Shown here piece after piece: positions 1 through 64,000 of a stretch of DNA of 64,000 bases (the first letter of the stretch is position 1; the number at the start of each line of letters is the position of its first letter). The stretch is from IMG/VR virus record IMGVR_UViG_3300042673_001280; one strand, 5' to 3'. The notes beneath the pieces were generated by a model. That model ran no database searches. It saw only the letters and a list, made by a program, of their open reading frames with translations, and was not told where the DNA came from. This stretch comes from a virus. Its lineage: Duplodnaviria > Heunggongvirae > Uroviricota > Caudoviricetes. A program made the translations under genes and the position numbers.

Positions 1-244
1 GCCTACCTACCAAAAAGGTTTGCCATTACAATACTTAGTATCAGTAATTGGACCTTTCATGATTCTTCCAAACGTAGGCTTAAACGAATGGGGTCATACA
101 TTCTGGTTTATGGAAGAATTATTCGTAGCCCCTCTACATTACGGATTTGTATTCTTTGGTTGGGCTGCATTAGGTGTATTAGGTGTAGTAAACATTGAAG
201 TACAAGCAATCTCCAAATTGCTAAAACAAGACTTATCTGCTTAA
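1..244 (+). CDS. 3' end of a hydrophobic (membrane) protein gene that begins upstream of the window. The ORF-track start at 20 is a TTG, and the frame stays open back to position 2.
   Basis: Frame is open from base 2. The product is hydrophobic and Trp/Phe/Gly-rich. Stop codon at 242-244. Confidence 0.4.
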   Translation, partial: PTYQKGLPLQYLVSVIGPFMILPNVGLNEWGHTFWFMEELFVAPLHYGFVFFGWAALGVLGVVNIEVQAISKLLKQDLSA

Positions 245-270
245 TAAATATTAGTAGTTAAGTACTTTAC

Positions 271-300
271 GAAAGGGGACTTAGGTCCCCTTTCTTGTCT
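271..300 (+). terminator. rho-independent terminator
   Basis: Perfect 10-bp stem gaaaggggac / gtcccctttc with a ttag loop, followed by a T-rich tract. Confidence 0.7.
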
Positions 301-313
301 AAGGGAGAAAAGT

Positions 314-406
314 ATGGTTAACATAGCAGACGAATTTGGAGCAGTAATGGTTGCGATAATTTTTACAATTATAACATTGATGGTTTTACTAGATTGTGAC
401 GAATAA
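314..406 (+). CDS. candidate 30-aa single-pass membrane peptide (MVNIADEFGAVMVAIIFTIITLMVLLDCDE)
   Basis: ATG preceded by AAGGGAGAAAAGT (good SD). The peptide is one hydrophobic helix. Not in the ORF track (<60 aa). Confidence 0.3.
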   Translation: MVNIADEFGAVMVAIIFTIITLMVLLDCDE

Positions 407-410
407 TTAG

Positions 411-439
411 TTGACATTAATTGTTTATTGTTGTATAAT
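411..439 (+). promoter_or_regulatory. consensus sigma70 promoter (TTGACA-17-TATAAT) for the DNA ligase gene
   Basis: TTGACA at 411-416, 17-nt spacer, TATAAT at 434-439. AGGAG SD and ATG at 469 follow. Confidence 0.7.
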
Positions 440-468
440 AACATTTTTAATAATTACTAGGAGTACAC

Positions 469-1827
469 ATGATCACTACAATTTTACAAGAGTTAGCTAA
501 TGAACCAAAAACTAACAGCAAAATTGACATTCTTAAAAACAATAGCACTAATGAATTATTGAAAGATGTGTGCTTTTGTGCCACTAATAAATTACTTCCT
601 TTTAACATCAAAAAAATTCCTGATTATACTCCTAATACAGGAACACCTACAATGCTTCTTGACGAAGCAATTGTTCACTTACATGCATTAGCCGACCGTA
701 CTTATACAGGTCACGCAGGCATTGATCATCTTAAAAATATTTTAGAATCTGTAACAGAACGTGATGCACAAGTTGTTATCAAAGTTATAAATAAAGACTT
801 ACGTTGCGGTGTACAAGCATCTACAGTAAATAAAGTATGGAAAGGATTAATTCCAGAGTTTCCATATCAACGTTGCTCATTACCTAAACATGTTAAACTT
901 GATACTTGGCCATGGTCTAAAGGCGTGTATTCACAGTTAAAAGCAGATGGTATGTATATCAATGCTAACTTCTATGAAGACTTGTCTATTGAGTTATTAA
1001 GCAGAAGTGGTAACCCAATGCCATTAGAACCGTTTAAAAACATCATTGATTACATGCAACGTAAAATGCATTGTAATACACAAACACATGGTGAACTTGT
1101 TGTAAAGCGTGATGGTGTTATTTTGCCACGTGAAATAGGCAATGGTATCTTAAACAGTATAGCAGATGGCGGTTCGTTTTCTGAAAATGAAGAACCTTTA
1201 TTTTTAATATGGGATCAAATTCCATTATCAACTGCTGTACCAAAAGGTAAAGGCACTGTAGAATATGCTGATAGATACCATCCATTAAAAAATCAAGTTG
1301 CATCGCAAGCAGTAACTGATTATCAACATGTACAAATGATTGAAACAAAATTAGTGTTTTCATGGGAAGAAGCATTTAAACATTATCTTGAGTTAGTAGA
1401 ACAAGGACTTGAAGGTACTATTATTAAACGTCCAGATGCTAAATGGCGTGACGGTACAAGCAAAGATCAAGTTAAACTTAAACTTGAAGTAGATGTTGAT
1501 TTAGAAATTGTAGCATTTACAGAAGGTAATGGTAAGAATGCTGCATTGTTTGGATCTATTACATGTCAATCATCAGATAGCAAGTTAGTAGTTAACGTGT
1601 CAGGATTTACAGATGATTTACGTAAAGACATCTTTAATCGCAAAGATGAATTATATGGAACAATTGTAACAGTTAGATCCAACAACATTATGCCGCCAAC
1701 ATCAAGCAATCAATATTACAGTTTGTTTTTACCAAGATTTGTAGAATTCCGTAAAGACAAAACAGAAGCTGATTCATTAGAAAGAGTTCAGGATCAGTTT
1801 GATAGTGCAATGGGAAAGACTAAATGA
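469..1827 (+). CDS. ATP-dependent DNA ligase
   Basis: KxDG adenylation motif (LKADGMYINANF). Length and downstream OB-like region are typical of phage T4-type ligases. Confidence 0.85.
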   Translation: MITTILQELANEPKTNSKIDILKNNSTNELLKDVCFCATNKLLPFNIKKIPDYTPNTGTPTMLLDEAIVHLHALADRTYTGHAGIDHLKNILESVTERDAQVVIKVINKDLRCGVQASTVNKVWKGLIPEFPYQRCSLPKHVKLDTWPWSKGVYSQLKADGMYINANFYEDLSIELLSRSGNPMPLEPFKNIIDYMQRKMHCNTQTHGELVVKRDGVILPREIGNGILNSIADGGSFSENEEPLFLIWDQIPLSTAVPKGKGTVEYADRYHPLKNQVASQAVTDYQHVQMIETKLVFSWEEAFKHYLELVEQGLEGTIIKRPDAKWRDGTSKDQVKLKLEVDVDLEIVAFTEGNGKNAALFGSITCQSSDSKLVVNVSGFTDDLRKDIFNRKDELYGTIVTVRSNNIMPPTSSNQYYSLFLPRFVEFRKDKTEADSLERVQDQFDSAMGKTK

Positions 1828-2018
1828 CCACACAGTCATACGACGCAGTAACAGGAAACCAGTGTCCGCGTTGCGGCGCTGGGATGCTAATAATAGTATC
1901 TAGGGATATGTTTATATGCGTGGATTGCCACGTAGAGTTTATAAAAGAACCATACGTCCGACCTAAACCAGTTGGATGTGTTACACCAACCCTAACTAAA
2001 GACATTAAAAATGAATGA
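1824..2018 (+). CDS. small zinc-ribbon protein
   Basis: CPRCG ... CVDCH four-Cys motif. Its start overlaps the ligase stop. Confidence 0.5.
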   Translation: MTTQSYDAVTGNQCPRCGAGMLIIVSRDMFICVDCHVEFIKEPYVRPKPVGCVTPTLTKDIKNE

Positions 2019-2109
2019 AGAAGAATTGACAAGTATGCAAAGAGAATTTAAAATGTTAGAAGAATGCGCGTTAATATACTCAGCAATGGAACCGGAAGAT
2101 GATGATTGA
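2011..2109 (+). CDS. candidate 32-aa acidic micro-protein (MNEEELTSMQREFKMLEECALIYSAMEPEDDD)
   Basis: ATG overlaps the stop of the previous ORF, and its own stop overlaps the start of the next ORF (a coupling pattern). No strong SD. Confidence 0.2.
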   Translation: MNEEELTSMQREFKMLEECALIYSAMEPEDDD

Positions 2110-2296
2110 TATCATAATTGTGTTTGCAGCAATGTTGACATTTTTTATATACTTTGCTCCAACACTAATAGCAAGCGAACGCGGACATAATAACTTTATG
2201 CCAATTTTTATTTTTAACTTCTTAGCCGGCTGGTCTGTAGTAATATGGATTATTTGCTTAGGCTGGGCATTTTCAGACAACACTAGAAACAACTAA
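2099..2296 (+). CDS. small two-helix membrane protein
   Basis: Two hydrophobic segments (IIIVFAAMLTFFIYFAPTLIA and IFIFNFLAGWSVVIWIICLGWAF). Confidence 0.45.
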   Translation: MMIDIIIVFAAMLTFFIYFAPTLIASERGHNNFMPIFIFNFLAGWSVVIWIICLGWAFSDNTRNN

Positions 2297-2309
2297 TAAA
2301 AGGAAAACA

Positions 2310-2681
2310 ATGACAAACGTATTTACAGATCAAAAAACATTTATGATTGCCGGTGATCAAACAGTTGACAATTACAACGAATCACAATATAATATGTACT
2401 TAGACTTAATCAAAGAAGAAGTACAAGAACTACAGGACGCAGTTGATCAAGATGATAAAGTTGAACAACTTGATGCATTGATTGATATTTTAGTTGTAGT
2501 TGTAGGCGCGTTACATTCATTAGGTGCAGATGCCGAAGGTGCATGGAAAGAAGTAATTAGATCAAATATGTCTAAAGTAGATCCAGCTACTGGTAAAGTT
2601 ATTAAAAGGGAAGATGGCAAGGTTCTAAAACCAGCTACATATTCCGCTCCTGAACTAACACCATTTTTAACAAGAGGATAA
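2310..2681 (+). CDS. MazG-like nucleoside-triphosphate pyrophosphohydrolase
   Basis: All-alpha ~120-aa protein with the EExxE ... D ... D acidic pattern (LIKEEVQELQDAVDQDD, LDALIDIL), as in phage MazG/HisE-like NTP-PPases. Confidence 0.55.
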   Translation: MTNVFTDQKTFMIAGDQTVDNYNESQYNMYLDLIKEEVQELQDAVDQDDKVEQLDALIDILVVVVGALHSLGADAEGAWKEVIRSNMSKVDPATGKVIKREDGKVLKPATYSAPELTPFLTRG

Positions 2682-2685
2682 ACAA

Positions 2686-3486
2686 ATGAGAAGTAACTAT
2701 TGGTCATGCGGTGATTTTGCGGATTGGATCCGTGGTACAAAATATCCAGAATATGAGTCTAGTGAAGGGTGGGTCTCTATTCAAAAACTTGCAAAGGCTA
2801 CCCACCCACTTCGCTTTTGGATTGCAGAAGAACTACTTGATAAACTTCAAGATATTGTTATGTTTCCATCAGATACTTTTTACAATATTAAATATTATGT
2901 TGAAAACAGATGGGTTAGTCGTACACACGGGTTAACTGCACATACTAAAGACATTAAACCAGGTGACTGGTGTGATGTTGGTTATAGATTTTTACCTTGT
3001 ATGTTTAATGAACTAGTTGACTTTGTTGAAGTTGAACTTGCTTGGAGTTTTATTCGTTGGGATGATAAAGCACAATACGAAAAGTACAATGTTCCAAACT
3101 TTCATTGGAGATCATGGCGTAGTAAACAAGCCGGTTTAGATTACTTAGATTGGGCATCAGAGTTAGTTTACGAAAATAAAGATAAAACACATTACGATCT
3201 ATCTCCGCAAGCACTTGCTGCAATTGAAATGAAAACACTGTACTTATGGTGGACTGAAGAATATCCTAAACGTAAAGATCCAATAGACGAATCAGGACTT
3301 GGTGATTTTTACAATTACGAAGAAGAAAAGTATGGTACTATGTTTAACAATAACCGTACTAAAGAGGAAGAAGAAAAATCATTAAAATTATTACTGCTTA
3401 GTAATGCTATCGAAGTAGCACAAGAACAAGAAGACGAAGATATGATGATTAGACTCATTAAAGTTAGACATCACATGTGGACATAG
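2686..3486 (+). CDS. hypothetical protein (Trp-rich, acidic C-terminus)
   Basis: Long ORF tightly packed in the operon. No recognisable motif. Confidence 0.4.
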   Translation: MRSNYWSCGDFADWIRGTKYPEYESSEGWVSIQKLAKATHPLRFWIAEELLDKLQDIVMFPSDTFYNIKYYVENRWVSRTHGLTAHTKDIKPGDWCDVGYRFLPCMFNELVDFVEVELAWSFIRWDDKAQYEKYNVPNFHWRSWRSKQAGLDYLDWASELVYENKDKTHYDLSPQALAAIEMKTLYLWWTEEYPKRKDPIDESGLGDFYNYEEEKYGTMFNNNRTKEEEEKSLKLLLLSNAIEVAQEQEDEDMMIRLIKVRHHMWT

Positions 3487-3493
3487 GAATAAT

Positions 3494-4699
3494 ATGGCAC
3501 TTAAGAAAAAAACAAAAGTAACTTCAGTTACAATACGTGAAAATGCTAAAAAGGATAGCAGTCCTGTTTGGGACAACTGGGAAGATTGGACGCCTACTGA
3601 ATATAGAAAAAAATGGCATAACGCTATGCAATACTATAACCTGCAGTTTAGCGTAAAAGATTTAAAACCTGCAGTTGTTAAATGGATGACACTAAATGGC
3701 TGTAACACAGAATATATTAACACTTATAAAGCTACTAAAGATTGGCGCACAAGTACTACTATGGGTTCTATTGCTTCTTGTCTTATCAGAGGTATGCCAG
3801 CTGTTCATGACACTTTTAATAACGGAAGAGATGCGGCTGCTTGGTTAAGAGATGCCATTGCTGCTACAGTTGAAGCAGGTGAAGTAGACATTGAACCGGA
3901 TGAAGAAGGTGAAGTTAAAAAGCCAGCTGCAGTTATTAATATACAAGCTCGCGTAAAAGAAGCTGCAATTGGTATGACAGAAGTTATTGAAGACGCTGTA
4001 GACCAATGGATTACTAATGCAGCTACGTTTGATCCTAAAGCTATTAAAGTAATAAATGCGCTTAAAGCTAAGGAAGCAAAAGCAGCACATGCACGTATTA
4101 TTAAAGATATGTACTCGCGTAATTTGTTGGAATTAGAAGAGCTTGCAGCTGGCAAACCTGATGATGAAGAAAAGCACGATGCATACGAACAGTTACAAGA
4201 AGCTTATAAACATAGAAGTAAAAGAGAAATTAAAAATTTAATTGCATTTTATAAAGAAGTTGAATCTGCGTGTACTATGTTAATTGAAGAAAGTAAAGTT
4301 AACAAAGCACCACGTACTAAGAAAGCAGTACCAAAAGATAAGCTAGTTGAAAAATTAAAATATCTAAAAATATTTGAACCATTAAAACTTGTTTCTATTA
4401 ATCCTACAGATATTATTGGTGCTAAAGAGTTATGGGTATACAACACTAAGAATAGAAAACTTGGTAAATTTGTAGCTGATGAAATAACAGGACCGTTAAC
4501 TGTAAAAGGTGCTGCTATTTTAGGATATGATGAACATAAGAGTGTTCAAAAAACTATACGCAAGCCAGAAGAAACACTTAAAGAGTTTAAGTCTGCAAAT
4601 AAACTAATGTTACGAAAGTTTTTAGATGATATTAATTCAACCGATACTAAAATGTCCGGTCGAATTAATGAAGATACTATTTTATTAAAAATTGCTTAA
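3494..4699 (+). CDS. hypothetical protein
   Basis: Long ORF with a preceding GGAATAATATG start context. No recognisable motif. Confidence 0.4.
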   Translation: MALKKKTKVTSVTIRENAKKDSSPVWDNWEDWTPTEYRKKWHNAMQYYNLQFSVKDLKPAVVKWMTLNGCNTEYINTYKATKDWRTSTTMGSIASCLIRGMPAVHDTFNNGRDAAAWLRDAIAATVEAGEVDIEPDEEGEVKKPAAVINIQARVKEAAIGMTEVIEDAVDQWITNAATFDPKAIKVINALKAKEAKAAHARIIKDMYSRNLLELEELAAGKPDDEEKHDAYEQLQEAYKHRSKREIKNLIAFYKEVESACTMLIEESKVNKAPRTKKAVPKDKLVEKLKYLKIFEPLKLVSINPTDIIGAKELWVYNTKNRKLGKFVADEITGPLTVKGAAILGYDEHKSVQKTIRKPEETLKEFKSANKLMLRKFLDDINSTDTKMSGRINEDTILLKIA

Positions 4700-5604
4700 T
4701 CTATTGTAGTTTTTGCAGATTCAGCTAATTGAAGATTGATATAATCAACACCGGTATAATTAAAAAATTCTGTTAGCTGTTCTTCAGGAATACTTGATAA
4801 AAATGATAACCAATAGCTCATTGATCTATTTTGCAACTCATCAATACGATCTTGAGATATAACAGGGTCAACTCGTATCTTAGAAATGTAATTATGTGTG
4901 TCTCTTAAATGGTAAATGTGTACAGCAGTATGATGTAACAATTTATATCCATTTAAGAACGCATTTAATGTAGTATGATGTTCTTCACCAAACAAATACA
5001 TAAATGGGCATAACCCAACATGTCGAATAAAATCAGTGTGAGTAAAGAAATTTCCACCGTTTAAATGACGTGCTTTGACAACTTGTGTAGTTGGTTTTGG
5101 TCCAAACTTACCATGTGGTGTTGGCAATTTATTTGAATCAAATCCAAGATTTTTAAGAAATTTAACTGTAAGATACCCCATACCGTCTTCTTGTTCTTTA
5201 AACACATTACCGTTTTTATCAATTGTAAAAACTTTACATGCATTTGACAATGTAATTTTGTGAGTGTTATAAAACGTTGCTGCATTAAAAAACTCTTCAA
5301 GCAAATATTCATCCCAATTTTTATCAAATACTGAATGAGAATCAATTTGATAATAAAAATCTTCATCGTTTATATTTAAAGAATTAATATGCCTTGCCCA
5401 TCCAACACCGTTAGAATATTCTGGAGGCATTTGTTTATAAATTACAGATGGATGATCTTTATATTTACAATCAATAGTTGATTGATCAAATACTGAAATT
5501 GTTAGTTTATTATTGTTAGATTGCATTGATAATAATGATTCAATAGTAGTATCCAATAACGGATCTCTATACGACACTATACTTACAAAAATTGAACGAC
5601 TCAT
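4696..5604 (-). CDS. putative glycosyltransferase (GlcNAc-transferase-like family)
   Basis: N-terminal IFVSIVSYRDP motif resembles the signature start of the eukaryote/virus GlcNAc-transferase family. Recalled from memory, not searched. Confidence 0.4.
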   Translation of the reverse strand: MSRSIFVSIVSYRDPLLDTTIESLLSMQSNNNKLTISVFDQSTIDCKYKDHPSVIYKQMPPEYSNGVGWARHINSLNINDEDFYYQIDSHSVFDKNWDEYLLEEFFNAATFYNTHKITLSNACKVFTIDKNGNVFKEQEDGMGYLTVKFLKNLGFDSNKLPTPHGKFGPKPTTQVVKARHLNGGNFFTHTDFIRHVGLCPFMYLFGEEHHTTLNAFLNGYKLLHHTAVHIYHLRDTHNYISKIRVDPVISQDRIDELQNRSMSYWLSFLSSIPEEQLTEFFNYTGVDYINLQLAESAKTTID

Positions 5605-5611
5605 ATGTTAT

Positions 5612-5645
5612 CCTATAACGGTAAAGTATTATTTACCGTTATAGG
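5612..5645 (-). promoter_or_regulatory. perfect 14-bp inverted repeat (hairpin) that sequesters the SD of the glycosyltransferase gene
   Basis: cctataacggtaaa-gtatta-tttaccgttatagg. On the minus-strand mRNA the AGGA of the stem end is the only SD-like element, 7 nt before the AUG at 5604. Confidence 0.5.
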
Positions 5646-5685
5646 CGTTAACATACATTTAATCTAATAAGAAAACTGTAATAGG

Positions 5686-8600
5686 TTACTTAAGAAACGT
5701 AATAGATGCGCTCCCTGCAGTTCCGTAATATGCCGAAGTTGATTGACCTGTTCCGGATCCTCCTTTGCCACCAGTTCCTGGCGCATCAGTAGAAGTTGAT
5801 GAAACTACTGTAGAAGGTGCTGCAGTAATTGTTAACCCACCGGTATAATCTGAAGAAACAAACAATCCACCGGATACCCCAGCTCCAGCACTTGTAACGT
5901 TATCTTTACCTGCGATACCGCCTGTACCTGTAAACGTAGATTGGGTTGTTGTACAATAAGGTGCTCCACCGCCACCGCCACCTCCACCGTCAATTCCAGT
6001 AGCAGGCGTGTTGCCTGCTACGCCAACTGCTAAATCTGTAGATGCGCTAATATACGCAACACCTGGTAGGTTATATGGTGCCGCAGCTCCGCCAGTTTTT
6101 CCATTTGACCCGCCACCACCGCCACCGCCCCCGCCTGCAATTACAAGTTTACGCGATGTTGCACCGATCGTAGTAACTACAGTAGCGCCACCACCACCGC
6201 CGCCTCCGCCTGATGTACCAGTTGGCCCTGTGTTACCGCCGGTACCGCCTGCATATACACCGCCACCACCTGCACCGCCTCCACTAGCCTTTACTGCACC
6301 GTCTCCAGGTAAACCGCCCCCGCCAAGTGCTACACTTAACGATGTTGTTCCGGCTGGCAGACTATAAGTAGCGGTTATTCTAGGTGCACCTGCTCCTTTG
6401 TTACCGGCATTAGCATCAGAACCACCACCTGCACCGCCTCCGCCGCATGCAGCAATGATTACTTGAGTTGCATCCCACGGCACGGTTACTGATTGGGTTA
6501 CTGACGTTATTTGATTTGCAGAGACAACCGAAGCAGTTGATGCTAACAGACTAATAGCTGCTGATTCAACTTGACTCCATGATGCTACATTAGTTAAACC
6601 ACCGGTCGTTGCAGGACCTGTGCCTGGCATAAAATTAACTGCTAATACATAGTATGCAGTGTTTGGGCTTGTTAAACTAAGATACTGTTCAGTGTTTGTT
6701 AGGTAATAATCAGTTGAGAGCCATACTCCTATACCAGTTGTATCAGGTGGGGTAAATTTAGGAGAGCCATATGGACCTGTATTAGAAGGATTCCATGACT
6801 TATAGTAAAAATGTGTTGCACTTGTACACGTAGCAGTAAGTTTTACACCAAATGCGCCTGTTGCTGCAGTAACCGACACTTGACCAACTGCAGCTGGCGG
6901 TGTTGTATAATTAGCACTACTTGATAAAGTTGATGCTGCTGATGTTAACCCATTTGCAGTTCTCTTTGCAGTTGCAACAAAGTAATATTCGGTATTGTCA
7001 GCACCGAGCGTAACAGAAACTGCCTTTGGACTTGCATAAGTTCCTGCATCTGTGCCTGCAGATGTAGGCACAGATGTGCCATAACTATATAAAAATGCCG
7101 TAGCAGCTACTCCGCCTGATCCTGCTGTTATTGTTAATGTAACACTTCTGTCGCCTGCTTTTGCAGTTGACGTTAACGCAATAGTAGGCACTGCTGGCGC
7201 CGACGGGTATGTATATGCTGCAGTGCTTGCATCTGATGGTGCACCTACCCCGCCAAACGTTACGCCGTTGATTACTGTAGTATTGTCAGCTCTAACATAA
7301 TAGTAATACGGTGTTTCTGCAGTCAATGTTCCTGTATCAGCATACGACGTTCCGGATCCGGTTGTAGTAAGCCTGTTAGTAGAATCACTTAATCCTCCTC
7401 TATACACAGAATATGCTAAAGTTAATCCAGCTGGTGCAGTCCAATTAACTGTTAAACTTGTAGTCGATACTGAAGTTGTTGTACCTATTGTTACTTTAGG
7501 TGGTAACGTGATTGCAATCGTCGTTGCTGCAGTTGCACTATCACCACCACCATTGTTTGCAAATACAGCTACACCGTATTGTTTATTAGCAGAAAGACCG
7601 GTATTAACGCTTACTGATGTACTAGTTGGCGACGCTGTAAATACAGCAGTTGTAGTACCGTATTCTGTTACAGTTACTTTGTACGATGTAGCTGTTCCGG
7701 TTGTTGGTGCAGACCATGATGCAGTAAACGACGTAGTTGCTGCTAACGAAATAGTAATCATGCCCGGAGTTCCAGGTGGCTGATATGGAGTAGTAACTGA
7801 AACACTAACATCTGACATTGTACTCGAACCACCGTTATTAGCAGTTTTTACATAATACGTATACGCAGTGTTTTCTGTAACTGAACCTGATGCATTATCT
7901 ACAAATGTAACTGTACCTGTACCGCCGCTTGCAGCTAACGTAACATTGCCGGTTTTTATAATATCACCCGCTGCGGTACCGTTTCTATATATAGTATATG
8001 TCATTGGCGCATTGTAGTTAAACGTGGTTCCGTTGTGTGTTTCAACAGGTTGTGAAACATTACAACTAACGGTAATACTATTATATGTTACACTAGACGT
8101 AGTTGGAGTCGATGGTTTATTAGGTGCGTTTGCTAATGTAGCACCGGAAACTGATGTAGAAGCAGTACCATTTGGATTAGTGCTATATGCTGTTACTATA
8201 AAATTGAAAGTAGCATATGGATATAAGTTGTCAAACTTAAACGACGTAGCTGTCAAGTCGCCCGAAAAAACATAATAACCGTCAAATCCGTCACGACGTG
8301 CAATATATTTTACAACTGTTCCGCCCGATGCCGGTGCATCCCATGTTACTGTTATACTAGATGATGTAATACCAGTTGTTGCAACATTCCGAGGAGTACC
8401 TGGTACTAAATCCCAAGTAGTTACTGAATCACTAGCAGCTGATTCTATATCCGATTCACCACCTGTTGTAACTGAAGTAACGGTATATTGATACGCGGTT
8501 TTAACAGCTAATCCAGTATCTGAAAAACCTGATGTTTTAGTACCAAGTGGGGTTTTTCCAGGATACCTATATACTTTATAAGAATCTGCACCAGTTACTG

Positions 8601-11600
8601 CAACCCAAGATACTGTTATACTATCAGACGCAGTTACTGTAGCTGTTGGTTTAGCAGGTGCTAATACTTTATCTGCAAGAGTTGTAACTTTATTACTAAT
8701 TGGAGACTCTGCAGATGCACCTCCATTGTTGTTTGCAATTAACGTATACCAGTATTCTGTTTTAGCAACTACTGTATCAGTATATGGACTACTAGAAATT
8801 CCAGTTATTAAAGTACTTCCAGTTGATGTGTATCGTTTGAAATCATGCGATGTTGCACCTGCCTTCGTATTCCATGTTATTGTTAATGAAGTCTGTGCAG
8901 TAGCAGGTGATGTAACTATTGGAGCTGATGGTTGTGTTATCTTTGTTGTAAATGCTTTAGATGTACTAATACCAGTAATTGGACTAGCTTCATTATAAGT
9001 TGTAATAGTTACAGTATGCGCATTAGCTGAAGCTAACCCAGTAACATTAATTGATGTTGCAGTTGCAGATACGTTAGTGTTATCTAAATATGGCAGACCG
9101 TCAGTATCTTGTACAACTTTCACTCTATATTTTGTAACCTGTCCGGTTGCTTTTGTCCAGTTAATTGTTGCTCCAGTAGTTGTAATAGTTGCAAGAGGAA
9201 TAGTTATTCCAGTTACTACCGTTGGATCATCTGGTAAAGTTTGTACAGGGCTGCTATAGTCTGATGCAACTGACAGCCCGCCATCATTTACTGCAATTAA
9301 TGCATACTTGTAACTATCATAAGAAGTTAACCCTATACTAATATAGATTAATGTAGTAGTTCCAGAAGTAGTTACTCCGGTTAATGTTTCCGACGTACTA
9401 GTTGTAATATCGTACTTAATTAAATTATAACTCGTTGCACCTGTAATCGCACTCCATGAAACATTAAGTTTAGTTCTACCATCTGGCGGAGAAAGTGTAG
9501 TAACTGACGGACTTGATGGTTGTGTTATCTTTGTTGTAAATGCTTTAGATGTACTAATACCAGTAATTGGACTAGCTTCATTATAAGTTGTAATAGTTAC
9601 AGTATGCGCATTAGCTGAAGCTAACCCAGTAACATTAATTGATGTTGCAGTTGCAGATACGTTAGTGTTATCTAAATATATCTGACCGTTAGTATCTTGT
9701 ACAACTTTCACTCTATATTTTGTAACTTGACCAATTGCAGCTGTCCAGTTAATAGTTGCTCCAGTAGTTGTAATAGTTGCAAGAGGAATAGTTATTCCAG
9801 TTACTACCGTTGGATCATCTGGTAAAGTTTGTACAGAGCTGCTATAGTCTGATGCAACTGACAGCCCGCCATCATTTACTGCAATTAATGCATACTTGTA
9901 AATATCATAAGAAGTTAACCCTGTACTACTATAGGTTAATGTAGTAGTTCCAGAAGTAGTTACTCCGGTTAATGTTTCCGACGTACTAGTTGTATTATTG
10001 TACTTAATTAAATTATAACTCGTTGCACCTGTAATCGCACTCCATGAAACATTAAGTTTAGTTCTACCATCTGGCGGAGAAAGTGTAGTAACTGACGGAC
10101 TTGATGGTTTCTCTAACTTAGTTCTAAATGTTACATCTGATGTAGTTATAGAATTATTTTCATTAGTTGTTGTTACTGACACTGAATATAATCCATTTGC
10201 AGTTAACGTAGTAGTAAAAGGAGTTTGACCCATTGTTGCAGAAACTGACGTTCCGACATCTTTTGATTCTAATACTGTTCCACTTTGTTTAAGATTAACA
10301 GTATACTTTGTAACTTGACCAATTGCAGCTGTCCACGTTGCAGTTGCAGTAGACGATGTAATATTTGGCAATGTAACTGCTAAGTTAGTTACTACTGCTG
10401 CAGGTCCTGGCAATGTTCTTACAATATTACTAACCGGAGATGCAACTGACGACCCGCCTGCATTAACTGAAACTAATGTATATTTGTATTGATTATAACT
10501 TAGTAAATCAGTATCGAGATACGGTGATGTAACATTAGTTAGTGTTACTGATGCATTCCCTGGAGTAGTAACATCGTACCTAATTAAATTATAACTTGTA
10601 TGTCCGGTAACATTTTCAGTCCATGTAACAGTAAGTTGGTGTTGACCTAACGATGTATCAACTACACCTGTTACTACCGGAGCATTAACTGGAGCAGCTG
10701 TAGTTGTCCAAATATCTTCACTTGTTGATACAGGTAAATTATAGAATATAGATGATTCGTTTACTGTATACAATGTTGCTGTATATTTTGAAGTAGCAGC
10801 TAACCCTGTTGAAATTGTAATCGTATTAGTTGTATTTGTTACATCATTTTTTCTATATACTTCAGTAGTTGTTCCAAAATTTACTACTACAAGTTGATAA
10901 TAGTTAACTACTGGACTAGTTGACAATGTCCAATTAATAGTAAGGGTTGATACAGTTGAAGATGGTGTTGTAAACACTGCAGATATTGGAGCATCTGGTA
11001 ATGATCTTACAGAGTCACTTGTTGCCGACATCAGACTGTCTCCGCCTGTACTATGTCCTTTAACTGTATAGGTATGTGAGGTATACACACCAACAGTATC
11101 AACATATGGCATTGTAGAAACTGTAGCAGTCGGAGTACTTGCACCGTCTCTGTATATGTAATAAGTAGTTGCATAAGTTGATGCAGAATTTACACTTATT
11201 TGTGTAGAACTTTGTACTGTACCAACCGGTTTTGATGGAGTTAATGGTACATTTTCTAATGTTAATAAATCAACTGATGTAGTTTTAGTTGCTGACACAT
11301 TCTTAGCACTAACATCAACTCTATAGTTCTTAGTGTCTGAATGTACTGCTGATGCAATTAATCCTGTTATATTAGCCGATGATGCAGATTGCGCTAAGTT
11401 ACCAGAATCGTATACAACTGAACTATCAGATAACTTAGTTACTATTACCTGATAATTATCTACTTGACCGTCAATTACTAAACTTTGATAAGCCTTCCAC
11501 GTCACAGTTGCAGTAGTTTGCGTTATAGCTGATAGCACTACATTACTTGGCGGCATGATGTTAGATTTACCATGACCATTATGAAGTGATATAATAGTAC

Positions 11601-11730
11601 CACTTGTTCGAGAAACTTGAAATAAAATTCGAACATCGTCGTCATTTAACGAAATTGGTCCGGATGCTTTATTTAACTCTGTGCGAACTTGCCCCATTGA
11701 AATTGCATTGTATTCTAATGGCAATGTCAT
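5686..11730 (-). CDS. giant tail-fibre/adhesin protein (2014 aa): about 12 FN3/Ig-like repeats plus a C-terminal poly-glycine receptor-binding-like domain
   Basis: Recurrent ~95-aa modules with the LP.P ... V.W ... Y.Y pattern and extreme Thr/Ser content. Last ~280 aa contain G8-G10 runs separated by short variable segments. Confidence 0.7.
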   Translation of the reverse strand: MTLPLEYNAISMGQVRTELNKASGPISLNDDDVRILFQVSRTSGTIISLHNGHGKSNIMPPSNVVLSAITQTTATVTWKAYQSLVIDGQVDNYQVIVTKLSDSSVVYDSGNLAQSASSANITGLIASAVHSDTKNYRVDVSAKNVSATKTTSVDLLTLENVPLTPSKPVGTVQSSTQISVNSASTYATTYYIYRDGASTPTATVSTMPYVDTVGVYTSHTYTVKGHSTGGDSLMSATSDSVRSLPDAPISAVFTTPSSTVSTLTINWTLSTSPVVNYYQLVVVNFGTTTEVYRKNDVTNTTNTITISTGLAATSKYTATLYTVNESSIFYNLPVSTSEDIWTTTAAPVNAPVVTGVVDTSLGQHQLTVTWTENVTGHTSYNLIRYDVTTPGNASVTLTNVTSPYLDTDLLSYNQYKYTLVSVNAGGSSVASPVSNIVRTLPGPAAVVTNLAVTLPNITSSTATATWTAAIGQVTKYTVNLKQSGTVLESKDVGTSVSATMGQTPFTTTLTANGLYSVSVTTTNENNSITTSDVTFRTKLEKPSSPSVTTLSPPDGRTKLNVSWSAITGATSYNLIKYNNTTSTSETLTGVTTSGTTTLTYSSTGLTSYDIYKYALIAVNDGGLSVASDYSSSVQTLPDDPTVVTGITIPLATITTTGATINWTAAIGQVTKYRVKVVQDTNGQIYLDNTNVSATATSINVTGLASANAHTVTITTYNEASPITGISTSKAFTTKITQPSSPSVTTLSPPDGRTKLNVSWSAITGATSYNLIKYDITTSTSETLTGVTTSGTTTLIYISIGLTSYDSYKYALIAVNDGGLSVASDYSSPVQTLPDDPTVVTGITIPLATITTTGATINWTKATGQVTKYRVKVVQDTDGLPYLDNTNVSATATSINVTGLASANAHTVTITTYNEASPITGISTSKAFTTKITQPSAPIVTSPATAQTSLTITWNTKAGATSHDFKRYTSTGSTLITGISSSPYTDTVVAKTEYWYTLIANNNGGASAESPISNKVTTLADKVLAPAKPTATVTASDSITVSWVAVTGADSYKVYRYPGKTPLGTKTSGFSDTGLAVKTAYQYTVTSVTTGGESDIESAASDSVTTWDLVPGTPRNVATTGITSSSITVTWDAPASGGTVVKYIARRDGFDGYYVFSGDLTATSFKFDNLYPYATFNFIVTAYSTNPNGTASTSVSGATLANAPNKPSTPTTSSVTYNSITVSCNVSQPVETHNGTTFNYNAPMTYTIYRNGTAAGDIIKTGNVTLAASGGTGTVTFVDNASGSVTENTAYTYYVKTANNGGSSTMSDVSVSVTTPYQPPGTPGMITISLAATTSFTASWSAPTTGTATSYKVTVTEYGTTTAVFTASPTSTSVSVNTGLSANKQYGVAVFANNGGGDSATAATTIAITLPPKVTIGTTTSVSTTSLTVNWTAPAGLTLAYSVYRGGLSDSTNRLTTTGSGTSYADTGTLTAETPYYYYVRADNTTVINGVTFGGVGAPSDASTAAYTYPSAPAVPTIALTSTAKAGDRSVTLTITAGSGGVAATAFLYSYGTSVPTSAGTDAGTYASPKAVSVTLGADNTEYYFVATAKRTANGLTSAASTLSSSANYTTPPAAVGQVSVTAATGAFGVKLTATCTSATHFYYKSWNPSNTGPYGSPKFTPPDTTGIGVWLSTDYYLTNTEQYLSLTSPNTAYYVLAVNFMPGTGPATTGGLTNVASWSQVESAAISLLASTASVVSANQITSVTQSVTVPWDATQVIIAACGGGGAGGGSDANAGNKGAGAPRITATYSLPAGTTSLSVALGGGGLPGDGAVKASGGGAGGGGVYAGGTGGNTGPTGTSGGGGGGGGATVVTTIGATSRKLVIAGGGGGGGGGSNGKTGGAAAPYNLPGVAYISASTDLAVGVAGNTPATGIDGGGGGGGGAPYCTTTQSTFTGTGGIAGKDNVTSAGAGVSGGLFVSSDYTGGLTITAAPSTVVSSTSTDAPGTGGKGGSGTGQSTSAYYGTAGSASITFLK
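8928..10105 (-). repeat. two ~590-bp tandem copies (about 95 % identical) inside the fibre gene, each encoding a pair of FN3-like modules
   Basis: Long identical strings (e.g. ggttgtgttatctttgttgtaaatgctttagatgtactaataccagtaattggactagcttcattataagttgtaatagttacagtatgcgcattagctgaagctaa) occur at ~8930 and ~9517. The protein repeats KITQPSSPSVTTLSPPDGRTKLNVSWSAITGATSYNLIKY. Confidence 0.8.
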
Positions 11731-12359
11731 TATTTAATTCCTTTTAACTCGTCTATTTGAACTTGTTGTGCTTTAATACATTCAATTAACAATGGAATTA
11801 ATTTCTGATAATCAACAGCTAAAATGCCATTATCTCTTTCATGTACTGCTTCTGGTAGTACTTCAATTACTTCTTGAGCAATTACACCTACGTCATATTC
11901 TTTAAATAAAGATTGATTTTGAGTTGCATAATAATCTGCAGTCCATTTAAATGTATTGCCTGAAAGTGTTAGTAATTTCTCAAGTGGGTTAGCAATAGGA
12001 GTAATATTTTCTTTTAATCTTTTATCCGAACTATTGTAAGCAGTAATATTCTGCAACGCAGTAAGATCATGTTTACAATTTACTACACTACCAGCAGCTG
12101 TCGACCCAATGTTAACTATAGTTGCAGCTCCACCAATATTAAGAGTAGTTGCAGTAGTATTAATTAGATCAAAGCTTCCAACAACTGATGCAGATATAGA
12201 ATCTGTAAAAAGAGGAGCAGTTGCAAAAACTAACTTCCCAGTACCAGTAGTATCAACTGCACCGACATCAGCTAAATTAATGTAATCTAAATATGCTAAT
12301 CGACCTAAATCAGCATTAGTTGGTACTTGATGTGGTCTATTTCCTATAAAACTACTCAT
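11730..12359 (-). CDS. short fibre protein carrying a C-terminal intramolecular-chaperone (peptidase S74-like) domain
   Basis: C-terminal SDKRLKENI ... GVIAQEV ... VDYQKLIPLLIECIKAQQ matches the auto-processing chaperone of endosialidase/T5 pb1-type fibres. N-terminal Gly/Thr/Ala beta-rich stalk. Confidence 0.6.
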   Translation of the reverse strand: MSSFIGNRPHQVPTNADLGRLAYLDYINLADVGAVDTTGTGKLVFATAPLFTDSISASVVGSFDLINTTATTLNIGGAATIVNIGSTAAGSVVNCKHDLTALQNITAYNSSDKRLKENITPIANPLEKLLTLSGNTFKWTADYYATQNQSLFKEYDVGVIAQEVIEVLPEAVHERDNGILAVDYQKLIPLLIECIKAQQVQIDELKGIK

Positions 12360-12414
12360 TGTTGCAACCCTTTTAACGTTTTAGTTTTGTATGTTTGTTT
12401 CATTATTTATTCCC

Positions 12415-15400
12415 TTATTGCATTGTAAGTACTAACAATTCATTACCGCTTAATTGTTTTGCGTAATATGTAAATTTTGTAATGTATTGTGTACCGACTC
12501 CATTACCAAATTTTAACATATTAACATCAATTGGAGCTGCAAAATTGCTATCATCAACAGCCGCTGGCTGATTATTAAACGTATATGTTGCAGGAGATGT
12601 TGCAGGATTTAAACCATAACTAACTGCATGAGTTACAATTGTGTTTAACGTTGACGTTGTATAACCAGCAAAATCAAACTGAACAGTTGAGGTGTTAGTT
12701 TTACAAACCGAATTATATACAATGCTTCCGCTAGCCGAATTACATCCAACTTCAATGTACGATGTTACTGCAGGTGAAGTTTGAATTCTAGCACCGCCGT
12801 AATCAGCAAATCCGTCATTAATACCTAACGCAGTATGTGATAACACCATAGTACCTTGTGTCTTGCTATACCAACTAGAAAAATTAGTTCCAGTTACATT
12901 AACATCTTCTACAGTTCGAAGCACTGGTGCTTCGAGCGTAGGAATATAACTTGTCATATATTTACCATCTTCAAGTTGCGCTCCCCATAATACAACAGTA
13001 GTATCAGTAGATGCAAACTGTAAACTTATTTTATTTGTAGGTGGAGATTCAGTAAAGCTAAGTCGAACTAGCGATGAAATATCATATGTTGATTCATCTA
13101 TTACTGTCCAATTCATACTAGTTGAGAATTTATAACTTATTGCGCCAACTCCTGTAACTCGTTTAATCCATATTGAGAATGTTTTAAACCCACTACCCGT
13201 TGTCGAATCGTTAAACACTAATTCTGCATTAGCAGCATTGGCAGTAAATTGATATGCAAACCCTATACCATACGGAGTTAAAGTATTTGATGTTGCGCGT
13301 GTCATTAACGGATATGTCCATGACGAGAACGATTCAGATCTTGTTAAATAATTTGTTCTTGCTTCTTCAAGTAACAACCCTTTTGACTCTCTAGTAATTG
13401 GATCGTGATCAAACCTTGCGCAATTTGGATCAGCAACAACTAATAAACCGGTTGAATTATAATATGTTGCAATACTTGTTCTGCTAAACGTAATACGAGG
13501 ATCAAGTGTTTTACTATTAGCAAAATCAAACATAACTGATGGACGTATTGTTGGTCTTGTTGCAGTTGCAGTAATCCCTGTTGCAGACATTATTGAACTA
13601 CCTAATGTTAAGTCAATTCGGCTGTTTGTTGATAGTGCCCATTTTCCAGTTATAGTACCTTCAATAGTTGCATCACCAGTTGATAATGTTTTAGATTTTA
13701 ATACACTAGTAGCTGCAGTAACATCTAACGTACCTGTAATTGCTACATTAGTAGATGATGCCGCGCCACCCGATGCAACTATAAAATCAACGTTGCCAGG
13801 TGTAGTAAATTTAACTTGTCTGTTTGGATTAGTATCGTCAACATTATATGTATCAATGATAGTATAACCATCAACTTTTAAACCTTTAACATTAATAACA
13901 CCGTTAGTATCTGTCTGAACAATACTAGATGCTCCGCCAACTTGTGTATACGGAACTACTTCATATGCAGTTGCCTTACTGCTAACTACTGTTTTAACTG
14001 TCATTACACCAACTGATGTAAATGTTGCATTTTTAATACCGTCGCCATCAAGTACAATGTCACCTGTTGAAACTTCAGTAACTGCACCGGTTGCATTAGT
14101 ATAGTTACCTAACATTTTCTTAGCAGCAACATGTTTTATTTTAGAAATATCAATACCGTTAGCAGATGTTCCGGTTTCTAAATCAATCCACCCATTAGTA
14201 GATTTAAACACTGCACTATTATACGTTGATACACCTAAATCAGATTGCAGATTAGTTGATGCAGCTCTTGCCACTGCTTTAACTAAGTTTAACTTGCTTT
14301 GATCTATTTCAGCAGTTAAACTAACCATACTGTTAACAATTTTAGCAGCCCCAATAGTTGAAGTTAATGTAGCAGTAGAACCAACTACTACATACGCAAT
14401 AGTTACATCGCCAGTTAATGTTGAGTTAATCCATTTATTTGGTCCAAGTAACCCAGTGTTTCTTTGTACTAGTAATTGAGCATCAACTAATGTAGCAGAT
14501 GTTATTGATACATCTCCTAATTCTGATATTGCATTGTTACTAGCAATTAATCTATCAACATACCCTTTAGTTGCAGCATCTTTTGATTCAATATCAGGTT
14601 CTAAACTTGGTGTTTTAAGATTAGTAATTGCATTGTTACCCATTGATAAATCGCCAGACATAACAAGCGATCCGTTTAATGGTAAAAACCCTGGTCCAAT
14701 CCATGTAGAGAATGGAACTGCAGAACCACCGTGGTCTAAACCTAATCGTTTGTCAATATATCCACGTACTGCACTTTGTACTGGTACCGTGTCAGCAGCG
14801 TTGTTAGTTAATGAAGAGTCTGATGAAAATTCATTTACTACAACACCTCGACTAAATCCAAAACCTTCAATATTTGATAATGAAATCTTAGCACTAAATG
14901 TTACTGTTCCTGTACCTTGATCTACTGAGAAAAACCGCCCTACTCTAAATATACCGTCTTGGTTGGTTGAAACATAGAAACAACGACCTACGCCTTCGTC
15001 CAACGTCTCGCGTGATGCATTACGAGGTAAAGCAGGATCACCGTAAATTGAATATGGAATATTTGTTGTACTATATCCGCCTGTTCCAATATCGCAGAAA
15101 TCATGCCCAGTTGCACGACATGTACTAATACGTGTTGTTACTTGTGCAAGTGAATTAGATTGGTGTCCAATTTTTAATGTATACGACGAACTACGACTAA
15201 AAGGTTTACTAATACCTAAATTAGAACTAGTTCCAGATGCTAATGTATCTGTTATTAGCGTAGGATCTACTATATCAAAAACACCCGGATTATATGGATA
15301 AAATACAGTAGCACTTGTAGCTGTTGCAGATATTACACGAACAAATCCATTATATAATGCGTTAATGTTTCCTTCAACTTTAAGCCATGAATTGTCTGCT

Positions 15401-18400
15401 AGTGTTGTAGCTCTTGCATTAAATTGGAAAGTTACTGAATATCCGGTTGCGTTAGTTGACGAAGTTGGTAACGGAGATGTAAGTACTGTAGATGTAGTAC
15501 CTAAAATTTCAGCTCCCGGATTAACAGATTCTACAGGATCAGTTGGGTATAACACAGTTATTCTATTAACAGATACTCCTTCAGATGCAGTTGTATCTAC
15601 ATACACCGGAGTAGATAATTCAACTGATAAATCAGCAGGTGTTATAGGTTGAAGTTCATCTGGAAGATGTAAATTTAAATCCGGAATATTAATATATCCA
15701 GAACCACGATAAACAATTTTAATTTCAACAATTTTAGTATCAACAATCTTACATACTGCTTTTGCTTGTTTTGTATATCCTCCGCCATCGATTGTAATTG
15801 TCGTACCATCAGGATATCCAAGACCGCCATTTACAACAGTTATTGTTTTAACATTTGCCGCAGTTGATGCTCTAATTTGAGATCCTGCAGGAACCCAACA
15901 TGACGGACTAACTGTAATAGTATGATTTGGAATATCAACTTCTTGAATAATTGCACCAACGCCACTAATTGATTCTACTGCCGAGGTCACAACCATGCCA
16001 ACCTTAAATCCATTAGTTGAACTAATTGTTAACGTAGTTTGATCTAATACACCAACAACTTGATAAGAACCGTTATAGTCACTTAATGCGTTATCGTTAA
16101 CTGCAATATTAAGATAACCGTCAACTTTTGGTAACACATTATCTTTATTATACGGAACATCAAACGTTACGACTGTAGCAACTACGCTGCCGTCTTGCAA
16201 TGCCTTACTATGATACGACATTGCAGGTAATGTATAGTCGTCGGCACTATTATTTGTTATTGGAACACTTGAAATTTCAATATATCCGTTACGTGTAGAT
16301 CCAAATGTAACTGAGTAATTATTAATTGCAGTACCGACTGTATCTCTAACTGTTACAACTGCAATAGCCGGGTCTTCGCTATTAATTACTACATTATCAA
16401 CATACCCAGTAAGTGTGATAGTAGTTCCATTTTTTACTACAAAATAATCAGAAATATTAATTGTGCCTACAGTACCACTAACTGTTAGTATATTACCAAC
16501 ATAGCTAGTACATGTTCTACTAACTGCAGCAGTTGGTTGTACATATTGCAAAATTTGATGTATTCTACCATTCCATGCTGTAATATAGGTTTGTTTGTTA
16601 AGTTGATCTATTACTGCAATTTGTGTAATTGGAATTACTGCAAGTTTAGTATCACTTACTTTATACCCTTGGGTTGCATTTGTAAACGAAACTTCGCCTG
16701 ATGGTGTTACCGACGGTGCTGCCTCTAATGATGGTTCAACTGTTGTTAACACAATCTCAAATTTACCAGCATCTACACCTGTTTTTGCAACTACAGATTG
16801 GACTATTTGTCCAGCAAACCCAATACCAACAATTGTTTGACCTACTGCAATGGTAGTACCAGCTGCAACGTTATTAACGACAATCGTCGTACTTGATGTA
16901 CTACCTGATACAACAGTTGCAGTAATAGTGTTAGACGGATCGCCGTTGATGATATTAGTAGGATCGATCATAATATTGTAATATGCAAATGAATTATCAC
17001 TTTGTAAAATTGCAATATTTGGATCTAATAGCTCACCGGTTGATTCTGCTAAATTATAAGCAACGATACGATATACATCATTTAAGTTATCGTTATATTG
17101 CAATGCAGTAGACGGTCTAGTTGGTTTAACGTTATCAATGTTATTAAACTTAACATTTTTTAATACACGAATTGATACTACTTGTCCATCATACAACGCT
17201 TTTGCTAATCCTGAACTTGCAGTGTTATTATCGCCTGATGTACTTAAATTAAGTTTAATTACAATTATGTTGTTTACCCGAACAGTAGTATACTCAACTG
17301 ATGTAATAATATAGTTAGTAATAATACCACCGTTTGCACTATGGTCAATTTCTAATCCCGACCCGGTAGTTGGAATATACTCATACGCATGTACCCATAC
17401 TGCAACTGCAGGAGTAGTAGCAGTAGGCACCATCTCGTTAATAGTTTCACCTTGTTTATAAACTTTTGCAGTTTGCAACATATGATTTGCTAAGTTTGCA
17501 CTATCTGGTAATTCAGTAACATCAAACCCTGAAGCACGCATACCATAGTTACCAAATGTGTTTGAACACCCGACACCACGTAAATTACTACCGTTATTTG
17601 CCCAGAACCCGGTATGTGCATAATATGTAAATGTACACACTTGTTCAGTAAATGCACCGTTAGATGCTACTATACCATAACCTAAATCGTTAAACATTGC
17701 AAAGTCATTTGCTAACATTGAACGATTACCACCGGTTTCTAAATTAATTGTTAAATCTGCACCGTTGTTTAAAAAATCAGTTACTTGTTTAGCAATCCCA
17801 GTAGGACCTGTAATATCTAACCCAGTGTATGCAGTTGTATTAACATTACTTGGCAACGTAGGCCATTCTACTGTAGGTAAGGTTGATGCTACATTTGGAT
17901 TTGAATTTACATAATCAATTACTATATTAACTAGCGTAGTAAGGGTTAAATCAAATGTACTATCAGCAGCTAATGTTTGAATTTGATTTTCTTTATTGCC
18001 ACGGGTTGGAGTTACTTCAACACCTTTAACAATTGATGTTAAAATATTACGTAATCTTATGTATGCTGTTTGACATACTGATTGCACATCTCCATCTAAC
18101 AATACTGATTCATATAAATTTGAATTGTTTTTAGAAAATAACGACGTAGCATAATCAACTGTTTGGCTGTTACCGCCATAGAAAATATCATATGTAATTG
18201 CATCAACTAAATAGCCAACATCACGTTCACTCTTTTGTCTATTATAGTTAGGCAACGTGCTTAACACATAATTATCTGAAATATACGCAGTTATTTCAGC
18301 TTTAATAAACGGTTTATTAATTTGAAGAATATCACGAGCTTTATTTTCATTTAGTGTTTTAGATGCCCAAACAAAGTCTAATGTAGCACTTACACCGTTA

Positions 18401-21400
18401 ACTAACATACTTGTTATAAGTGTACTTGATAAAGTTAACCCGGGAATTTCAGCATTTGCTAATTCGATCGATTTCTCAATTCCTGCTTTAGTTAACCCTT
18501 GAAGCTCTCCAATTAACAAACTAGAAGATAGTCTTAAGAATGCTCTACCTGCATGTATTGCACGATAATTAGTACCTAATATCGCATCAGTAACTACTGC
18601 ATCAATTACATACCCTGCATCGCGTCGTGCCTTTACTTCATCGTACACTAAATTGTTTGATATTGGATTATACATATACGGCGTTGTAGTATCTAACGTT
18701 AACGTTACTGTTTGAGTAGCAGCATTAAATTCAACAATGTCGTCAATTTGATAACGCTTTCCTCTAACATAAAACGAACATGGCGGTTGTGGAGGTCTAA
18801 CATCAAGTCCGCTGCTTTGACCAAACACAATTTTACCAGACGGCGTACTATCTGCAACTGCACTTAATACCACTGTAGCATTAGTCGATGGCGCAACTGG
18901 TAACGTTACACTTACAACATATTGTCTACTTTCAAATCCAGTACCTGTAATTTTAACACCTGGTTTTAATCCAACAATGTTAACGATATTATTAACAACC
19001 ATAGTAGTTGATAATCGTCCGCCACTTACATATGTACCAACTGCACTAGTTGTACCTTGTACTTTAATTGTAAGACCTAAGTCAGTAATCTCTTTAATAG
19101 TGCCGTATACGCGACCTGCAAATCCGTCAATATATTGTCCACCTGCAAATCGTTTATAGTTGTTACTTTGTGAAAAACTAGAACATTCTTGAATGTACGG
19201 TGATTTAGTTTTAATGTTACCTTCTGGATCTAGAACCATTGCAAAGCCGCCTTGACCTTGGAACGTTACACCAATAATACGATTACCTTCATTACATAAG
19301 AATACGTCAATTTCTTTATTATTTTTAGCAGGACTTGTTACATCTAATGGATTAGTTAAATAATGACGTCCGTAGTTAATAGTGTCAAACAAGAACCAGT
19401 TGCCGGCTAGTTTAGTAAATGCAGTTTCAAACGGATAAATTACCGTACAGTTCATTGTGTTACCACTAACTGAATCAATAACTGCTTTTCCTCTTTTCTT
19501 ATTGCCACCAGCAGGTATAACATTATCAGTAAACACTTTACCTACCCAACTTAATAATGCTTGGTAATTATTACTTAACGTGATAATAATTTTACCACTA
19601 ACACCGTCAAGCGTAGCAGTAATACCTAAAGAGACTAACGGTGCCGAATTTGAAGCATAATCAATAAGACCTACTTCTAACGCATCAATAATTGCATCGC
19701 GATAGAAAAATACTCTACGCCACGGGCTTTGACTTTCTCTATCGATTGGACGAATAAGTGTTCTACGCATCTCGTCACCGCGAACTGAAACGTTTGCTGG
19801 AATTTTTAACGGAAAGTCTTCGTAATATATTCCGCTTTCTATAAATACTGAAAGATTTAAATCTCGTACTGTTTCACCAAATTCCAATTCTTCGCCTACT
19901 TTAAAGAAACCGGGTTTAGTTAATCGAACTTGTATTCTGTCTTTACCTGTTGATATTTCAGGTGTGTATTTTACAATGCTAGCATACGCCCCTGATGCAG
20001 TTAAATTAGTTGACACCCGGCCAACTCCGACAATTATCTTAGCAGGAAAAATATCATTGCTTTTTGGAGCACCTTGGTCAACATAACCCTTACCGCCGTT
20101 GTCAATATCAATATTCCAAATTGCAGTACCGTGCGACGGCGTGGCTGCAAAACTAACACCGTAACGGATTATGTCTAATACACTATCTAAACTATCAGTA
20201 AATATTGCAGTAGCTTCATCTGAAATTTCAGACAGATAGCTGCCAACTACTCCAATGCTACTTGATGGTAGTATTGCAGTTGATGAAAACGCAGTAAGCT
20301 GAGTTTCAGCTTGTTGGTATCGAACTGCTGTGTAACCTGTTAATACCTCTATACCTAAGTTTTTTGCAAATGCAATACCGTCAAAAGATTGAACATAATG
20401 TGTGCCAATTGCAACTGATTTCGCGCTTGAGTTTTTGTAAAAACTTTTACCTGCAGTTATTGATTGCCAGTTTCCACCGGTAATAATATCTATTGCGGCT
20501 GCATCAACTATTAGTCCAATATCGCGATAACATAACGATTCATCATAATTAAATCCACCGCCAAACGCAGTATTAACATAATCAATAGAGGTATTTTCAA
20601 TTACTTCGGCATTATTATTAATAATAACCTTTAAACTAATTGCATCAATGTATGTTCCACCAGTAAATATAGTGTCATCAACTGGGATACCCATATATAA
20701 GTCATTATCAATTGCAGTAGCTGCAGCTGTAAATTTTGTACCAATAAGGGTTGACGTTGCATTAGTATCATCGTCGTCGCTATGTCCGTTAACGATAGTT
20801 CTAGCGTATAACGAAGTTTTACTAATAACAGTTTTTGTAATAGCCGGCGTGCTAACTATTGTCATTTGATGTGCAGCTGCAACCGATGCTGCTGTCCCGC
20901 CGTACGTAATATCATAACATACTGAAATAATTAGTTTCCTTAAATCAACTGCTAATATAGCTAAAACATCTACGTCAGTGATACTTTCATCAATATCTAA
21001 ATATGAGTTAACATCATTAATAATACTAGTAATAGCAGCATTATCTAAACGATTACGTGCGTTACGAATCCAGCCATTTGGTAGCGGTTGTGTAGTGCCG
21101 CCAGTTACATATGAATTTACTTCAACATTAATATCTGGATATCTTGGTAACTCTGTCGGAAGTTCACCTGACTTAATTATTGTGTCAATTTCAACAAACA
21201 ACGCGTTAATTCTTTCTAAATAATTAGGATCGTTAATTACTGGGTAGAAGTGATCCATATACCATGATGCTGTAGTAGTAACATCTGAATTTGTGCCAAC
21301 AGTGTATATAGATTTATCTAATTCTAATGCTGTAAAAAATGTTATTAAATCAGGTGTCCCAGCAGCAGAATTTGGCAACTGGATAGCCGGAGTAGTATTA

Positions 21401-23922
21401 CGTTCTAATATATCTTTAATTGTTAATATGTTAGTATGTATTGAATTGACTGCGTTAATACCATTTATTAACGTATCGTTTCTATATTGTCTAACTGATT
21501 GTTGGTATTGTTTAGTAATTGAATCATTTTCAACAATTTTTTCTGCTAACTCACCTACCTGTGCAATTGCAGCCGCACATGCAGCACGATTAACATTTGA
21601 AACATTATTGCTAATATTAATATCCCAAAATCTTCTACCTACATATACTGATTGACTATTACCAGAATACATTAAGTCATATGCTAAACTCCAAATAATA
21701 TACTTAACATCTCGCATGCATAACTCTCTGTCATAAGTAACATCTGAATATTCTGCACTTAAAAATGCAATAATTTCAGCTTGTACAAATGGAATATTTG
21801 CTAACAACAAATCCTTTGCACTCGATCTTCCAACAGTATCATAACTGCTTATTGCTGCCGGAGCATATACTTTTGGCATAACTACTGCAGGTAATACACT
21901 ATCAGTTACAATTTTACTAATAATTGCTGCATTAGATCTAAATGATGCTTTTGCAGTATTATTAAGATCAGGTCTTAATAATAACATATTAATTAAATTT
22001 TTACGATCAAACGACCCATTAGACACGATATAAGTATCAGAAGCTAATGCTGAACTATTAAATATTTTAATTTCGTAATTAGAAGAAACTTGCACTTCAT
22101 ATGATATTATTACATCATCTTCAACAGATGTTAACGAAAACGGATCTCCACCAGTTGTTTCAGGAGTAAATGTGCCGTTAATTAAAATATGACTATATGG
22201 AGGAAATACATTAGAAATTTGAGTTGCAAATTTTAAAGTAATGTATTCAGCAGTAACTGCTACCGATTTAATGCTAATTGGATTAATTGTTAACATTGAT
22301 TCTAACTGAGTAGCATTTAAATTAGTTCCTGCGTTAGAAAATGCAATACCGGCCTGAATACTTTGGTAATTTGATTTATATATTAAGTCGTATCCTAACG
22401 AATTGATAACCTGGATTATATATGCTGATAACTCTGTAGTTGCATACGATAATTCAAGTAACTGTTTTTTAATAAATTCGATAGTTGACAACCATTGAAT
22501 CAACCCTTCATTAGTATTATTGCGATGTAAATACGAAATTGCAGCCCACTGTGAATTAAAATTTGTACCAGGAATACCTGTGATATCAAAATGTTCAGTG
22601 TTTACATTTTCAGTTCCGTTAGCGCCTAACCACAAGTCAGTTGCAATTGCAGTTAGCAATGATGAGTCGTGGTCAGTAGCAGTAAGCTTTAACGACGAGA
22701 TTTGTTTTCTAAAAGTAGTATCATCATATTCAAATTTATTAACATATTTTTTATTAATATATGCAATAGTTTCTGCTTGAATAAACGCTCGGTTTGCTTG
22801 CAATATGTTAAATGCAGCAATCATTCCTGCACTGTTATTATTATTTTCTACATTATTGACAGTATTTCCGCCTGTTAGTGCAACTGTTTGAATTGTAGAA
22901 AACGTTTGATCCGGCCCATCCGTCCATGATATACGTTGTTTATATGGTCCAGGCTCTTGGCTAGCTAACGAGATTAAAGACTCAGCGTGTAGCAGTGCTG
23001 CACCGATTGATCTAAACGCATAGTTCCAATATCTACCTTCGCGCCCTGCAGGTGTTTTAAGCTGAAGATCGTCGCCACTTGACGCTACATACAAATTAAC
23101 ATTACTTGAAAATGTTTTATTATCAACATAGAATGCAGTAGCTGCTTGTAAATCTTCTTTACTAGATGCACCAATTGTACCAGCTAAATTGTTAGGATGA
23201 TCATGCAAGTATAATGGGCCACGCATTGTATCTCCGCCGCGATATACTGCATCAACACGCGGCAATACTTCATTTGACAAATAATTACCAGTTAGGGTTG
23301 GATCATAATTAGGATTGCCAATAGGCGGCAAAGTAGGTTCGTCTCTTGCTTTTACTGGTCCTGGTACAATAATACCGTTTGCATCAGGTATACCTACGAT
23401 GCCATCTTCAGTTAACCTAACATAATTTGTATTAGCAAATCCAACAGTTACTGGTAGTTGATCCAATGTCGTTTGATCATCATGAACTAAGTTAAAATCT
23501 CTAACAGCTTGATCACTAGGCGATACTAATCGACCAATAGTAAATAACCCTGCATTTAACGGAGCTCCTAATGTTGGAAACTCTTCATTAACTAATTGTG
23601 CATCACTTCTTAATGAAATAACAATTGCGTCAAGTCCTGGATCAGATGGAGAATCTTGAATAATTCTCTGTTCAATTCGTATACCTGCACCTTCAACAAA
23701 TGATTTTGCAGTTAACCCGCCACTGCTGCTACCTACAATAATTTGCCCAATACCGTAGTCACACCCGTCGGATAAATCACTAAATCCAATAGTACCCTCA
23801 CCGCCTTTAAAGATACTATAAATTTCATTAAAATTGTCATTAACTTTACGAAACGAGTCGCGTATACTGTCGCCAGTACCGTCGTTTCCTTGAGCACCAA
23901 TGTCGATTATCTGTTTTGTCAT
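12415..23922 (-). CDS. giant virion/fibre-like structural protein (3835 aa)
   Basis: Uninterrupted 11.5-kb ORF. N-terminus (IDIGAQGNDGTGDSIRDSFRKVNDNF) resembles the conserved N-terminal motif of many phage fibre/spike proteins. Asn/Thr/Ser/Gly-rich beta-type composition. No catalytic motif recognised. Confidence 0.6.
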   Translation of the reverse strand: MTKQIIDIGAQGNDGTGDSIRDSFRKVNDNFNEIYSIFKGGEGTIGFSDLSDGCDYGIGQIIVGSSSGGLTAKSFVEGAGIRIEQRIIQDSPSDPGLDAIVISLRSDAQLVNEEFPTLGAPLNAGLFTIGRLVSPSDQAVRDFNLVHDDQTTLDQLPVTVGFANTNYVRLTEDGIVGIPDANGIIVPGPVKARDEPTLPPIGNPNYDPTLTGNYLSNEVLPRVDAVYRGGDTMRGPLYLHDHPNNLAGTIGASSKEDLQAATAFYVDNKTFSSNVNLYVASSGDDLQLKTPAGREGRYWNYAFRSIGAALLHAESLISLASQEPGPYKQRISWTDGPDQTFSTIQTVALTGGNTVNNVENNNNSAGMIAAFNILQANRAFIQAETIAYINKKYVNKFEYDDTTFRKQISSLKLTATDHDSSLLTAIATDLWLGANGTENVNTEHFDITGIPGTNFNSQWAAISYLHRNNTNEGLIQWLSTIEFIKKQLLELSYATTELSAYIIQVINSLGYDLIYKSNYQSIQAGIAFSNAGTNLNATQLESMLTINPISIKSVAVTAEYITLKFATQISNVFPPYSHILINGTFTPETTGGDPFSLTSVEDDVIISYEVQVSSNYEIKIFNSSALASDTYIVSNGSFDRKNLINMLLLRPDLNNTAKASFRSNAAIISKIVTDSVLPAVVMPKVYAPAAISSYDTVGRSSAKDLLLANIPFVQAEIIAFLSAEYSDVTYDRELCMRDVKYIIWSLAYDLMYSGNSQSVYVGRRFWDINISNNVSNVNRAACAAAIAQVGELAEKIVENDSITKQYQQSVRQYRNDTLINGINAVNSIHTNILTIKDILERNTTPAIQLPNSAAGTPDLITFFTALELDKSIYTVGTNSDVTTTASWYMDHFYPVINDPNYLERINALFVEIDTIIKSGELPTELPRYPDINVEVNSYVTGGTTQPLPNGWIRNARNRLDNAAITSIINDVNSYLDIDESITDVDVLAILAVDLRKLIISVCYDITYGGTAASVAAAHQMTIVSTPAITKTVISKTSLYARTIVNGHSDDDDTNATSTLIGTKFTAAATAIDNDLYMGIPVDDTIFTGGTYIDAISLKVIINNNAEVIENTSIDYVNTAFGGGFNYDESLCYRDIGLIVDAAAIDIITGGNWQSITAGKSFYKNSSAKSVAIGTHYVQSFDGIAFAKNLGIEVLTGYTAVRYQQAETQLTAFSSTAILPSSSIGVVGSYLSEISDEATAIFTDSLDSVLDIIRYGVSFAATPSHGTAIWNIDIDNGGKGYVDQGAPKSNDIFPAKIIVGVGRVSTNLTASGAYASIVKYTPEISTGKDRIQVRLTKPGFFKVGEELEFGETVRDLNLSVFIESGIYYEDFPLKIPANVSVRGDEMRRTLIRPIDRESQSPWRRVFFYRDAIIDALEVGLIDYASNSAPLVSLGITATLDGVSGKIIITLSNNYQALLSWVGKVFTDNVIPAGGNKKRGKAVIDSVSGNTMNCTVIYPFETAFTKLAGNWFLFDTINYGRHYLTNPLDVTSPAKNNKEIDVFLCNEGNRIIGVTFQGQGGFAMVLDPEGNIKTKSPYIQECSSFSQSNNYKRFAGGQYIDGFAGRVYGTIKEITDLGLTIKVQGTTSAVGTYVSGGRLSTTMVVNNIVNIVGLKPGVKITGTGFESRQYVVSVTLPVAPSTNATVVLSAVADSTPSGKIVFGQSSGLDVRPPQPPCSFYVRGKRYQIDDIVEFNAATQTVTLTLDTTTPYMYNPISNNLVYDEVKARRDAGYVIDAVVTDAILGTNYRAIHAGRAFLRLSSSLLIGELQGLTKAGIEKSIELANAEIPGLTLSSTLITSMLVNGVSATLDFVWASKTLNENKARDILQINKPFIKAEITAYISDNYVLSTLPNYNRQKSERDVGYLVDAITYDIFYGGNSQTVDYATSLFSKNNSNLYESVLLDGDVQSVCQTAYIRLRNILTSIVKGVEVTPTRGNKENQIQTLAADSTFDLTLTTLVNIVIDYVNSNPNVASTLPTVEWPTLPSNVNTTAYTGLDITGPTGIAKQVTDFLNNGADLTINLETGGNRSMLANDFAMFNDLGYGIVASNGAFTEQVCTFTYYAHTGFWANNGSNLRGVGCSNTFGNYGMRASGFDVTELPDSANLANHMLQTAKVYKQGETINEMVPTATTPAVAVWVHAYEYIPTTGSGLEIDHSANGGIITNYIITSVEYTTVRVNNIIVIKLNLSTSGDNNTASSGLAKALYDGQVVSIRVLKNVKFNNIDNVKPTRPSTALQYNDNLNDVYRIVAYNLAESTGELLDPNIAILQSDNSFAYYNIMIDPTNIINGDPSNTITATVVSGSTSSTTIVVNNVAAGTTIAVGQTIVGIGFAGQIVQSVVAKTGVDAGKFEIVLTTVEPSLEAAPSVTPSGEVSFTNATQGYKVSDTKLAVIPITQIAVIDQLNKQTYITAWNGRIHQILQYVQPTAAVSRTCTSYVGNILTVSGTVGTINISDYFVVKNGTTITLTGYVDNVVINSEDPAIAVVTVRDTVGTAINNYSVTFGSTRNGYIEISSVPITNNSADDYTLPAMSYHSKALQDGSVVATVVTFDVPYNKDNVLPKVDGYLNIAVNDNALSDYNGSYQVVGVLDQTTLTISSTNGFKVGMVVTSAVESISGVGAIIQEVDIPNHTITVSPSCWVPAGSQIRASTAANVKTITVVNGGLGYPDGTTITIDGGGYTKQAKAVCKIVDTKIVEIKIVYRGSGYINIPDLNLHLPDELQPITPADLSVELSTPVYVDTTASEGVSVNRITVLYPTDPVESVNPGAEILGTTSTVLTSPLPTSSTNATGYSVTFQFNARATTLADNSWLKVEGNINALYNGFVRVISATATSATVFYPYNPGVFDIVDPTLITDTLASGTSSNLGISKPFSRSSSYTLKIGHQSNSLAQVTTRISTCRATGHDFCDIGTGGYSTTNIPYSIYGDPALPRNASRETLDEGVGRCFYVSTNQDGIFRVGRFFSVDQGTGTVTFSAKISLSNIEGFGFSRGVVVNEFSSDSSLTNNAADTVPVQSAVRGYIDKRLGLDHGGSAVPFSTWIGPGFLPLNGSLVMSGDLSMGNNAITNLKTPSLEPDIESKDAATKGYVDRLIASNNAISELGDVSITSATLVDAQLLVQRNTGLLGPNKWINSTLTGDVTIAYVVVGSTATLTSTIGAAKIVNSMVSLTAEIDQSKLNLVKAVARAASTNLQSDLGVSTYNSAVFKSTNGWIDLETGTSANGIDISKIKHVAAKKMLGNYTNATGAVTEVSTGDIVLDGDGIKNATFTSVGVMTVKTVVSSKATAYEVVPYTQVGGASSIVQTDTNGVINVKGLKVDGYTIIDTYNVDDTNPNRQVKFTTPGNVDFIVASGGAASSTNVAITGTLDVTAATSVLKSKTLSTGDATIEGTITGKWALSTNSRIDLTLGSSIMSATGITATATRPTIRPSVMFDFANSKTLDPRITFSRTSIATYYNSTGLLVVADPNCARFDHDPITRESKGLLLEEARTNYLTRSESFSSWTYPLMTRATSNTLTPYGIGFAYQFTANAANAELVFNDSTTGSGFKTFSIWIKRVTGVGAISYKFSTSMNWTVIDESTYDISSLVRLSFTESPPTNKISLQFASTDTTVVLWGAQLEDGKYMTSYIPTLEAPVLRTVEDVNVTGTNFSSWYSKTQGTMVLSHTALGINDGFADYGGARIQTSPAVTSYIEVGCNSASGSIVYNSVCKTNTSTVQFDFAGYTTSTLNTIVTHAVSYGLNPATSPATYTFNNQPAAVDDSNFAAPIDVNMLKFGNGVGTQYITKFTYYAKQLSGNELLVLTMQ

Positions 23923-24002
23923 ATTAAGTTACACCCCTTATGTGAACATGTTGTTTTACGATATTTATCAAAAAAATTTTATAATCTTAATGTAAATACA
24001 AT

Positions 24003-24290
24003 ATGATTATCTCTACTCAATACATTACTACTGAATATACTCGTACTAGCAAATTAGGAGTTAACCATACATATATTCGAAAGAAAACTATTATTATGTT
24101 AAGATGCGACTGTTGCGGTTTGGAATTTAATAGATCTAAAGGATCAATGGCGCCTGCACGATTATCTAATCAAGTATACCATGTATGTAACATGTGTGAT
24201 GTAAAAGCGTTTGCACAGTCAAAAGGAGTTGAGACTAGAAATGTTTGGAATATGCCAGTTAGTAGTCTTAAGAATCTAACCAAATTATAA
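24003..24290 (+). CDS. small zinc-ribbon protein. The true start may be the internal Met at ~24096.
   Basis: CDCCG ... CNMCD four-Cys pattern. Confidence 0.4.
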   Translation: MIISTQYITTEYTRTSKLGVNHTYIRKKTIIMLRCDCCGLEFNRSKGSMAPARLSNQVYHVCNMCDVKAFAQSKGVETRNVWNMPVSSLKNLTKL

Positions 24291-24293
24291 ATA
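24286..24293 (+). promoter_or_regulatory. T4-type late promoter octamer TATAAATA
   Basis: Exact TATAAATA 16 nt upstream of the ATG at 24310, followed by a GGAG SD. Confidence 0.5.
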
Positions 24294-24309
24294 TGAAAAA
24301 GGAGATATT

Positions 24310-24654
24310 ATGTTTGAATTTATTAAATCATTATTTAGAAAAAATCGTCCTGAGGAGACTAACGCCGCATCAAAATGCCCGTTCCTTGGACATTCGTCAT
24401 ATACTGATGAAGAGGAAGTTGAGCCAGTTACTGTAATACCGGCTAAACCAAAAACAACTAAACCAAAAAAACTAAAAATAGTCGAACCTGCTGCTGAAAT
24501 TATTAATGTTACTCCGGCAATTGCAAAGGGTGTTAAACCGGCTGCTAAAAAAACTAAGAAACCTACAGTTAAAGCTGAGCCTGCAAATATTGTTCAATTT
24601 GTGCAACCTGCACCAGCTAAGAAAAAAGGTCGTCCTAAGAAAGACAAAGTATAA
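24310..24654 (+). CDS. Lys/Pro/Ala-rich basic protein with an AT-hook-like GRPKK motif (histone-like / DNA-binding)
   Basis: Composition and the KKKGRPKKDK C-terminus. Sits directly behind the late promoter. Confidence 0.45.
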   Translation: MFEFIKSLFRKNRPEETNAASKCPFLGHSSYTDEEEVEPVTVIPAKPKTTKPKKLKIVEPAAEIINVTPAIAKGVKPAAKKTKKPTVKAEPANIVQFVQPAPAKKKGRPKKDKV

Positions 24655-24656
24655 CA

Positions 24657-24689
24657 TTGCAAACTTTGCACAACTATGATATTATAATG
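24657..24689 (+). promoter_or_regulatory. candidate sigma70 promoter (TTGCCA-18-TATTAT)
   Basis: Immediately downstream of the stop at 24654. Together with the terminator at 24811 it delimits a ~130-nt transcription unit. Confidence 0.35.
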
Positions 24690-24715
24690 CTTTATATAAC
24701 TAAGAGGTGCTACTG

Positions 24716-24811
24716 TGAAAAAAATTGGCTTTGCTTGCAAGTATGTTGACAGAACTAAAACCGGGTTTGAACTGTTTGACCAGTATAAAGAAGAATTTAT
24801 GTAATCAATAA
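24716..24811 (+). CDS. candidate 31-aa micro-ORF (GTG start; VKKLALLASMLTELKPGLNCLTSIKKNLCNQ). Alternatively the unit is a small non-coding RNA.
   Basis: AAGAGG SD 7 nt before the GTG. Bounded by the promoter and the bidirectional terminator. Confidence 0.2.
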
Positions 24812-24837
24812 AAAAGGCAGCCTAAGCTGCCTTTTTT
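24811..24837. terminator. bidirectional rho-independent terminator
   Basis: aaaaa-GGCAGC-ctaa-GCTGCC-tttttt. Abuts the queD stop on the minus strand. Confidence 0.8.
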
Positions 24838-24838
24838 A

Positions 24839-25372
24839 TTATCCTGTATATCTACAATGGCTCTTCTTTGTTTCCCACAGCTCAACTGCAGTAACCTTTG
24901 CTACATCACCAATGCGTGATTGTGCATATTCAAACAAATACTTACAGATGTTTTCACTAGTTGGTACAAAATCTACTAGTACAAAACTGTTATAATGTAA
25001 CTGCTCACCTTCAGTTAATCCGACCCAGTTGCAAGTTCCTAAGTTAGTAAAGTTTGCAAATGGGTGTTCTGAATTCCTCCATTCGTTACCTGTAATTAAC
25101 TTAAAGTTTGGATCATTAATATCAATCATAAACTTATGATCTAGCACATCATCTACAAATTGTTTCATAAAGTTTAAATTCTTAAAGTCTGTAACCATTT
25201 CTGAATGATCTAAAGTATCAGAACCTAAAAATACTTTAATTGAATAGCTGTGTCCGTGTAAATGCTTGCAGGCACAGTCAGTTGAAATACTTAACTCAAC
25301 ATGATTTAATTTTTGTGCCCATACTCTGTGTCCCATTTCAAAATGAAACTCTTTATCTATTTCCCATTTCAT
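24839..25372 (-). CDS. queD: 6-carboxy-5,6,7,8-tetrahydropterin synthase (QueD/PTPS family)
   Basis: FHFEMGHRV, CACKHLHGHSYSIKV (Cx5HGH zinc motif) and LDHKFMID align with the three QueD signature blocks. It has a ~50-aa C-terminal extension relative to E. coli QueD. Confidence 0.8.
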   Translation of the reverse strand: MKWEIDKEFHFEMGHRVWAQKLNHVELSISTDCACKHLHGHSYSIKVFLGSDTLDHSEMVTDFKNLNFMKQFVDDVLDHKFMIDINDPNFKLITGNEWRNSEHPFANFTNLGTCNWVGLTEGEQLHYNSFVLVDFVPTSENICKYLFEYAQSRIGDVAKVTAVELWETKKSHCRYTG

Positions 25373-25399
25373 ATAATTGCCTGTCTATTAAAAAGCTAT

Positions 25400-25428
25400 A
25401 TTATATAATCATTGCTTCAAGAAGTCAA
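25400..25428 (-). promoter_or_regulatory. near-consensus sigma70 promoter (TTGACT-17-TATAAT) for queD
   Basis: Reverse complement of 25400-25428 gives TTGACT, a 17-nt spacer and TATAAT, 28 nt upstream of the queD ATG. Confidence 0.6.
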
Positions 25429-25429
25429 C

Positions 25430-25819
25430 CTACTTCTTCATATCAGCACAACTATCTACTGCTGGACAATCGTTGCATATGTTGCCAGCTGTTTCTTTAC
25501 AATTCACAATAATCCTTATTTGGTCAAGATCTGATGTAATCTCAGTTAATATTTGATATTCAGAATGCACAGCCCTGACTATTTTACCAATTGCACTAAC
25601 TGTCCAATACCACCAATTTATACTAACTATTAAACTAACCGAAATAATTCCCCACCAAATTAAATTATTATCAAGACTAGAAAGATAAAACCAACTAATA
25701 ATCATACCAATAACTGCTACTACTACTAACGAACTAGCATATAACCATAATCTACGCTGACGATAGATCACTTCTAACTCGTCAGTATGGTCTTTAATTT
25801 TTCTAGTATTGTCGTCCAT
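25430..25819 (-). CDS. membrane protein (3 TM helices) with a C-terminal CxxC...C cluster
   Basis: Hydrophobic helices plus a CNDCPAVDSC tail. Confidence 0.45.
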   Translation of the reverse strand: MDDNTRKIKDHTDELEVIYRQRRLWLYASSLVVVAVIGMIISWFYLSSLDNNLIWWGIISVSLIVSINWWYWTVSAIGKIVRAVHSEYQILTEITSDLDQIRIIVNCKETAGNICNDCPAVDSCADMKK

Positions 25820-25869
25820 TCAATATCCTTAAATTATATACTTCAATTATATTTATGCATCTATCAATG

Positions 25870-25877
25870 TATAAATA
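25870..25877 (+). promoter_or_regulatory. T4-type late promoter TATAAATA
   Basis: Exact octamer 18 nt upstream of the ATG at 25896. Confidence 0.5.
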
Positions 25878-25895
25878 CTACACACGAGAACGATT

Positions 25896-28208
25896 ATGTC
25901 ATTAACTGTCTGGAACAAACAATCTGGCCTGCTTGCAACTATCCAAGAAGGCAACGCTATTAATATTCAATTGCCGGCTAATCATCATAGCAATATTCAT
26001 TATGCTATTATTTCTGGTAAGTTACCACCAGGTACTTGGATTGATAAAAATTATATAAAAGGAACACCGTACGAAGTTTCAAGAGAAACTACTTTCTCAT
26101 TTTGCATCCGTGCGTCTCAACAAAATTATGGAATTTCAGATCGAACATTTTCACTAATAGTCAACGGGGCAGATGCTCCTGTTATTGTAACACCAACTGG
26201 ATTGCTTGATATTGGACCTAAAAAACAATTATATGTTATAGATAATACATTTGTTAACTATCAAATTCGTGCAATAGATTCTGATACTAGTACTGGTCAA
26301 AAACTAACCTACTATATAGATCCAGCGTACGGCATACTACCGCCTGGGTTATCTCTTACTAAAGATGGAATAATATACGGTGTAGTTGATGCAGTAACAT
26401 CGTTAACTCCAAATGACGGCACAGGTGCCTACGACAACGGTTTATTTGACGTTTCACCGTACGACTTTGCAAATATTCAACAACAAAATGGATTTGACGT
26501 ATATCCATACGACAAACCAGGTTACGATTTTACAATTACATTAAAACCTAAAAAACTAAACCGACATTATCGATTTAGAGTATTTGTAACTGATAGTGAG
26601 ACAGCAACACCTCCAAGTAGAGAATTTGAAATATTTGTAGTAACTGATTCATTTTTTAGAGCAGATGCAGACGCACTTATTTCTGATTTAAAACCGTTTA
26701 CTGCCGATGTAACGTATTTGTCGCAGCCAATCTGGATAACACAATCTAACTTAGGTATATATCGTGCAAATAATTATATTACGTTAATGTTAGATGTATA
26801 TGATACAGGATTAATATACTACACATTAGGAAATACTACTACTAGATGGGCCGCTAATACAGTGTATCTAGTGGACGATTTAATTTATGAAACTCCTAAA
26901 ATATCTTATATTTGTAGAGTTGCTCACACATCTGGAAGTTCATTAAATTTAGCTAACTGGGCAAGATACGGATTGCCGCCTGGCATGGAATTTGATGACA
27001 AAACCGGTGAAGTATTTGGTAAAGTGCCGGCCCAACCTGCAGTAACTACTACCTACACTTTTTCAGTAACTGCTACACGGCACGGCGATGAAGATACTAC
27101 TGAGATTGCAAAAACATTAAAAACATTTACTGTTAGTATTATTGGTGAGATCGAAAGTGCAATATCATGGGTAACGCCGTCCGAGTTAGGAACAATTGAT
27201 GCAGGATACGCATCGTCGTTGTTTGTTCGTGCAAATAGTAGTTACTACAATGCAGTTGTTACTCACACTATTATTGACGGTAACTTACCGCCCGGACTGT
27301 CGTTAATGAGCGACGGTGAGATTGTTGGAGTTATATCTCAATTCTCAACTTCAATTGCGTTTGATCGAAATACTACTACGTTTACATCTACAACATTTGA
27401 TCAAACTAATAAAACTTATGGGTTAACTACATTTTCAAACAACTATGCTAGTAAAACTAGAACTACGTTTGATAACAATACTACGTCATTTAATCGTAAA
27501 TTTACATTTACAGTTAAGGCATCTGACCAATCATACTATAGTGCAACTGAACGCACCTTTACTATAACTGTTAAAACTCCTAATTTAATTCCATACAGTA
27601 ATATTAGAGTACAACCGTTCCTTAGTCCTAATCATGTTACATTATGGAAAACATTTATTACCTCAAACGTTTTTAACATCGATGACATTTATAGACCGTA
27701 TGACCCTGCATTTGGAATTCAAGATAACCTATCAATGCTTATCTTTGAAGGTATTGAAACTCGCAGTTATGGATCATATATATTAGGGTTTAATCATAAA
27801 ACTAAACACTTTCGATTTGGTAATATTAAAAAAGCAGCTGCAATCTTACCTGGAACTAAAACTGCATTATACGAAGTAGTGTATATTGAAATGATTGAAA
27901 CAACATTATCTAATAGTGTTGAAGAGTGGAGATACGAGTTTAGCAGTATTAGCCAACCTAAGTACGACTTTTTGCCATTATGGATGCGCTCTGTTCAACC
28001 TACTTACAGAAAAGAATTAGGATTTATTTTAGCAGTACCAATCTGTTTCTGTAAAGTCGGCACTGCAGACAACATAATGTTAAAAATTAAATATAGCGAT
28101 TTTGATTTTAAACTCATTGATTACCAAATTGATCGATTCATAATCAATGCCGTAACAGGATCACATACCGATAAATATATAATATTCGATAACAAGGAAA
28201 CACAATGA
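25896..28208 (+). CDS. virion structural protein with cadherin/Ig-like (LPPGLSL...DG.I.G) repeats, probably baseplate or fibre associated
   Basis: Three copies of the LPPGLSLT/MSDGEIVGV-type putative-Ig-domain motif. Late promoter upstream. Confidence 0.5.
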   Translation: MSLTVWNKQSGLLATIQEGNAINIQLPANHHSNIHYAIISGKLPPGTWIDKNYIKGTPYEVSRETTFSFCIRASQQNYGISDRTFSLIVNGADAPVIVTPTGLLDIGPKKQLYVIDNTFVNYQIRAIDSDTSTGQKLTYYIDPAYGILPPGLSLTKDGIIYGVVDAVTSLTPNDGTGAYDNGLFDVSPYDFANIQQQNGFDVYPYDKPGYDFTITLKPKKLNRHYRFRVFVTDSETATPPSREFEIFVVTDSFFRADADALISDLKPFTADVTYLSQPIWITQSNLGIYRANNYITLMLDVYDTGLIYYTLGNTTTRWAANTVYLVDDLIYETPKISYICRVAHTSGSSLNLANWARYGLPPGMEFDDKTGEVFGKVPAQPAVTTTYTFSVTATRHGDEDTTEIAKTLKTFTVSIIGEIESAISWVTPSELGTIDAGYASSLFVRANSSYYNAVVTHTIIDGNLPPGLSLMSDGEIVGVISQFSTSIAFDRNTTTFTSTTFDQTNKTYGLTTFSNNYASKTRTTFDNNTTSFNRKFTFTVKASDQSYYSATERTFTITVKTPNLIPYSNIRVQPFLSPNHVTLWKTFITSNVFNIDDIYRPYDPAFGIQDNLSMLIFEGIETRSYGSYILGFNHKTKHFRFGNIKKAAAILPGTKTALYEVVYIEMIETTLSNSVEEWRYEFSSISQPKYDFLPLWMRSVQPTYRKELGFILAVPICFCKVGTADNIMLKIKYSDFDFKLIDYQIDRFIINAVTGSHTDKYIIFDNKETQ

Positions 28209-28831
28209 CCACAAAAATCAATACATCTACAATTGATGAAACTTTTCCAATACCAGGAGAGGACAACGATACTTCGGGATTTCGAACTAACTTTGAACAA
28301 ATTAACATTCAACTAAACCAAGCCGGCACTGAAATTACTGAATTGCAAAATTATGCCATGCTATCCGGCACAATTGATAATAACACTACCCCGGTTACTA
28401 ACAACTTACGCAGTAGTACTATAACTAACGGAACATACGCAAATTTTCACGGAGCAGTAGTTAGTCAAAATAACGAATCTGGATCAATTGAAATTAACGT
28501 CGCTAATGGTAATTTTCAAGCATTGCGATTATCAGTTGACGCTACCCTGTCTTTTACAAATTGGCCAAATCCAACGTATTATTCATCACGGTATGCAACT
28601 GTTAGAATACACTTAACTACTAGCCCAACGGCTCCTTCGACTGGTGTAACCATTCTTGGTTACACAAGTGCAGGCGTAATTAACGCAACTGGTAGATTTA
28701 AGTCTACTAATTTTCCAACTGTGCATATTAACCCCGGTTCAACTGTAGTTATTGACGCATGGAGCCACAACGGCGGCAATACCTTTTTTCTAAACTACAT
28801 AGGTGAATTTAATGCATCCCCTGGTTCTTAA
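28205..28831 (+). CDS. structural (fibre/baseplate-like) protein
   Basis: Start overlaps the upstream stop. Thr/Asn/Ser-rich beta-type composition. Confidence 0.4.
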   Translation: MTTKINTSTIDETFPIPGEDNDTSGFRTNFEQINIQLNQAGTEITELQNYAMLSGTIDNNTTPVTNNLRSSTITNGTYANFHGAVVSQNNESGSIEINVANGNFQALRLSVDATLSFTNWPNPTYYSSRYATVRIHLTTSPTAPSTGVTILGYTSAGVINATGRFKSTNFPTVHINPGSTVVIDAWSHNGGNTFFLNYIGEFNASPGS

Positions 28832-29042
28832 TTTAGAGTCTCTTAAAAACGCTGAAATTGAATCTAAAATAAATGATTTAACTAAAAAATATTTTATGAC
28901 GTCAAACTACGATGTGCAAAGTCAAATTGCAGCAGTGTTAGATGTTTACAAAGAAGAGCTGTCTACTCGACAACGTGCAGAATGGCAAAAAACTATGGAA
29001 TCTCGCGATAAAGGACTTGACAAACTCATAAATGTAAGTTAA
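28803..29042 (+). CDS. hypothetical small protein
   Basis: ORF only. Confidence 0.3.
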   Translation: MNLMHPLVLNLESLKNAEIESKINDLTKKYFMTSNYDVQSQIAAVLDVYKEELSTRQRAEWQKTMESRDKGLDKLINVS

Positions 29043-29053
29043 AATATACACAT

Positions 29054-29563
29054 ATGAGACTAGACCAATTTAACAATCCTATTTTTAATGAAACTGATAT
29101 CTTTGATGCCTTATACTTAGGGCATCAGTCAGTACTACCAAATATACTAGCCGAACAAACAATAGAGATTGCAAATTTAGAAAAATTTGCAGAATTTAAA
29201 TTTGCCACGTTAGATCCATTAATCTGTAATCTATCAATTGAAGAATACGACAAACAACTACAAGCTGATTGGTTTATGCCTCCTGAATACTACACGATTG
29301 ATATAGAGATGTATTGTATATCTAGATGTAAGTTGGACATAGAGAAATCTCGTGTGTTAGAAGAACTTGCTGAATATAAAACACGAGGAATGCAACCGTT
29401 ATTACAATGGTTAATATACTTTGTAGATACATGTAAAAAAGATAAGATTGTATGGGGAGTTGGTAGAGGATCAAGTGTGTCAAGTTTTGTATTGTATCTT
29501 TTAGAAGTTCATAAGATTCATAGCATTAAATATAATTTAGATTGGCGCGATTTTTTAAGATAA
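29054..29563 (+). CDS. hypothetical protein
   Basis: ORF only. Confidence 0.35.
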   Translation: MRLDQFNNPIFNETDIFDALYLGHQSVLPNILAEQTIEIANLEKFAEFKFATLDPLICNLSIEEYDKQLQADWFMPPEYYTIDIEMYCISRCKLDIEKSRVLEELAEYKTRGMQPLLQWLIYFVDTCKKDKIVWGVGRGSSVSSFVLYLLEVHKIHSIKYNLDWRDFLR

Positions 29564-29584
29564 GTACACACAACGGAGAATAAA

Positions 29585-29929
29585 ATGAGTATTATACACA
29601 AAACAGCTAAAGGAAAACCAGTAGACATGAATAAACTGGTTACACAAAATGAACTTACTGTTGCAGTAAGTAATGTTAGAATTAATGCAAGAGGTGATGA
29701 GTTAGGACCAGGTGGTCAAATTATTCACAAAAACGTTGAACCTGTTCATACCGGAGTGCCTGTTCAGCAGCAATCAATCCGTGAAGTTGCTACCCCCGTT
29801 AAACCTGCAGCTCCTAAACCTGCAGCTCCTAAACCTACGTTTTCACCAGTAACTGATTCACCAAATGCACTGTTACAACCTGCACCTGAATCAAAAGACG
29901 CTGATAAACAACCTAAAGGTAAACAATGA
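29585..29929 (+). CDS. hypothetical protein with a Pro/Ala-rich (PAAPKPAAPKP) C-terminal half
   Basis: ORF with a GGAGAATAAAATG start context. Confidence 0.4.
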   Translation: MSIIHKTAKGKPVDMNKLVTQNELTVAVSNVRINARGDELGPGGQIIHKNVEPVHTGVPVQQQSIREVATPVKPAAPKPAAPKPTFSPVTDSPNALLQPAPESKDADKQPKGKQ

Positions 29930-30309
29930 TAGTTGACGGTACTTTAGATACTATTCATGATAACGTATTAATTACTGACATGAATTTTGATGAGCAAGTA
30001 ACTGCTGGCGGTATTATAGTCGGCAGCGATAATGGGAAAACAGAAGGTATTAAACCCCGATGGGGTAAAGTATACAAAGTAGGTCCTGATCAACACGATA
30101 TTACAATTGGTGATTGGATTTTAATAGAACACGGTCGATGGACTCGTGGTATTCAAATTAAAGACGATAACGGCAACGTTGTTACTGTTAGACGAGTAGA
30201 AACTAAGGCAATATTAGCAGTCTCAGATCATCAACCTACTGATATTAATCTAGGTAGATCAAACGCATCAACTGTACAAGAGTTTGACTTTAGTCAACCT
30301 ATGTACTAA
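29926..30309 (+). CDS. GroES-like co-chaperonin (T4 gp31-type)
   Basis: AGGIIVG ... GKVYKVG ... IGDWILI pattern of the Cpn10 fold with an extended mobile-loop region. Its start overlaps the preceding stop. Confidence 0.55.
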   Translation: MIVDGTLDTIHDNVLITDMNFDEQVTAGGIIVGSDNGKTEGIKPRWGKVYKVGPDQHDITIGDWILIEHGRWTRGIQIKDDNGNVVTVRRVETKAILAVSDHQPTDINLGRSNASTVQEFDFSQPMY

Positions 30310-30317
30310 TCAACATG

Positions 30318-30359
30318 AGTAATGGAGAACTTGACATTCTCCATTACTTACTATATAAT
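30318..30359 (+). promoter_or_regulatory. 11-bp inverted repeat (agtaatggaga / tctccattact) overlapping a perfect sigma70 promoter (TTGACA 30331-36, 17-nt spacer, TATAAT 30354-59)
   Basis: The -35 hexamer lies in the loop of the hairpin. Position suits both a terminator after the GroES-like gene and an operator/promoter for the clamp-loader gene. Confidence 0.6.
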
Positions 30360-30391
30360 ATACTTTTTAAACACAACAAAAAGGCATTTAA

Positions 30392-31312
30392 ATGGCAACA
30401 ACATCGTTATGGGTTGAAAAATATCGTCCAAATACAATAGATAGCTACGTATTTAGAGATCAGCAGCAAAAAAATCAAATAGACGGATGGATTAAACAGC
30501 AAAGCATTCCACATTTACTGTTTAGTGGTAGTGCTGGTATTGGTAAAACTACACTTGCAAAAATATTGTTTAATGAACTAGATATTGAACCATTAGACAT
30601 TTTAGAAATTAACGGATCACGAACTAACTCAGTCGACGACGTTCGTAACTTAATCACTAACTTTGTACAAATGATTCCGTTTGGTGACTTTAAAGTTGTA
30701 TTGTTAGACGAAGCAGATTACTTATCAGTGAATGCACAAGCAGCATTACGTGGGGTTATGGAAGAATATCATAACACTGCAAGATTTTTACTTACATGTA
30801 ACTATCCGCATAAAATTATTCCTGCTATACATTCAAGATGTCAAGGATTTCATATTGAAAAAGTTGATGTTGTAGAATTTACTGCAAGAGTAGCTACTAT
30901 TTTAGTAGAAGAAAACGTAGAATTTGAGTTAGATACGCTTGACACGTTTGTTAAAGCAACTTATCCAGATTTAAGAAAATGCATCAACACTGTACAGATG
31001 AATAGTTTAAGTGGTACACTTTCAACTCCGTCACAAAGTGATACAGGAAGTAGTGACTATAAAGTAGAAATGGTTGAGCTATTTAAAGCAGGCAAGATAT
31101 CCGATGCTCGTAAGCTATTATGTTCGCAAGCACGACCAGAAGAGATGGAAGAAATCTACAGATGGTTATATGACAATATTAGTATATTTGGTGACGAAGC
31201 TACTCAAAATAAAGCTATTCTAATTATTAAACAAGGACTAGTTGATCATACTATTATTGCAGATGCAGAGATTAACTTATCTGCTACATTAATACGATTA
31301 GGTAATCTATAA
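30392..31312 (+). CDS. clamp-loader ATPase subunit (RFC small-subunit / T4 gp44-like)
   Basis: WVEKYRP RFC box, Walker A GSAGIGKT, DEAD Walker B (LLDEAD), SRC motif (HSRCQ). Confidence 0.85.
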   Translation: MATTSLWVEKYRPNTIDSYVFRDQQQKNQIDGWIKQQSIPHLLFSGSAGIGKTTLAKILFNELDIEPLDILEINGSRTNSVDDVRNLITNFVQMIPFGDFKVVLLDEADYLSVNAQAALRGVMEEYHNTARFLLTCNYPHKIIPAIHSRCQGFHIEKVDVVEFTARVATILVEENVEFELDTLDTFVKATYPDLRKCINTVQMNSLSGTLSTPSQSDTGSSDYKVEMVELFKAGKISDARKLLCSQARPEEMEEIYRWLYDNISIFGDEATQNKAILIIKQGLVDHTIIADAEINLSATLIRLGNL

Positions 31313-31341
31313 ACTTGCATTGATACAGTTAATATAGTATA
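31313..31341 (+). promoter_or_regulatory. sigma70-like promoter (TTGCAT-17-TATAAT)
   Basis: Immediately after the clamp-loader stop and before the ATG at 31374. Confidence 0.45.
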
Positions 31342-31373
31342 ATATGTTTTTATTTAATTATTAAGGAGCAACT

Positions 31374-31583
31374 ATGTTGTTAATTTATTTTAAGGTGCTA
31401 GCTGTATTATTATTTTTTCTACTACAGTTTATTTTTGTACTACCGTACTACATGTCATCAGCTGAATGGTGGGAATTTACATTAGGTTGGTTTATTTTAT
31501 TAATCATTGATCCAATTGTAATTTACAAATTATGGAAGGATGCAGTTAAACCCGTTGACGAACTTTTTAAGGATGTGAAATAA
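31374..31583 (+). CDS. small two-helix membrane protein, a possible NfeD-like partner of the SPFH protein
   Basis: Two TM helices. Its stop overlaps the downstream start. Confidence 0.35.
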   Translation: MLLIYFKVLAVLLFFLLQFIFVLPYYMSSAEWWEFTLGWFILLIIDPIVIYKLWKDAVKPVDELFKDVK

Positions 31584-32434
31584 TGAATAAATTACTATTA
31601 GTTGCAGCAATGGCTACTGTACTTTCTGGCTGTTCAAATGTTAATGTAGGCGAAGTAGGCATTAAAGTACATTTACTAGGCGGTGATAAAGGTGTTGACA
31701 CTGAGCAATTAACTCCAGGACGTTATTGGATTGGTATAAATGAACAACTGTATACGTTCCCAACATTTATGCAAAACTATACATGGACTAGATCTCGTGC
31801 TGAAGGTCGTAACGAAGATGAGTCAATTACATTCCAAACTAAAGAAGGCCTTTCTGTAAACGCTGATATTGGTATTACTTACACATTACAACCAGATAAA
31901 ATTCCAGTTTTATTCCAAAAATATCGCAAAGGTATTGATGAAATTACACACGTTTATTTGCGTAATTTAGTGCGTGATGCAATTAACACCGAGTCATCTA
32001 CTAAGTCAATTGACTCTGTTTACGGTGAAGGTAAATCGGATTTAATTAAAGCTGCTGAACATCGTGTTCGTGCTGAAGTTGAATCATACGGTATTGTGTT
32101 AGATCACTTATCTTGGGTTGGTGATATTAGATTGCCAGAGACTGTAACTGCTGCAATTAATGAAAAGATTGGTGCATCGCAACAAGCAATTACACGTCAG
32201 AACCAAGTTGAAACTGCTAAAGCACAAGCTGCAATTGCTATTGCACAAGCAGATGGTGAAGCTCAATCACGCCTACTCGTAGCTGAAGCTGAAGCCAAAG
32301 CTATTCATTTAAAGGGCGAAGCTGTTAAAAACAACCCAGGAGTTGCTGAATTAAATGCAATTGAAAAATGGAACGGTGTCTTACCAGTTACAATGTTACC
32401 AAACAGTTCAGTGCCGATGATTAATATAAAATAA
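31583..32434 (+). CDS. SPFH/band-7 (prohibitin/HflKC-like) lipoprotein
   Basis: Signal peptide with lipobox LSGC. Band-7 core, then a coiled-coil Ala/Glu-rich region (AQAAIAIAQADGEAQSRLLVAEAEAKA). Confidence 0.6.
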   Translation: MNKLLLVAAMATVLSGCSNVNVGEVGIKVHLLGGDKGVDTEQLTPGRYWIGINEQLYTFPTFMQNYTWTRSRAEGRNEDESITFQTKEGLSVNADIGITYTLQPDKIPVLFQKYRKGIDEITHVYLRNLVRDAINTESSTKSIDSVYGEGKSDLIKAAEHRVRAEVESYGIVLDHLSWVGDIRLPETVTAAINEKIGASQQAITRQNQVETAKAQAAIAIAQADGEAQSRLLVAEAEAKAIHLKGEAVKNNPGVAELNAIEKWNGVLPVTMLPNSSVPMINIK

Positions 32435-32443
32435 AGGAATTAC

Positions 32444-34084
32444 ATGACTAACACTGATTGGGCAACTAATGTTGCCCTATCATCTTATACAGATGATGAA
32501 TTTAATTTAGGTATTTGTGGATCGCATGACGCCTCAATTGCAATATCAAAAGGGAATAAAATCTTAGAAGTAGTTGAGATTGAAAAATTCACTGGAGAAA
32601 AACATGCTAATTTAATATTTAATACTGAAACACAAAAAGATATTAATAGCCACATTATTACCGAAGTATTAACTTACTTTAGACGCAAGTATCAAGCTAA
32701 CACATATAACACTGTTTTTTGGAACTTGGTCTGTTACCACAACCAATGGTTAATGGATGACTTACCTACAGAAATTAAAAACTTGTTCCCTTCGCGGAAT
32801 TTTAAAAGATTTAGCCATCACTTATCACACGCATCAAGTGCATTTTATCAATCGCCGTATAATCGAGCATTAATTATAACATTTGACGGCGGAAGCGATG
32901 AAGGATTATTAAATGTATATATCGGTAATGGAACTGACGATTTAATTCATTTATATAGTAATACTCGTAATTACTGTGTTCCTTATGCAGTAATAGGCCA
33001 TTTCATTTACGAGATTAAAAATGAACCAATCTATCAAATGGGGCAATTTACGTATCCGGGTAAAATGATGGGATTAGCCGGGGACGGAGAAGTAGCTGAC
33101 GATATTGAGCAAAATTTTACAAACTATTTCGAAGAAGTTGCAACTGCTAACTTACAAATACCTGAATTAATAGATTGCTTTGCAAAACATATGAATATTT
33201 CAAATTCAGTACAGGCGAGTAAAAATACTGCAAAAACATTTGCCGCCACTGCTCAAGTAGTATTTGAAAAATTGCTACATGAAGAAATTGGTGGGTTCTT
33301 AAAGGCATCACACGGGTTGCCGATTGTGTTGTCAGGCGGTGGTGCATTGAACATTATAAACAATTCAAGAATAGCAAAATCTCATAAAGTATTTGTTCCG
33401 CCTAATCCGAATGATTCAGGGATTGCAATAGGATTGTTATGCAATGGTATTCGACCAAAAGAAAAGATAGATTGTGCATACCTTGGTCCAGACGCATTAG
33501 ATAGCAGTACGTTAGAAGATGTTGTAGCGTTACGTAACGGCACTACTGTTGATCTAAATAAGCTTGCTGATAATATCATTGCAGGTAAAATTTATGGCGT
33601 AGTCCGAGGCCGATCTGAATGTGGGCCAAGAGCATTAGGTAATCGAAGTTTGATATGTAGTGCAATTATTCCTGAAATGAAAGATATCTTAAATTCTAAA
33701 ATTAAAAATAGAGAAAGTTTTAGACCGTTTGCACCAGTTGTAAGATTAGAAGATGTTCACACATATTTTAAAAGTAAAGATGAATTAAGATTTATGTCAT
33801 TTAATGTTGAAATTCATAAACAGTATGAATCACTATTATATGCAGTATCAAGTTCAGACAATACTGCTAGGGTACAAACAATTACTCGAGAACAAAATGA
33901 ATTCTTATACGATTTATTAACACTATTAGATAAAAAAGTCGGACATGGTATTTTGCTAAACACATCGTTTAATCTTGATGGAAAACCGATTTTAAACAAA
34001 TATGCCGATGCATTAGACGTATTAGACACTAAAGATATAGACGGTGTAATCTTTGAAAATTATCTTATTGAAAAATCAAAATGA
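32444..34084 (+). CDS. carbamoyltransferase of the NodU/CmcH/TobZ family
   Basis: N-terminal LGICGSHDASIAI motif on an ASKHA/Kae1-like fold. ~550-aa length with a C-terminal YrdC-like half, typical of O-carbamoyltransferases. Confidence 0.65.
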   Translation: MTNTDWATNVALSSYTDDEFNLGICGSHDASIAISKGNKILEVVEIEKFTGEKHANLIFNTETQKDINSHIITEVLTYFRRKYQANTYNTVFWNLVCYHNQWLMDDLPTEIKNLFPSRNFKRFSHHLSHASSAFYQSPYNRALIITFDGGSDEGLLNVYIGNGTDDLIHLYSNTRNYCVPYAVIGHFIYEIKNEPIYQMGQFTYPGKMMGLAGDGEVADDIEQNFTNYFEEVATANLQIPELIDCFAKHMNISNSVQASKNTAKTFAATAQVVFEKLLHEEIGGFLKASHGLPIVLSGGGALNIINNSRIAKSHKVFVPPNPNDSGIAIGLLCNGIRPKEKIDCAYLGPDALDSSTLEDVVALRNGTTVDLNKLADNIIAGKIYGVVRGRSECGPRALGNRSLICSAIIPEMKDILNSKIKNRESFRPFAPVVRLEDVHTYFKSKDELRFMSFNVEIHKQYESLLYAVSSSDNTARVQTITREQNEFLYDLLTLLDKKVGHGILLNTSFNLDGKPILNKYADALDVLDTKDIDGVIFENYLIEKSK

Positions 34085-34512
34085 AACAAAAGTTTAAACA
34101 TGCTTTTATGAAAACGGCTTATACATTTGCGGAATTAAGTTCCGCAGTTAAGCTCAAAGTTGGTGCTGTTGTAGTTAAAGACGATAGAATTATTAGTCTT
34201 GGCTACAACGGTACACCTACCGGATGGGATAATACATGTGAACTTGAAATTATTAACTTTCAGGATGGATCTGTTCAACTTAAAACTAAATCAGAAGTTA
34301 TTCATGCAGAAATGAATGCACTTATGAAATTAGCAAGTTCATCTGAATCTGGTAAAGGTGCAGCTATTTTTATTACACATTCGCCTTGCATGGAATGTGC
34401 TAAAGGAATATACCAAACTGGTATAACTGAAGTATACTACACTGAAGCATATCGTAATGTAGATGGTATTGAATTTTTACAAAAATGTGGTATAACTGTC
34501 GAAAAATTATAA
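34081..34512 (+). CDS. dCMP deaminase (cytidine/deoxycytidylate deaminase family)
   Basis: HAEMNA and PCMECA zinc-binding motifs. Its start overlaps the carbamoyltransferase stop. Confidence 0.8.
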   Translation: MKQKFKHAFMKTAYTFAELSSAVKLKVGAVVVKDDRIISLGYNGTPTGWDNTCELEIINFQDGSVQLKTKSEVIHAEMNALMKLASSSESGKGAAIFITHSPCMECAKGIYQTGITEVYYTEAYRNVDGIEFLQKCGITVEKL

Positions 34513-34514
34513 AA

Positions 34515-34540
34515 ATAGCAGCTGATTCCTCAGCTGCTAT
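34515..34540. terminator. bidirectional terminator between convergent genes
   Basis: 11-bp stem atagcagctga / tcagctgctat, loop ttcc. An A-tract upstream gives a U-tract for the minus-strand phoH transcript. Confidence 0.65.
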
Positions 34541-34555
34541 ATTCAGTTGTAACTT

Positions 34556-35287
34556 CTAACTTTCCCCGTAGAGTGCCAAAACCTCTTTTACTGCGTTATG
34601 GCGTTCAATATCTTTATGCGTAAAATACGCAACATCAATATGGCTTAATGCCGTTTTATTGTTATCTAATCTATCGATAAATTCTAATAAACCGTTATCA
34701 TGCAAGCGATCAGCTTGTGCTAAATCCCCTGTTACAACCATACGTGAATTTTCCCCTAATCTAGTAAGAGCCATCTTCATTTGATTAGGAGTTGTATTTT
34801 GAGCTTCATCAAAAATGATATACGCATTTTTGAAAGTTCTCCCTCTCATATAACTTAGTGGACTAATTTCAATATCACCCTCAGCTAGAAATTTTGCAAT
34901 GTCTGTCTGATGGTAATACTCGCCGAATACATCAAAAATAGGTCTTGTCCATGGCGCCATCTTTTCATTTAATGTGCCTGGTAAGAACCCTAATTCTTCA
35001 TCTACCGATACTGCTGGTCTAGTTACAATAATCTTATCTATTAACCCTTCCTGAAATAATTTAATCCCATTTTGAACTGCTAACATCGTTTTCCCTGTAC
35101 CTGCTGGTCCAACTGCAAACACAATGCTAGTATCTTCATCTTGTAGCATTGCGACATATTCTTTCTGACTTTGGTTGCGTGGGTTTAATGTTACGCTGTA
35201 TCTTTTTGGTTTAATCAATTTTGGTTGTTGAAACTCAACTATGTTAACTTGCGATGTGAAACGTTTTTGTACTCGTTTTTGGGCCAT
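34556..35287 (-). CDS. phoH: PhoH-like ATPase
   Basis: Walker A GPAGTGKT, IIFDEAQN, LSYMRGRTF signature. Confidence 0.9.
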   Translation of the reverse strand: MAQKRVQKRFTSQVNIVEFQQPKLIKPKRYSVTLNPRNQSQKEYVAMLQDEDTSIVFAVGPAGTGKTMLAVQNGIKLFQEGLIDKIIVTRPAVSVDEELGFLPGTLNEKMAPWTRPIFDVFGEYYHQTDIAKFLAEGDIEISPLSYMRGRTFKNAYIIFDEAQNTTPNQMKMALTRLGENSRMVVTGDLAQADRLHDNGLLEFIDRLDNNKTALSHIDVAYFTHKDIERHNAVKEVLALYGES

Positions 35288-35437
35288 ATAGTGTAACTCC
35301 TAGTTTTTTGTTAGAATGGTAGTAACCACAGCGACATGGATACTACACAGTTATTTAATGAAAGGGAGTCAAATACAAAGAAATACCGGTTGATTTTAAA
35401 CCAGGATAAATAAGTGTAAACGTTTTAGGATATTATT

Positions 35438-36049
35438 ATGGCTACAGATGTATTAGATATTATTAAAAACATTCAAAATCTATATGAGAACAATTCAAGT
35501 CTAGCAGTGTTAAAAGATTTTGAAAGAGTACTCGACGAACTAGATTTGTATGTTTACAAAAACTGGGAAGATGGCGAATTAGCGTATGGACCAAAAGTTG
35601 ACCGTCATTGGATTACTGTTGGGTTTATGTGGCCAAGAGATAACATGCCAGATCCAGCAGGCGGCAAACGATTAGCAGATTTAGGATGCAAAGTTAAGTA
35701 TCAAAAATCACATATGGTTGAACCGCGACCAATTAAAACACCTGAAGATATTCGCCCAGGCACTAAAAAAGGTAAATTAGACCGACATCCAATTTGGATT
35801 GTAGAAATACAAATGCCAAAAAAATTAGCCTTTGATATGTATAAAGGTTATATGGATAAGCTAAAAAATGAAAACATAGAACCGCCAAAAGAACCAGCAC
35901 AACCTGCGGCTGCCCCGGCAGCAGGCGGAATGCCTCCAGCACCGGGCGGAATGGGCGGCGGAATGCCTCCGGCACCGGGCGGAATGGGCGGCGGAATGCC
36001 TCCAGCACCGGGCGGAATGGGCGGCGGAATGCCTCCGGCACCGATGTAA
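35438..36049 (+). CDS. hypothetical protein with a C-terminal (GGMPPAPGGMGG)n tail
   Basis: ORF. The last ~45 aa are encoded by a 36-bp tandem repeat. Confidence 0.45.
   Translation: MATDVLDIIKNIQNLYENNSSLAVLKDFERVLDELDLYVYKNWEDGELAYGPKVDRHWITVGFMWPRDNMPDPAGGKRLADLGCKVKYQKSHMVEPRPIKTPEDIRPGTKKGKLDRHPIWIVEIQMPKKLAFDMYKGYMDKLKNENIEPPKEPAQPAAAPAAGGMPPAPGGMGGGMPPAPGGMGGGMPPAPGGMGGGMPPAPM
35924..36046 (+). repeat. 36-bp coding tandem repeat x3.4 (ggcggaatgcctccRgcaccgggcggaatgggc)
   Basis: Direct reading of the sequence. Copies differ only at one wobble position. Confidence 0.85.
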
Positions 36050-36051
36050 GG

Positions 36052-36786
36052 ATGACTATGATTACAGAAAGTTTACACGCACACGATCTTAAACACTTAA
36101 TAAAGAAAGTTTTTGAAATTGATTCATATAGAAGTAAAATAGGCGACGATCAAGATGTAGTTGTTGTGTCGTTTACTGTGGATCAAGAAGATCCTGCAAA
36201 AGATTTAGAAAATTTTGTAGAAATGGGTTATGATTTTGTTTTAGATGCAGATGTTAGCCCAGGTGAAACAGATGACGGGAATTATAAAGTTTTTATTGAA
36301 CTAGAAAGAAGCAGACATGCGGCTGAACAAATTCTTGAACTAATGGATGGCATTGAACAACTAACCGGAATGTCTGATATGAGATTTCGGTATTTTAAAA
36401 GTTTTAAAAGCCAAGATGCAAATTTAGAAAATTTAACTGCAGCAATACCTGTCGATAAAGATGCATACGACATTGCAACCAAACGAGACAAATTAGACAA
36501 CTTTAGTAATTTCTTTTCAAATAGTTTTTCAGACGATGTTAGTGTTACTAACGAATCAATTACATTTAAAAGAATTTGGACTGATCCGTTATCATTTGAG
36601 ATAATTACTAGTGGTCCTAAACAAACAGTTTATAACACAATACAAGGTCCAATTATGTTGGAAGGTAGTGATATTGCAGAAGTAATGTACTTTACAAAAT
36701 GCATAGGTAACTACAATATTACCAAGGTTGGTAATACATTTATATTTGAAAACAGCGGATGGGCTGTTGCATTGGAGAAAAAATAA
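36052..36786 (+). CDS. hypothetical acidic protein
   Basis: ORF. Its stop overlaps the endolysin ATG (ATAATG). Confidence 0.4.
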   Translation: MTMITESLHAHDLKHLIKKVFEIDSYRSKIGDDQDVVVVSFTVDQEDPAKDLENFVEMGYDFVLDADVSPGETDDGNYKVFIELERSRHAAEQILELMDGIEQLTGMSDMRFRYFKSFKSQDANLENLTAAIPVDKDAYDIATKRDKLDNFSNFFSNSFSDDVSVTNESITFKRIWTDPLSFEIITSGPKQTVYNTIQGPIMLEGSDIAEVMYFTKCIGNYNITKVGNTFIFENSGWAVALEKK

Positions 36787-37406
36787 TGGCATTCACATTT
36801 ACAGAAGCACACTTAGCAAAAATTATTCCAGGTAATTCATACATTTCAGAATGGTATGACGCATTATCATCTATCTTACCAGAATACGATATTAACACAC
36901 CAGAACGCGTTGCAGCATTCCTTGCTCAAACCGCTCACGAAAGCGGCAACTATACTGCATTAAAAGAAAACTTAAATTACAAAGCTGTAACATTGCAAAA
37001 AGTGTTTCCTAAATACTTTCCAACTGCAGCGTTAGCAGAATCATATGCCGGTAAACCAGAAAAAATTGCTAGCAAAGTATACGGCGGACGTATGGGCAAC
37101 GGTGACGAATCTACAGGCGAAGGATACAAATTCTGCGGTCGTGGACTTATCCAATTAACAGGTAAAGACAACTATACACGTTTTGCTGAAAGTTTAGAAA
37201 TGGAAATTGATGAAGCTATTGAATACTTAGAAACATTTGAAGGTGCTGTACAAAGTGCTTGCTGGTTTTGGGAAACTAATAACTTAAACCAATGGGCAGA
37301 TAAAGGTGACATCATTACACTTACAAAAAGAATTAATGGCGGAACTATTGGAATTGAAGACCGTAAACATCACTATGCTAACGCAATCAAAGTATTGAGT
37401 GCATAA
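36786..37406 (+). CDS. endolysin, glycoside hydrolase family 19 (chitinase-like lysozyme)
   Basis: AAFLAQTAHESG and YKFCGRGLIQLTGKDNY GH19 catalytic blocks. The ORF-track start 36759 is probably an over-extension; the ATG at 36786 overlaps the upstream stop. Confidence 0.8.
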   Translation: MAFTFTEAHLAKIIPGNSYISEWYDALSSILPEYDINTPERVAAFLAQTAHESGNYTALKENLNYKAVTLQKVFPKYFPTAALAESYAGKPEKIASKVYGGRMGNGDESTGEGYKFCGRGLIQLTGKDNYTRFAESLEMEIDEAIEYLETFEGAVQSACWFWETNNLNQWADKGDIITLTKRINGGTIGIEDRKHHYANAIKVLSA

Positions 37407-37906
37407 TGTTTATCTTACATTTCCTCCCTGATTCATATTTACTTTGGGCGGTTAACACAATCCTGCTATTAGGTGCTATTGGTACTATAGCAGGATTTTT
37501 TATTAAGTTTATTCCATTTTTAAATCATTACAAACTATTGTTAAATATACTGTCAACATTTTTACTAGTTGTAGGAGTTTACTTTAAAGGTGGTTATGGT
37601 GTTGAGATGGAGTGGCGTAACCGTGTAGCAGAACTTGAACAAAAAATAGCGATAGCAGAAGCCCAATCAAAAGAGGTTAATATCCAAATTGAAACTCGTG
37701 TGGTGGAAAAAGTAAAAGTTATTAAGGAAAAAGTATATGCAACCAAAAAAATTATTCAAGAACACAAAGAGATTATTAACGCTGATTGTACTGTTCCTGA
37801 TGTTGCAAGGGTGCTCTACAACAGTGCCGTTAACAATGAGCTTCCCGCAGGTACCTCCGTCCTTGATGGAGCCAGCACCAACGTTAAAGACATTATCTCA
37901 AACTAA
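37406..37906 (+). CDS. i-spanin-like protein (N-terminal membrane anchor plus periplasmic coiled-coil), possibly with a holin-like second TM helix
   Basis: Two hydrophobic helices, then RNRVAELEQKIAIAEAQSKE coiled-coil. Begins at the endolysin stop. Confidence 0.45.
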   Translation: MFILHFLPDSYLLWAVNTILLLGAIGTIAGFFIKFIPFLNHYKLLLNILSTFLLVVGVYFKGGYGVEMEWRNRVAELEQKIAIAEAQSKEVNIQIETRVVEKVKVIKEKVYATKKIIQEHKEIINADCTVPDVARVLYNSAVNNELPAGTSVLDGASTNVKDIISN

Positions 37907-38036
37907 ACCAGAACTAAGTGATATATTAGAAAATGCTAGTGAGAATTACGGTTCTTACTATGAACTACGAGAACGATATCTTGCATGGCAAGATTGGTAC
38001 AAACAACAAACGAAAATATATGAGGACGTAAAATGA
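37737..38036 (+). CDS. o-spanin-like Pro-rich outer-membrane lipoprotein, overlapping the i-spanin gene in another frame
   Basis: Signal peptide ending LMLQGC (atypical Q at -2), then a Pro-rich segment. The 170-nt out-of-frame overlap with the 3' end of the previous gene is the classic Rz/Rz1 arrangement. Confidence 0.4.
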   Translation: MQPKKLFKNTKRLLTLIVLFLMLQGCSTTVPLTMSFPQVPPSLMEPAPTLKTLSQTKPELSDILENASENYGSYYELRERYLAWQDWYKQQTKIYEDVK

Positions 38037-38437
38037 AAAGAGTATTAGCAGTTATTTTACTTAGTATGCTATCTGGTTGCGCAGCAATGGATGCGTATTT
38101 TATGGCAAAATTTGATCAAAACGAATATCAATTAATCAATGACGTTCGGAGTCTTTCGCAAATAGGATCAGAGTTTTGTAGTAATCAACAACAAATGGTT
38201 CCTATTGTAGATCGTATATATTTAAAAAGTATTGAATTTAAAAACTATGCTGAATTTATACCAGAAAACAAAGTAACTATGAAACTATCAGAATCATTAA
38301 TGGATTTAACAGAACCATTACATGTACGATATCATAAAACAGAAAAAATAAGTGAAGCATATTGTAAACAAAAAATGGATATTTTAACAAAAGCGGCAAC
38401 TACAATTGCCCAAACTATAGGGAGTAAACCACGATGA
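38033..38437 (+). CDS. lipoprotein (signal peptide with lipobox LSGC)
   Basis: MKRVLAVILLSMLSGCAA N-terminus. Confidence 0.55.
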   Translation: MKRVLAVILLSMLSGCAAMDAYFMAKFDQNEYQLINDVRSLSQIGSEFCSNQQQMVPIVDRIYLKSIEFKNYAEFIPENKVTMKLSESLMDLTEPLHVRYHKTEKISEAYCKQKMDILTKAATTIAQTIGSKPR

Positions 38438-38703
38438 GTACACAAGATATTTTAAATAGTTTAAGCGGATACGATACTGTTAAAAGTCACGCTCTTGCAG
38501 ATGCAGCAGCAGAACTTAAAGGATTAACTGAAGACTTTCAAAACGGTGTAATTAGCGCGTCTGAATATGAAGAACTATTACAAGATATTTCTACAACTGG
38601 AATTATCATCGAAGATGCGGCAGCACTTAACGCACAAACTGAATTAAACAAAATTATAAACACTGCAATCACAATTGCATCAACCGCTGCAAAAGCAATT
38701 TAA
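38434..38703 (+). CDS. small hypothetical protein
   Basis: ORF with overlapping stop and start. Confidence 0.35.
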   Translation: MSTQDILNSLSGYDTVKSHALADAAAELKGLTEDFQNGVISASEYEELLQDISTTGIIIEDAAALNAQTELNKIINTAITIASTAAKAI

Positions 38704-38718
38704 ATACAAGGAACGTAA

Positions 38719-39168
38719 ATGGAAGAAAACAAAGAGGATTTTATGACAAAATATTGGCGCCCAATGATGGCAATGACATACATGGCAACATGTTTGTTTG
38801 ACTTTATTGTAGGACCGATTCTATACAACGTATTACAATACTATAACCCCGGTCAAAACTTAGACATGTGGCAACCATTAACATTACAAGGTGGTGGACT
38901 TTATCACATTGCAATGGGTGTTGTATTAGGTATTTCGGCACACGGTCGTACACAAGAAAAAATTAACACACCGTCTTTACCTGGAATGGGTAGTTTCATG
39001 CCAGCACCGCAAGAATCACCAGCTCCGACTCCAGTTTATGCACCTGCGCCTGCACCGGTATATGTACCGCCAGCACCTGCGCCTGCACCGGTAGTTGAAG
39101 AAGCTCCTGCACCTGTTAGAAAAAGACCGATGGCAAAACCAATTCCAAAATCAGATGAACCAATTTAA
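38719..39168 (+). CDS. membrane protein with a Pro/Ala-rich C-terminal tail
   Basis: Two TM helices, then a PAPTPVYAPAPAPVYVPPAPAPAPVVEEAPAP stretch. Confidence 0.45.
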   Translation: MEENKEDFMTKYWRPMMAMTYMATCLFDFIVGPILYNVLQYYNPGQNLDMWQPLTLQGGGLYHIAMGVVLGISAHGRTQEKINTPSLPGMGSFMPAPQESPAPTPVYAPAPAPVYVPPAPAPAPVVEEAPAPVRKRPMAKPIPKSDEPI

Positions 39169-39177
39169 GGAAACATT

Positions 39178-39414
39178 ATGAAAAAACTATTATCATTAAT
39201 TATAATTGGCATGTTGGCAGCTTCACCAGTTGCATATGCTAACCATGAAGAAGGGCATGTTGGCCCAACTACTAAAGAAGTTTGCAAAACTGTAAAAGGT
39301 AAGAAACAATGCAAAACTATCAAAGTTCATAAGAAATTTGAAGGTAAAAAAGTTCCACCTAAAAAGGCAGTTGTAAAACCAGCTCCAAAAAAAGTAGTTA
39401 AAAAACGTAAGTAA
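39178..39414 (+). CDS. small secreted Lys-rich protein
   Basis: Signal peptide (MKKLLSLIIIGMLAASPVAYA) and a lysine-rich mature part. Confidence 0.45.
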   Translation: MKKLLSLIIIGMLAASPVAYANHEEGHVGPTTKEVCKTVKGKKQCKTIKVHKKFEGKKVPPKKAVVKPAPKKVVKKRK

Positions 39415-39424
39415 TCAAAATATT

Positions 39425-39453
39425 GACAGGTCAGGCATTGTATAGTATAATTA
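39425..39453 (+). promoter_or_regulatory. consensus sigma70 promoter (TTGACA-17-TATAAT) for the J-domain gene
   Basis: Exact hexamers with a 17-nt spacer. Lies inside the ORF-track start of the next gene, arguing for the later ATG. Confidence 0.65.
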
Positions 39454-39488
39454 CTATACAAACTGACCTTTTTTATGAGAAATTAACC

Positions 39489-40313
39489 ATGACAGACTTT
39501 TATTCAAAATTAGGTGTGTCCCAAGACGCATCACAAGACGATATTAAAAAAGCATATCGTTCATTAGCAAACCGCCATCATCCCGATAAAGGAGGTGACC
39601 AAGCTGCATTTAAAGATATTTCTGTAGCATACGATACTCTAAGTGATCCGCAAAAACGTGCAGAGTATGATAATCAACAACACGGACATCAGTTTGGGGG
39701 TGGACAACATTTCCATTTTGATATGAATGACATATTTGGACAACACGCACATTTTACTAATATGTTTGGAAATGGATTTAGACAACAACAACGCAACAAA
39801 GATTTAAACTTACAAGTACAAGTAACCCTTGTTGAATCTTTTAAAGGTAAACAAGTAGATGCATCATTTACATTGCCTAGTGGAAAACCGCAAACTGTTT
39901 CTATTAATGTACCAGCTGGCATTGATCACGGTGACACTATACGATACCAAGGATTAGGTGACGATTCTATTCCAAATATTGCTCGTGGAAATCTTAATGT
40001 AACAATTCACGTTATTCCGGATTATATATTTAGACGTGAAGGAAATGACGTGTTTGCTACATTAGAAATTAATCCAATTGAGGCAATGCTTGGCTGTATT
40101 AAATCGGTTAAAACTATTACTGGTGAAATAAAAAATGTAAGTATTAGAGCCGGAGTTGAAACTGGCACACACTATGCTTCTGGACCGGGATTTACTAATT
40201 TACATAGTAAACAAACTGGACAATTTATTTCAGTTATTAAAATTAAAGTTCCTACAATTACTGATCCTGCACTAATTGCACAATTACAAGCAATAAACAG
40301 TCAATTAAATTGA
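39489..40313 (+). CDS. DnaJ-like J-domain co-chaperone (J domain plus Gly/Phe-like linker plus C-terminal beta domain; no zinc-finger CxxCxGxG repeats)
   Basis: DFYSKLGVSQDASQDDIKKAYRSLANRHHPDKGG with the HPD motif. Start placed at the Met after the promoter (ORF track gives 39423). Confidence 0.8.
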   Translation: MTDFYSKLGVSQDASQDDIKKAYRSLANRHHPDKGGDQAAFKDISVAYDTLSDPQKRAEYDNQQHGHQFGGGQHFHFDMNDIFGQHAHFTNMFGNGFRQQQRNKDLNLQVQVTLVESFKGKQVDASFTLPSGKPQTVSINVPAGIDHGDTIRYQGLGDDSIPNIARGNLNVTIHVIPDYIFRREGNDVFATLEINPIEAMLGCIKSVKTITGEIKNVSIRAGVETGTHYASGPGFTNLHSKQTGQFISVIKIKVPTITDPALIAQLQAINSQLN

Positions 40314-40338
40314 CTTTTATGTAAAATAGTGTATAATA
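40311..40338 (+). promoter_or_regulatory. sigma70-like promoter (TTGACT-16-TATAAT) for the ClpA-like gene
   Basis: Overlaps the J-domain gene stop. Confidence 0.45.
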
Positions 40339-40369
40339 TAACTTTACTTAACAACTACAAGGAACTACT

Positions 40370-42670
40370 ATGGTCGAACCAAGCGAAAAACTACAAGCAA
40401 TTTTTGACAAAGCTATTGCCGCAGCAAAAAACATGCATCATGAGTATGTAACACTTGAGCACGTATTGTTTTCAATGCTCATGGAAGATGAAGGATTTAC
40501 AAGTTCTTTACAGCATTTTGGTGCCGACACTACATTTTTAAAGAATACTGTACTAGATCATTTACAAACAAAATGTCAAGAAATTACTACAGTTGACGTA
40601 GTAGTTAAACCTAAAAAAACTCAAGCTGTAGAACGCTCTTTAAATAGAGCGTTTACACAAGTGTTGTTTAACGGTGGCAATCGTATCGAACCAGCTGATT
40701 TTTTCTTAGCAATGCTAGGCGAGAAACGGTCATGGGCGTTTTATTATGTTGCACAGGTAAACATCACTAAAGAAAAGTATGCCGAGTATATACAAAATGT
40801 TACATCTGACGATGATGATGCAACAACAAGTTCAGTTAAACCTGGCTCACAAACACACAAAGCATTACAGGCGTACACTACTAATTTAAACGAAGAAGTT
40901 AAAAATAACAAGATTGACCCAGTTATTGGTCGTGTAGACGAATTAGAACATATTGCGCTTGCGTTAGGACGTCGTAGTAAAAACAACGTTATTATGGTAG
41001 GTGATCCGGGTGTAGGTAAAACTGCAATTGCCGAAGGTCTTGCATATAACATTGTTAACGGTTCGGTTCCTGAATTTTTAATAGATTACACTGTTTACAA
41101 TTTAGATATTGCTGCTATGTTGGCAGGTTCTAAATACAGAGGCGACTTTGAAGAACGATTTAAACAAGTAATTAAGTCGTTACAGAAACTTGGTAAATGT
41201 GTACTATTCATTGACGAGGCCCATATGATTAGTGGTGCAGGTGCATCTGGTAATTCTTCTAATGATTTAGCTAATATGATGAAGCCTGCACTTAGTAAAG
41301 GTAACATTAAAGTTATTGCAAGTACTACATGGGACGAATACCGTAAACACTTTGAAAAAGATCGTGCGTTAATGCGTAGATTCCAACGTATTACAGTTGA
41401 CGAACCTACACAAGAAATGACTTTACAAATTCTTAAAGGTATTAAGAAGTACTACGAAGGTCATCACAAACTTAAAATTAAGGACGAAGCATTACAAGCG
41501 TCAATTAAATTATCTGTAAAATATCAAGCAGATAAAAAATTACCCGATAAAGCTATTGACTTAATTGATTGTGCTTGCTCACGGTTTAACTTAAAACTTG
41601 CAGATCAACGTGTAGTTACAGAAGCTGATATTCAGTTTGAATTAGCTAAAATGGTTAACATGCCAGTTGAACAGATCATGCAAACTGAAACTAGTTCGCT
41701 AATTACATTGCAAGAAAAACTTGAAGCTGAAGTATTTGGTCAAGATACTGCATTAACTGAAATTGTTGACAAAATTATGGTTGCACAAGCAGGATTAAAA
41801 CCAGAAAACAAACCAATTGGTAGCTTTGTGTTTATGGGACCAACAGGGTGTGGTAAAACTGAAACAGCTAAAGCACTTGCTAAACATTTAAATACTAAAT
41901 TGTTACGTTTTGATATGTCAGAATATCAAGAGAAACACAGTATTAGCAAACTAATTGGCAGTCCTCCAGGTTATGTAGGTTTTGAAGACAATGCAGGTTT
42001 GTTGATTACACAAATTCAAGAAAATCCAAATGCGGTATTGTTATTTGATGAGATTGAAAAATCACATCCTGATGTATCTACAGTGTTGTTACAAATGATG
42101 GACAACGGCTTTATTACAGGCTCAAATGGTAAACAAGCTGATTGCCGCCATATTGTATTAATTCTAACTACTAATGCCGGTGCGCAATCTGCAGAAAAAA
42201 ATCAAATTGGGTTTGGCTCTCAAGAAAAAGACTATTCAGATACTGATCTTAAGAAGTTTTTATCGCCTGAGTTCCGCAACAGACTAGATGGTGTTATTAC
42301 GTTTAATAAGTTAGGAAAAGACACTATGGTTAAAGTTGTAAACAAGTTTATTGACGAAGTGCGTGAACAAGTTAAAGAAAAAGGCATTAAGATCAAAATT
42401 GATAAAGCTGCAACTAATTGGTTGTTAGACAACGGATTTGATGCTAAAATGGGTGCTAGACCATTACATCGCATTATTGATAAAGAGATCAAACGTGATC
42501 TTGCTAAAATGATGTTGTTTGGTGATCTTAAATTAGGAGGATGGTTAACAGTAACAGTTGCAGATGATAAAATTGTACTTGTTTCTAAACCTAAAGCACT
42601 TAAAGTACCGTTACTTACTACAAAAGAAGTGTTAACATCAGACAACTTGTTTATTGAAGATGCTGATTAA
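40370..42670 (+). CDS. clpA: ClpA-type double-AAA+ unfoldase (ATP-dependent Clp protease ATP-binding subunit)
   Basis: Clp N-domain. Two Walker A boxes (GDPGVGKTAIAEGLA and GPTGCGKTETAKALA). No ClpB middle coiled-coil domain. QIGFGS loop aligned with the ClpP-docking IGL/IGF loop of ClpA. Confidence 0.85.
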   Translation: MVEPSEKLQAIFDKAIAAAKNMHHEYVTLEHVLFSMLMEDEGFTSSLQHFGADTTFLKNTVLDHLQTKCQEITTVDVVVKPKKTQAVERSLNRAFTQVLFNGGNRIEPADFFLAMLGEKRSWAFYYVAQVNITKEKYAEYIQNVTSDDDDATTSSVKPGSQTHKALQAYTTNLNEEVKNNKIDPVIGRVDELEHIALALGRRSKNNVIMVGDPGVGKTAIAEGLAYNIVNGSVPEFLIDYTVYNLDIAAMLAGSKYRGDFEERFKQVIKSLQKLGKCVLFIDEAHMISGAGASGNSSNDLANMMKPALSKGNIKVIASTTWDEYRKHFEKDRALMRRFQRITVDEPTQEMTLQILKGIKKYYEGHHKLKIKDEALQASIKLSVKYQADKKLPDKAIDLIDCACSRFNLKLADQRVVTEADIQFELAKMVNMPVEQIMQTETSSLITLQEKLEAEVFGQDTALTEIVDKIMVAQAGLKPENKPIGSFVFMGPTGCGKTETAKALAKHLNTKLLRFDMSEYQEKHSISKLIGSPPGYVGFEDNAGLLITQIQENPNAVLLFDEIEKSHPDVSTVLLQMMDNGFITGSNGKQADCRHIVLILTTNAGAQSAEKNQIGFGSQEKDYSDTDLKKFLSPEFRNRLDGVITFNKLGKDTMVKVVNKFIDEVREQVKEKGIKIKIDKAATNWLLDNGFDAKMGARPLHRIIDKEIKRDLAKMMLFGDLKLGGWLTVTVADDKIVLVSKPKALKVPLLTTKEVLTSDNLFIEDAD

Positions 42671-43265
42671 GACTACTAAAAAGTTATATAAAGGCAAATA
42701 CCAGTACAATATTGTGCTGGTATGCGCATTTTCTGTTGTGTTTAGAGGAAATGATCTTAATGTTACTGCTCGTAAAATTGACAATGAAGAAAAATTAGTA
42801 GACACAAAATGGGCGTGGAAAAATCCATTAGAGTTTGCGTATGCTAAAGAACTTTACAATATGCTAATTACCATGGACGATTTTTCCATTAGAGTTGAAT
42901 CTCCAACTATTACATGTTATACTAACAACTACAGTGATATTATTGCATTAAGAGAAATAGACATTTCAAAAGTTCGTAGAATTAGTGTTCCAATGGTTAC
43001 ATTAACTGAAGACTCTGTATACATGCCAGAGATAGATTACGAGTTTCGTGTTACTATCGGAGGCACTAAACACCAATATTTAGATTTTTTAGAATGGGCA
43101 GATGCTATTGACAAATTACGAATTACTAATAGCTGTAGAGAAATGTTATCACAACGCAGTAGTTATGGCGGGGGTCACTTTTATGTAAATGGTGAAAACA
43201 TGTTATTAATGTGTAGGATGCAATTAGCTGGTATAAATCTTACAGTCCACCGTATAGTACATTAA
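42654..43265 (+). CDS. hypothetical protein, translationally coupled to the ClpA-like gene (17-nt overlap)
   Basis: ORF only. Confidence 0.35.
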   Translation: MKMLIKTTKKLYKGKYQYNIVLVCAFSVVFRGNDLNVTARKIDNEEKLVDTKWAWKNPLEFAYAKELYNMLITMDDFSIRVESPTITCYTNNYSDIIALREIDISKVRRISVPMVTLTEDSVYMPEIDYEFRVTIGGTKHQYLDFLEWADAIDKLRITNSCREMLSQRSSYGGGHFYVNGENMLLMCRMQLAGINLTVHRIVH

Positions 43266-43266
43266 G

Positions 43267-43274
43267 TATAAATA
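43267..43274 (+). promoter_or_regulatory. T4-type late promoter TATAAATA
   Basis: Exact octamer 23 nt upstream of the ATG at 43298. Confidence 0.45.
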
Positions 43275-43297
43275 TATTAATAACACGGAATTTAACT

Positions 43298-43672
43298 ATG
43301 CGTATCACAGATTTATTAGAAAATGCTCACTTTAAAAGTGAAGAATTTGTTAAACAAACTGACGACGGTAACGAGATTGATTTTGATCTAACCGAGGATT
43401 TAGTTTTCTTTTTAAACAACAATGACGATGCATATCGCCGTCACCTGTTGCCCGCAGTACATAAGTTTATTGATACACAAAAAGCAGGCAATGAACCCAA
43501 ATATACTATTTTTAAAACTGCAGTTGCAGATGGTTATAAACAATACACTCAGCAATATCCAATGCGTGAATTGCCGGATGAAATAGATAAGAAAACTTGG
43601 AAAACAACTTGTAAAAATTTGTTTGATCAAATTTCTAAAGATATGGAAGACGGTCATTACGATCACACTTAA
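43298..43672 (+). CDS. hypothetical acidic protein
   Basis: ORF behind the late promoter. Confidence 0.4.
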   Translation: MRITDLLENAHFKSEEFVKQTDDGNEIDFDLTEDLVFFLNNNDDAYRRHLLPAVHKFIDTQKAGNEPKYTIFKTAVADGYKQYTQQYPMRELPDEIDKKTWKTTCKNLFDQISKDMEDGHYDHT

Positions 43673-43696
43673 CATTTTTATTATATAGGTAACAAT

Positions 43697-45397
43697 ATGG
43701 CAGGAATAGCACACCCTGAAGATCTTATCATTACTGAAGGATCTAACGGTGCCCTTCAAGCAGTTAATGAATTAACTAATCTTTCAACATTAACTATTAA
43801 ATGGGACGGCTTTCCTGCAATAGTTTTTGGTCGAGATAAAAATGGAACATTAGTGCTTGTTGATAAGCACATGTTTAAACAAGTTGCTAACGGCAATCTT
43901 GAATTTACTTCAATTAGAGAATACGATTTAACCCGTAATATAAATCGTAACGACTTATGGGATAAAGAAGACATTCTCCGTCCTGCATTAGACAAAATAA
44001 TTCCAAATATAACTGACACTTACTACATGGGCGATTTGCTATGGGTTAATACCCCTGTTAGTGTTGGAGATTCATATGTTTTTAAACCAAATACTGTCAA
44101 ATATCATGTTGATCACAATAGTGAGTTAGGTAAATCAATTGCTAATAGTGTTGGGGGTATTGCAGTACATACGTTTATTCCAGGGTTAACTGCAGAAGAC
44201 GAACCAATTAATGGTTTTGATGTGTTTGCAGAGTGTAAAGACATTACGTTTATTGCAACTGAGATGAAACAGCCAAATATTGTTATAAACACTGCATTAT
44301 TAAACGCTGTACAAACTACAATTGCTACATATTCCAGCGATGTAGACGCTGTTATTGCTAAATTAACTGAGTTAAAATGTAAAAGTGTAATTACTGCAAT
44401 GGGACCGTTTATTACTAGTATGATTAACAGTGAAGATCTATCTACTAACATTGTTCCAAGATTTATTGATTTTTTTACGCTAAGACTTACAAAACCTGCT
44501 CACGCTAAACTGTTTTTACCAAATGGAAAACTACGTAACGACATTTACACTGGTATTAATGGTTTATGGAGTATATGGAGTGCAATTTCTAATCTCAAAT
44601 TAGACATTAAACGTCAAATTGATGAACAACAACTGCACAGTGCAGTGCAACCTGTAATAAATAGTATTATAAGTCACGAAGGCTATGTATGCGGCAGCGG
44701 TATTAACAAAATAAAAATTATAAATCGGTTAGAATTTAGCCGTGCTAACTTTTCCAAATACAATGTAACTGCAGAGGAAATTGCCGCAAAAAGTAACATG
44801 CCAATGGCAACTTTTTGTTTTGGTAGAATGAATCCTCCAACAGTTGGACATAAAAGAGTTATACAACAAACAGTAGCACTTGGAAAAGAACATGCATATA
44901 TTTTTGCAAGTAATAAACATGATCCTAAAAGTGACCCATTAGAGTACGACGTTAAAACTGAATTTATTAAAAAAATTCATCCTGATTATTCTAACTTTAT
45001 GGTAACCGAATATGTTAGAGATCCATGGCAAGCTGCATGTTGGTTATATGATAGAGGTTATAGACACATGACATTTGTTGCAGGCAGTGATAGACTAGGT
45101 AATAGTACTAGAAGTTTAGAAACTGCACTTAACAATTGGAATAGTGGTCCATCTCGCACTTCTGATTATGCTCGCGGACCAAATGGTAGAGAACATGTAG
45201 TATTAAAATTTGTTAGTAGTGGAGATCGCACAGATGAAACTAATAACGCTAGCAGTACATTAGCACGTGAATACGCTAAAATAGGTGACAAGATTAATTT
45301 CCAACTAATAACTGGTGTAAGTGAAGATATTACAGTATGTGGTAAAACCTTATATGAAGCTACTAGGGAGGGAATGAATGTACAACGGAATGAATAA
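43697..45397 (+). CDS. two-domain nucleotidyltransferase: N-terminal ligase-like KxDG domain fused to a C-terminal NMN/NaMN-adenylyltransferase-like (HxGH ... ISST) domain
   Basis: TIKWDG (motif I-like) and VFKPNTVKY in the first half. FGRMNPPTVGH plus ASSTLAR, characteristic of the cytidylyl/adenylyltransferase superfamily, in the second half. Confidence 0.45.
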   Translation: MAGIAHPEDLIITEGSNGALQAVNELTNLSTLTIKWDGFPAIVFGRDKNGTLVLVDKHMFKQVANGNLEFTSIREYDLTRNINRNDLWDKEDILRPALDKIIPNITDTYYMGDLLWVNTPVSVGDSYVFKPNTVKYHVDHNSELGKSIANSVGGIAVHTFIPGLTAEDEPINGFDVFAECKDITFIATEMKQPNIVINTALLNAVQTTIATYSSDVDAVIAKLTELKCKSVITAMGPFITSMINSEDLSTNIVPRFIDFFTLRLTKPAHAKLFLPNGKLRNDIYTGINGLWSIWSAISNLKLDIKRQIDEQQLHSAVQPVINSIISHEGYVCGSGINKIKIINRLEFSRANFSKYNVTAEEIAAKSNMPMATFCFGRMNPPTVGHKRVIQQTVALGKEHAYIFASNKHDPKSDPLEYDVKTEFIKKIHPDYSNFMVTEYVRDPWQAACWLYDRGYRHMTFVAGSDRLGNSTRSLETALNNWNSGPSRTSDYARGPNGREHVVLKFVSSGDRTDETNNASSTLAREYAKIGDKINFQLITGVSEDITVCGKTLYEATREGMNVQRNE

Positions 45398-45801
45398 TGA
45401 AACGATATACAAATGAAGATATACGGGAATTTGAGATTGCCGTAAATGAGATGCAGCATAGCCTAATCCGTGAAGGTAAACTTCGTCAAGGTGTCCGAGA
45501 TGCAGTTCCCGGATTAAATGCATGGCCTGCATTAAACAATAATAACAATCCATACAACGCTTATAGATTTGGCATTGCAATGGCAGGTGCCCCTGATTTT
45601 AAAACTGATAAAAAAGGGCCAAACGGTGGGGACTTTATGACAATGTCATACACTAGTGGCGACGACGAAATATTAAACTCTGCTGCAAAACAAATGGGTG
45701 TAAAAAGTTCATCAATTGCAGCAAAAAAATCTAAAGAAACTGATGATGTTCATAAAGTTAGTCCAGTTGCTAATAAAAAACGTAACAGGTACGGTATATG
45801 A
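45397..45801 (+). CDS. hypothetical protein, paralogue A of a tandem pair
   Basis: Shares YRFGIAMAGAPD ... SPVANKKRNRYG blocks with the next ORF. Confidence 0.4.
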   Translation: MKRYTNEDIREFEIAVNEMQHSLIREGKLRQGVRDAVPGLNAWPALNNNNNPYNAYRFGIAMAGAPDFKTDKKGPNGGDFMTMSYTSGDDEILNSAAKQMGVKSSSIAAKKSKETDDVHKVSPVANKKRNRYGI

Positions 45802-46202
45802 AAATTTTAGAAATCATTACCGAATCAGAAGCTGGTAATACTGATGCTACACAAAACGCCAGCAACACTAAAAAGTCCGGAAAAATGCATGACAATTTTA
45901 AGTCTTCAATAAAAGGAATGCATACATATCCTGGCAATCATACGTATTACGATATGTATAGATTTGGTGTTGATATGGCAGGTAGCCCAGATGATCATAA
46001 CGAGTACGACCCGTCAAGTCCAGTTGCAAACCAGTTAGTAACACTGTCATATTCTGATGCTGATCAAAAAATTATTGATAAAAGTAAAAAGAAAATGGGG
46101 TTTAACAGTAAACAGTTAACTTCGGATAATAGTACAGAACCATCTGAAACACATACCTCAAGTCCTGTAGCTAAAATAAAAAGAAATAAATATGGGGTGT
46201 AA
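45798..46202 (+). CDS. hypothetical protein, paralogue B of a tandem pair
   Basis: YRFGVDMAGSPD ... SPVAKIKRNKYG. Same length (134 aa) as paralogue A. Confidence 0.4.
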   Translation: MKILEIITESEAGNTDATQNASNTKKSGKMHDNFKSSIKGMHTYPGNHTYYDMYRFGVDMAGSPDDHNEYDPSSPVANQLVTLSYSDADQKIIDKSKKKMGFNSKQLTSDNSTEPSETHTSSPVAKIKRNKYGV

Positions 46203-46205
46203 ATT

Positions 46206-46463
46206 GTGAAACAATATAGAATAACATCCGAGCATATACTACAAGACAGCCCAGACGACTGTTTTCTTGCGCCCGACGATCCAATACAAGAATTGAAAAT
46301 TGCACATCATTTAGGCGGACTGGGTGCAGATGCACGCCTACACGAGTATCGCGCACAACAAATACAACAACCGTTTAGTGATGAACGCGGAAAATATCAG
46401 CGTGAAAATAATATTAGACCCGGTACTCCTGCATGGTTTGAATTATGGGGTAACAAATTATGA
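46206..46463 (+). CDS. hypothetical small protein
   Basis: ORF (GTG start). Confidence 0.3.
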   Translation: MKQYRITSEHILQDSPDDCFLAPDDPIQELKIAHHLGGLGADARLHEYRAQQIQQPFSDERGKYQRENNIRPGTPAWFELWGNKL

Positions 46464-46756
46464 GAATTAGAGAAATTATTTCAGAAATGGCATCAACAGG
46501 TGCAACAAGTGCGTCAAGTGTTGGAACTAACATTGCAAATTATGACCTAGGTAATAATAAAGGTAATAAAAAATATACAGGGTCACCAGGTAAAAGTGGT
46601 ACACATGTAAACCAAGTTAAAACAGTATCAATAAAAAATAAAAACGGTACTGTAAAGAACGCACTAGATATAAAAGGAAAAAAAGGTAATTTATTTGGCA
46701 CAGTTGTAGGTGAAGGCGGAGACTTATTTACCGGCGGAACTATCAAAAGAGGCTAA
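46460..46756 (+). CDS. hypothetical Gly/Lys-rich small protein
   Basis: ORF only. Confidence 0.3.
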   Translation: MRIREIISEMASTGATSASSVGTNIANYDLGNNKGNKKYTGSPGKSGTHVNQVKTVSIKNKNGTVKNALDIKGKKGNLFGTVVGEGGDLFTGGTIKRG

Positions 46757-46778
46757 ATATACAATAACGGAGTTTACC

Positions 46779-48605
46779 ATGACACAAAGAAAAAAACTTT
46801 CAGAATTTGCAGAACTCGAGCTAGAGTTACCAAAGATTGATTTACCATCACCAGAATTAGATATTTCATCAGGCGAATTACAACATGACACTCATGATAT
46901 GAACGCAGACGACGAAGGTGCAATGGTTAAAGCTGATTTATATAAATTAGCAAAATATAGCGTTAAATTATTTAAGAAAATTGAAGACGAAGATCAGTTC
47001 GAATCTTGGGTTCAAGCTAAAATTACCAAAGCTGCAGATTATATTTCTTCAGTTTACCATTATTTAGAATACGAAATGAAGTTCAGCGAATACGGCGATA
47101 AGATAGAGAATAGTGATATGTACTCAGAAAGTCAAAAAAGACAAATGAAAAATGCGTTAATGGAAGCAAAGAAAACTCTTGCTGCCCTTAAAATTGATCA
47201 AGCTGATAAACTTGACAAAACTAAAACAGTTAAAGAAGGTGTGTCTCACACATGCGGTGAATGCGGCGGAACTGGTATGGTTGAAAAAGCACTTCCAGAA
47301 AAAACTAAAACCTTAGTAAACAAACACAGAATTTTACGTAACTTTGTTCAATCAAAAATTGATTCAGATGGCGATAGTATCCCAGATGATGAAGAATTGC
47401 CAGGTCACAAATTTACACCAGATGTAGCTCCAGGCAAATCAAAATCTAAAAAATCTTCACCATTTGAAAAAAAAAATGATGACGAAAAAGACGATGTAAC
47501 ATCTAAAAAACCTGCTAAAAAATCATCACCGTTTGATAAAAAAGATGATTCTAAAAAAGATGATTCTAAAAAAGATGATAGCAACGGTAGTAACCCGTTT
47601 GCTAAAAAATCAGCTCCTAAAAAAGACAGCGGTGATGATTCTAAATCAAAAAAATCAGCTCCTAAAAAAGAAAAAGATGATTCTAAAACAGAAGGCATTT
47701 TTGGTGGATCAGTTTACGGCGAATCTGTAACTCCTGTTAAAAAACCAAGTAGTGTAGCTGACAAAAAAAGCAACAATCCTTTTGCTAAAAAAGATGATAA
47801 AAAAGACGGTGGTAAAGAATTTGGCAAAGCATTAGAAAAAGCCAGAGCAGATATTAACGAATCTTCTAAAAAAGCTAAAAAAGATTATGACAAAGATGGC
47901 AAAATTGAAACCGGTGAAGAAGAACACAAAGGTGCAGTTGATAATGCTATTAAAGCATCTAAAGAAAAAGATTGTAAGAACGAGTCTGCAGAATTTAATG
48001 CAATTATGAGAAACAGTGGCTTAAATGAATTCAAAGACGATATGGGTTACGATATTTCACCTGAAGAATATGCAGCTCAAGAAAAGCAAAACGCAAAATG
48101 GGCACCTTCATCGCAAGAGCCGATGCCAAAAGGCGGAAAAGCATTAACACCTGCACAACTAAAAGCTGCTGCAATAACTCATCCATTTGTATTTGGTCCT
48201 GAAGCTGACAAACGCATGAATGCAATGTTACAAAAGCTTGATGATCAAGCTAACAAACGGGATGACGAAGATCATGCTAGATGGTCAAAACAACTTGATC
48301 AATCTGCCGATCGGTGGCAACAACAGCTAGACACTAAATATGCAGCAGACCAAGCAGCAGAACAAGATGCAGCTGCAAAAAGAGCATACTACTCAACACA
48401 CCCTGATGAATTAGCTAATACCATTTCAGCTCAACAACAAGGTCAAGATATGATGAACAATCCGCAAATTGCAGTTGATCGTGCGCAAGCTGCTCGTACA
48501 CAGGCAGATCACCAACGTTATTTAGATCAACAAAATCAAGGATGGTTCCAAGAATCAACTGAATTAGATCGTTTAAAAATGATTACAGAAAGAGTTATTA
48601 AGTAA
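46779..48605 (+). CDS. highly charged Lys/Asp/Glu-rich protein with SPF(E/D/A)KK repeats (candidate internal/ejected virion protein)
   Basis: Start placed at MTQRKK, which follows an ACGGAG SD (ORF track gives 46710). Five copies of the [KS]SPF.KK.DD-type repeat. Coiled-coil Gln/Ala-rich C-terminus. Confidence 0.45.
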   Translation: MTQRKKLSEFAELELELPKIDLPSPELDISSGELQHDTHDMNADDEGAMVKADLYKLAKYSVKLFKKIEDEDQFESWVQAKITKAADYISSVYHYLEYEMKFSEYGDKIENSDMYSESQKRQMKNALMEAKKTLAALKIDQADKLDKTKTVKEGVSHTCGECGGTGMVEKALPEKTKTLVNKHRILRNFVQSKIDSDGDSIPDDEELPGHKFTPDVAPGKSKSKKSSPFEKKNDDEKDDVTSKKPAKKSSPFDKKDDSKKDDSKKDDSNGSNPFAKKSAPKKDSGDDSKSKKSAPKKEKDDSKTEGIFGGSVYGESVTPVKKPSSVADKKSNNPFAKKDDKKDGGKEFGKALEKARADINESSKKAKKDYDKDGKIETGEEEHKGAVDNAIKASKEKDCKNESAEFNAIMRNSGLNEFKDDMGYDISPEEYAAQEKQNAKWAPSSQEPMPKGGKALTPAQLKAAAITHPFVFGPEADKRMNAMLQKLDDQANKRDDEDHARWSKQLDQSADRWQQQLDTKYAADQAAEQDAAAKRAYYSTHPDELANTISAQQQGQDMMNNPQIAVDRAQAARTQADHQRYLDQQNQGWFQESTELDRLKMITERVIK

Positions 48606-49204
48606 TGGATATGAAACAAATTCTACAGGCGATGGATTCAGTTAAAACATCTGCTCCTATAGAAAATGCAGACGACATGAAGAAATTCATGTCGATTGTT
48701 ACAGAAGGGTCAAATCCGCATAAAGTTGCATTGCCTGTACAAATGGCAATGCAGCATTATGCTGTACCTACTGAAGAAACACCTGTTGAACAAAAACCAG
48801 TTAGAACATCGTTACTTAAACAATATATGGCAGAAGCATCTGCAGAAAAAGAAGCAGTACAATACAATAAAGCGTTAGACCTTAAAATGTATGCTCAAAA
48901 AATTGCATATAAAGTAATGGGCGAAAATGCAATCCCTGGACACTCTCCTGGTTTTACAGGCGGAGTTGGTCCCGGAATGGAAGTGCAACCGTACGAATCT
49001 GCAGAAAATCCACAAGATGTTGTTACAATGGACATCCCACTACTTATTCGGTTGCTTGAATATTCTAGAGAAGATGCAAAAACAGATATGGATTTACACA
49101 ATGTCACTGAAATGCTAATTAAGTTAAGTACAACAGGAAACGTACTATCTATGGCCCATTACGATCGTATTGTAAATAATCAGAGGACTAATAATGAACT
49201 TTAG
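48605..49204 (+). CDS. hypothetical protein
   Basis: ORF. ATGGATATG overlaps the upstream stop. Confidence 0.35.
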   Translation: MDMKQILQAMDSVKTSAPIENADDMKKFMSIVTEGSNPHKVALPVQMAMQHYAVPTEETPVEQKPVRTSLLKQYMAEASAEKEAVQYNKALDLKMYAQKIAYKVMGENAIPGHSPGFTGGVGPGMEVQPYESAENPQDVVTMDIPLLIRLLEYSREDAKTDMDLHNVTEMLIKLSTTGNVLSMAHYDRIVNNQRTNNEL

Positions 49205-50666
49205 AGATTTAATGACTACGCTAGAGCAGATTGATAAACCGATCTTATCAGAAGCGTTAACCCTTTCGGCAATTATTGCGTTAACATCAGGTTACGAACA
49301 AGACGATAAAGTTCGTATTCCTAAGTTAGCAGATCTTGCTAAACAAAACAACCTTGAAGGATTAGTTGATCCGGTTACTGGAAAATACGTATCTAACGAA
49401 GGCGACGAGGATGACGAAGTACCATTTGAGATTGCTGAAAAATTATCAGCAGCAGGGTTACTTCCAACAAATGCAAAACTTCCACAAGCTGGTTGGTTTG
49501 ATAACAATCGGGTATTTGATACAGCTAACAAAAATTTGTTAAGTCAAAGTTCAAGCGTTGCAGACCGCCATGAACTTATAATGGCAAAGTTACAATTACT
49601 TCGAGACCTTGCTAAACAAATAGTAGCGTTTCGTGATAAACGTGCTACTACAAAAATGCAAGATATGATTGGCGAAAAACCAATATTACCGTCAAATGCA
49701 CCATCACCTGAATTAGCAAGACTAACTCCTACTTTTCCATCTCAAACAATGGCAGGTATAAATGAGTCAGCTGGACTAGCAGATGCACTCATGGAGTCTT
49801 TTGAATACTTATATGAAGATTTAAAAGATCAAGAATGGTCATTTCGTCGTCCAGAAGTAGCCCAATCGTCACTACCTGCAGATGAATTCTACCGGTCTCG
49901 CCGTAATCCAGAATTAAGAAATTCTGCTAATACTGCAATAAGTGATTTACGTCAACCTACTACTAAATCGTTGCCAGGTGGCGAATATAATGCATCAAAT
50001 ATAGATAAACCAACGTCATCATCAAGTGTTTCAGATACTGCTGCTCCTAAAACAGCACCTAAATCAGGGGTAATGGATGTAAATAAATTTGGTAACCAAG
50101 CTGATAGAGACTTTGGAAAACTTAAAGGTATTCCACTTGCTAAAGAATTAGGTAGTAGGTTTGTTAAAAAAGAAGCAAATAGGATTGTACCAATCTTAGG
50201 AACTGCATGGGGGCTAGCCGACGGCGCAAGACGATTCTCACAAGGTGATTATACTGGGGTAGGACTTGATGCAGCATCGGCTATTGCGTCAAATATCCCC
50301 CATCCTGCTGCACAAATTGGTGCAGCAGGATTAGATGCATATAACATCTATCGAGATTACGACGCTGCTAAAACAGCAGATGAAGAAGATGCAGCTGCTA
50401 AAGAAGCACCGGCAGTAGAACCTAATAAAGAAGCACCGGCAGTAGAACCTAATAAAGAAGCACCGGCAGTAGAACCAACTAAAGAAACTCCACCAGTTAA
50501 ATCTACACGCAATGATCCTGTTACTAGTACTAAAAACTTTCAAACATACTTAAAATCGTTAGGTGCTAATTTAGGAAAAACTGGTCCAAATCGAGACGGA
50601 ATTGACGGAGTAGTTGGACCACTAACTAAAGCTGCAATTGCAAAATACATTTTAAATGGAAGATGA
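49194..50666 (+). CDS. protein with a C-terminal peptidoglycan-binding (PG_binding_1-like) domain and a 3x KEAPAVEPN repeat
   Basis: C-terminal FQTYLKSLGANLGKTGPNRDGIDGVVGPLTKAAIAKY matches the L..LG ... DG..G..T..A three-helix PG-binding motif. Confidence 0.5.
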   Translation: MNFRDLMTTLEQIDKPILSEALTLSAIIALTSGYEQDDKVRIPKLADLAKQNNLEGLVDPVTGKYVSNEGDEDDEVPFEIAEKLSAAGLLPTNAKLPQAGWFDNNRVFDTANKNLLSQSSSVADRHELIMAKLQLLRDLAKQIVAFRDKRATTKMQDMIGEKPILPSNAPSPELARLTPTFPSQTMAGINESAGLADALMESFEYLYEDLKDQEWSFRRPEVAQSSLPADEFYRSRRNPELRNSANTAISDLRQPTTKSLPGGEYNASNIDKPTSSSSVSDTAAPKTAPKSGVMDVNKFGNQADRDFGKLKGIPLAKELGSRFVKKEANRIVPILGTAWGLADGARRFSQGDYTGVGLDAASAIASNIPHPAAQIGAAGLDAYNIYRDYDAAKTADEEDAAAKEAPAVEPNKEAPAVEPNKEAPAVEPTKETPPVKSTRNDPVTSTKNFQTYLKSLGANLGKTGPNRDGIDGVVGPLTKAAIAKYILNGR

Positions 50667-51570
50667 TATCATGAAATCAAAAACAGTAGCGGAATCAATT
50701 GCAGAATTAAGAGATCGATTAACATCAATCGACTGTACTCCTGCTAATACAACCTTAAATGAAAGTGCCCAATCGTTAAATAGTTTGCAAGAACACATGC
50801 AACAAGTTGAACAAGACTATCTATTTGAAAAAGGTTCACCCGGCCACAAAGGATCAATTGGCAACTGGATATATAATGCTAAACGAGGATTGTATGGGGA
50901 GAAAACCGCTAAACCCGGACTTGAGAAAATTCCCGGAACTGACAATTATGGCGCTACTGGCCCGTTAACAAAAGGCGACAAAGGTGCTTGGGAAGTTGGT
51001 AAAGGTATTCGTCGAAGCGTTGGTGGCGGCATTGTAGGAGCCGGGTTAGGCGGTGCTGCAAGCCTAGATCATAAACTCACTACTGGCAACTGGCTACCTG
51101 GCGGTAACACAAATGATACAACAGATGGTAAAATAAATGGCCAACTAGATGGCGGAGATCCAAAACCGCGCACTAATCCTAACTATGATGAAAAAACTGC
51201 ACACTTACAACAATGGTTACTTGATCAAGGTGCTGACTTAGGCACTACTGGTCCTAACGGTGACGGCGTAGACGGTGTTATGGGAGAGAAAACTAGACAA
51301 GCTGCAAAAGATCATCATGTTGCTGGGTACGAAGACTCAACTCCACCAGTAACTCAAAACGCGCCACCAGTAACTCAAAACGCGCCACCTGTTACTCAAA
51401 ACGCGCCACCTGTTACTCAAAACGCGCCACCTGCAGGTAACAGTAATGCCGAGTTTCAATCTATTGTAGATAAATTTGAAAAAACTTTTAGAGAACTTGA
51501 AGGTTTGACAAAAGGCGACCCAGAAGCACAACGTGAATTAGAACAAATTAGACGTAGTGCAGGATATTAA
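50656..51570 (+). CDS. second protein with a PG_binding_1-like domain and a 4x PPVTQNA repeat
   Basis: LQQWLLDQGADLGTTGPNGDGVDGVMGEKTRQAAK motif. Gly-rich middle. Confidence 0.5.
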   Translation: MEDDIMKSKTVAESIAELRDRLTSIDCTPANTTLNESAQSLNSLQEHMQQVEQDYLFEKGSPGHKGSIGNWIYNAKRGLYGEKTAKPGLEKIPGTDNYGATGPLTKGDKGAWEVGKGIRRSVGGGIVGAGLGGAASLDHKLTTGNWLPGGNTNDTTDGKINGQLDGGDPKPRTNPNYDEKTAHLQQWLLDQGADLGTTGPNGDGVDGVMGEKTRQAAKDHHVAGYEDSTPPVTQNAPPVTQNAPPVTQNAPPVTQNAPPAGNSNAEFQSIVDKFEKTFRELEGLTKGDPEAQRELEQIRRSAGY

Positions 51571-51584
51571 CAATACGCTATTCT

Positions 51585-51612
51585 AAAAAAGGCAGCGTGT
51601 CTGCCTTTTTTT
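51585..51612. terminator. bidirectional rho-independent terminator
   Basis: aaaaaa-GGCAG-cgtgt-CTGCC-ttttttt. Confidence 0.75.
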
Positions 51613-51633
51613 ACCTTCATTTTACCAAGTCAG

Positions 51634-51662
51634 TTGACACACTGAACAAACGAATATATAAT
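51634..51662 (+). promoter_or_regulatory. consensus sigma70 promoter (TTGACA-17-TATAAT)
   Basis: Exact hexamers. Precedes the ATG at 51694. Confidence 0.65.
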
Positions 51663-51693
51663 ATATACATATTAACACAAAGGAGAAGCACTA

Positions 51694-51948
51694 ATGAGTA
51701 GAGCATATGGTCCAGAAGAAAAAGCTAAACTTGAAAAATTAATTACTGAAGGTTCTTTAGTTTTAAGAGAAGTTGAAGACTTACAAGCCGGTTTAAAAGA
51801 TACTGTAAAAGCAGTAGCAGAAGAATTGCAAGTTAAACCTGCAGTTATAAATAAGGCTATCAAGATAGCACATAAAGGTAATTGGCAAGATCATAATGAA
51901 GATTGGGAAGAAGTTGAAGCAATCTTAGACATTACAAAACGCATTTAA
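51694..51948 (+). CDS. small acidic helical protein
   Basis: ORF behind the consensus promoter. Confidence 0.4.
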   Translation: MSRAYGPEEKAKLEKLITEGSLVLREVEDLQAGLKDTVKAVAEELQVKPAVINKAIKIAHKGNWQDHNEDWEEVEAILDITKRI

Positions 51949-51991
51949 TAAGTAGTTTATTGAGAACGGCAGGCAGGCCATAAGCTGCAAA

Positions 51992-52207
51992 ATGGTATTT
52001 GTGAGCCACAAGTCACATAAACTGAGATACAATATGGAAGAATTTAAAATCTGTACGGAATGTATTCGTCCGGAGATATGTTTATCAAGATGTGAATGTA
52101 GTATCATTGTTAATAGCGAAGAAGCTGTTGCAAGATTACGTGACGAAGAATCATTCATGTCATGGATTAACGAACACGCAACTAATCGCGATAGAGGTGA
52201 AGCATGA
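51992..52207 (+). CDS. small Cys-rich (CTEC ... C ... CEC) protein, coupled to the polymerase gene. The real start is probably the internal MEEFK.
   Basis: Its stop overlaps the polymerase ATG. Confidence 0.35.
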   Translation: MVFVSHKSHKLRYNMEEFKICTECIRPEICLSRCECSIIVNSEEAVARLRDEESFMSWINEHATNRDRGEA

Positions 52208-54867
52208 GTTATGTAGATGCTTACTTTGATCGTGATAACGATGTTATTAAAATTGTAGAAAGAAATTCAAAAGGTGAACGGGAATACAAAGATATTGCCG
52301 TTAAACACACATTATATTATACAGACCCGAAAGGGAAATATCAATCAATTTACGGAGACCCCGTATCAAAAGTAATTTGTAACAATACAAAAGAGTTCCG
52401 CAAAGAACTTTCAATACACGGTAATAAAAAGCTGTTTGAAGCAGATATTAATCCAATTTTTAAATGCTTATCAGATAACTATCTTAATCACGACGCGCCT
52501 AAATTAAATATTGCGTTTTATGATATTGAGGTTGATTTCGATCCAGAACGCGGGTATGCATCACCCGATGATGCGTTTATGCCTATTACTGCTATTGCAG
52601 TGTATTTACAATGGTTAGATACTCTTATTTGTTTAGCAATACCTCCAAAGACATTAACTATGGATCAAGCTAAAGAACAAATTAGAGATATTCCAAATAC
52701 TATTCTTTTTAACACAGAAGCAGAGATGTTAGATACATTTTTAACACTGCTTGAAGATGCTGATATTATTAGCGGCTGGAATAGTGAAGGATTTGATATA
52801 CCATACACTGTAAATCGTGTTACAAAAGTTCTATCAAAAGATGATACACGCAGATTTTGCTTGTTTAATCAATTACCAAAAAGACGTGAATATGAAAAGT
52901 ACGGCAAAGCTGCAGTAACATACGACTTTGTAGGACGTGTGCATTTAGATAGTTTACAATTATATCAAAAGTACACATATGAAGAAAGACATAGTTTTAG
53001 ACTTGATGCTATTGCTGAATATGAGTTAGGTGATCGTAAAACACAGTACGAAGGTACGCTTGATCAGTTATACAACAATGACTTTAGAACGTTTATTGAG
53101 TACAACCGTCAAGATACTATGCTATTACACAGACTTGATACAAAATTAAAGTTTATTGACCTAGCTAATACACTTGCACACGAGAACACTGTATTACTAC
53201 AAACTACTATGGGTGCGGTTGCTGTAACAGAACAAGCAATTATTAACGAATCACATCACAGAGGGTTTGTTGTACCTAACAGAAAAGGTAAAGCAGAACC
53301 AATTCAAGCTGCAGGCGCGTATGTTGCGTATCCTAAAGAAGGAATTCATGACTGGATTGGCTCGCTAGATATTAACTCTCTGTATCCAAGTGCCATTAGA
53401 GCATTAAATATGGGTCCGGAGACTATTGTAGGACAACTAAGACCAATCGTAACTGACGAATACATAGGCTTACAACTAGCTAAAGGTAAATCGTTTGCTT
53501 CTGCATGGGAAGGTTTGTTCGGTACACTTGAATATACGTCTGTTATGAATGAAGAAATAGGTACTGATATTACAATTGACTGGGAAAATGGCGATACTGA
53601 TATATTAAGTGCTGCTGAAGTATACAGATTGATATTTGAAAGTAATCAGCCATGGGTTATGTCAGCTAATGGAACTATCTTTTCATATGAAACAGAAGGT
53701 ATTATTCCTGGATTACTAAAGCGATGGTATGCAGAACGTAAGGATATGCAGAAAAAGCTAAAAGAAGCTATTAATGCAGGTAATAAGATTGAAGAAGAAT
53801 ACTGGGATAAACGTCAGCTGGTTAAGAAGATTAACCTAAATAGTTTATATGGTGCTATTCTTAATCCTGGATGTAGGTTCTTTGATAAACGTATTGGGCA
53901 ATCAACTACGTTAACTGGTAGACAAATTGCTAAACACATGGCAGCTAAAGTAAATGAGATTATAACCGGCGAATACAATCACACAGGTAAGTCTATTATT
54001 TACGGTGACACTGACTCTTGTTACTTTTCAGCGTATCCTACACTTAAACGTGAAATAGATAATGGTAGTTTACCATGGTCTAAGGAAACTGTTGTTCAAT
54101 TATATGATCAAATTAGTGATCAAGTTAATGGTACATTTCAACAGTTCATGCTTGATGCATTTCATTGCCCTAAATCGCGTGGTGAAGTAATTAAAGCTGG
54201 TCGTGAGATTGTTGGTAGTAAGAGCTTATTCATTACTAAAAAACGTTATGCAGTACTAGTATACGATAAGGAAGGTAAACGTAAGGATACACTTGGTAAA
54301 AACGGTGAAATTAAAGCTATGGGCTTAGACTTAAAGCGTAGTGATACACCTGAATTTATTCAAGACTTCTTATCACAAGTATTAGAAATGGTATTAGGTG
54401 GTGATACTGAACAGCATGTACTAGATTACATCAGTAAGTTTAGGATATCGTTTAAAGCTAGACCAGGTTGGGAAAAAGGTTCGCCTAAACGCGCTAATAG
54501 CATTACGTCTTATTTAGAAAAAGAAGCTAAACAAGGCAAAGTTAATATGCCCGGACATGTTAGAGCAAGTTTAAACTGGAATACACTAAAACGTATGTAT
54601 GATGACAAGTATTCAATGTCTATTACAGACGGTGCAAAGGTAATTGTATGTAAACTTAAACAAAACCCATTAGGGTTTACAAGTGTTGCGTACCCAGTAG
54701 ATGAATTACGCTTACCACAATGGTTTAAAAACCTACCATTTGATCATAATGGAATGGAAGATACTATTATTGATAACAAACTTGATAACTTGATTGGCAT
54801 TTTGAACTGGAAGTTAGCTGATACGTCAGATAGAAACACATTTAACAGTTTATTTGAATTTGAATAA
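52204..54867 (+). CDS. family-B DNA polymerase (T4 gp43-type replicase)
   Basis: Exo I FYDIEVD. Motif A DINSLYPSAI, motif B KINLNSLYGAIL, motif C YGDTDS. Confidence 0.9.
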   Translation: MSYVDAYFDRDNDVIKIVERNSKGEREYKDIAVKHTLYYTDPKGKYQSIYGDPVSKVICNNTKEFRKELSIHGNKKLFEADINPIFKCLSDNYLNHDAPKLNIAFYDIEVDFDPERGYASPDDAFMPITAIAVYLQWLDTLICLAIPPKTLTMDQAKEQIRDIPNTILFNTEAEMLDTFLTLLEDADIISGWNSEGFDIPYTVNRVTKVLSKDDTRRFCLFNQLPKRREYEKYGKAAVTYDFVGRVHLDSLQLYQKYTYEERHSFRLDAIAEYELGDRKTQYEGTLDQLYNNDFRTFIEYNRQDTMLLHRLDTKLKFIDLANTLAHENTVLLQTTMGAVAVTEQAIINESHHRGFVVPNRKGKAEPIQAAGAYVAYPKEGIHDWIGSLDINSLYPSAIRALNMGPETIVGQLRPIVTDEYIGLQLAKGKSFASAWEGLFGTLEYTSVMNEEIGTDITIDWENGDTDILSAAEVYRLIFESNQPWVMSANGTIFSYETEGIIPGLLKRWYAERKDMQKKLKEAINAGNKIEEEYWDKRQLVKKINLNSLYGAILNPGCRFFDKRIGQSTTLTGRQIAKHMAAKVNEIITGEYNHTGKSIIYGDTDSCYFSAYPTLKREIDNGSLPWSKETVVQLYDQISDQVNGTFQQFMLDAFHCPKSRGEVIKAGREIVGSKSLFITKKRYAVLVYDKEGKRKDTLGKNGEIKAMGLDLKRSDTPEFIQDFLSQVLEMVLGGDTEQHVLDYISKFRISFKARPGWEKGSPKRANSITSYLEKEAKQGKVNMPGHVRASLNWNTLKRMYDDKYSMSITDGAKVIVCKLKQNPLGFTSVAYPVDELRLPQWFKNLPFDHNGMEDTIIDNKLDNLIGILNWKLADTSDRNTFNSLFEFE

Positions 54868-54875
54868 ACTACTTA

Positions 54876-54904
54876 TTGACAAATTGATACAAATATAATA
54901 TAAT
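54876..54904 (+). promoter_or_regulatory. consensus sigma70 promoter (TTGACA-17-TATAAT) for the operon containing dpdA
   Basis: Exact hexamers. AGGAG SD and ATG at 54926 follow. Confidence 0.65.
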
Positions 54905-54925
54905 ATATAAAACTAGGAGATATAC

Positions 54926-55663
54926 ATGAAAGACTTTTTACAAGATTTAGTAGCACATACACATACATTAACCGTTTTACCATTAGTTAAAGTAACTGCA
55001 ACTGCAGAAAATGCAGTGATTGAATCAGTAGCAGAAGATAGATCAGTAATGCTGTACGCAACTACACATACGCCAGTTAATGGTCTCGAACCATGCATCT
55101 TTGGTATGCCAAATTTAAACAAATTAGACTTACATCTTAAATGTCCAGAATATAAAACTGATGCAACTATTAAAGTTGTACAAGAAACTAGAGATGGTGT
55201 AAAAATCCCAACAGGGTTACACTTTACTAATGCAACTGGTGATTATGAAAATGATTATAGATTTATGAATGAAGAAATCGTTAGTGCAAAAGTAAAAAGA
55301 CCAAAACTTAAAGTAGAAATAGTGTATGATTTAGATTTTATTCCAACAGGTGTAAGTATTCAAAGATTAAAACATCAAGCTGCTGCACATACTGAAGAAA
55401 CTGTATTTCAACTAGTAACAGTTGATAACGACTTAGTATTTAGATTCGGTGATGCTAGTACACACGCAGGCTCATTTGTATTCCATCATAACATTAATAC
55501 TACATTAAAAAATACATGGTCATGGCCAATTACTCCAATTTTAAGTATTTTAAACTTAAATGGTAACTTAACTATGAAAGTTTCAGATCAAGGTTCGTTA
55601 CAAATTATAGTTGACAGTGGTATTGCAGTTTATAACTACACTATTCCAGCATATACAAAATAA
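54926..55663 (+). CDS. hypothetical protein (first gene of the dpdA operon)
   Basis: ORF only. Confidence 0.4.
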   Translation: MKDFLQDLVAHTHTLTVLPLVKVTATAENAVIESVAEDRSVMLYATTHTPVNGLEPCIFGMPNLNKLDLHLKCPEYKTDATIKVVQETRDGVKIPTGLHFTNATGDYENDYRFMNEEIVSAKVKRPKLKVEIVYDLDFIPTGVSIQRLKHQAAAHTEETVFQLVTVDNDLVFRFGDASTHAGSFVFHHNINTTLKNTWSWPITPILSILNLNGNLTMKVSDQGSLQIIVDSGIAVYNYTIPAYTK

Positions 55664-56079
55664 TGATAGACATTAGAAAAGCATTAAAATTATTAGATAT
55701 CATATATGTAAACGACAACGAGAGCATTAAATCGTCAGTTGATAAACTAACAATGTTAGCGCAATTAGATATGCCATCTTATGCTATGCCAGGACCGTTT
55801 GAACAGTTTTATGTTGATTACGAATACATGAAACAACGTGTGCAAGGACTTGAATCGAGATTAACCACACTTGAAGATTATAATCGAAACCCATATACAA
55901 ATTACACTGTTAATTCGCATATAGTTGGCCATGTTACTACAAGTCCGCAGTTTGTAAGTGCATTTAACAGAATTACACAATTAGAAACTGAATTACAAGT
56001 TACTAAAACGTTACTTAGTAAGTTATTAACCCCAGAACAGGAAGAAGATGAATCGGAACTTAACAGCAACACAGAATGA
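55663..56079 (+). CDS. hypothetical coiled-coil protein
   Basis: ORF only. Confidence 0.35.
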   Translation: MIDIRKALKLLDIIYVNDNESIKSSVDKLTMLAQLDMPSYAMPGPFEQFYVDYEYMKQRVQGLESRLTTLEDYNRNPYTNYTVNSHIVGHVTTSPQFVSAFNRITQLETELQVTKTLLSKLLTPEQEEDESELNSNTE

Positions 56080-57943
56080 TTATGCTGTATTCCTACCAGC
56101 AACGTCGGGTTTTTACTCAACGTTTGTCGGAAAACAACGTTACGGCAATTATGTTGAACCTTCACGTATTCCTGCATCATTTAAAGCAGGCGTAGAAGGT
56201 CTTAATTACTTAGAACCAGAAAAAGGTGAATTTTATTACAGATGGTGTTTGTATTCAGCAGGGCATGCAAACTTAGACTTGACTAAGCCTGACGAAAGCG
56301 AAGACATGTTTCGTAATAGAGATAGAAGCACTAGTTGGGTATTAGGTGACTCGGGCGGTTTCCAGATTGGTAAAGGCGTATGGGAAGGCGAATGGAGAGA
56401 TCCTAACAGTGCAATAGTACAAACAACCATGGCTGATTGCATTGCTAAAGGTATTGAAACTGTTCCTGTACTTGACTCAACAGGAAACCCAGTAGTTAAC
56501 AAAAAAGGTGTTCCTAAAACTACTAAAATTGATCACGTTAAACTATATCAAGCTCGGTTAGATGCTGCTCAAAAGAAAAGAGAGCAAGTATTAGCATGGA
56601 TGGATACGTTAATGGATTACGGAATGGTACTTGATATTCCGGCATGGGTCGAACGAAGTCCTGCAGGTAAACTTGCAACTGGTATTACAAGTTATGACGA
56701 AGCAGTTGATGCTACAATTTATAACAATGAATACTTTATGAAACACCGCAATGGTAACTGTAAATTCTTAAACGTATTACAAGGTGAAACCCATACACAA
56801 GCTGACGATTGGTATAGTAAGATGAAAGACTTTTGTGATCCTGCTATATATCCAGATACACACTTTAACGGGTGGTCAATGGGTGGTCAAAATATGTGTG
56901 ATGCCGAACTAGTACTTAAACGTGTAGTAACATTAAAATTTGACAACTTGTTACAAGAAGGCAAACATGATTGGATGCATTTCTTAGGAACCAGTAAATT
57001 AGAATGGGCATGCTTTTTAACTGATGTACAACGTGCAGTGCGTAAATATGTTAATCCAAAATTTACTATTAGTTATGATTGTGCTAGTCCGTTTTTAGCT
57101 ACTGCAAATGGACAGGTGTATATTACTACTGAATTAGACGATAGATCTAAATGGGTATATCGAATGGTGCCAAGCGTTGACGATAAAAAATATGCACAGG
57201 ATTCTAGACTATTTAAAGATGCAGTAATACAAGATGGTATTTTTAGTGTGTTTGATCCAAGTCCATTAATTGATCAAGTAGCAATTAAAGACGTGTGTAT
57301 ATACGGTCACGGTGTTCCTAATTGGACAGAAGTTAATAACGATAATGTTGATCATGCTAACCTATTTACAGATCCAAAATATTTAAATGATCCTAAATAC
57401 TGGATAACATTAGGCGATGCAAATAAAATTAACAAGATTGGTAAAACTAGTTGGGATAGTTTTAGCTATGCTATTTTAATGGGGCATAATGTGTGGAGTC
57501 ACGTTAATGCTGTACAAAAAGCAAATGAAGCTTACGACAACGGTATAATTCCTCGAATGTTAATAGGCGAAAAAACTCAACCGTATGTTGTTAGAGATAT
57601 TATTGACCGGATTATTGCGTGTGATGATAGAACCGTTGCTATTAAGATGATTGAAGATCTTGAAAAGATATGGATGGCTATTCCGGGCACTAGAGGTAAC
57701 ACTGGCAAAAACATAGTTAACAACGAAACTACTACTACTACTAATTATGTAGCCGAATCAATTATTACAGAAAAAGTTGAAAAAATTAGAAAAGTGTTAT
57801 TAACAGATCTTACATCACAAGTTAACAACTTATTTGATTTTGATGACAATATTACAGAAGAAGTAGAATCCGATGACTATGAGTTTTCTGAAGAAGACGA
57901 ACTTACCTTATCTAACCTAGAAGATAGCATTAAACATGAATAG
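56048..57943 (+). CDS. dpdA: tRNA-guanine-transglycosylase-family DNA 7-deazaguanine transglycosylase (DpdA-like) with a ~240-aa acidic C-terminal extension
   Basis: LGDSGGFQIG aligns with the TGT catalytic-Asp block (TDSGGFQ). YDCASPFLATANGQVY aligns with the second catalytic block (MFDCVLPTR.ARNG). No CxCxxC...H zinc site, as is usual for phage DpdA. Confidence 0.7.
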   Translation: MNRNLTATQNDYAVFLPATSGFYSTFVGKQRYGNYVEPSRIPASFKAGVEGLNYLEPEKGEFYYRWCLYSAGHANLDLTKPDESEDMFRNRDRSTSWVLGDSGGFQIGKGVWEGEWRDPNSAIVQTTMADCIAKGIETVPVLDSTGNPVVNKKGVPKTTKIDHVKLYQARLDAAQKKREQVLAWMDTLMDYGMVLDIPAWVERSPAGKLATGITSYDEAVDATIYNNEYFMKHRNGNCKFLNVLQGETHTQADDWYSKMKDFCDPAIYPDTHFNGWSMGGQNMCDAELVLKRVVTLKFDNLLQEGKHDWMHFLGTSKLEWACFLTDVQRAVRKYVNPKFTISYDCASPFLATANGQVYITTELDDRSKWVYRMVPSVDDKKYAQDSRLFKDAVIQDGIFSVFDPSPLIDQVAIKDVCIYGHGVPNWTEVNNDNVDHANLFTDPKYLNDPKYWITLGDANKINKIGKTSWDSFSYAILMGHNVWSHVNAVQKANEAYDNGIIPRMLIGEKTQPYVVRDIIDRIIACDDRTVAIKMIEDLEKIWMAIPGTRGNTGKNIVNNETTTTTNYVAESIITEKVEKIRKVLLTDLTSQVNNLFDFDDNITEEVESDDYEFSEEDELTLSNLEDSIKHE

Positions 57944-58460
57944 ACAGTATAATAACATAACTACTAACACTGCTAAGTTTTTTGTTGGCAACGAAGTAGA
58001 ACACACACCAGCATATAGTTTAAAAACATTGTTTGTTGTTGGCGCGCAAACTACAGAAGCAATCCATTATCGGTTAGATGCTGAAGAAGATATTACACAT
58101 ATCTTCTTTGGTGCAAACCATAGTTTTAATCCAAATACACCAGGTGCATGGCTCAATTGGAATAACATTATCGAGCACTTTTTAAAATTAGGCAAACAGT
58201 GTTCATTAGATATTCCATTTACAGTAGTAAACGATTTTAATAATAAAACTAATTTATGTTCATATGCAAATTTTATTCCTCAAATTAGAATTCCGGTTGC
58301 AAATATTAAAGATTGGAGTTATAATACAATGATAAAATTAGATGACATAGATTTTAACGCAACTAATCCCGGGGTGTGGACACATAACTTAAAAGCATTG
58401 CAAAATGACGATGTGTTTACTAGCTGGACTGACTATAACAACGACAATATAATTAAATGA
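57936..58460 (+). CDS. hypothetical protein (possible Rossmann-like fold)
   Basis: KTLFVVGAQ ... IFFGANHSF pattern. ATGAATAG overlap with the dpdA stop. Confidence 0.3.
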   Translation: MNRQYNNITTNTAKFFVGNEVEHTPAYSLKTLFVVGAQTTEAIHYRLDAEEDITHIFFGANHSFNPNTPGAWLNWNNIIEHFLKLGKQCSLDIPFTVVNDFNNKTNLCSYANFIPQIRIPVANIKDWSYNTMIKLDDIDFNATNPGVWTHNLKALQNDDVFTSWTDYNNDNIIK

Positions 58461-58816
58461 CAGATACACAAATGATATGGGTTTCTTTTAAGAAAGAAGG
58501 AATTCACCATTACCCTGATGCATTAACTAACCCTAACTTAATAGATGTATCTTTTTTAGGACATCCACATAGACATATATTTCATTTTAAAGTATGGATA
58601 GAAGTTACGCATTCTGACAGAGACATTGAGTTTATACAATTTAAACGATGGTTAGAATCATTGTATATTAGTTCAACATTATCATTAGATAACAAAAGTT
58701 GTGAAATGATAAGTAATGATTTATCATTAACAATTAGAAATGAATACCCTAATAGGGCAATTTGGATTGAAGTTTCTGAAGACGGCGAAAACGGATCATT
58801 TATTAAGTATTTGTAA
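58457..58816 (+). CDS. hypothetical His-rich small protein (LGHPHRHIFHF)
   Basis: ORF only. Weak resemblance to T-fold metal-site motifs. Confidence 0.3.
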   Translation: MTDTQMIWVSFKKEGIHHYPDALTNPNLIDVSFLGHPHRHIFHFKVWIEVTHSDRDIEFIQFKRWLESLYISSTLSLDNKSCEMISNDLSLTIRNEYPNRAIWIEVSEDGENGSFIKYL

Positions 58817-58817
58817 T

Positions 58818-59030
58818 ATGAAACATTTTGTCTCAAAAGCTATGCTTGAACAACAGATTAATCGGTTACGCCAAGAGATATCAGACTTTGAAATCCAACA
58901 TATGAAATCAGTTAACCCTAAACTTAAAAACGTATTACACATTAAACAATTAAGAAATCAACTGTACGATTTGAAGGAACAACTGCTAATTCGTACTAAA
59001 CAAACTATATTAAAAAACGGAAGAAAATAA
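58818..59030 (+). CDS. small coiled-coil protein
   Basis: The ATG directly after the upstream stop is the likely start (ORF track gives 58740, overlapping the previous gene). Confidence 0.35.
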   Translation: MKHFVSKAMLEQQINRLRQEISDFEIQHMKSVNPKLKNVLHIKQLRNQLYDLKEQLLIRTKQTILKNGRK

Positions 59031-59031
59031 A

Positions 59032-59286
59032 ATGGCTAAAAATTACAAAACATTCTCATACTTAGAATCACGTCCAGATGTTGTTAAAATCTTTGAAGAT
59101 TTAGAAGCATTCCATGACTTTTGCAGAATTGAGTTACGTAAATTTGATCCAGCAGATTTATATCGTAAAGATAGTAAATCATACGGTGCTTACATTGCTA
59201 GTAAACGCCCTCGTAAACCATATCAAGGTAATAAACCTTGGCCAAACGGTGTTAGACCCAAAAACACATATCAAAAAAAATCTTAA
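59032..59286 (+). CDS. small basic protein
   Basis: ORF only. Confidence 0.35.
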   Translation: MAKNYKTFSYLESRPDVVKIFEDLEAFHDFCRIELRKFDPADLYRKDSKSYGAYIASKRPRKPYQGNKPWPNGVRPKNTYQKKS

Positions 59287-59300
59287 TCTTATTTTTAACT

Positions 59301-59320
59301 GAAAGCCCTACGGGGCTTTC
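59301..59320 (+). other. GC-rich 8-bp stem-loop (gaaagccc-tacg-gggctttc) without a U-tract
   Basis: Perfect complementarity. Intergenic, between the dpdA operon and the glycosyltransferase gene. Confidence 0.5.
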
Positions 59321-59335
59321 ACCGCAGGACATATT

Positions 59336-60433
59336 ATGAAATTAAAACCTACTATTTGGATATTTGCTATTGAACCATTAGATACTCGATATACTAAACA
59401 ATGGATCGAGCATATTCCATCACAACTTAAAGAACACGTTGGTGATTACAACATTGTACAAATTACTGGTGATCAACAAGACTCAGAAGTAACACCGGGT
59501 GCATTTTTAAACTTTATAGATACTAACATTTGGAAAGGATCACAGCTTGTTGGTTTTTTAAAAAACTATAATAAATCTTCAACTAATGATCATTTCTTAT
59601 TTACAGATGCATGGAATCCGGCAATTATAAACTTAAAGTACATTAAAGACTTAATGAGATTAAATTGGACATTTCACGGGTTGTGGCACGCAGGTAGTTA
59701 TGATAAACACGACTTTCTAGGTGCTATTGATCACGGGTGGGTTAAACTAGCTGAAAAGAGTTATTATGCAGCATTTGATCATAATTACTTTGCAACTGAA
59801 TTCCACGTGCGTATGTTTATGGAACAATTATTAAACAACGGAATGACTAGTGAAAATCCGTGGTTTGAAGAAGATTGGGATGAACGTTACGACGATGGTA
59901 AAATTGTACGCACTGGTTGGCCAATGGAATACTTAGCAGACGAACTAGCGCCGTATGCTAATAAAGAGAAACGTGATTTAATTGTATTTCCACATAGAGT
60001 TGCTAGCGAAAAACAAGTTGATATTTTTAAAGCATTAGCTCATCAATTACCACAATACGACTTTGTTGTATGTCAAGAACAAAAGCTAAGTAAAGATGAA
60101 TATCACAACCTGTTAAGCGAAGCAAAGATCGTGTTTAGTGCTAACTTACAAGAAACATTAGGCATTAGTTGTTATGAAGGTGCGTTACTTGGTGCTATTC
60201 CAATGGTTCCTGATAGATTAAGTTATAAAGAAATGTATATGTATCATTTTAAATATCCATCAGAATGGACTGCTAGTTATGCAGACTACGAATCACACAG
60301 TTATGATTTGTGTAACAAAATTATCCATTACATAGAAAACTATAATGATATTGTACCATATGTTAAACAACAAGCCGATTACTTAGCACTGGAATTTTTT
60401 AATGCAGGAGATTTATATGACAAGTTTAAATGA
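59336..60433 (+). CDS. GT-B-fold glycosyltransferase-like protein
   Basis: C-terminal FPHRVASEKQVDIF ... IVFSANLQETLGISCYEGALLGAIPMVPD resembles the E-x7-E retaining-GT motif region. Confidence 0.4.
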   Translation: MKLKPTIWIFAIEPLDTRYTKQWIEHIPSQLKEHVGDYNIVQITGDQQDSEVTPGAFLNFIDTNIWKGSQLVGFLKNYNKSSTNDHFLFTDAWNPAIINLKYIKDLMRLNWTFHGLWHAGSYDKHDFLGAIDHGWVKLAEKSYYAAFDHNYFATEFHVRMFMEQLLNNGMTSENPWFEEDWDERYDDGKIVRTGWPMEYLADELAPYANKEKRDLIVFPHRVASEKQVDIFKALAHQLPQYDFVVCQEQKLSKDEYHNLLSEAKIVFSANLQETLGISCYEGALLGAIPMVPDRLSYKEMYMYHFKYPSEWTASYADYESHSYDLCNKIIHYIENYNDIVPYVKQQADYLALEFFNAGDLYDKFK

Positions 60434-60836
60434 TACAATAACAACATCATCTGGGTGTGATACAATTACATTTAATATGGATGGAGATCCAACACGTTAC
60501 AGTATACCAGCTTTTGATACTATTACACTTAGTGACTATGTATCTAGTTCAACTGCTAGCGGAATATACAATGGAACAATGCATGGTACTGCTCCGTACA
60601 CAATTAGTAATTCTTCTACTATTGGAATTAATGGGGGGTCATCTTATTACACCGGCACTGGTGGTTATTGGAATCAATCATATAACGGTAAACCATTTGA
60701 AGATAACTTTCCAGAATGGAATGCATTTAGAGAGTTGTGTGATGAATATCCAGGATTAGAAAGAGCATATCAAAACTTAAAAACTTTTTATACTATGTGC
60801 CATGCAGATAGTTTATTACCAAAGGACGATAAATGA
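60402..60836 (+). CDS. Ser/Thr/Gly-rich hypothetical protein
   Basis: ORF overlapping the end of the GT gene. Start uncertain. Confidence 0.3.
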   Translation: MQEIYMTSLNDTITTSSGCDTITFNMDGDPTRYSIPAFDTITLSDYVSSSTASGIYNGTMHGTAPYTISNSSTIGINGGSSYYTGTGGYWNQSYNGKPFEDNFPEWNAFRELCDEYPGLERAYQNLKTFYTMCHADSLLPKDDK

Positions 60837-61363
60837 AAGTAGTAAAATACAGTTGGAAACAATTAGAAGGCGCAGCATTGGAGATTGCACGTCAAATACA
60901 AAAAGATAACTGGAAACCAGATTACATTGTTGGAATTACACGCGGTGGACTTATTCCTGCAAACTTACTTAGTCAGTATCTTGGAGTTAAGATGTTAACA
61001 TTACACGTTAGTTTACGTGATCATCCGGATGATAACGAACACAATGCATGGATGGCATGTGATGCATTTGGAATTACTGATGACGAACTAGCAAGTACCG
61101 GACAAGCTAAAAACATCTTAATTGTTGATGACATAAATGACTCAGGTGCAACCCTTGATTGGATTAAAGAAGATTGGAAATCATTGTGTTTACCAAATGA
61201 CATAAGATGGAAACACGATGTATGGCATAAGAATGTAAGATTTGCTACAATATTTGATAATAGTGCTAGTAATGCACATGTTGATTATTGTGCAGAAGAA
61301 TTTGATAACCGAGACGATCCAATTTGGATTGACTTTCCATGGGAAAACTACTGGAAGAAATAA
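60833..61363 (+). CDS. type-I phosphoribosyltransferase (purine/HGPRT-like)
   Basis: PRPP-binding motif ILIVDDINDSGATL. ~175-aa size. Confidence 0.7.
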   Translation: MKVVKYSWKQLEGAALEIARQIQKDNWKPDYIVGITRGGLIPANLLSQYLGVKMLTLHVSLRDHPDDNEHNAWMACDAFGITDDELASTGQAKNILIVDDINDSGATLDWIKEDWKSLCLPNDIRWKHDVWHKNVRFATIFDNSASNAHVDYCAEEFDNRDDPIWIDFPWENYWKK

Positions 61364-61695
61364 TGGAACTACATTCAATAGCTAAGAAACACGGTATACG
61401 AAGCATAGACGTTGAACAATTTTATGCTGCAGGTGATAACTATTCGTTAGATTGGTCAAGATCAAACCTACCAAGCGAAAGAGCAAACGTTACACGGTCA
61501 TTAACTGTTAAAATACACGAGAACGATTTTATAAAGTTAATTGACAAAGCTGAAAAGTGTGAAGACTGGAATAAAAAATATTATGAAGATATGTATGTTA
61601 GAGATTCTAATCCAACTGTAAAAGCAGCATACGAAAAATATCAAATGTTTTTAGAAATAGCAAGATCGGAAGTACACAATGACAGACTTAACTAA
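61339..61695 (+). CDS. hypothetical protein
   Basis: ORF only. Confidence 0.35.
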   Translation: MGKLLEEIMELHSIAKKHGIRSIDVEQFYAAGDNYSLDWSRSNLPSERANVTRSLTVKIHENDFIKLIDKAEKCEDWNKKYYEDMYVRDSNPTVKAAYEKYQMFLEIARSEVHNDRLN

Positions 61696-61839
61696 AGAAG
61701 AACTACAAGAAAAGATTTTACAAGTAAAACGTGATATTTCTAAACATAGCGATTCAAGTAATCCACGTATATTATTAGGCCTTCAAGAATATGTAAATTA
61801 TTTAGAAGACGAATTAAAAACATTGACAAATAAACAGTA
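61678..61839 (+). CDS. candidate 53-aa coiled-coil micro-protein (MTDLTKEELQEKILQVKRDISKH ...)
   Basis: GGAAG SD 6 nt before the ATG. Fills an otherwise empty 180-bp gap. Its 3' end carries the -35 of the folE promoter. Confidence 0.3.
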
Positions 61840-61851
61840 GTGTTGTATAAT
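61823..61851 (+). promoter_or_regulatory. consensus sigma70 promoter (TTGACA-17-TATAAT) for folE
   Basis: Exact hexamers 27 nt upstream of the folE ATG. Confidence 0.65.
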
Positions 61852-61877
61852 ACACACTTACAACTAGGAAATTATAT

Positions 61878-62549
61878 ATGAGCTTTAATAAAACAAAAAC
61901 CGATTCAGAATTAGGTTTAGAAATACACAATCATTTAGTAAGTTTAGGAGTAGAAACTCCGGTAACTGAAAAAATATTAACATCATCAGAAAAGATTAAT
62001 ATCATTCAGGACAAGTTTTATGATATTATGGTAACTTTAGGTTTAGACTTAACAGATGACAGTTTAGCAGACACTCCTAAACGTGTTGCAAAAATGTTTG
62101 TCAACGAAATATTTTGGGGTCTTGATTATGATGCGTTTCCCAAATGTACTACTATTCAAAATAAGATGGGATACAATGAAATGTTAATTGAACGCAACAT
62201 TAACGTACAAAGTAACTGCGAACATCACTTTGTAGTAATTGACGGGTTTGCAACAGTAGGTTACATTCCAAAAGATGTTGTACTTGGATTAAGCAAAATT
62301 AATCGCGTAGTTGAATACTTTGCAAAACGTCCACAAGTACAAGAAAGATTAACAGAACAAGTATTCCATGCACTGGAATACATTTTAGATACTGATAATA
62401 TTGCAGTAGTAATTGATGCAAAACACTATTGTGTTGCTGCAAGAGGTGTAGAAGATACAGGTAGCACTACTATTACTAGTAAGTTAGGTGGTGCATTTAA
62501 AAACGATCCAACTACTCGTGCAGAATTTATGAGTATTGTAAACAAATAA
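61878..62549 (+). CDS. folE: GTP cyclohydrolase I
   Basis: CEHH, GLSKINRVVEYFAKRPQVQERLTEQ blocks conserved with bacterial FolE. Confidence 0.9.
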   Translation: MSFNKTKTDSELGLEIHNHLVSLGVETPVTEKILTSSEKINIIQDKFYDIMVTLGLDLTDDSLADTPKRVAKMFVNEIFWGLDYDAFPKCTTIQNKMGYNEMLIERNINVQSNCEHHFVVIDGFATVGYIPKDVVLGLSKINRVVEYFAKRPQVQERLTEQVFHALEYILDTDNIAVVIDAKHYCVAARGVEDTGSTTITSKLGGAFKNDPTTRAEFMSIVNK

Positions 62550-62557
62550 GGAGAGTT

Positions 62558-63010
62558 ATGAAAGACTTAAAACCACAAATTCCAGCAGTAGGCATTATGA
62601 AAACAAGTGACTGGGGTAACAGTAAAATGTATAAAATTCAATGCACATGCGGCAACGACGATGACAATATTGAGTTTATGATTGAGGCAGATGATCTTAA
62701 TATGATTACTGTAACTACATTTACAACACAAAAAACTGCGTACTGGGATAGACCATTTGATGTTTCGAACACATACAAAATTAAAAATTCGTTTTTAAGC
62801 AGTATTGCATACGAAACATTGAGCTTTCTTAACGGGTTTCAGCATCGTATTAAAATGACATGGAATTTGTGGTTTAATGGTTATCTTAAATATCAGCAAT
62901 CAACTATAATGACTGAACAACAGACATTAAACTATGCAGAAACATTGAAGGCTGCAGTTAATGATTGCAAAGATTTTCGTAAACAAGATAGGGCAACTAA
63001 TCTTAAATGA
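62558..63010 (+). CDS. hypothetical protein with a CxC pair (CTCGNDDD)
   Basis: ORF only. Confidence 0.35.
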   Translation: MKDLKPQIPAVGIMKTSDWGNSKMYKIQCTCGNDDDNIEFMIEADDLNMITVTTFTTQKTAYWDRPFDVSNTYKIKNSFLSSIAYETLSFLNGFQHRIKMTWNLWFNGYLKYQQSTIMTEQQTLNYAETLKAAVNDCKDFRKQDRATNLK

Positions 63011-63031
63011 GGTAGTTTTAAACCCTTAACA

Positions 63032-63039
63032 TATAAATA
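63032..63039 (+). promoter_or_regulatory. T4-type late promoter TATAAATA in front of the homing-endonuclease-like gene
   Basis: Exact octamer 17 nt upstream of the ATG at 63057. Confidence 0.45.
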
Positions 63040-63056
63040 AGTGTAGAGGAACTATT

Positions 63057-63707
63057 ATGAACTACTTAATGATTAAAAAATGTATGAATACCGGACTTAA
63101 ATATCTGTGTAAAACAAGCGGTAACAAAAATCCTTATTTATATACCGGATCCGGAGTTAGATGGTTGCACCATATTAAGAAACACAAATCACATATTATA
63201 ACTTGTATAATAGGTGAATATAATACTAAAGAAGAATTGCAAGAAGCAGGTCTGCATTATTCTAAATTATATAATGTAGTAAAAGATTACACCTGGGCAA
63301 ATTTAACAGAAGAAAAAGGCGACGGTGGATTAATAGGTAACGGACAATTAGGTAAAACTTGGAAAATTAAAGATACATCTAATATGAATAAACCAAAAAC
63401 TAAAACAGATGCTTGGTATGAAGGTAAAAAAAAGACTGCTGGTAAAAACAACTATCAATTTAAAGGTCAAATAAAGACCCCATGGGGTCTTTTTGATACA
63501 GGTTTAGATGCTATTACAGAAGGCAAACGATTAAGAGAATTAGGAAATACAGAAGTAATTACAGATGGCAATACTTTAAGAAAGTATTTACATTCGTTAG
63601 ATACTGTGTTAAACTTACAAGGCAGGCGAACTCCAAAAACTTGGAGAGGTAAAACGCCAAGAGAAATAGGTTTTGAAATAATAAAGGATACAGATGTCAA
63701 AAATTAA
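63057..63707 (+). CDS. GIY-YIG-type homing-endonuclease-like protein (Seg-like)
   Basis: N-terminal YLMIKKCMNTGLKYLCKTSGN ... RWLHHIKKH fits the GIY-10/11-YIG ... R ... H catalytic module. Basic Lys-rich C-terminal DNA-binding-like half. Inserted between folE and queE. Confidence 0.4.
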   Translation: MNYLMIKKCMNTGLKYLCKTSGNKNPYLYTGSGVRWLHHIKKHKSHIITCIIGEYNTKEELQEAGLHYSKLYNVVKDYTWANLTEEKGDGGLIGNGQLGKTWKIKDTSNMNKPKTKTDAWYEGKKKTAGKNNYQFKGQIKTPWGLFDTGLDAITEGKRLRELGNTEVITDGNTLRKYLHSLDTVLNLQGRRTPKTWRGKTPREIGFEIIKDTDVKN

Positions 63708-64000
63708 GATATCAGAAATATTTTACTCTCTACAAGGAGAGGGTAGATTTATGGGAGTGCCAAGTGTGTTCCTTAGAACGTTTGGGTGCAATTTTTCTTG
63801 TAGAGGGTTTGGAATGCCAGCAGGTGAACTAAGTGTACAAGCAGATGCGATTGCTAATAATGGTATACAATATCATTCATATGATGAACTACCATTAGTA
63901 ACTACTGGCTGTGACAGTTATGCAAGTTGGCATCCAAAGTTTAAACATCTAAGTCCAGCGATGTCAATAGACGAAGTTGCAGCTAAAATGATTGAGCTGT
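63694..64000 (+). CDS. queE: 7-carboxy-7-deazaguanine synthase (radical-SAM QueE), 5' part. The gene runs off the window.
   Basis: EIFYSLQGEGRFMGVPSVFLRTFGCNFSC aligns with the QueE N-terminus (F.TLQGEG ... GVP..F.R..GC...C). Not in the ORF track because no stop occurs inside the window. Confidence 0.7.
   Translation, partial: MSKIKISEIFYSLQGEGRFMGVPSVFLRTFGCNFSCRGFGMPAGELSVQADAIANNGIQYHSYDELPLVTTGCDSYASWHPKFKHLSPAMSIDEVAAKMIEL

Follow-up and report, generated by a model that had tools for sequence, protein, structure and literature searches.

What could a glycosyltransferase (GT) and a phosphoribosyltransferase (PRTase) contribute to a phage gene block for 7-deazaguanine DNA modification? 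This modification is a well-studied counter-defence of phages, and its published schemes include neither a sugar transfer nor a base-to-nucleotide step. In the stretch of jumbo phage DNA analysed here (64 kb, hereafter the window), the initial annotation had placed genes for both enzymes downstream of a dpdA operon and considered neither activity part of the canonical pathways. Both open reading frames were found exactly as described, at 59336-60433 (plus strand, 365 amino acids) and 60833-61363 (plus strand, 176 amino acids). The absence of both activities from the published schemes was confirmed as well: the description of the DpdL/DpdA3 system (PMC10516641) mentions no phosphoribosyl- or glycosyltransferase, although ACP17 carries the GT and phiST the PRTase. 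The literature searched describes neither a glycosylated deazaguanine nor a PRTase as part of the phage pathway; precedents for the two chemistries are the GT4-type enzyme HuiG (bioRxiv 10.64898/2026.04.15.718813) and TubE, a PRTase specific for 7-carboxy-7-deazaguanine (CDG) (PMC6112128). Our main reading, to which we assign a probability of about 0.5, is that GT and PRTase play accessory parts in a jumbo-phage block of the DpdL type without QueC, in which the GT would decorate deazaguanine with a sugar and the PRTase would recycle guanine.

All genes of the block are co-oriented on the plus strand, in the order clamp, divergent TGT/DpdA-like gene, p174, DpdL, p84, GT, p144, PRTase, FolE, and QueE. 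A sigma-70 promoter-like sequence 5' of the clamp gene (54876-54904; TTGACA-17-TATAAT, 12/12, consensus match only) is the putative start of a unit comprising the DpdA-like, DpdL, GT, and PRTase genes, and a second one (61823-61851; sigma-70, 12/12, likewise a consensus match only) lies just 5' of FolE. The first gene (54926-55663) encodes a PCNA-like sliding clamp with 29 to 30% identity to the sliding clamp of Phosso and to the PAC2 protein named "proliferating cell nuclear antigen"; in most related loci, a clamp gene is likewise located 5' of the DpdA-like gene. The start of p174 (57936-58460), a conserved protein homologous to ACP17 gp122, overlaps the stop of the DpdA-like gene, and p174 occupies the position between DpdA-like gene and DpdL in 66 of 80 related loci. 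It had no Pfam or PDB match, and hhalign did not link it to the Phosso "glycosylase," the PAC2 "epimerase" fragment, phiST CGPG_00066, or other small neighbours. Directly 5' of the GT lies p84 (59032-59286), which encodes a small basic protein (pI 9.8) and is present in 76/80 loci, while the acidic, S/T/G/Y-rich p144 (60402-60836), between GT and PRTase, is conserved in 20/80; for neither was a family match found in Pfam or PHROG. The block continues with FolE, a GTP cyclohydrolase I (61878-62549; PF01227, E = 2.3e-60; phrog_2197, 3e-74), which catalyzes the first step of 7-deazaguanine synthesis. It is followed by the N-terminal part of the CDG synthase QueE (63694-64000), which is cut by the window end and was recognized from its translation and by tblastx to the PAC2 and Phosso QueE. 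No genes for QueC, QueD, MazG, ribonucleotide reductase (RNR), or nucleotide kinases were found within the 64-kb window, itself part of a jumbo genome. Since no QueC was seen, the pathway is expected to be of the CDG/DG type.

The proposed location of the two genes between dpdA and folE was correct with respect to the flanking TGT-like (56048-57943) and FolE genes, but the "dpdA" is very divergent and recognizable only by its motifs and by the top structural matches of a poor model. It encodes a 631-amino-acid protein of the TGT superfamily, presumed to be a DNA guanine/7-deazaguanine transglycosylase. TGTs carry two catalytic motifs, DSGGFQ, whose Asp is the general acid/base, and D-C/S/T-x-x-P, whose Asp is the nucleophile; in the DpdA-like protein, D101-SGGFQ, L244-QGE, H311-FLGTS, and D344-CASP were invariant in 32 homologues. 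There was no sequence match in Pfam (including TGT, PF01702), PHROG, or PDB, a profile search against PDB also returned nothing, and the protein has no CxCxxC zinc motif. Its best two Foldseek matches were TGT 1wkd (2.4e-3) and ArcTGT 1iq8 (9.8e-3), the sole ones with a probability near 1, at TM scores of just 0.2 to 0.3. Since the underlying AF2 model was poor (pLDDT 60), the fold evidence is weak, and the TGT role that we presume in the pathway below is based on the motifs together with this model. The protein was 34% identical to a 540-amino-acid protein of PA5oct/PAC2 and aligned weakly (hhalign E = 0.006) with DpdA3, which has only 259 amino acids.

The gene at 58457-58816, probably read as QueD in the initial annotation, encodes a QueD paralogue of 119 amino acids that we instead identified as DpdL by its signature L34-GHP-HRH-I-F42 (phrog_17812, 2.7e-34). 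In DpdL, a proposed CDG decarboxylase, LxxxHRHxF replaces the CxxxHGH of QueD (PMC10516641). The window protein shared 52 to 59% identity with its counterparts in Phosso, ACP17, PAC2, and BUDD, including 56% with ACP17 gp125, presumably the dpdL used by the authors of PMC10516641, who name the gene without a number. As in the published DpdL/DpdA3 system, the window encodes FolE, QueE, a TGT-superfamily protein, and a DpdL bearing LxxxHRHxF beside DNA polymerase and clamp genes, with no QueC detected; the window cluster differs by its additional GT4-like GT, p174, and p84.

The GT-B assignment of the 365-amino-acid protein was supported by its AF2 model (pLDDT 87, pTM 0.85), which displays two Rossmann-like domains. 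Foldseek matched it to GT4/GT5 enzymes with E values from 4e-8 to 1e-4, including 3fro, 6n1x, 6tvp, 8dvw, 3c4q, and 5ze7 (E 4e-8 to 4e-6, TM 0.5 to 0.63); the enzymes matched were glycogen synthase, BshA, GlgM, PglA, MshA, and BH4 glucosyltransferase. H220-R221-x4-K226 and E273-x7-E281 were invariant in 39 sequences. Judged by their position and by a partial Pfam alignment (residues 251 to 288), they probably equal the HR-x4-K and E-x7-E motifs of GT4 enzymes, with a basic R/K pair that would bind the NDP diphosphate; E-x7-E is typical of GT4. At the sequence level, the match to Pfam Glycos_transf_1 remained below threshold (14.7 bits versus a cutoff of 26.4, E = 0.022), the BUCT-ZZ01 orthologue was just above it (26.5 versus 26.4), and a profile search of PDB returned nothing. 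We predict a retaining-type, NDP-sugar-dependent transferase. A comparison with T4 alpha- and beta-glucosyltransferase, suggested at the outset, showed the protein to be GT4-like rather than T4-like: neither T4 enzyme was among the best 50 of 70 significant PDB matches or among the BFVD matches. The T4 enzymes (GT72 and GT63) share the GT-B architecture and, like the window GT, are proposed to act post-replication, but they glucosylate hmC in DNA, whereas the acceptor proposed here is a purine analogue. A relation to the eukaryotic QTMAN/GTDC1, which mannosylates queuosine, was also considered, and no DUF3524-type Pfam match was found. A pterin-glycoside product, suggested by the match to BH4 glucosyltransferase together with FolE and a PTPS-like protein, was rejected because QueE and the TGT-like gene are ever present and 5ze7 is one among many equivalent GT4 matches.

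In seven phage lineages, and likewise in Alphaproteobacterial defence islands, orthologues of the GT adjoined a TGT-like gene. In the clade of the window, comprising 80 IMG/VR loci, the genes are ordered clamp-DpdA-p174-DpdL-p84-GT; one contig of this clade, IMGVR_UViG_3300043410_001892, is 372 kb long. The same adjacency was observed in the PA5oct/PAC2 lineage, in ACP17, in Xanthomonas phage BUDD, in Burkholderia phage BCSR5, in cyanophage BUCT-ZZ01 (hhalign 97.8%, E = 8e-13), and in Phosso, where the GT gene is also next to DpdL and FolE. All of the adjoining TGT-like proteins carry DSGG[FLY]Q. In 10 Alphaproteobacterial chromosomal loci, the GT likewise lies beside a TGT-like gene, and in 9 of them a gene of the YhhQ/Vut_1 family of preQ0/preQ1 transporters ends at the GT start; Pelagibacterium mangrovi and Devosia naphthalenivorans are among the species with all three genes. 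This association with TGT-like genes and with a YhhQ-type transporter argues that the GT is a genuine and previously undescribed partner of deazaguanine insertion. Together with the occurrence of the PRTase in FolE/QueD/QueE clusters (see below), the linkage also bears out the earlier assignment of both genes to the 7-deazaguanine system. The idea that the GT might decorate a hydroxylated or aminated base found less support: with a DpdL and no QueC in the cluster, CDG or DG are the expected bases, and there is no obvious base of the kind envisaged.

Among known phages, a closely related block is found in PA5oct, a Pseudomonas jumbo phage (Wroclawvirus) whose DNA resists restriction at G-containing sites and carries a modified G (PMC12191111). 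Directly after DNA polymerase and clamp, PA5oct encodes a DpdA-like protein (34% identity), GT (44%), DpdL (53%), PRTase, and QueE, in this order, and no nucleotide similarity to the window was found. The two insertions found in the window clade are missing from its PRTase, which is only 26% identical to the window enzyme. The PAC2 neighbourhood shown does not contain FolE, which is present in the window.

The second enzyme was confirmed as a type I PRTase. It matched PF00156 with 61 bits (cutoff 26.3, E = 1.1e-16), contains the motif ILIVDDINDSGATL at residue 95, and is of the XGPRT type, its nearest PDB matches being archaeal and bacterial enzymes of this kind (1vdm, 1.3e-9; E. coli XGPRT, 8e-7). 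The PPi loop (R37, G38, G39) and the PRPP motif D99-D-x-x-D103-x-G-x-T (D99, D100, D103, G105, T107) were invariant, as were, in 122 sequences, a stacking Trp and the Asp that corresponds to D92 of E. coli XGPRT and that in 6-oxopurine PRTases contacts purine N7. E. coli Gpt shares 29% identity, its size (∼150 to 176 amino acids), the RGG loop, DDxxDxGxT, and Trp134 followed by Ile135 with the phage enzyme. The phage clade differs by two specific insertions, which lie in the flexible loop and behind the PRPP motif, and at Lys115, the 6-oxo-binding residue of XGPRT/HGPRT. Its equivalent was Asn in 121 of the 122 clade members, with Lys kept in phiST and MaInes, and base specificity in the clade may therefore be non-canonical.

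Among 80 diverse viral PRTase loci, QueE was present in 67, FolE in 51, DpdL in 38, and QueC in none. The PRTase gene is located inside the Que operon of BUCT-ZZ01, PAC2, immuto_2-6A, and MaInes. It is also present in phiST, phi19:2, and phi13:1; these three and immuto_2-6A are all the isolates with complete G replacement in a 2023 table that could be checked. On the other hand, no PRTase was found within ±10 kb in the full-length loci L018, L036, L063-65, L072, and L083, which keep DpdA-like gene, DpdL, GT, and QueE, or in the ACP17, BUDD, and BCSR5 neighbourhoods shown. A TGT-like gene was present in every cluster, including the lineages without a neighbouring PRTase.

From these observations we propose the following pathway. 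Going by their sequences, FolE and QueE, with a QueD encoded elsewhere, make CDG from GTP, and DpdL is the published candidate for its decarboxylation. The divergent TGT-superfamily protein is the candidate for exchanging guanine in DNA for the deazaguanine. The GT, whose gene forms a conserved pair with the TGT-like gene, would attach a sugar to this base, most likely once it is in DNA, yielding a glycosylated deazaguanine not previously described; the sugar might be accepted by the CDG carboxylate or, as in huimycin, by the shared 2-amino group. The PRTase would couple a purine base to PRPP. As its substrate we slightly favour the guanine expelled by base exchange, with a TubE-like reaction on CDG as a close rival. 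Removal of guanine would pull the exchange toward completion, and the base could return via GMP to GTP, the substrate of FolE. Going by gene content and residues, a role of the PRTase as guanine sink or recycler would fit equally well as deaza-nucleotide synthesis. Some points count against the sugar step. The phage phiST has DpdL and PRTase but no detectable orthologue of the window GT, and its DNA carries unglycosylated dDG (PMC10516641). Moreover, if DpdL yields plain 7-deazaguanine, there would be no obvious major-groove acceptor for a sugar.

The guanine-recycling role has to be weighed against a nucleotide-level route, which we consider rather unlikely. Here, the PRTase would join CDG or another free 7-deazaguanine to PRPP, DpdL would decarboxylate the base or nucleotide, kinases and RNR would yield 7-deaza-dGTP for insertion by the polymerase, and TGT exchange would be secondary or corrective. 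The phage PRTase occurs almost only in QueC-less clusters with the decarboxylase candidate DpdL, which matches the logic of tubercidin synthesis (TubE, then TubF) and counts against a canonical purine as substrate. TubE and ToyH, the deazapurine PRTases of tubercidin and toyocamycin synthesis, are PF00156 enzymes of CDG-producing clusters. The tubercidin cluster also lacks QueC and has a decarboxylase, TubF; TubE accepts CDG but rejects DG, and decarboxylation follows ribosylation (PMC6112128). The phage PRTase is likened to TubE and ToyH by context; the latter serve small-molecule antibiotic pathways, and TubF is a UbiD-type decarboxylase rather than a T-fold protein. In favour of the same route, the phiST Que cluster contains a MazG-like pyrophosphatase with RNR adjoining the PRTase, the immuto_2-6A cluster contains a thymidylate-kinase-like gene, and the genes for RNR, dNMP kinase, FolE, and XPRT follow each other in MaInes; the Asn in place of Lys115 and the presence of the PRTase in the complete-replacement isolates point in this direction, too. 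In addition, DpdL and DpdA alone did not reconstitute dDG (PMC10516641), which is compatible with a missing PRTase step. However, none of the auxiliary MazG, RNR, and kinase genes was found in the window, and the TGT-like gene is ubiquitous while the PRTase is dispensable in several lineages. The N7-contacting Asp is invariant, yet 7-deazapurines have no N7. Finally, homologous PRTases accompany clusters with differing end bases (DG in phiST, fdPreQ1 in immuto_2-6A, the QueC-containing cluster of MaInes), which would be explained more simply if guanine were always the substrate.

For the GT, the alternative to sugar transfer on DNA is that it glycosylates the free 7-deazaguanine base or nucleotide before incorporation, at the 2-amino group in the manner of HuiG, with the large TGT-like protein inserting the product. 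The GT family is acidic (pI 5.2 to 6.0), which does not suggest a DNA-binding enzyme, and the many invariant aromatic and polar residues of its N-terminal acceptor domain are typical of a small-molecule pocket. The position of the GT directly after the base transporter in the bacterial modules and the size of its TGT-like partners (420 to 630 amino acids, compared with 259 for phiST DpdA3) fit as well. HuiG, a GT4-type enzyme encoded beside FolE, QueD, and QueE homologues, transfers GlcNAc to a free base derived from 7-deazaguanine (bioRxiv 10.64898/2026.04.15.718813); the window GT is likened to it by description, and HuiG differs in belonging to an actinomycete secondary metabolite pathway that includes QueC. 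We nevertheless regard free-base glycosylation as unlikely. TGT enzymes read the 2-amino group and the N1/O6 edge of the base, and an N2-glycoside should therefore not fit the TGT pocket. To our knowledge, moreover, all known DNA base glycosylations (of hmC in T4 and of hmU in other phages) happen on the polymer. Least probable of all, and in our view very improbable, is that the GT serves virion or host proteins or an envelope glycan and owes its place in the replication module to chance, with the PRTase acting in generic purine salvage. XGPRT-type enzymes are indeed ordinary salvage enzymes, the nearest solved structures of the GT are small-molecule and glycan GT4 enzymes, and a partial GT homologue of Xanthomonas phage PhiXhv-15 is accompanied by GlmS and an LmbE-type deacetylase, not by Que genes. 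Against this, the TGT-like adjacency survives extensive reshuffling of gene order in the seven phage lineages and recurs in bacterial chromosomes without a replication module, QueE, QueD, or FolE adjoin the PRTase in 67/80 diverse loci, and what precedes the block is not structural genes but a putative early-type sigma-70 promoter (consensus match only).

More tentatively, and with the odds leaning against it, we suggest that the TGT-like/GT pair installs a glycosylated 7-deazaguanine and that the PRTase is the missing step for complete G replacement, through either deaza-nucleotide synthesis or guanine removal. If true, a hypermodified purine new to science would occur in Alphaproteobacterial defence islands as well as in PA5oct and thousands of environmental jumbo phages, and the view that DpdA3 alone gives complete, purely post-replicative replacement would need revision. 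The GT family, with at least 8000 homologues, accompanies the base-exchange enzyme in very distant phages and also in defence islands of bacteria. From this a new DNA base is predicted, which would be a candidate for the modified G of PA5oct, a phage studied for therapy and a target of END nucleases. The correlation of the PRTase with QueC-less clusters and full-replacement isolates bears both on how 100% replacement may be reached and on why dDG could not be reconstituted in E. coli from DpdL plus DpdA. For sequencing and restriction mapping, and for the specificity of type IV and END nucleases, a glycosylated deazapurine would be relevant as well. As for the phage itself, a nucleotide search of the phage collection with positions 56000 to 63000 gave no match, so that it appears to be absent from GenBank; the nearest IMG/VR contig was IMGVR_UViG_3300042887_003127, which encodes a GT 100% identical to that of the window.

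The window comes from a jumbo phage, whose T4-type PolB (52204-54867) shared 49% identity with its counterpart in Sinorhizobium phage Phosso and 42 to 45% with the PolB proteins of Atu_ph07, Vibrio phage 2.275.O, and large coliphages, and no nucleotide-level relative was present in the phage collection. From 54.9 kb to the window end, every gene lies on the plus strand, tightly packed or overlapping: clamp (54926-55663), an unknown ORF (55663-56079), a DpdA-like gene (631 aa, 56048-57943), p174 (57936-58460; p numbers give ORF length in amino acids), DpdL (119 aa, 58457-58816), p84 (59032-59286), the glycosyltransferase (GT) gene (59336-60433), p144 (60402-60836), the phosphoribosyltransferase (PRTase) gene (60833-61363), two small ORFs (61339-61840), FolE (61878-62549; unambiguous by Pfam), p150 (62558-63010), p216 (63057-63707), and the N terminus of QueE (63694 to the window end). 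Perfect sigma-70 consensus sequences (TTGACA-17-TATAAT, 12/12) at 54876-54904 and 61823-61851, just upstream of clamp and FolE, respectively, suggest early transcription by the host polymerase in two units dividing the deazaguanine genes. The 50-nt gap between p84 and GT contains a GC-rich hairpin (59305-59330; GCCCTACGGGGCTTTCACCGCAGGAC; 9 pairs, 6 of them G-C; surroundings, 33% GC), to which a scan gave a terminator-like score for the minus strand alone. p216, between p150 and QueE, resembles by eye a seg/GIY-YIG-type homing endonuclease and had no Pfam match; it occurs patchily, in only 3 of 80 related loci, which suggests that it entered the Que operon as a mobile element.

Motifs of the DSGGFQ, QGE, HFLGTS, and DCASP type are hallmarks of tRNA-guanine transglycosylases (TGTs). 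The 631-aa DpdA-like protein had no match in Pfam, PHROG, or PDB sequences, contains no CxCxxC zinc motif, and yielded a poor model (pLDDT 60), for which bacterial TGT and archaeosine TGT were the sole convincing Foldseek matches. Since D101-SGGFQ, QGE, HFLGTS, and D344-CASP were invariant in an alignment of 32 homologues and Foldseek pointed to TGTs, we accept it, on motifs and model, as a very divergent TGT-superfamily member, which corrects its initial label of dpdA. The neighboring 119-aa ORF is DpdL and not QueD: it carries L34-GHP-HRH-I-F42, exactly the LxxxHRHxF signature that defines this QueD paralogue, a proposed decarboxylase of 7-carboxy-7-deazaguanine (CDG) (Cui, Hutinet et al., PMC10516641). 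It shared 56% identity with gp125 of ACP17, presumably the ACP17 dpdL tested in that study, where it is named without a gene number. Because QueC was not detected in the window or in 160 related loci, the cluster is of the QueC-less CDG/7-deazaguanine (DG) type; in phiST, also of this type, dG is fully replaced by the deoxynucleoside dDG (PMC10516641). Deazaguanine in jumbo phages was still listed as predicted only in a 2026 review (PMC13282480), and a 2021 study by Iyer et al. pointed out such a system in PA5oct with no mention of GT or PRTase (PMC7824862). p174, whose start overlaps the DpdA-like stop, is conserved (170 to 185 aa; 66 of 80 related loci), and in ACP17 its homologue, gp122, immediately precedes the TGT-like gene. 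The invariant residues of p174 (E20, E22, H55, D92, K134, D136, D137, and N144-G-V-W) suggest enzymatic activity or an obligate partnership with DpdA.

The GT (365 aa) had no PDB sequence match and a Pfam match below threshold only. Its AF2 model, built from 39 homologues, was confident (pLDDT 87) and matched GT-B enzymes of the GT4/GT5 type in Foldseek (glycogen synthase, BshA, GlgM, PglA, MshA, and BH4 glucosyltransferase), whereas T4 alpha- and beta-GT were absent from the best 50 of 70 PDB matches and from the BFVD matches listed for the model. H220-R221-x4-K226 and E273-x7-E281, the GT4 donor-site signature, were invariant in the alignment. The structure search thus placed the window GT with GT4-like rather than T4-type enzymes, and retention of the donor-site motifs argues for an active NDP-sugar transferase.

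GT homologues occurred in isolates, namely Phosso and eleven PA5oct-like phages (44 to 47% identity), ACP17 (36%), Xanthomonas phages BUDD and X1 (24 to 27%), and Burkholderia phage BCSR5 (21%). The system is directly testable in culturable phages. Gene order was DpdA-like, GT, DpdL, ..., PRTase, QueE in PAC2; DpdL, GT, ..., FolE, ..., QueE in Phosso; QueD, FolE, gp122, gp123, GT, DpdL, QueE in ACP17; FolE, ..., GT, TGT, DpdL, QueE in BUDD; and GT, a 446-aa DSGGFQ protein, ..., QueE, ..., FolE in BCSR5. T4-like cyanophage BUCT-ZZ01 has QueE, PRTase, a hypothetical gene, QueD, FolE, a 447-aa GT, a 416-aa TGT-like gene, DpdL, and a 388-aa GT orthologous to the window GT (hhalign, 97.8%, E 8e-13). 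In the window's own clade, clamp-DpdA-p174-DpdL-p84-GT was kept in 80 IMG/VR loci, followed by variable p144, PRTase, FolE, QueD, and then QueE. Chromosomal copies of the GT also turned up in a GTDB genome scan, in Pelagibacterium, Devosia, Ochrobactrum, Azospirillum, Aurantimonas, and Roseobacter, and these always adjoin a DpdA-like gene whose product contains DSGG[FY]Q. Judged by gene order, the TGT-like/GT pair is the invariant core, because the pairing persists across phage lineages and bacterial chromosomes, the chromosomal loci being the most telling evidence. The same pairing rules out chance synteny inside a replication module.

At 9 of 10 chromosomal loci, the gene ending where the GT begins encodes a Vut_1/YhhQ-family membrane protein; in E. 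coli, YhhQ transports preQ0. This three-gene module of Alphaproteobacteria (DpdA-like, transporter, and GT; L101-L108, L110, and L112) looks like an uncharacterized deazaguanine-based DNA modification system that salvages its base: deazaguanine is made in the phages and imported or borrowed in the bacteria. Neighbors included GmrSD and an integrase at one locus and CBASS (SMODS plus patatin) with an OLD nuclease at another, marking these loci as defense islands. A relative of the 447-aa GT lies near the module at the Roseobacter locus L110. In BUCT-ZZ01 (L004), this second GT (7918-9261; Glyco_trans_1_4) is unrelated to the 388-aa orthologue in the same cluster, which hints at a disaccharide or two alternative sugars. 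BUDD (L006) encodes a 164-aa PAPS-reductase-type PP-loop protein (6383-6877) between FolE and GT of its QueC-less cluster, which could adenylate the CDG carboxylate, a tailoring step unlike that of the window. In Xanthomonas phage PhiXhv-15 (L090; 4642-7876), a partial GT homologue (25% identity, 63% coverage) adjoins GlmS and an LmbE/BshB-type deacetylase without Que genes; by sequence, this is a BshA/BshB-like pair in a jumbo phage.

To our knowledge, every known DNA base glycosylation acts on a base already in DNA, and by this analogy we favor a GT that would add a sugar to the deazaguanine after its insertion. Weaknesses of this DNA-level reading are the acidic GT family (pI 5.2 to 6.0) and the DpdL product, which, if it is plain DG, lacks a C7 substituent as sugar acceptor. 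The base might instead be glycosylated before insertion, a rival reading with a precedent in HuiG of huimycin biosynthesis, a GT4-type enzyme whose acceptor is the free 7-deazapurine base (bioRxiv 10.64898/2026.04.15.718813). The C7 substituent probably differs between bacterial modules and phages, which points to the shared core (2-amino group) or the CDG carboxylate as acceptor. A 566-aa window protein (43697-45397) joins DUF6267 to a C-terminal part that weakly matches cytidylyltransferase-like (HIGH nucleotidyltransferase) domains; it could make NAD precursors as an NMN adenylyltransferase or form sugar nucleotides, in which case it is perhaps tied to the GT donor.

The PRTase (176 aa) passed Pfam PF00156 (E 1e-16) and, like the GT with its GT-B model and GT4 motifs, is the gene initially described. 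Its nearest matches were purine PRTases of the XGPRT type (P. horikoshii 1vdm, 1e-9; Sulfolobus GpT-2; E. coli XGPRT, 8e-7). With the BUCT-ZZ01, phiST, MaInes, and PAC2 PRTases as seeds, a scan yielded 80 viral loci, in which QueE (67/80), FolE (51/80), DpdL (38/80), and QueD (33/80), and in no case QueC (0/80), lay within 8 kb. Several distinct architectures were found, e.g., QueD-QueE-PRT-FolE-DpdL-DpdA3; the PRTase adjoins RNR in phiST and relatives, lies between QueE and FolE in Flavobacterium phage immuto_2-6A (cluster also with DpdA3, DpdN, a thymidylate kinase-like gene, and QueF), and in Brevundimonas phage MaInes forms RNR-RNR-dNMP kinase-FolE-XPRT, with QueC, QueD, and QueE across the polymerase. 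By gene neighborhood, the PRTase is pathway linked to deazaguanine clusters. With the GT paired with the TGT-like gene and the PRTase near QueE, the initial interpretation was partly supported, in that both genes belong to the deazaguanine system and lie outside its published schemes (PMC10516641). All G is replaced in phiST and immuto_2-6A (PMC10516641, Table 1).

Of two readings compatible with the PRTase data, we rate slightly higher a PRTase acting as a guanine sink and recycler: base exchange frees one guanine per modified site, and irreversible conversion of guanine to GMP would drive exchange to completion and return GTP to FolE. Counted in its favor are the N7-contacting Asp and stacking Trp, invariant in 122 of 122 sequences, the occurrence of homologous PRTases with clusters ending in different deazaguanines, and the dispensability of the PRTase, but never of a TGT-like gene, in several lineages. 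Slightly behind stands a deazapurine PRTase like TubE of the tubercidin pathway, which would open a nucleotide-level route. TubE uses CDG and rejects DG, with a decarboxylase following in a QueC-less cluster (PMC6112128); moreover, the O6-binding Lys is replaced by Asn in the PRTase clade, MazG, RNR, and NMP kinase genes neighbor the PRTase in phiST, immuto_2-6A, and MaInes, and DpdL plus DpdA alone gave no dDG, for which the authors suspected missing enzymes (PMC10516641).

Elsewhere in the window, a NodU/CmcH-type carbamoyltransferase (32444-34512; 546 aa; Carbam_trans_C, E 5e-54) shows translational coupling with a dCMP deaminase; together they may give this phage a second route of nucleotide or DNA modification, directed at pyrimidines. 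Two giant ORFs (2014 and 3835 aa) occupy 5686-23922 on the minus strand, and the stretch 6001-8000 has 46% GC versus ∼35% elsewhere in the window.
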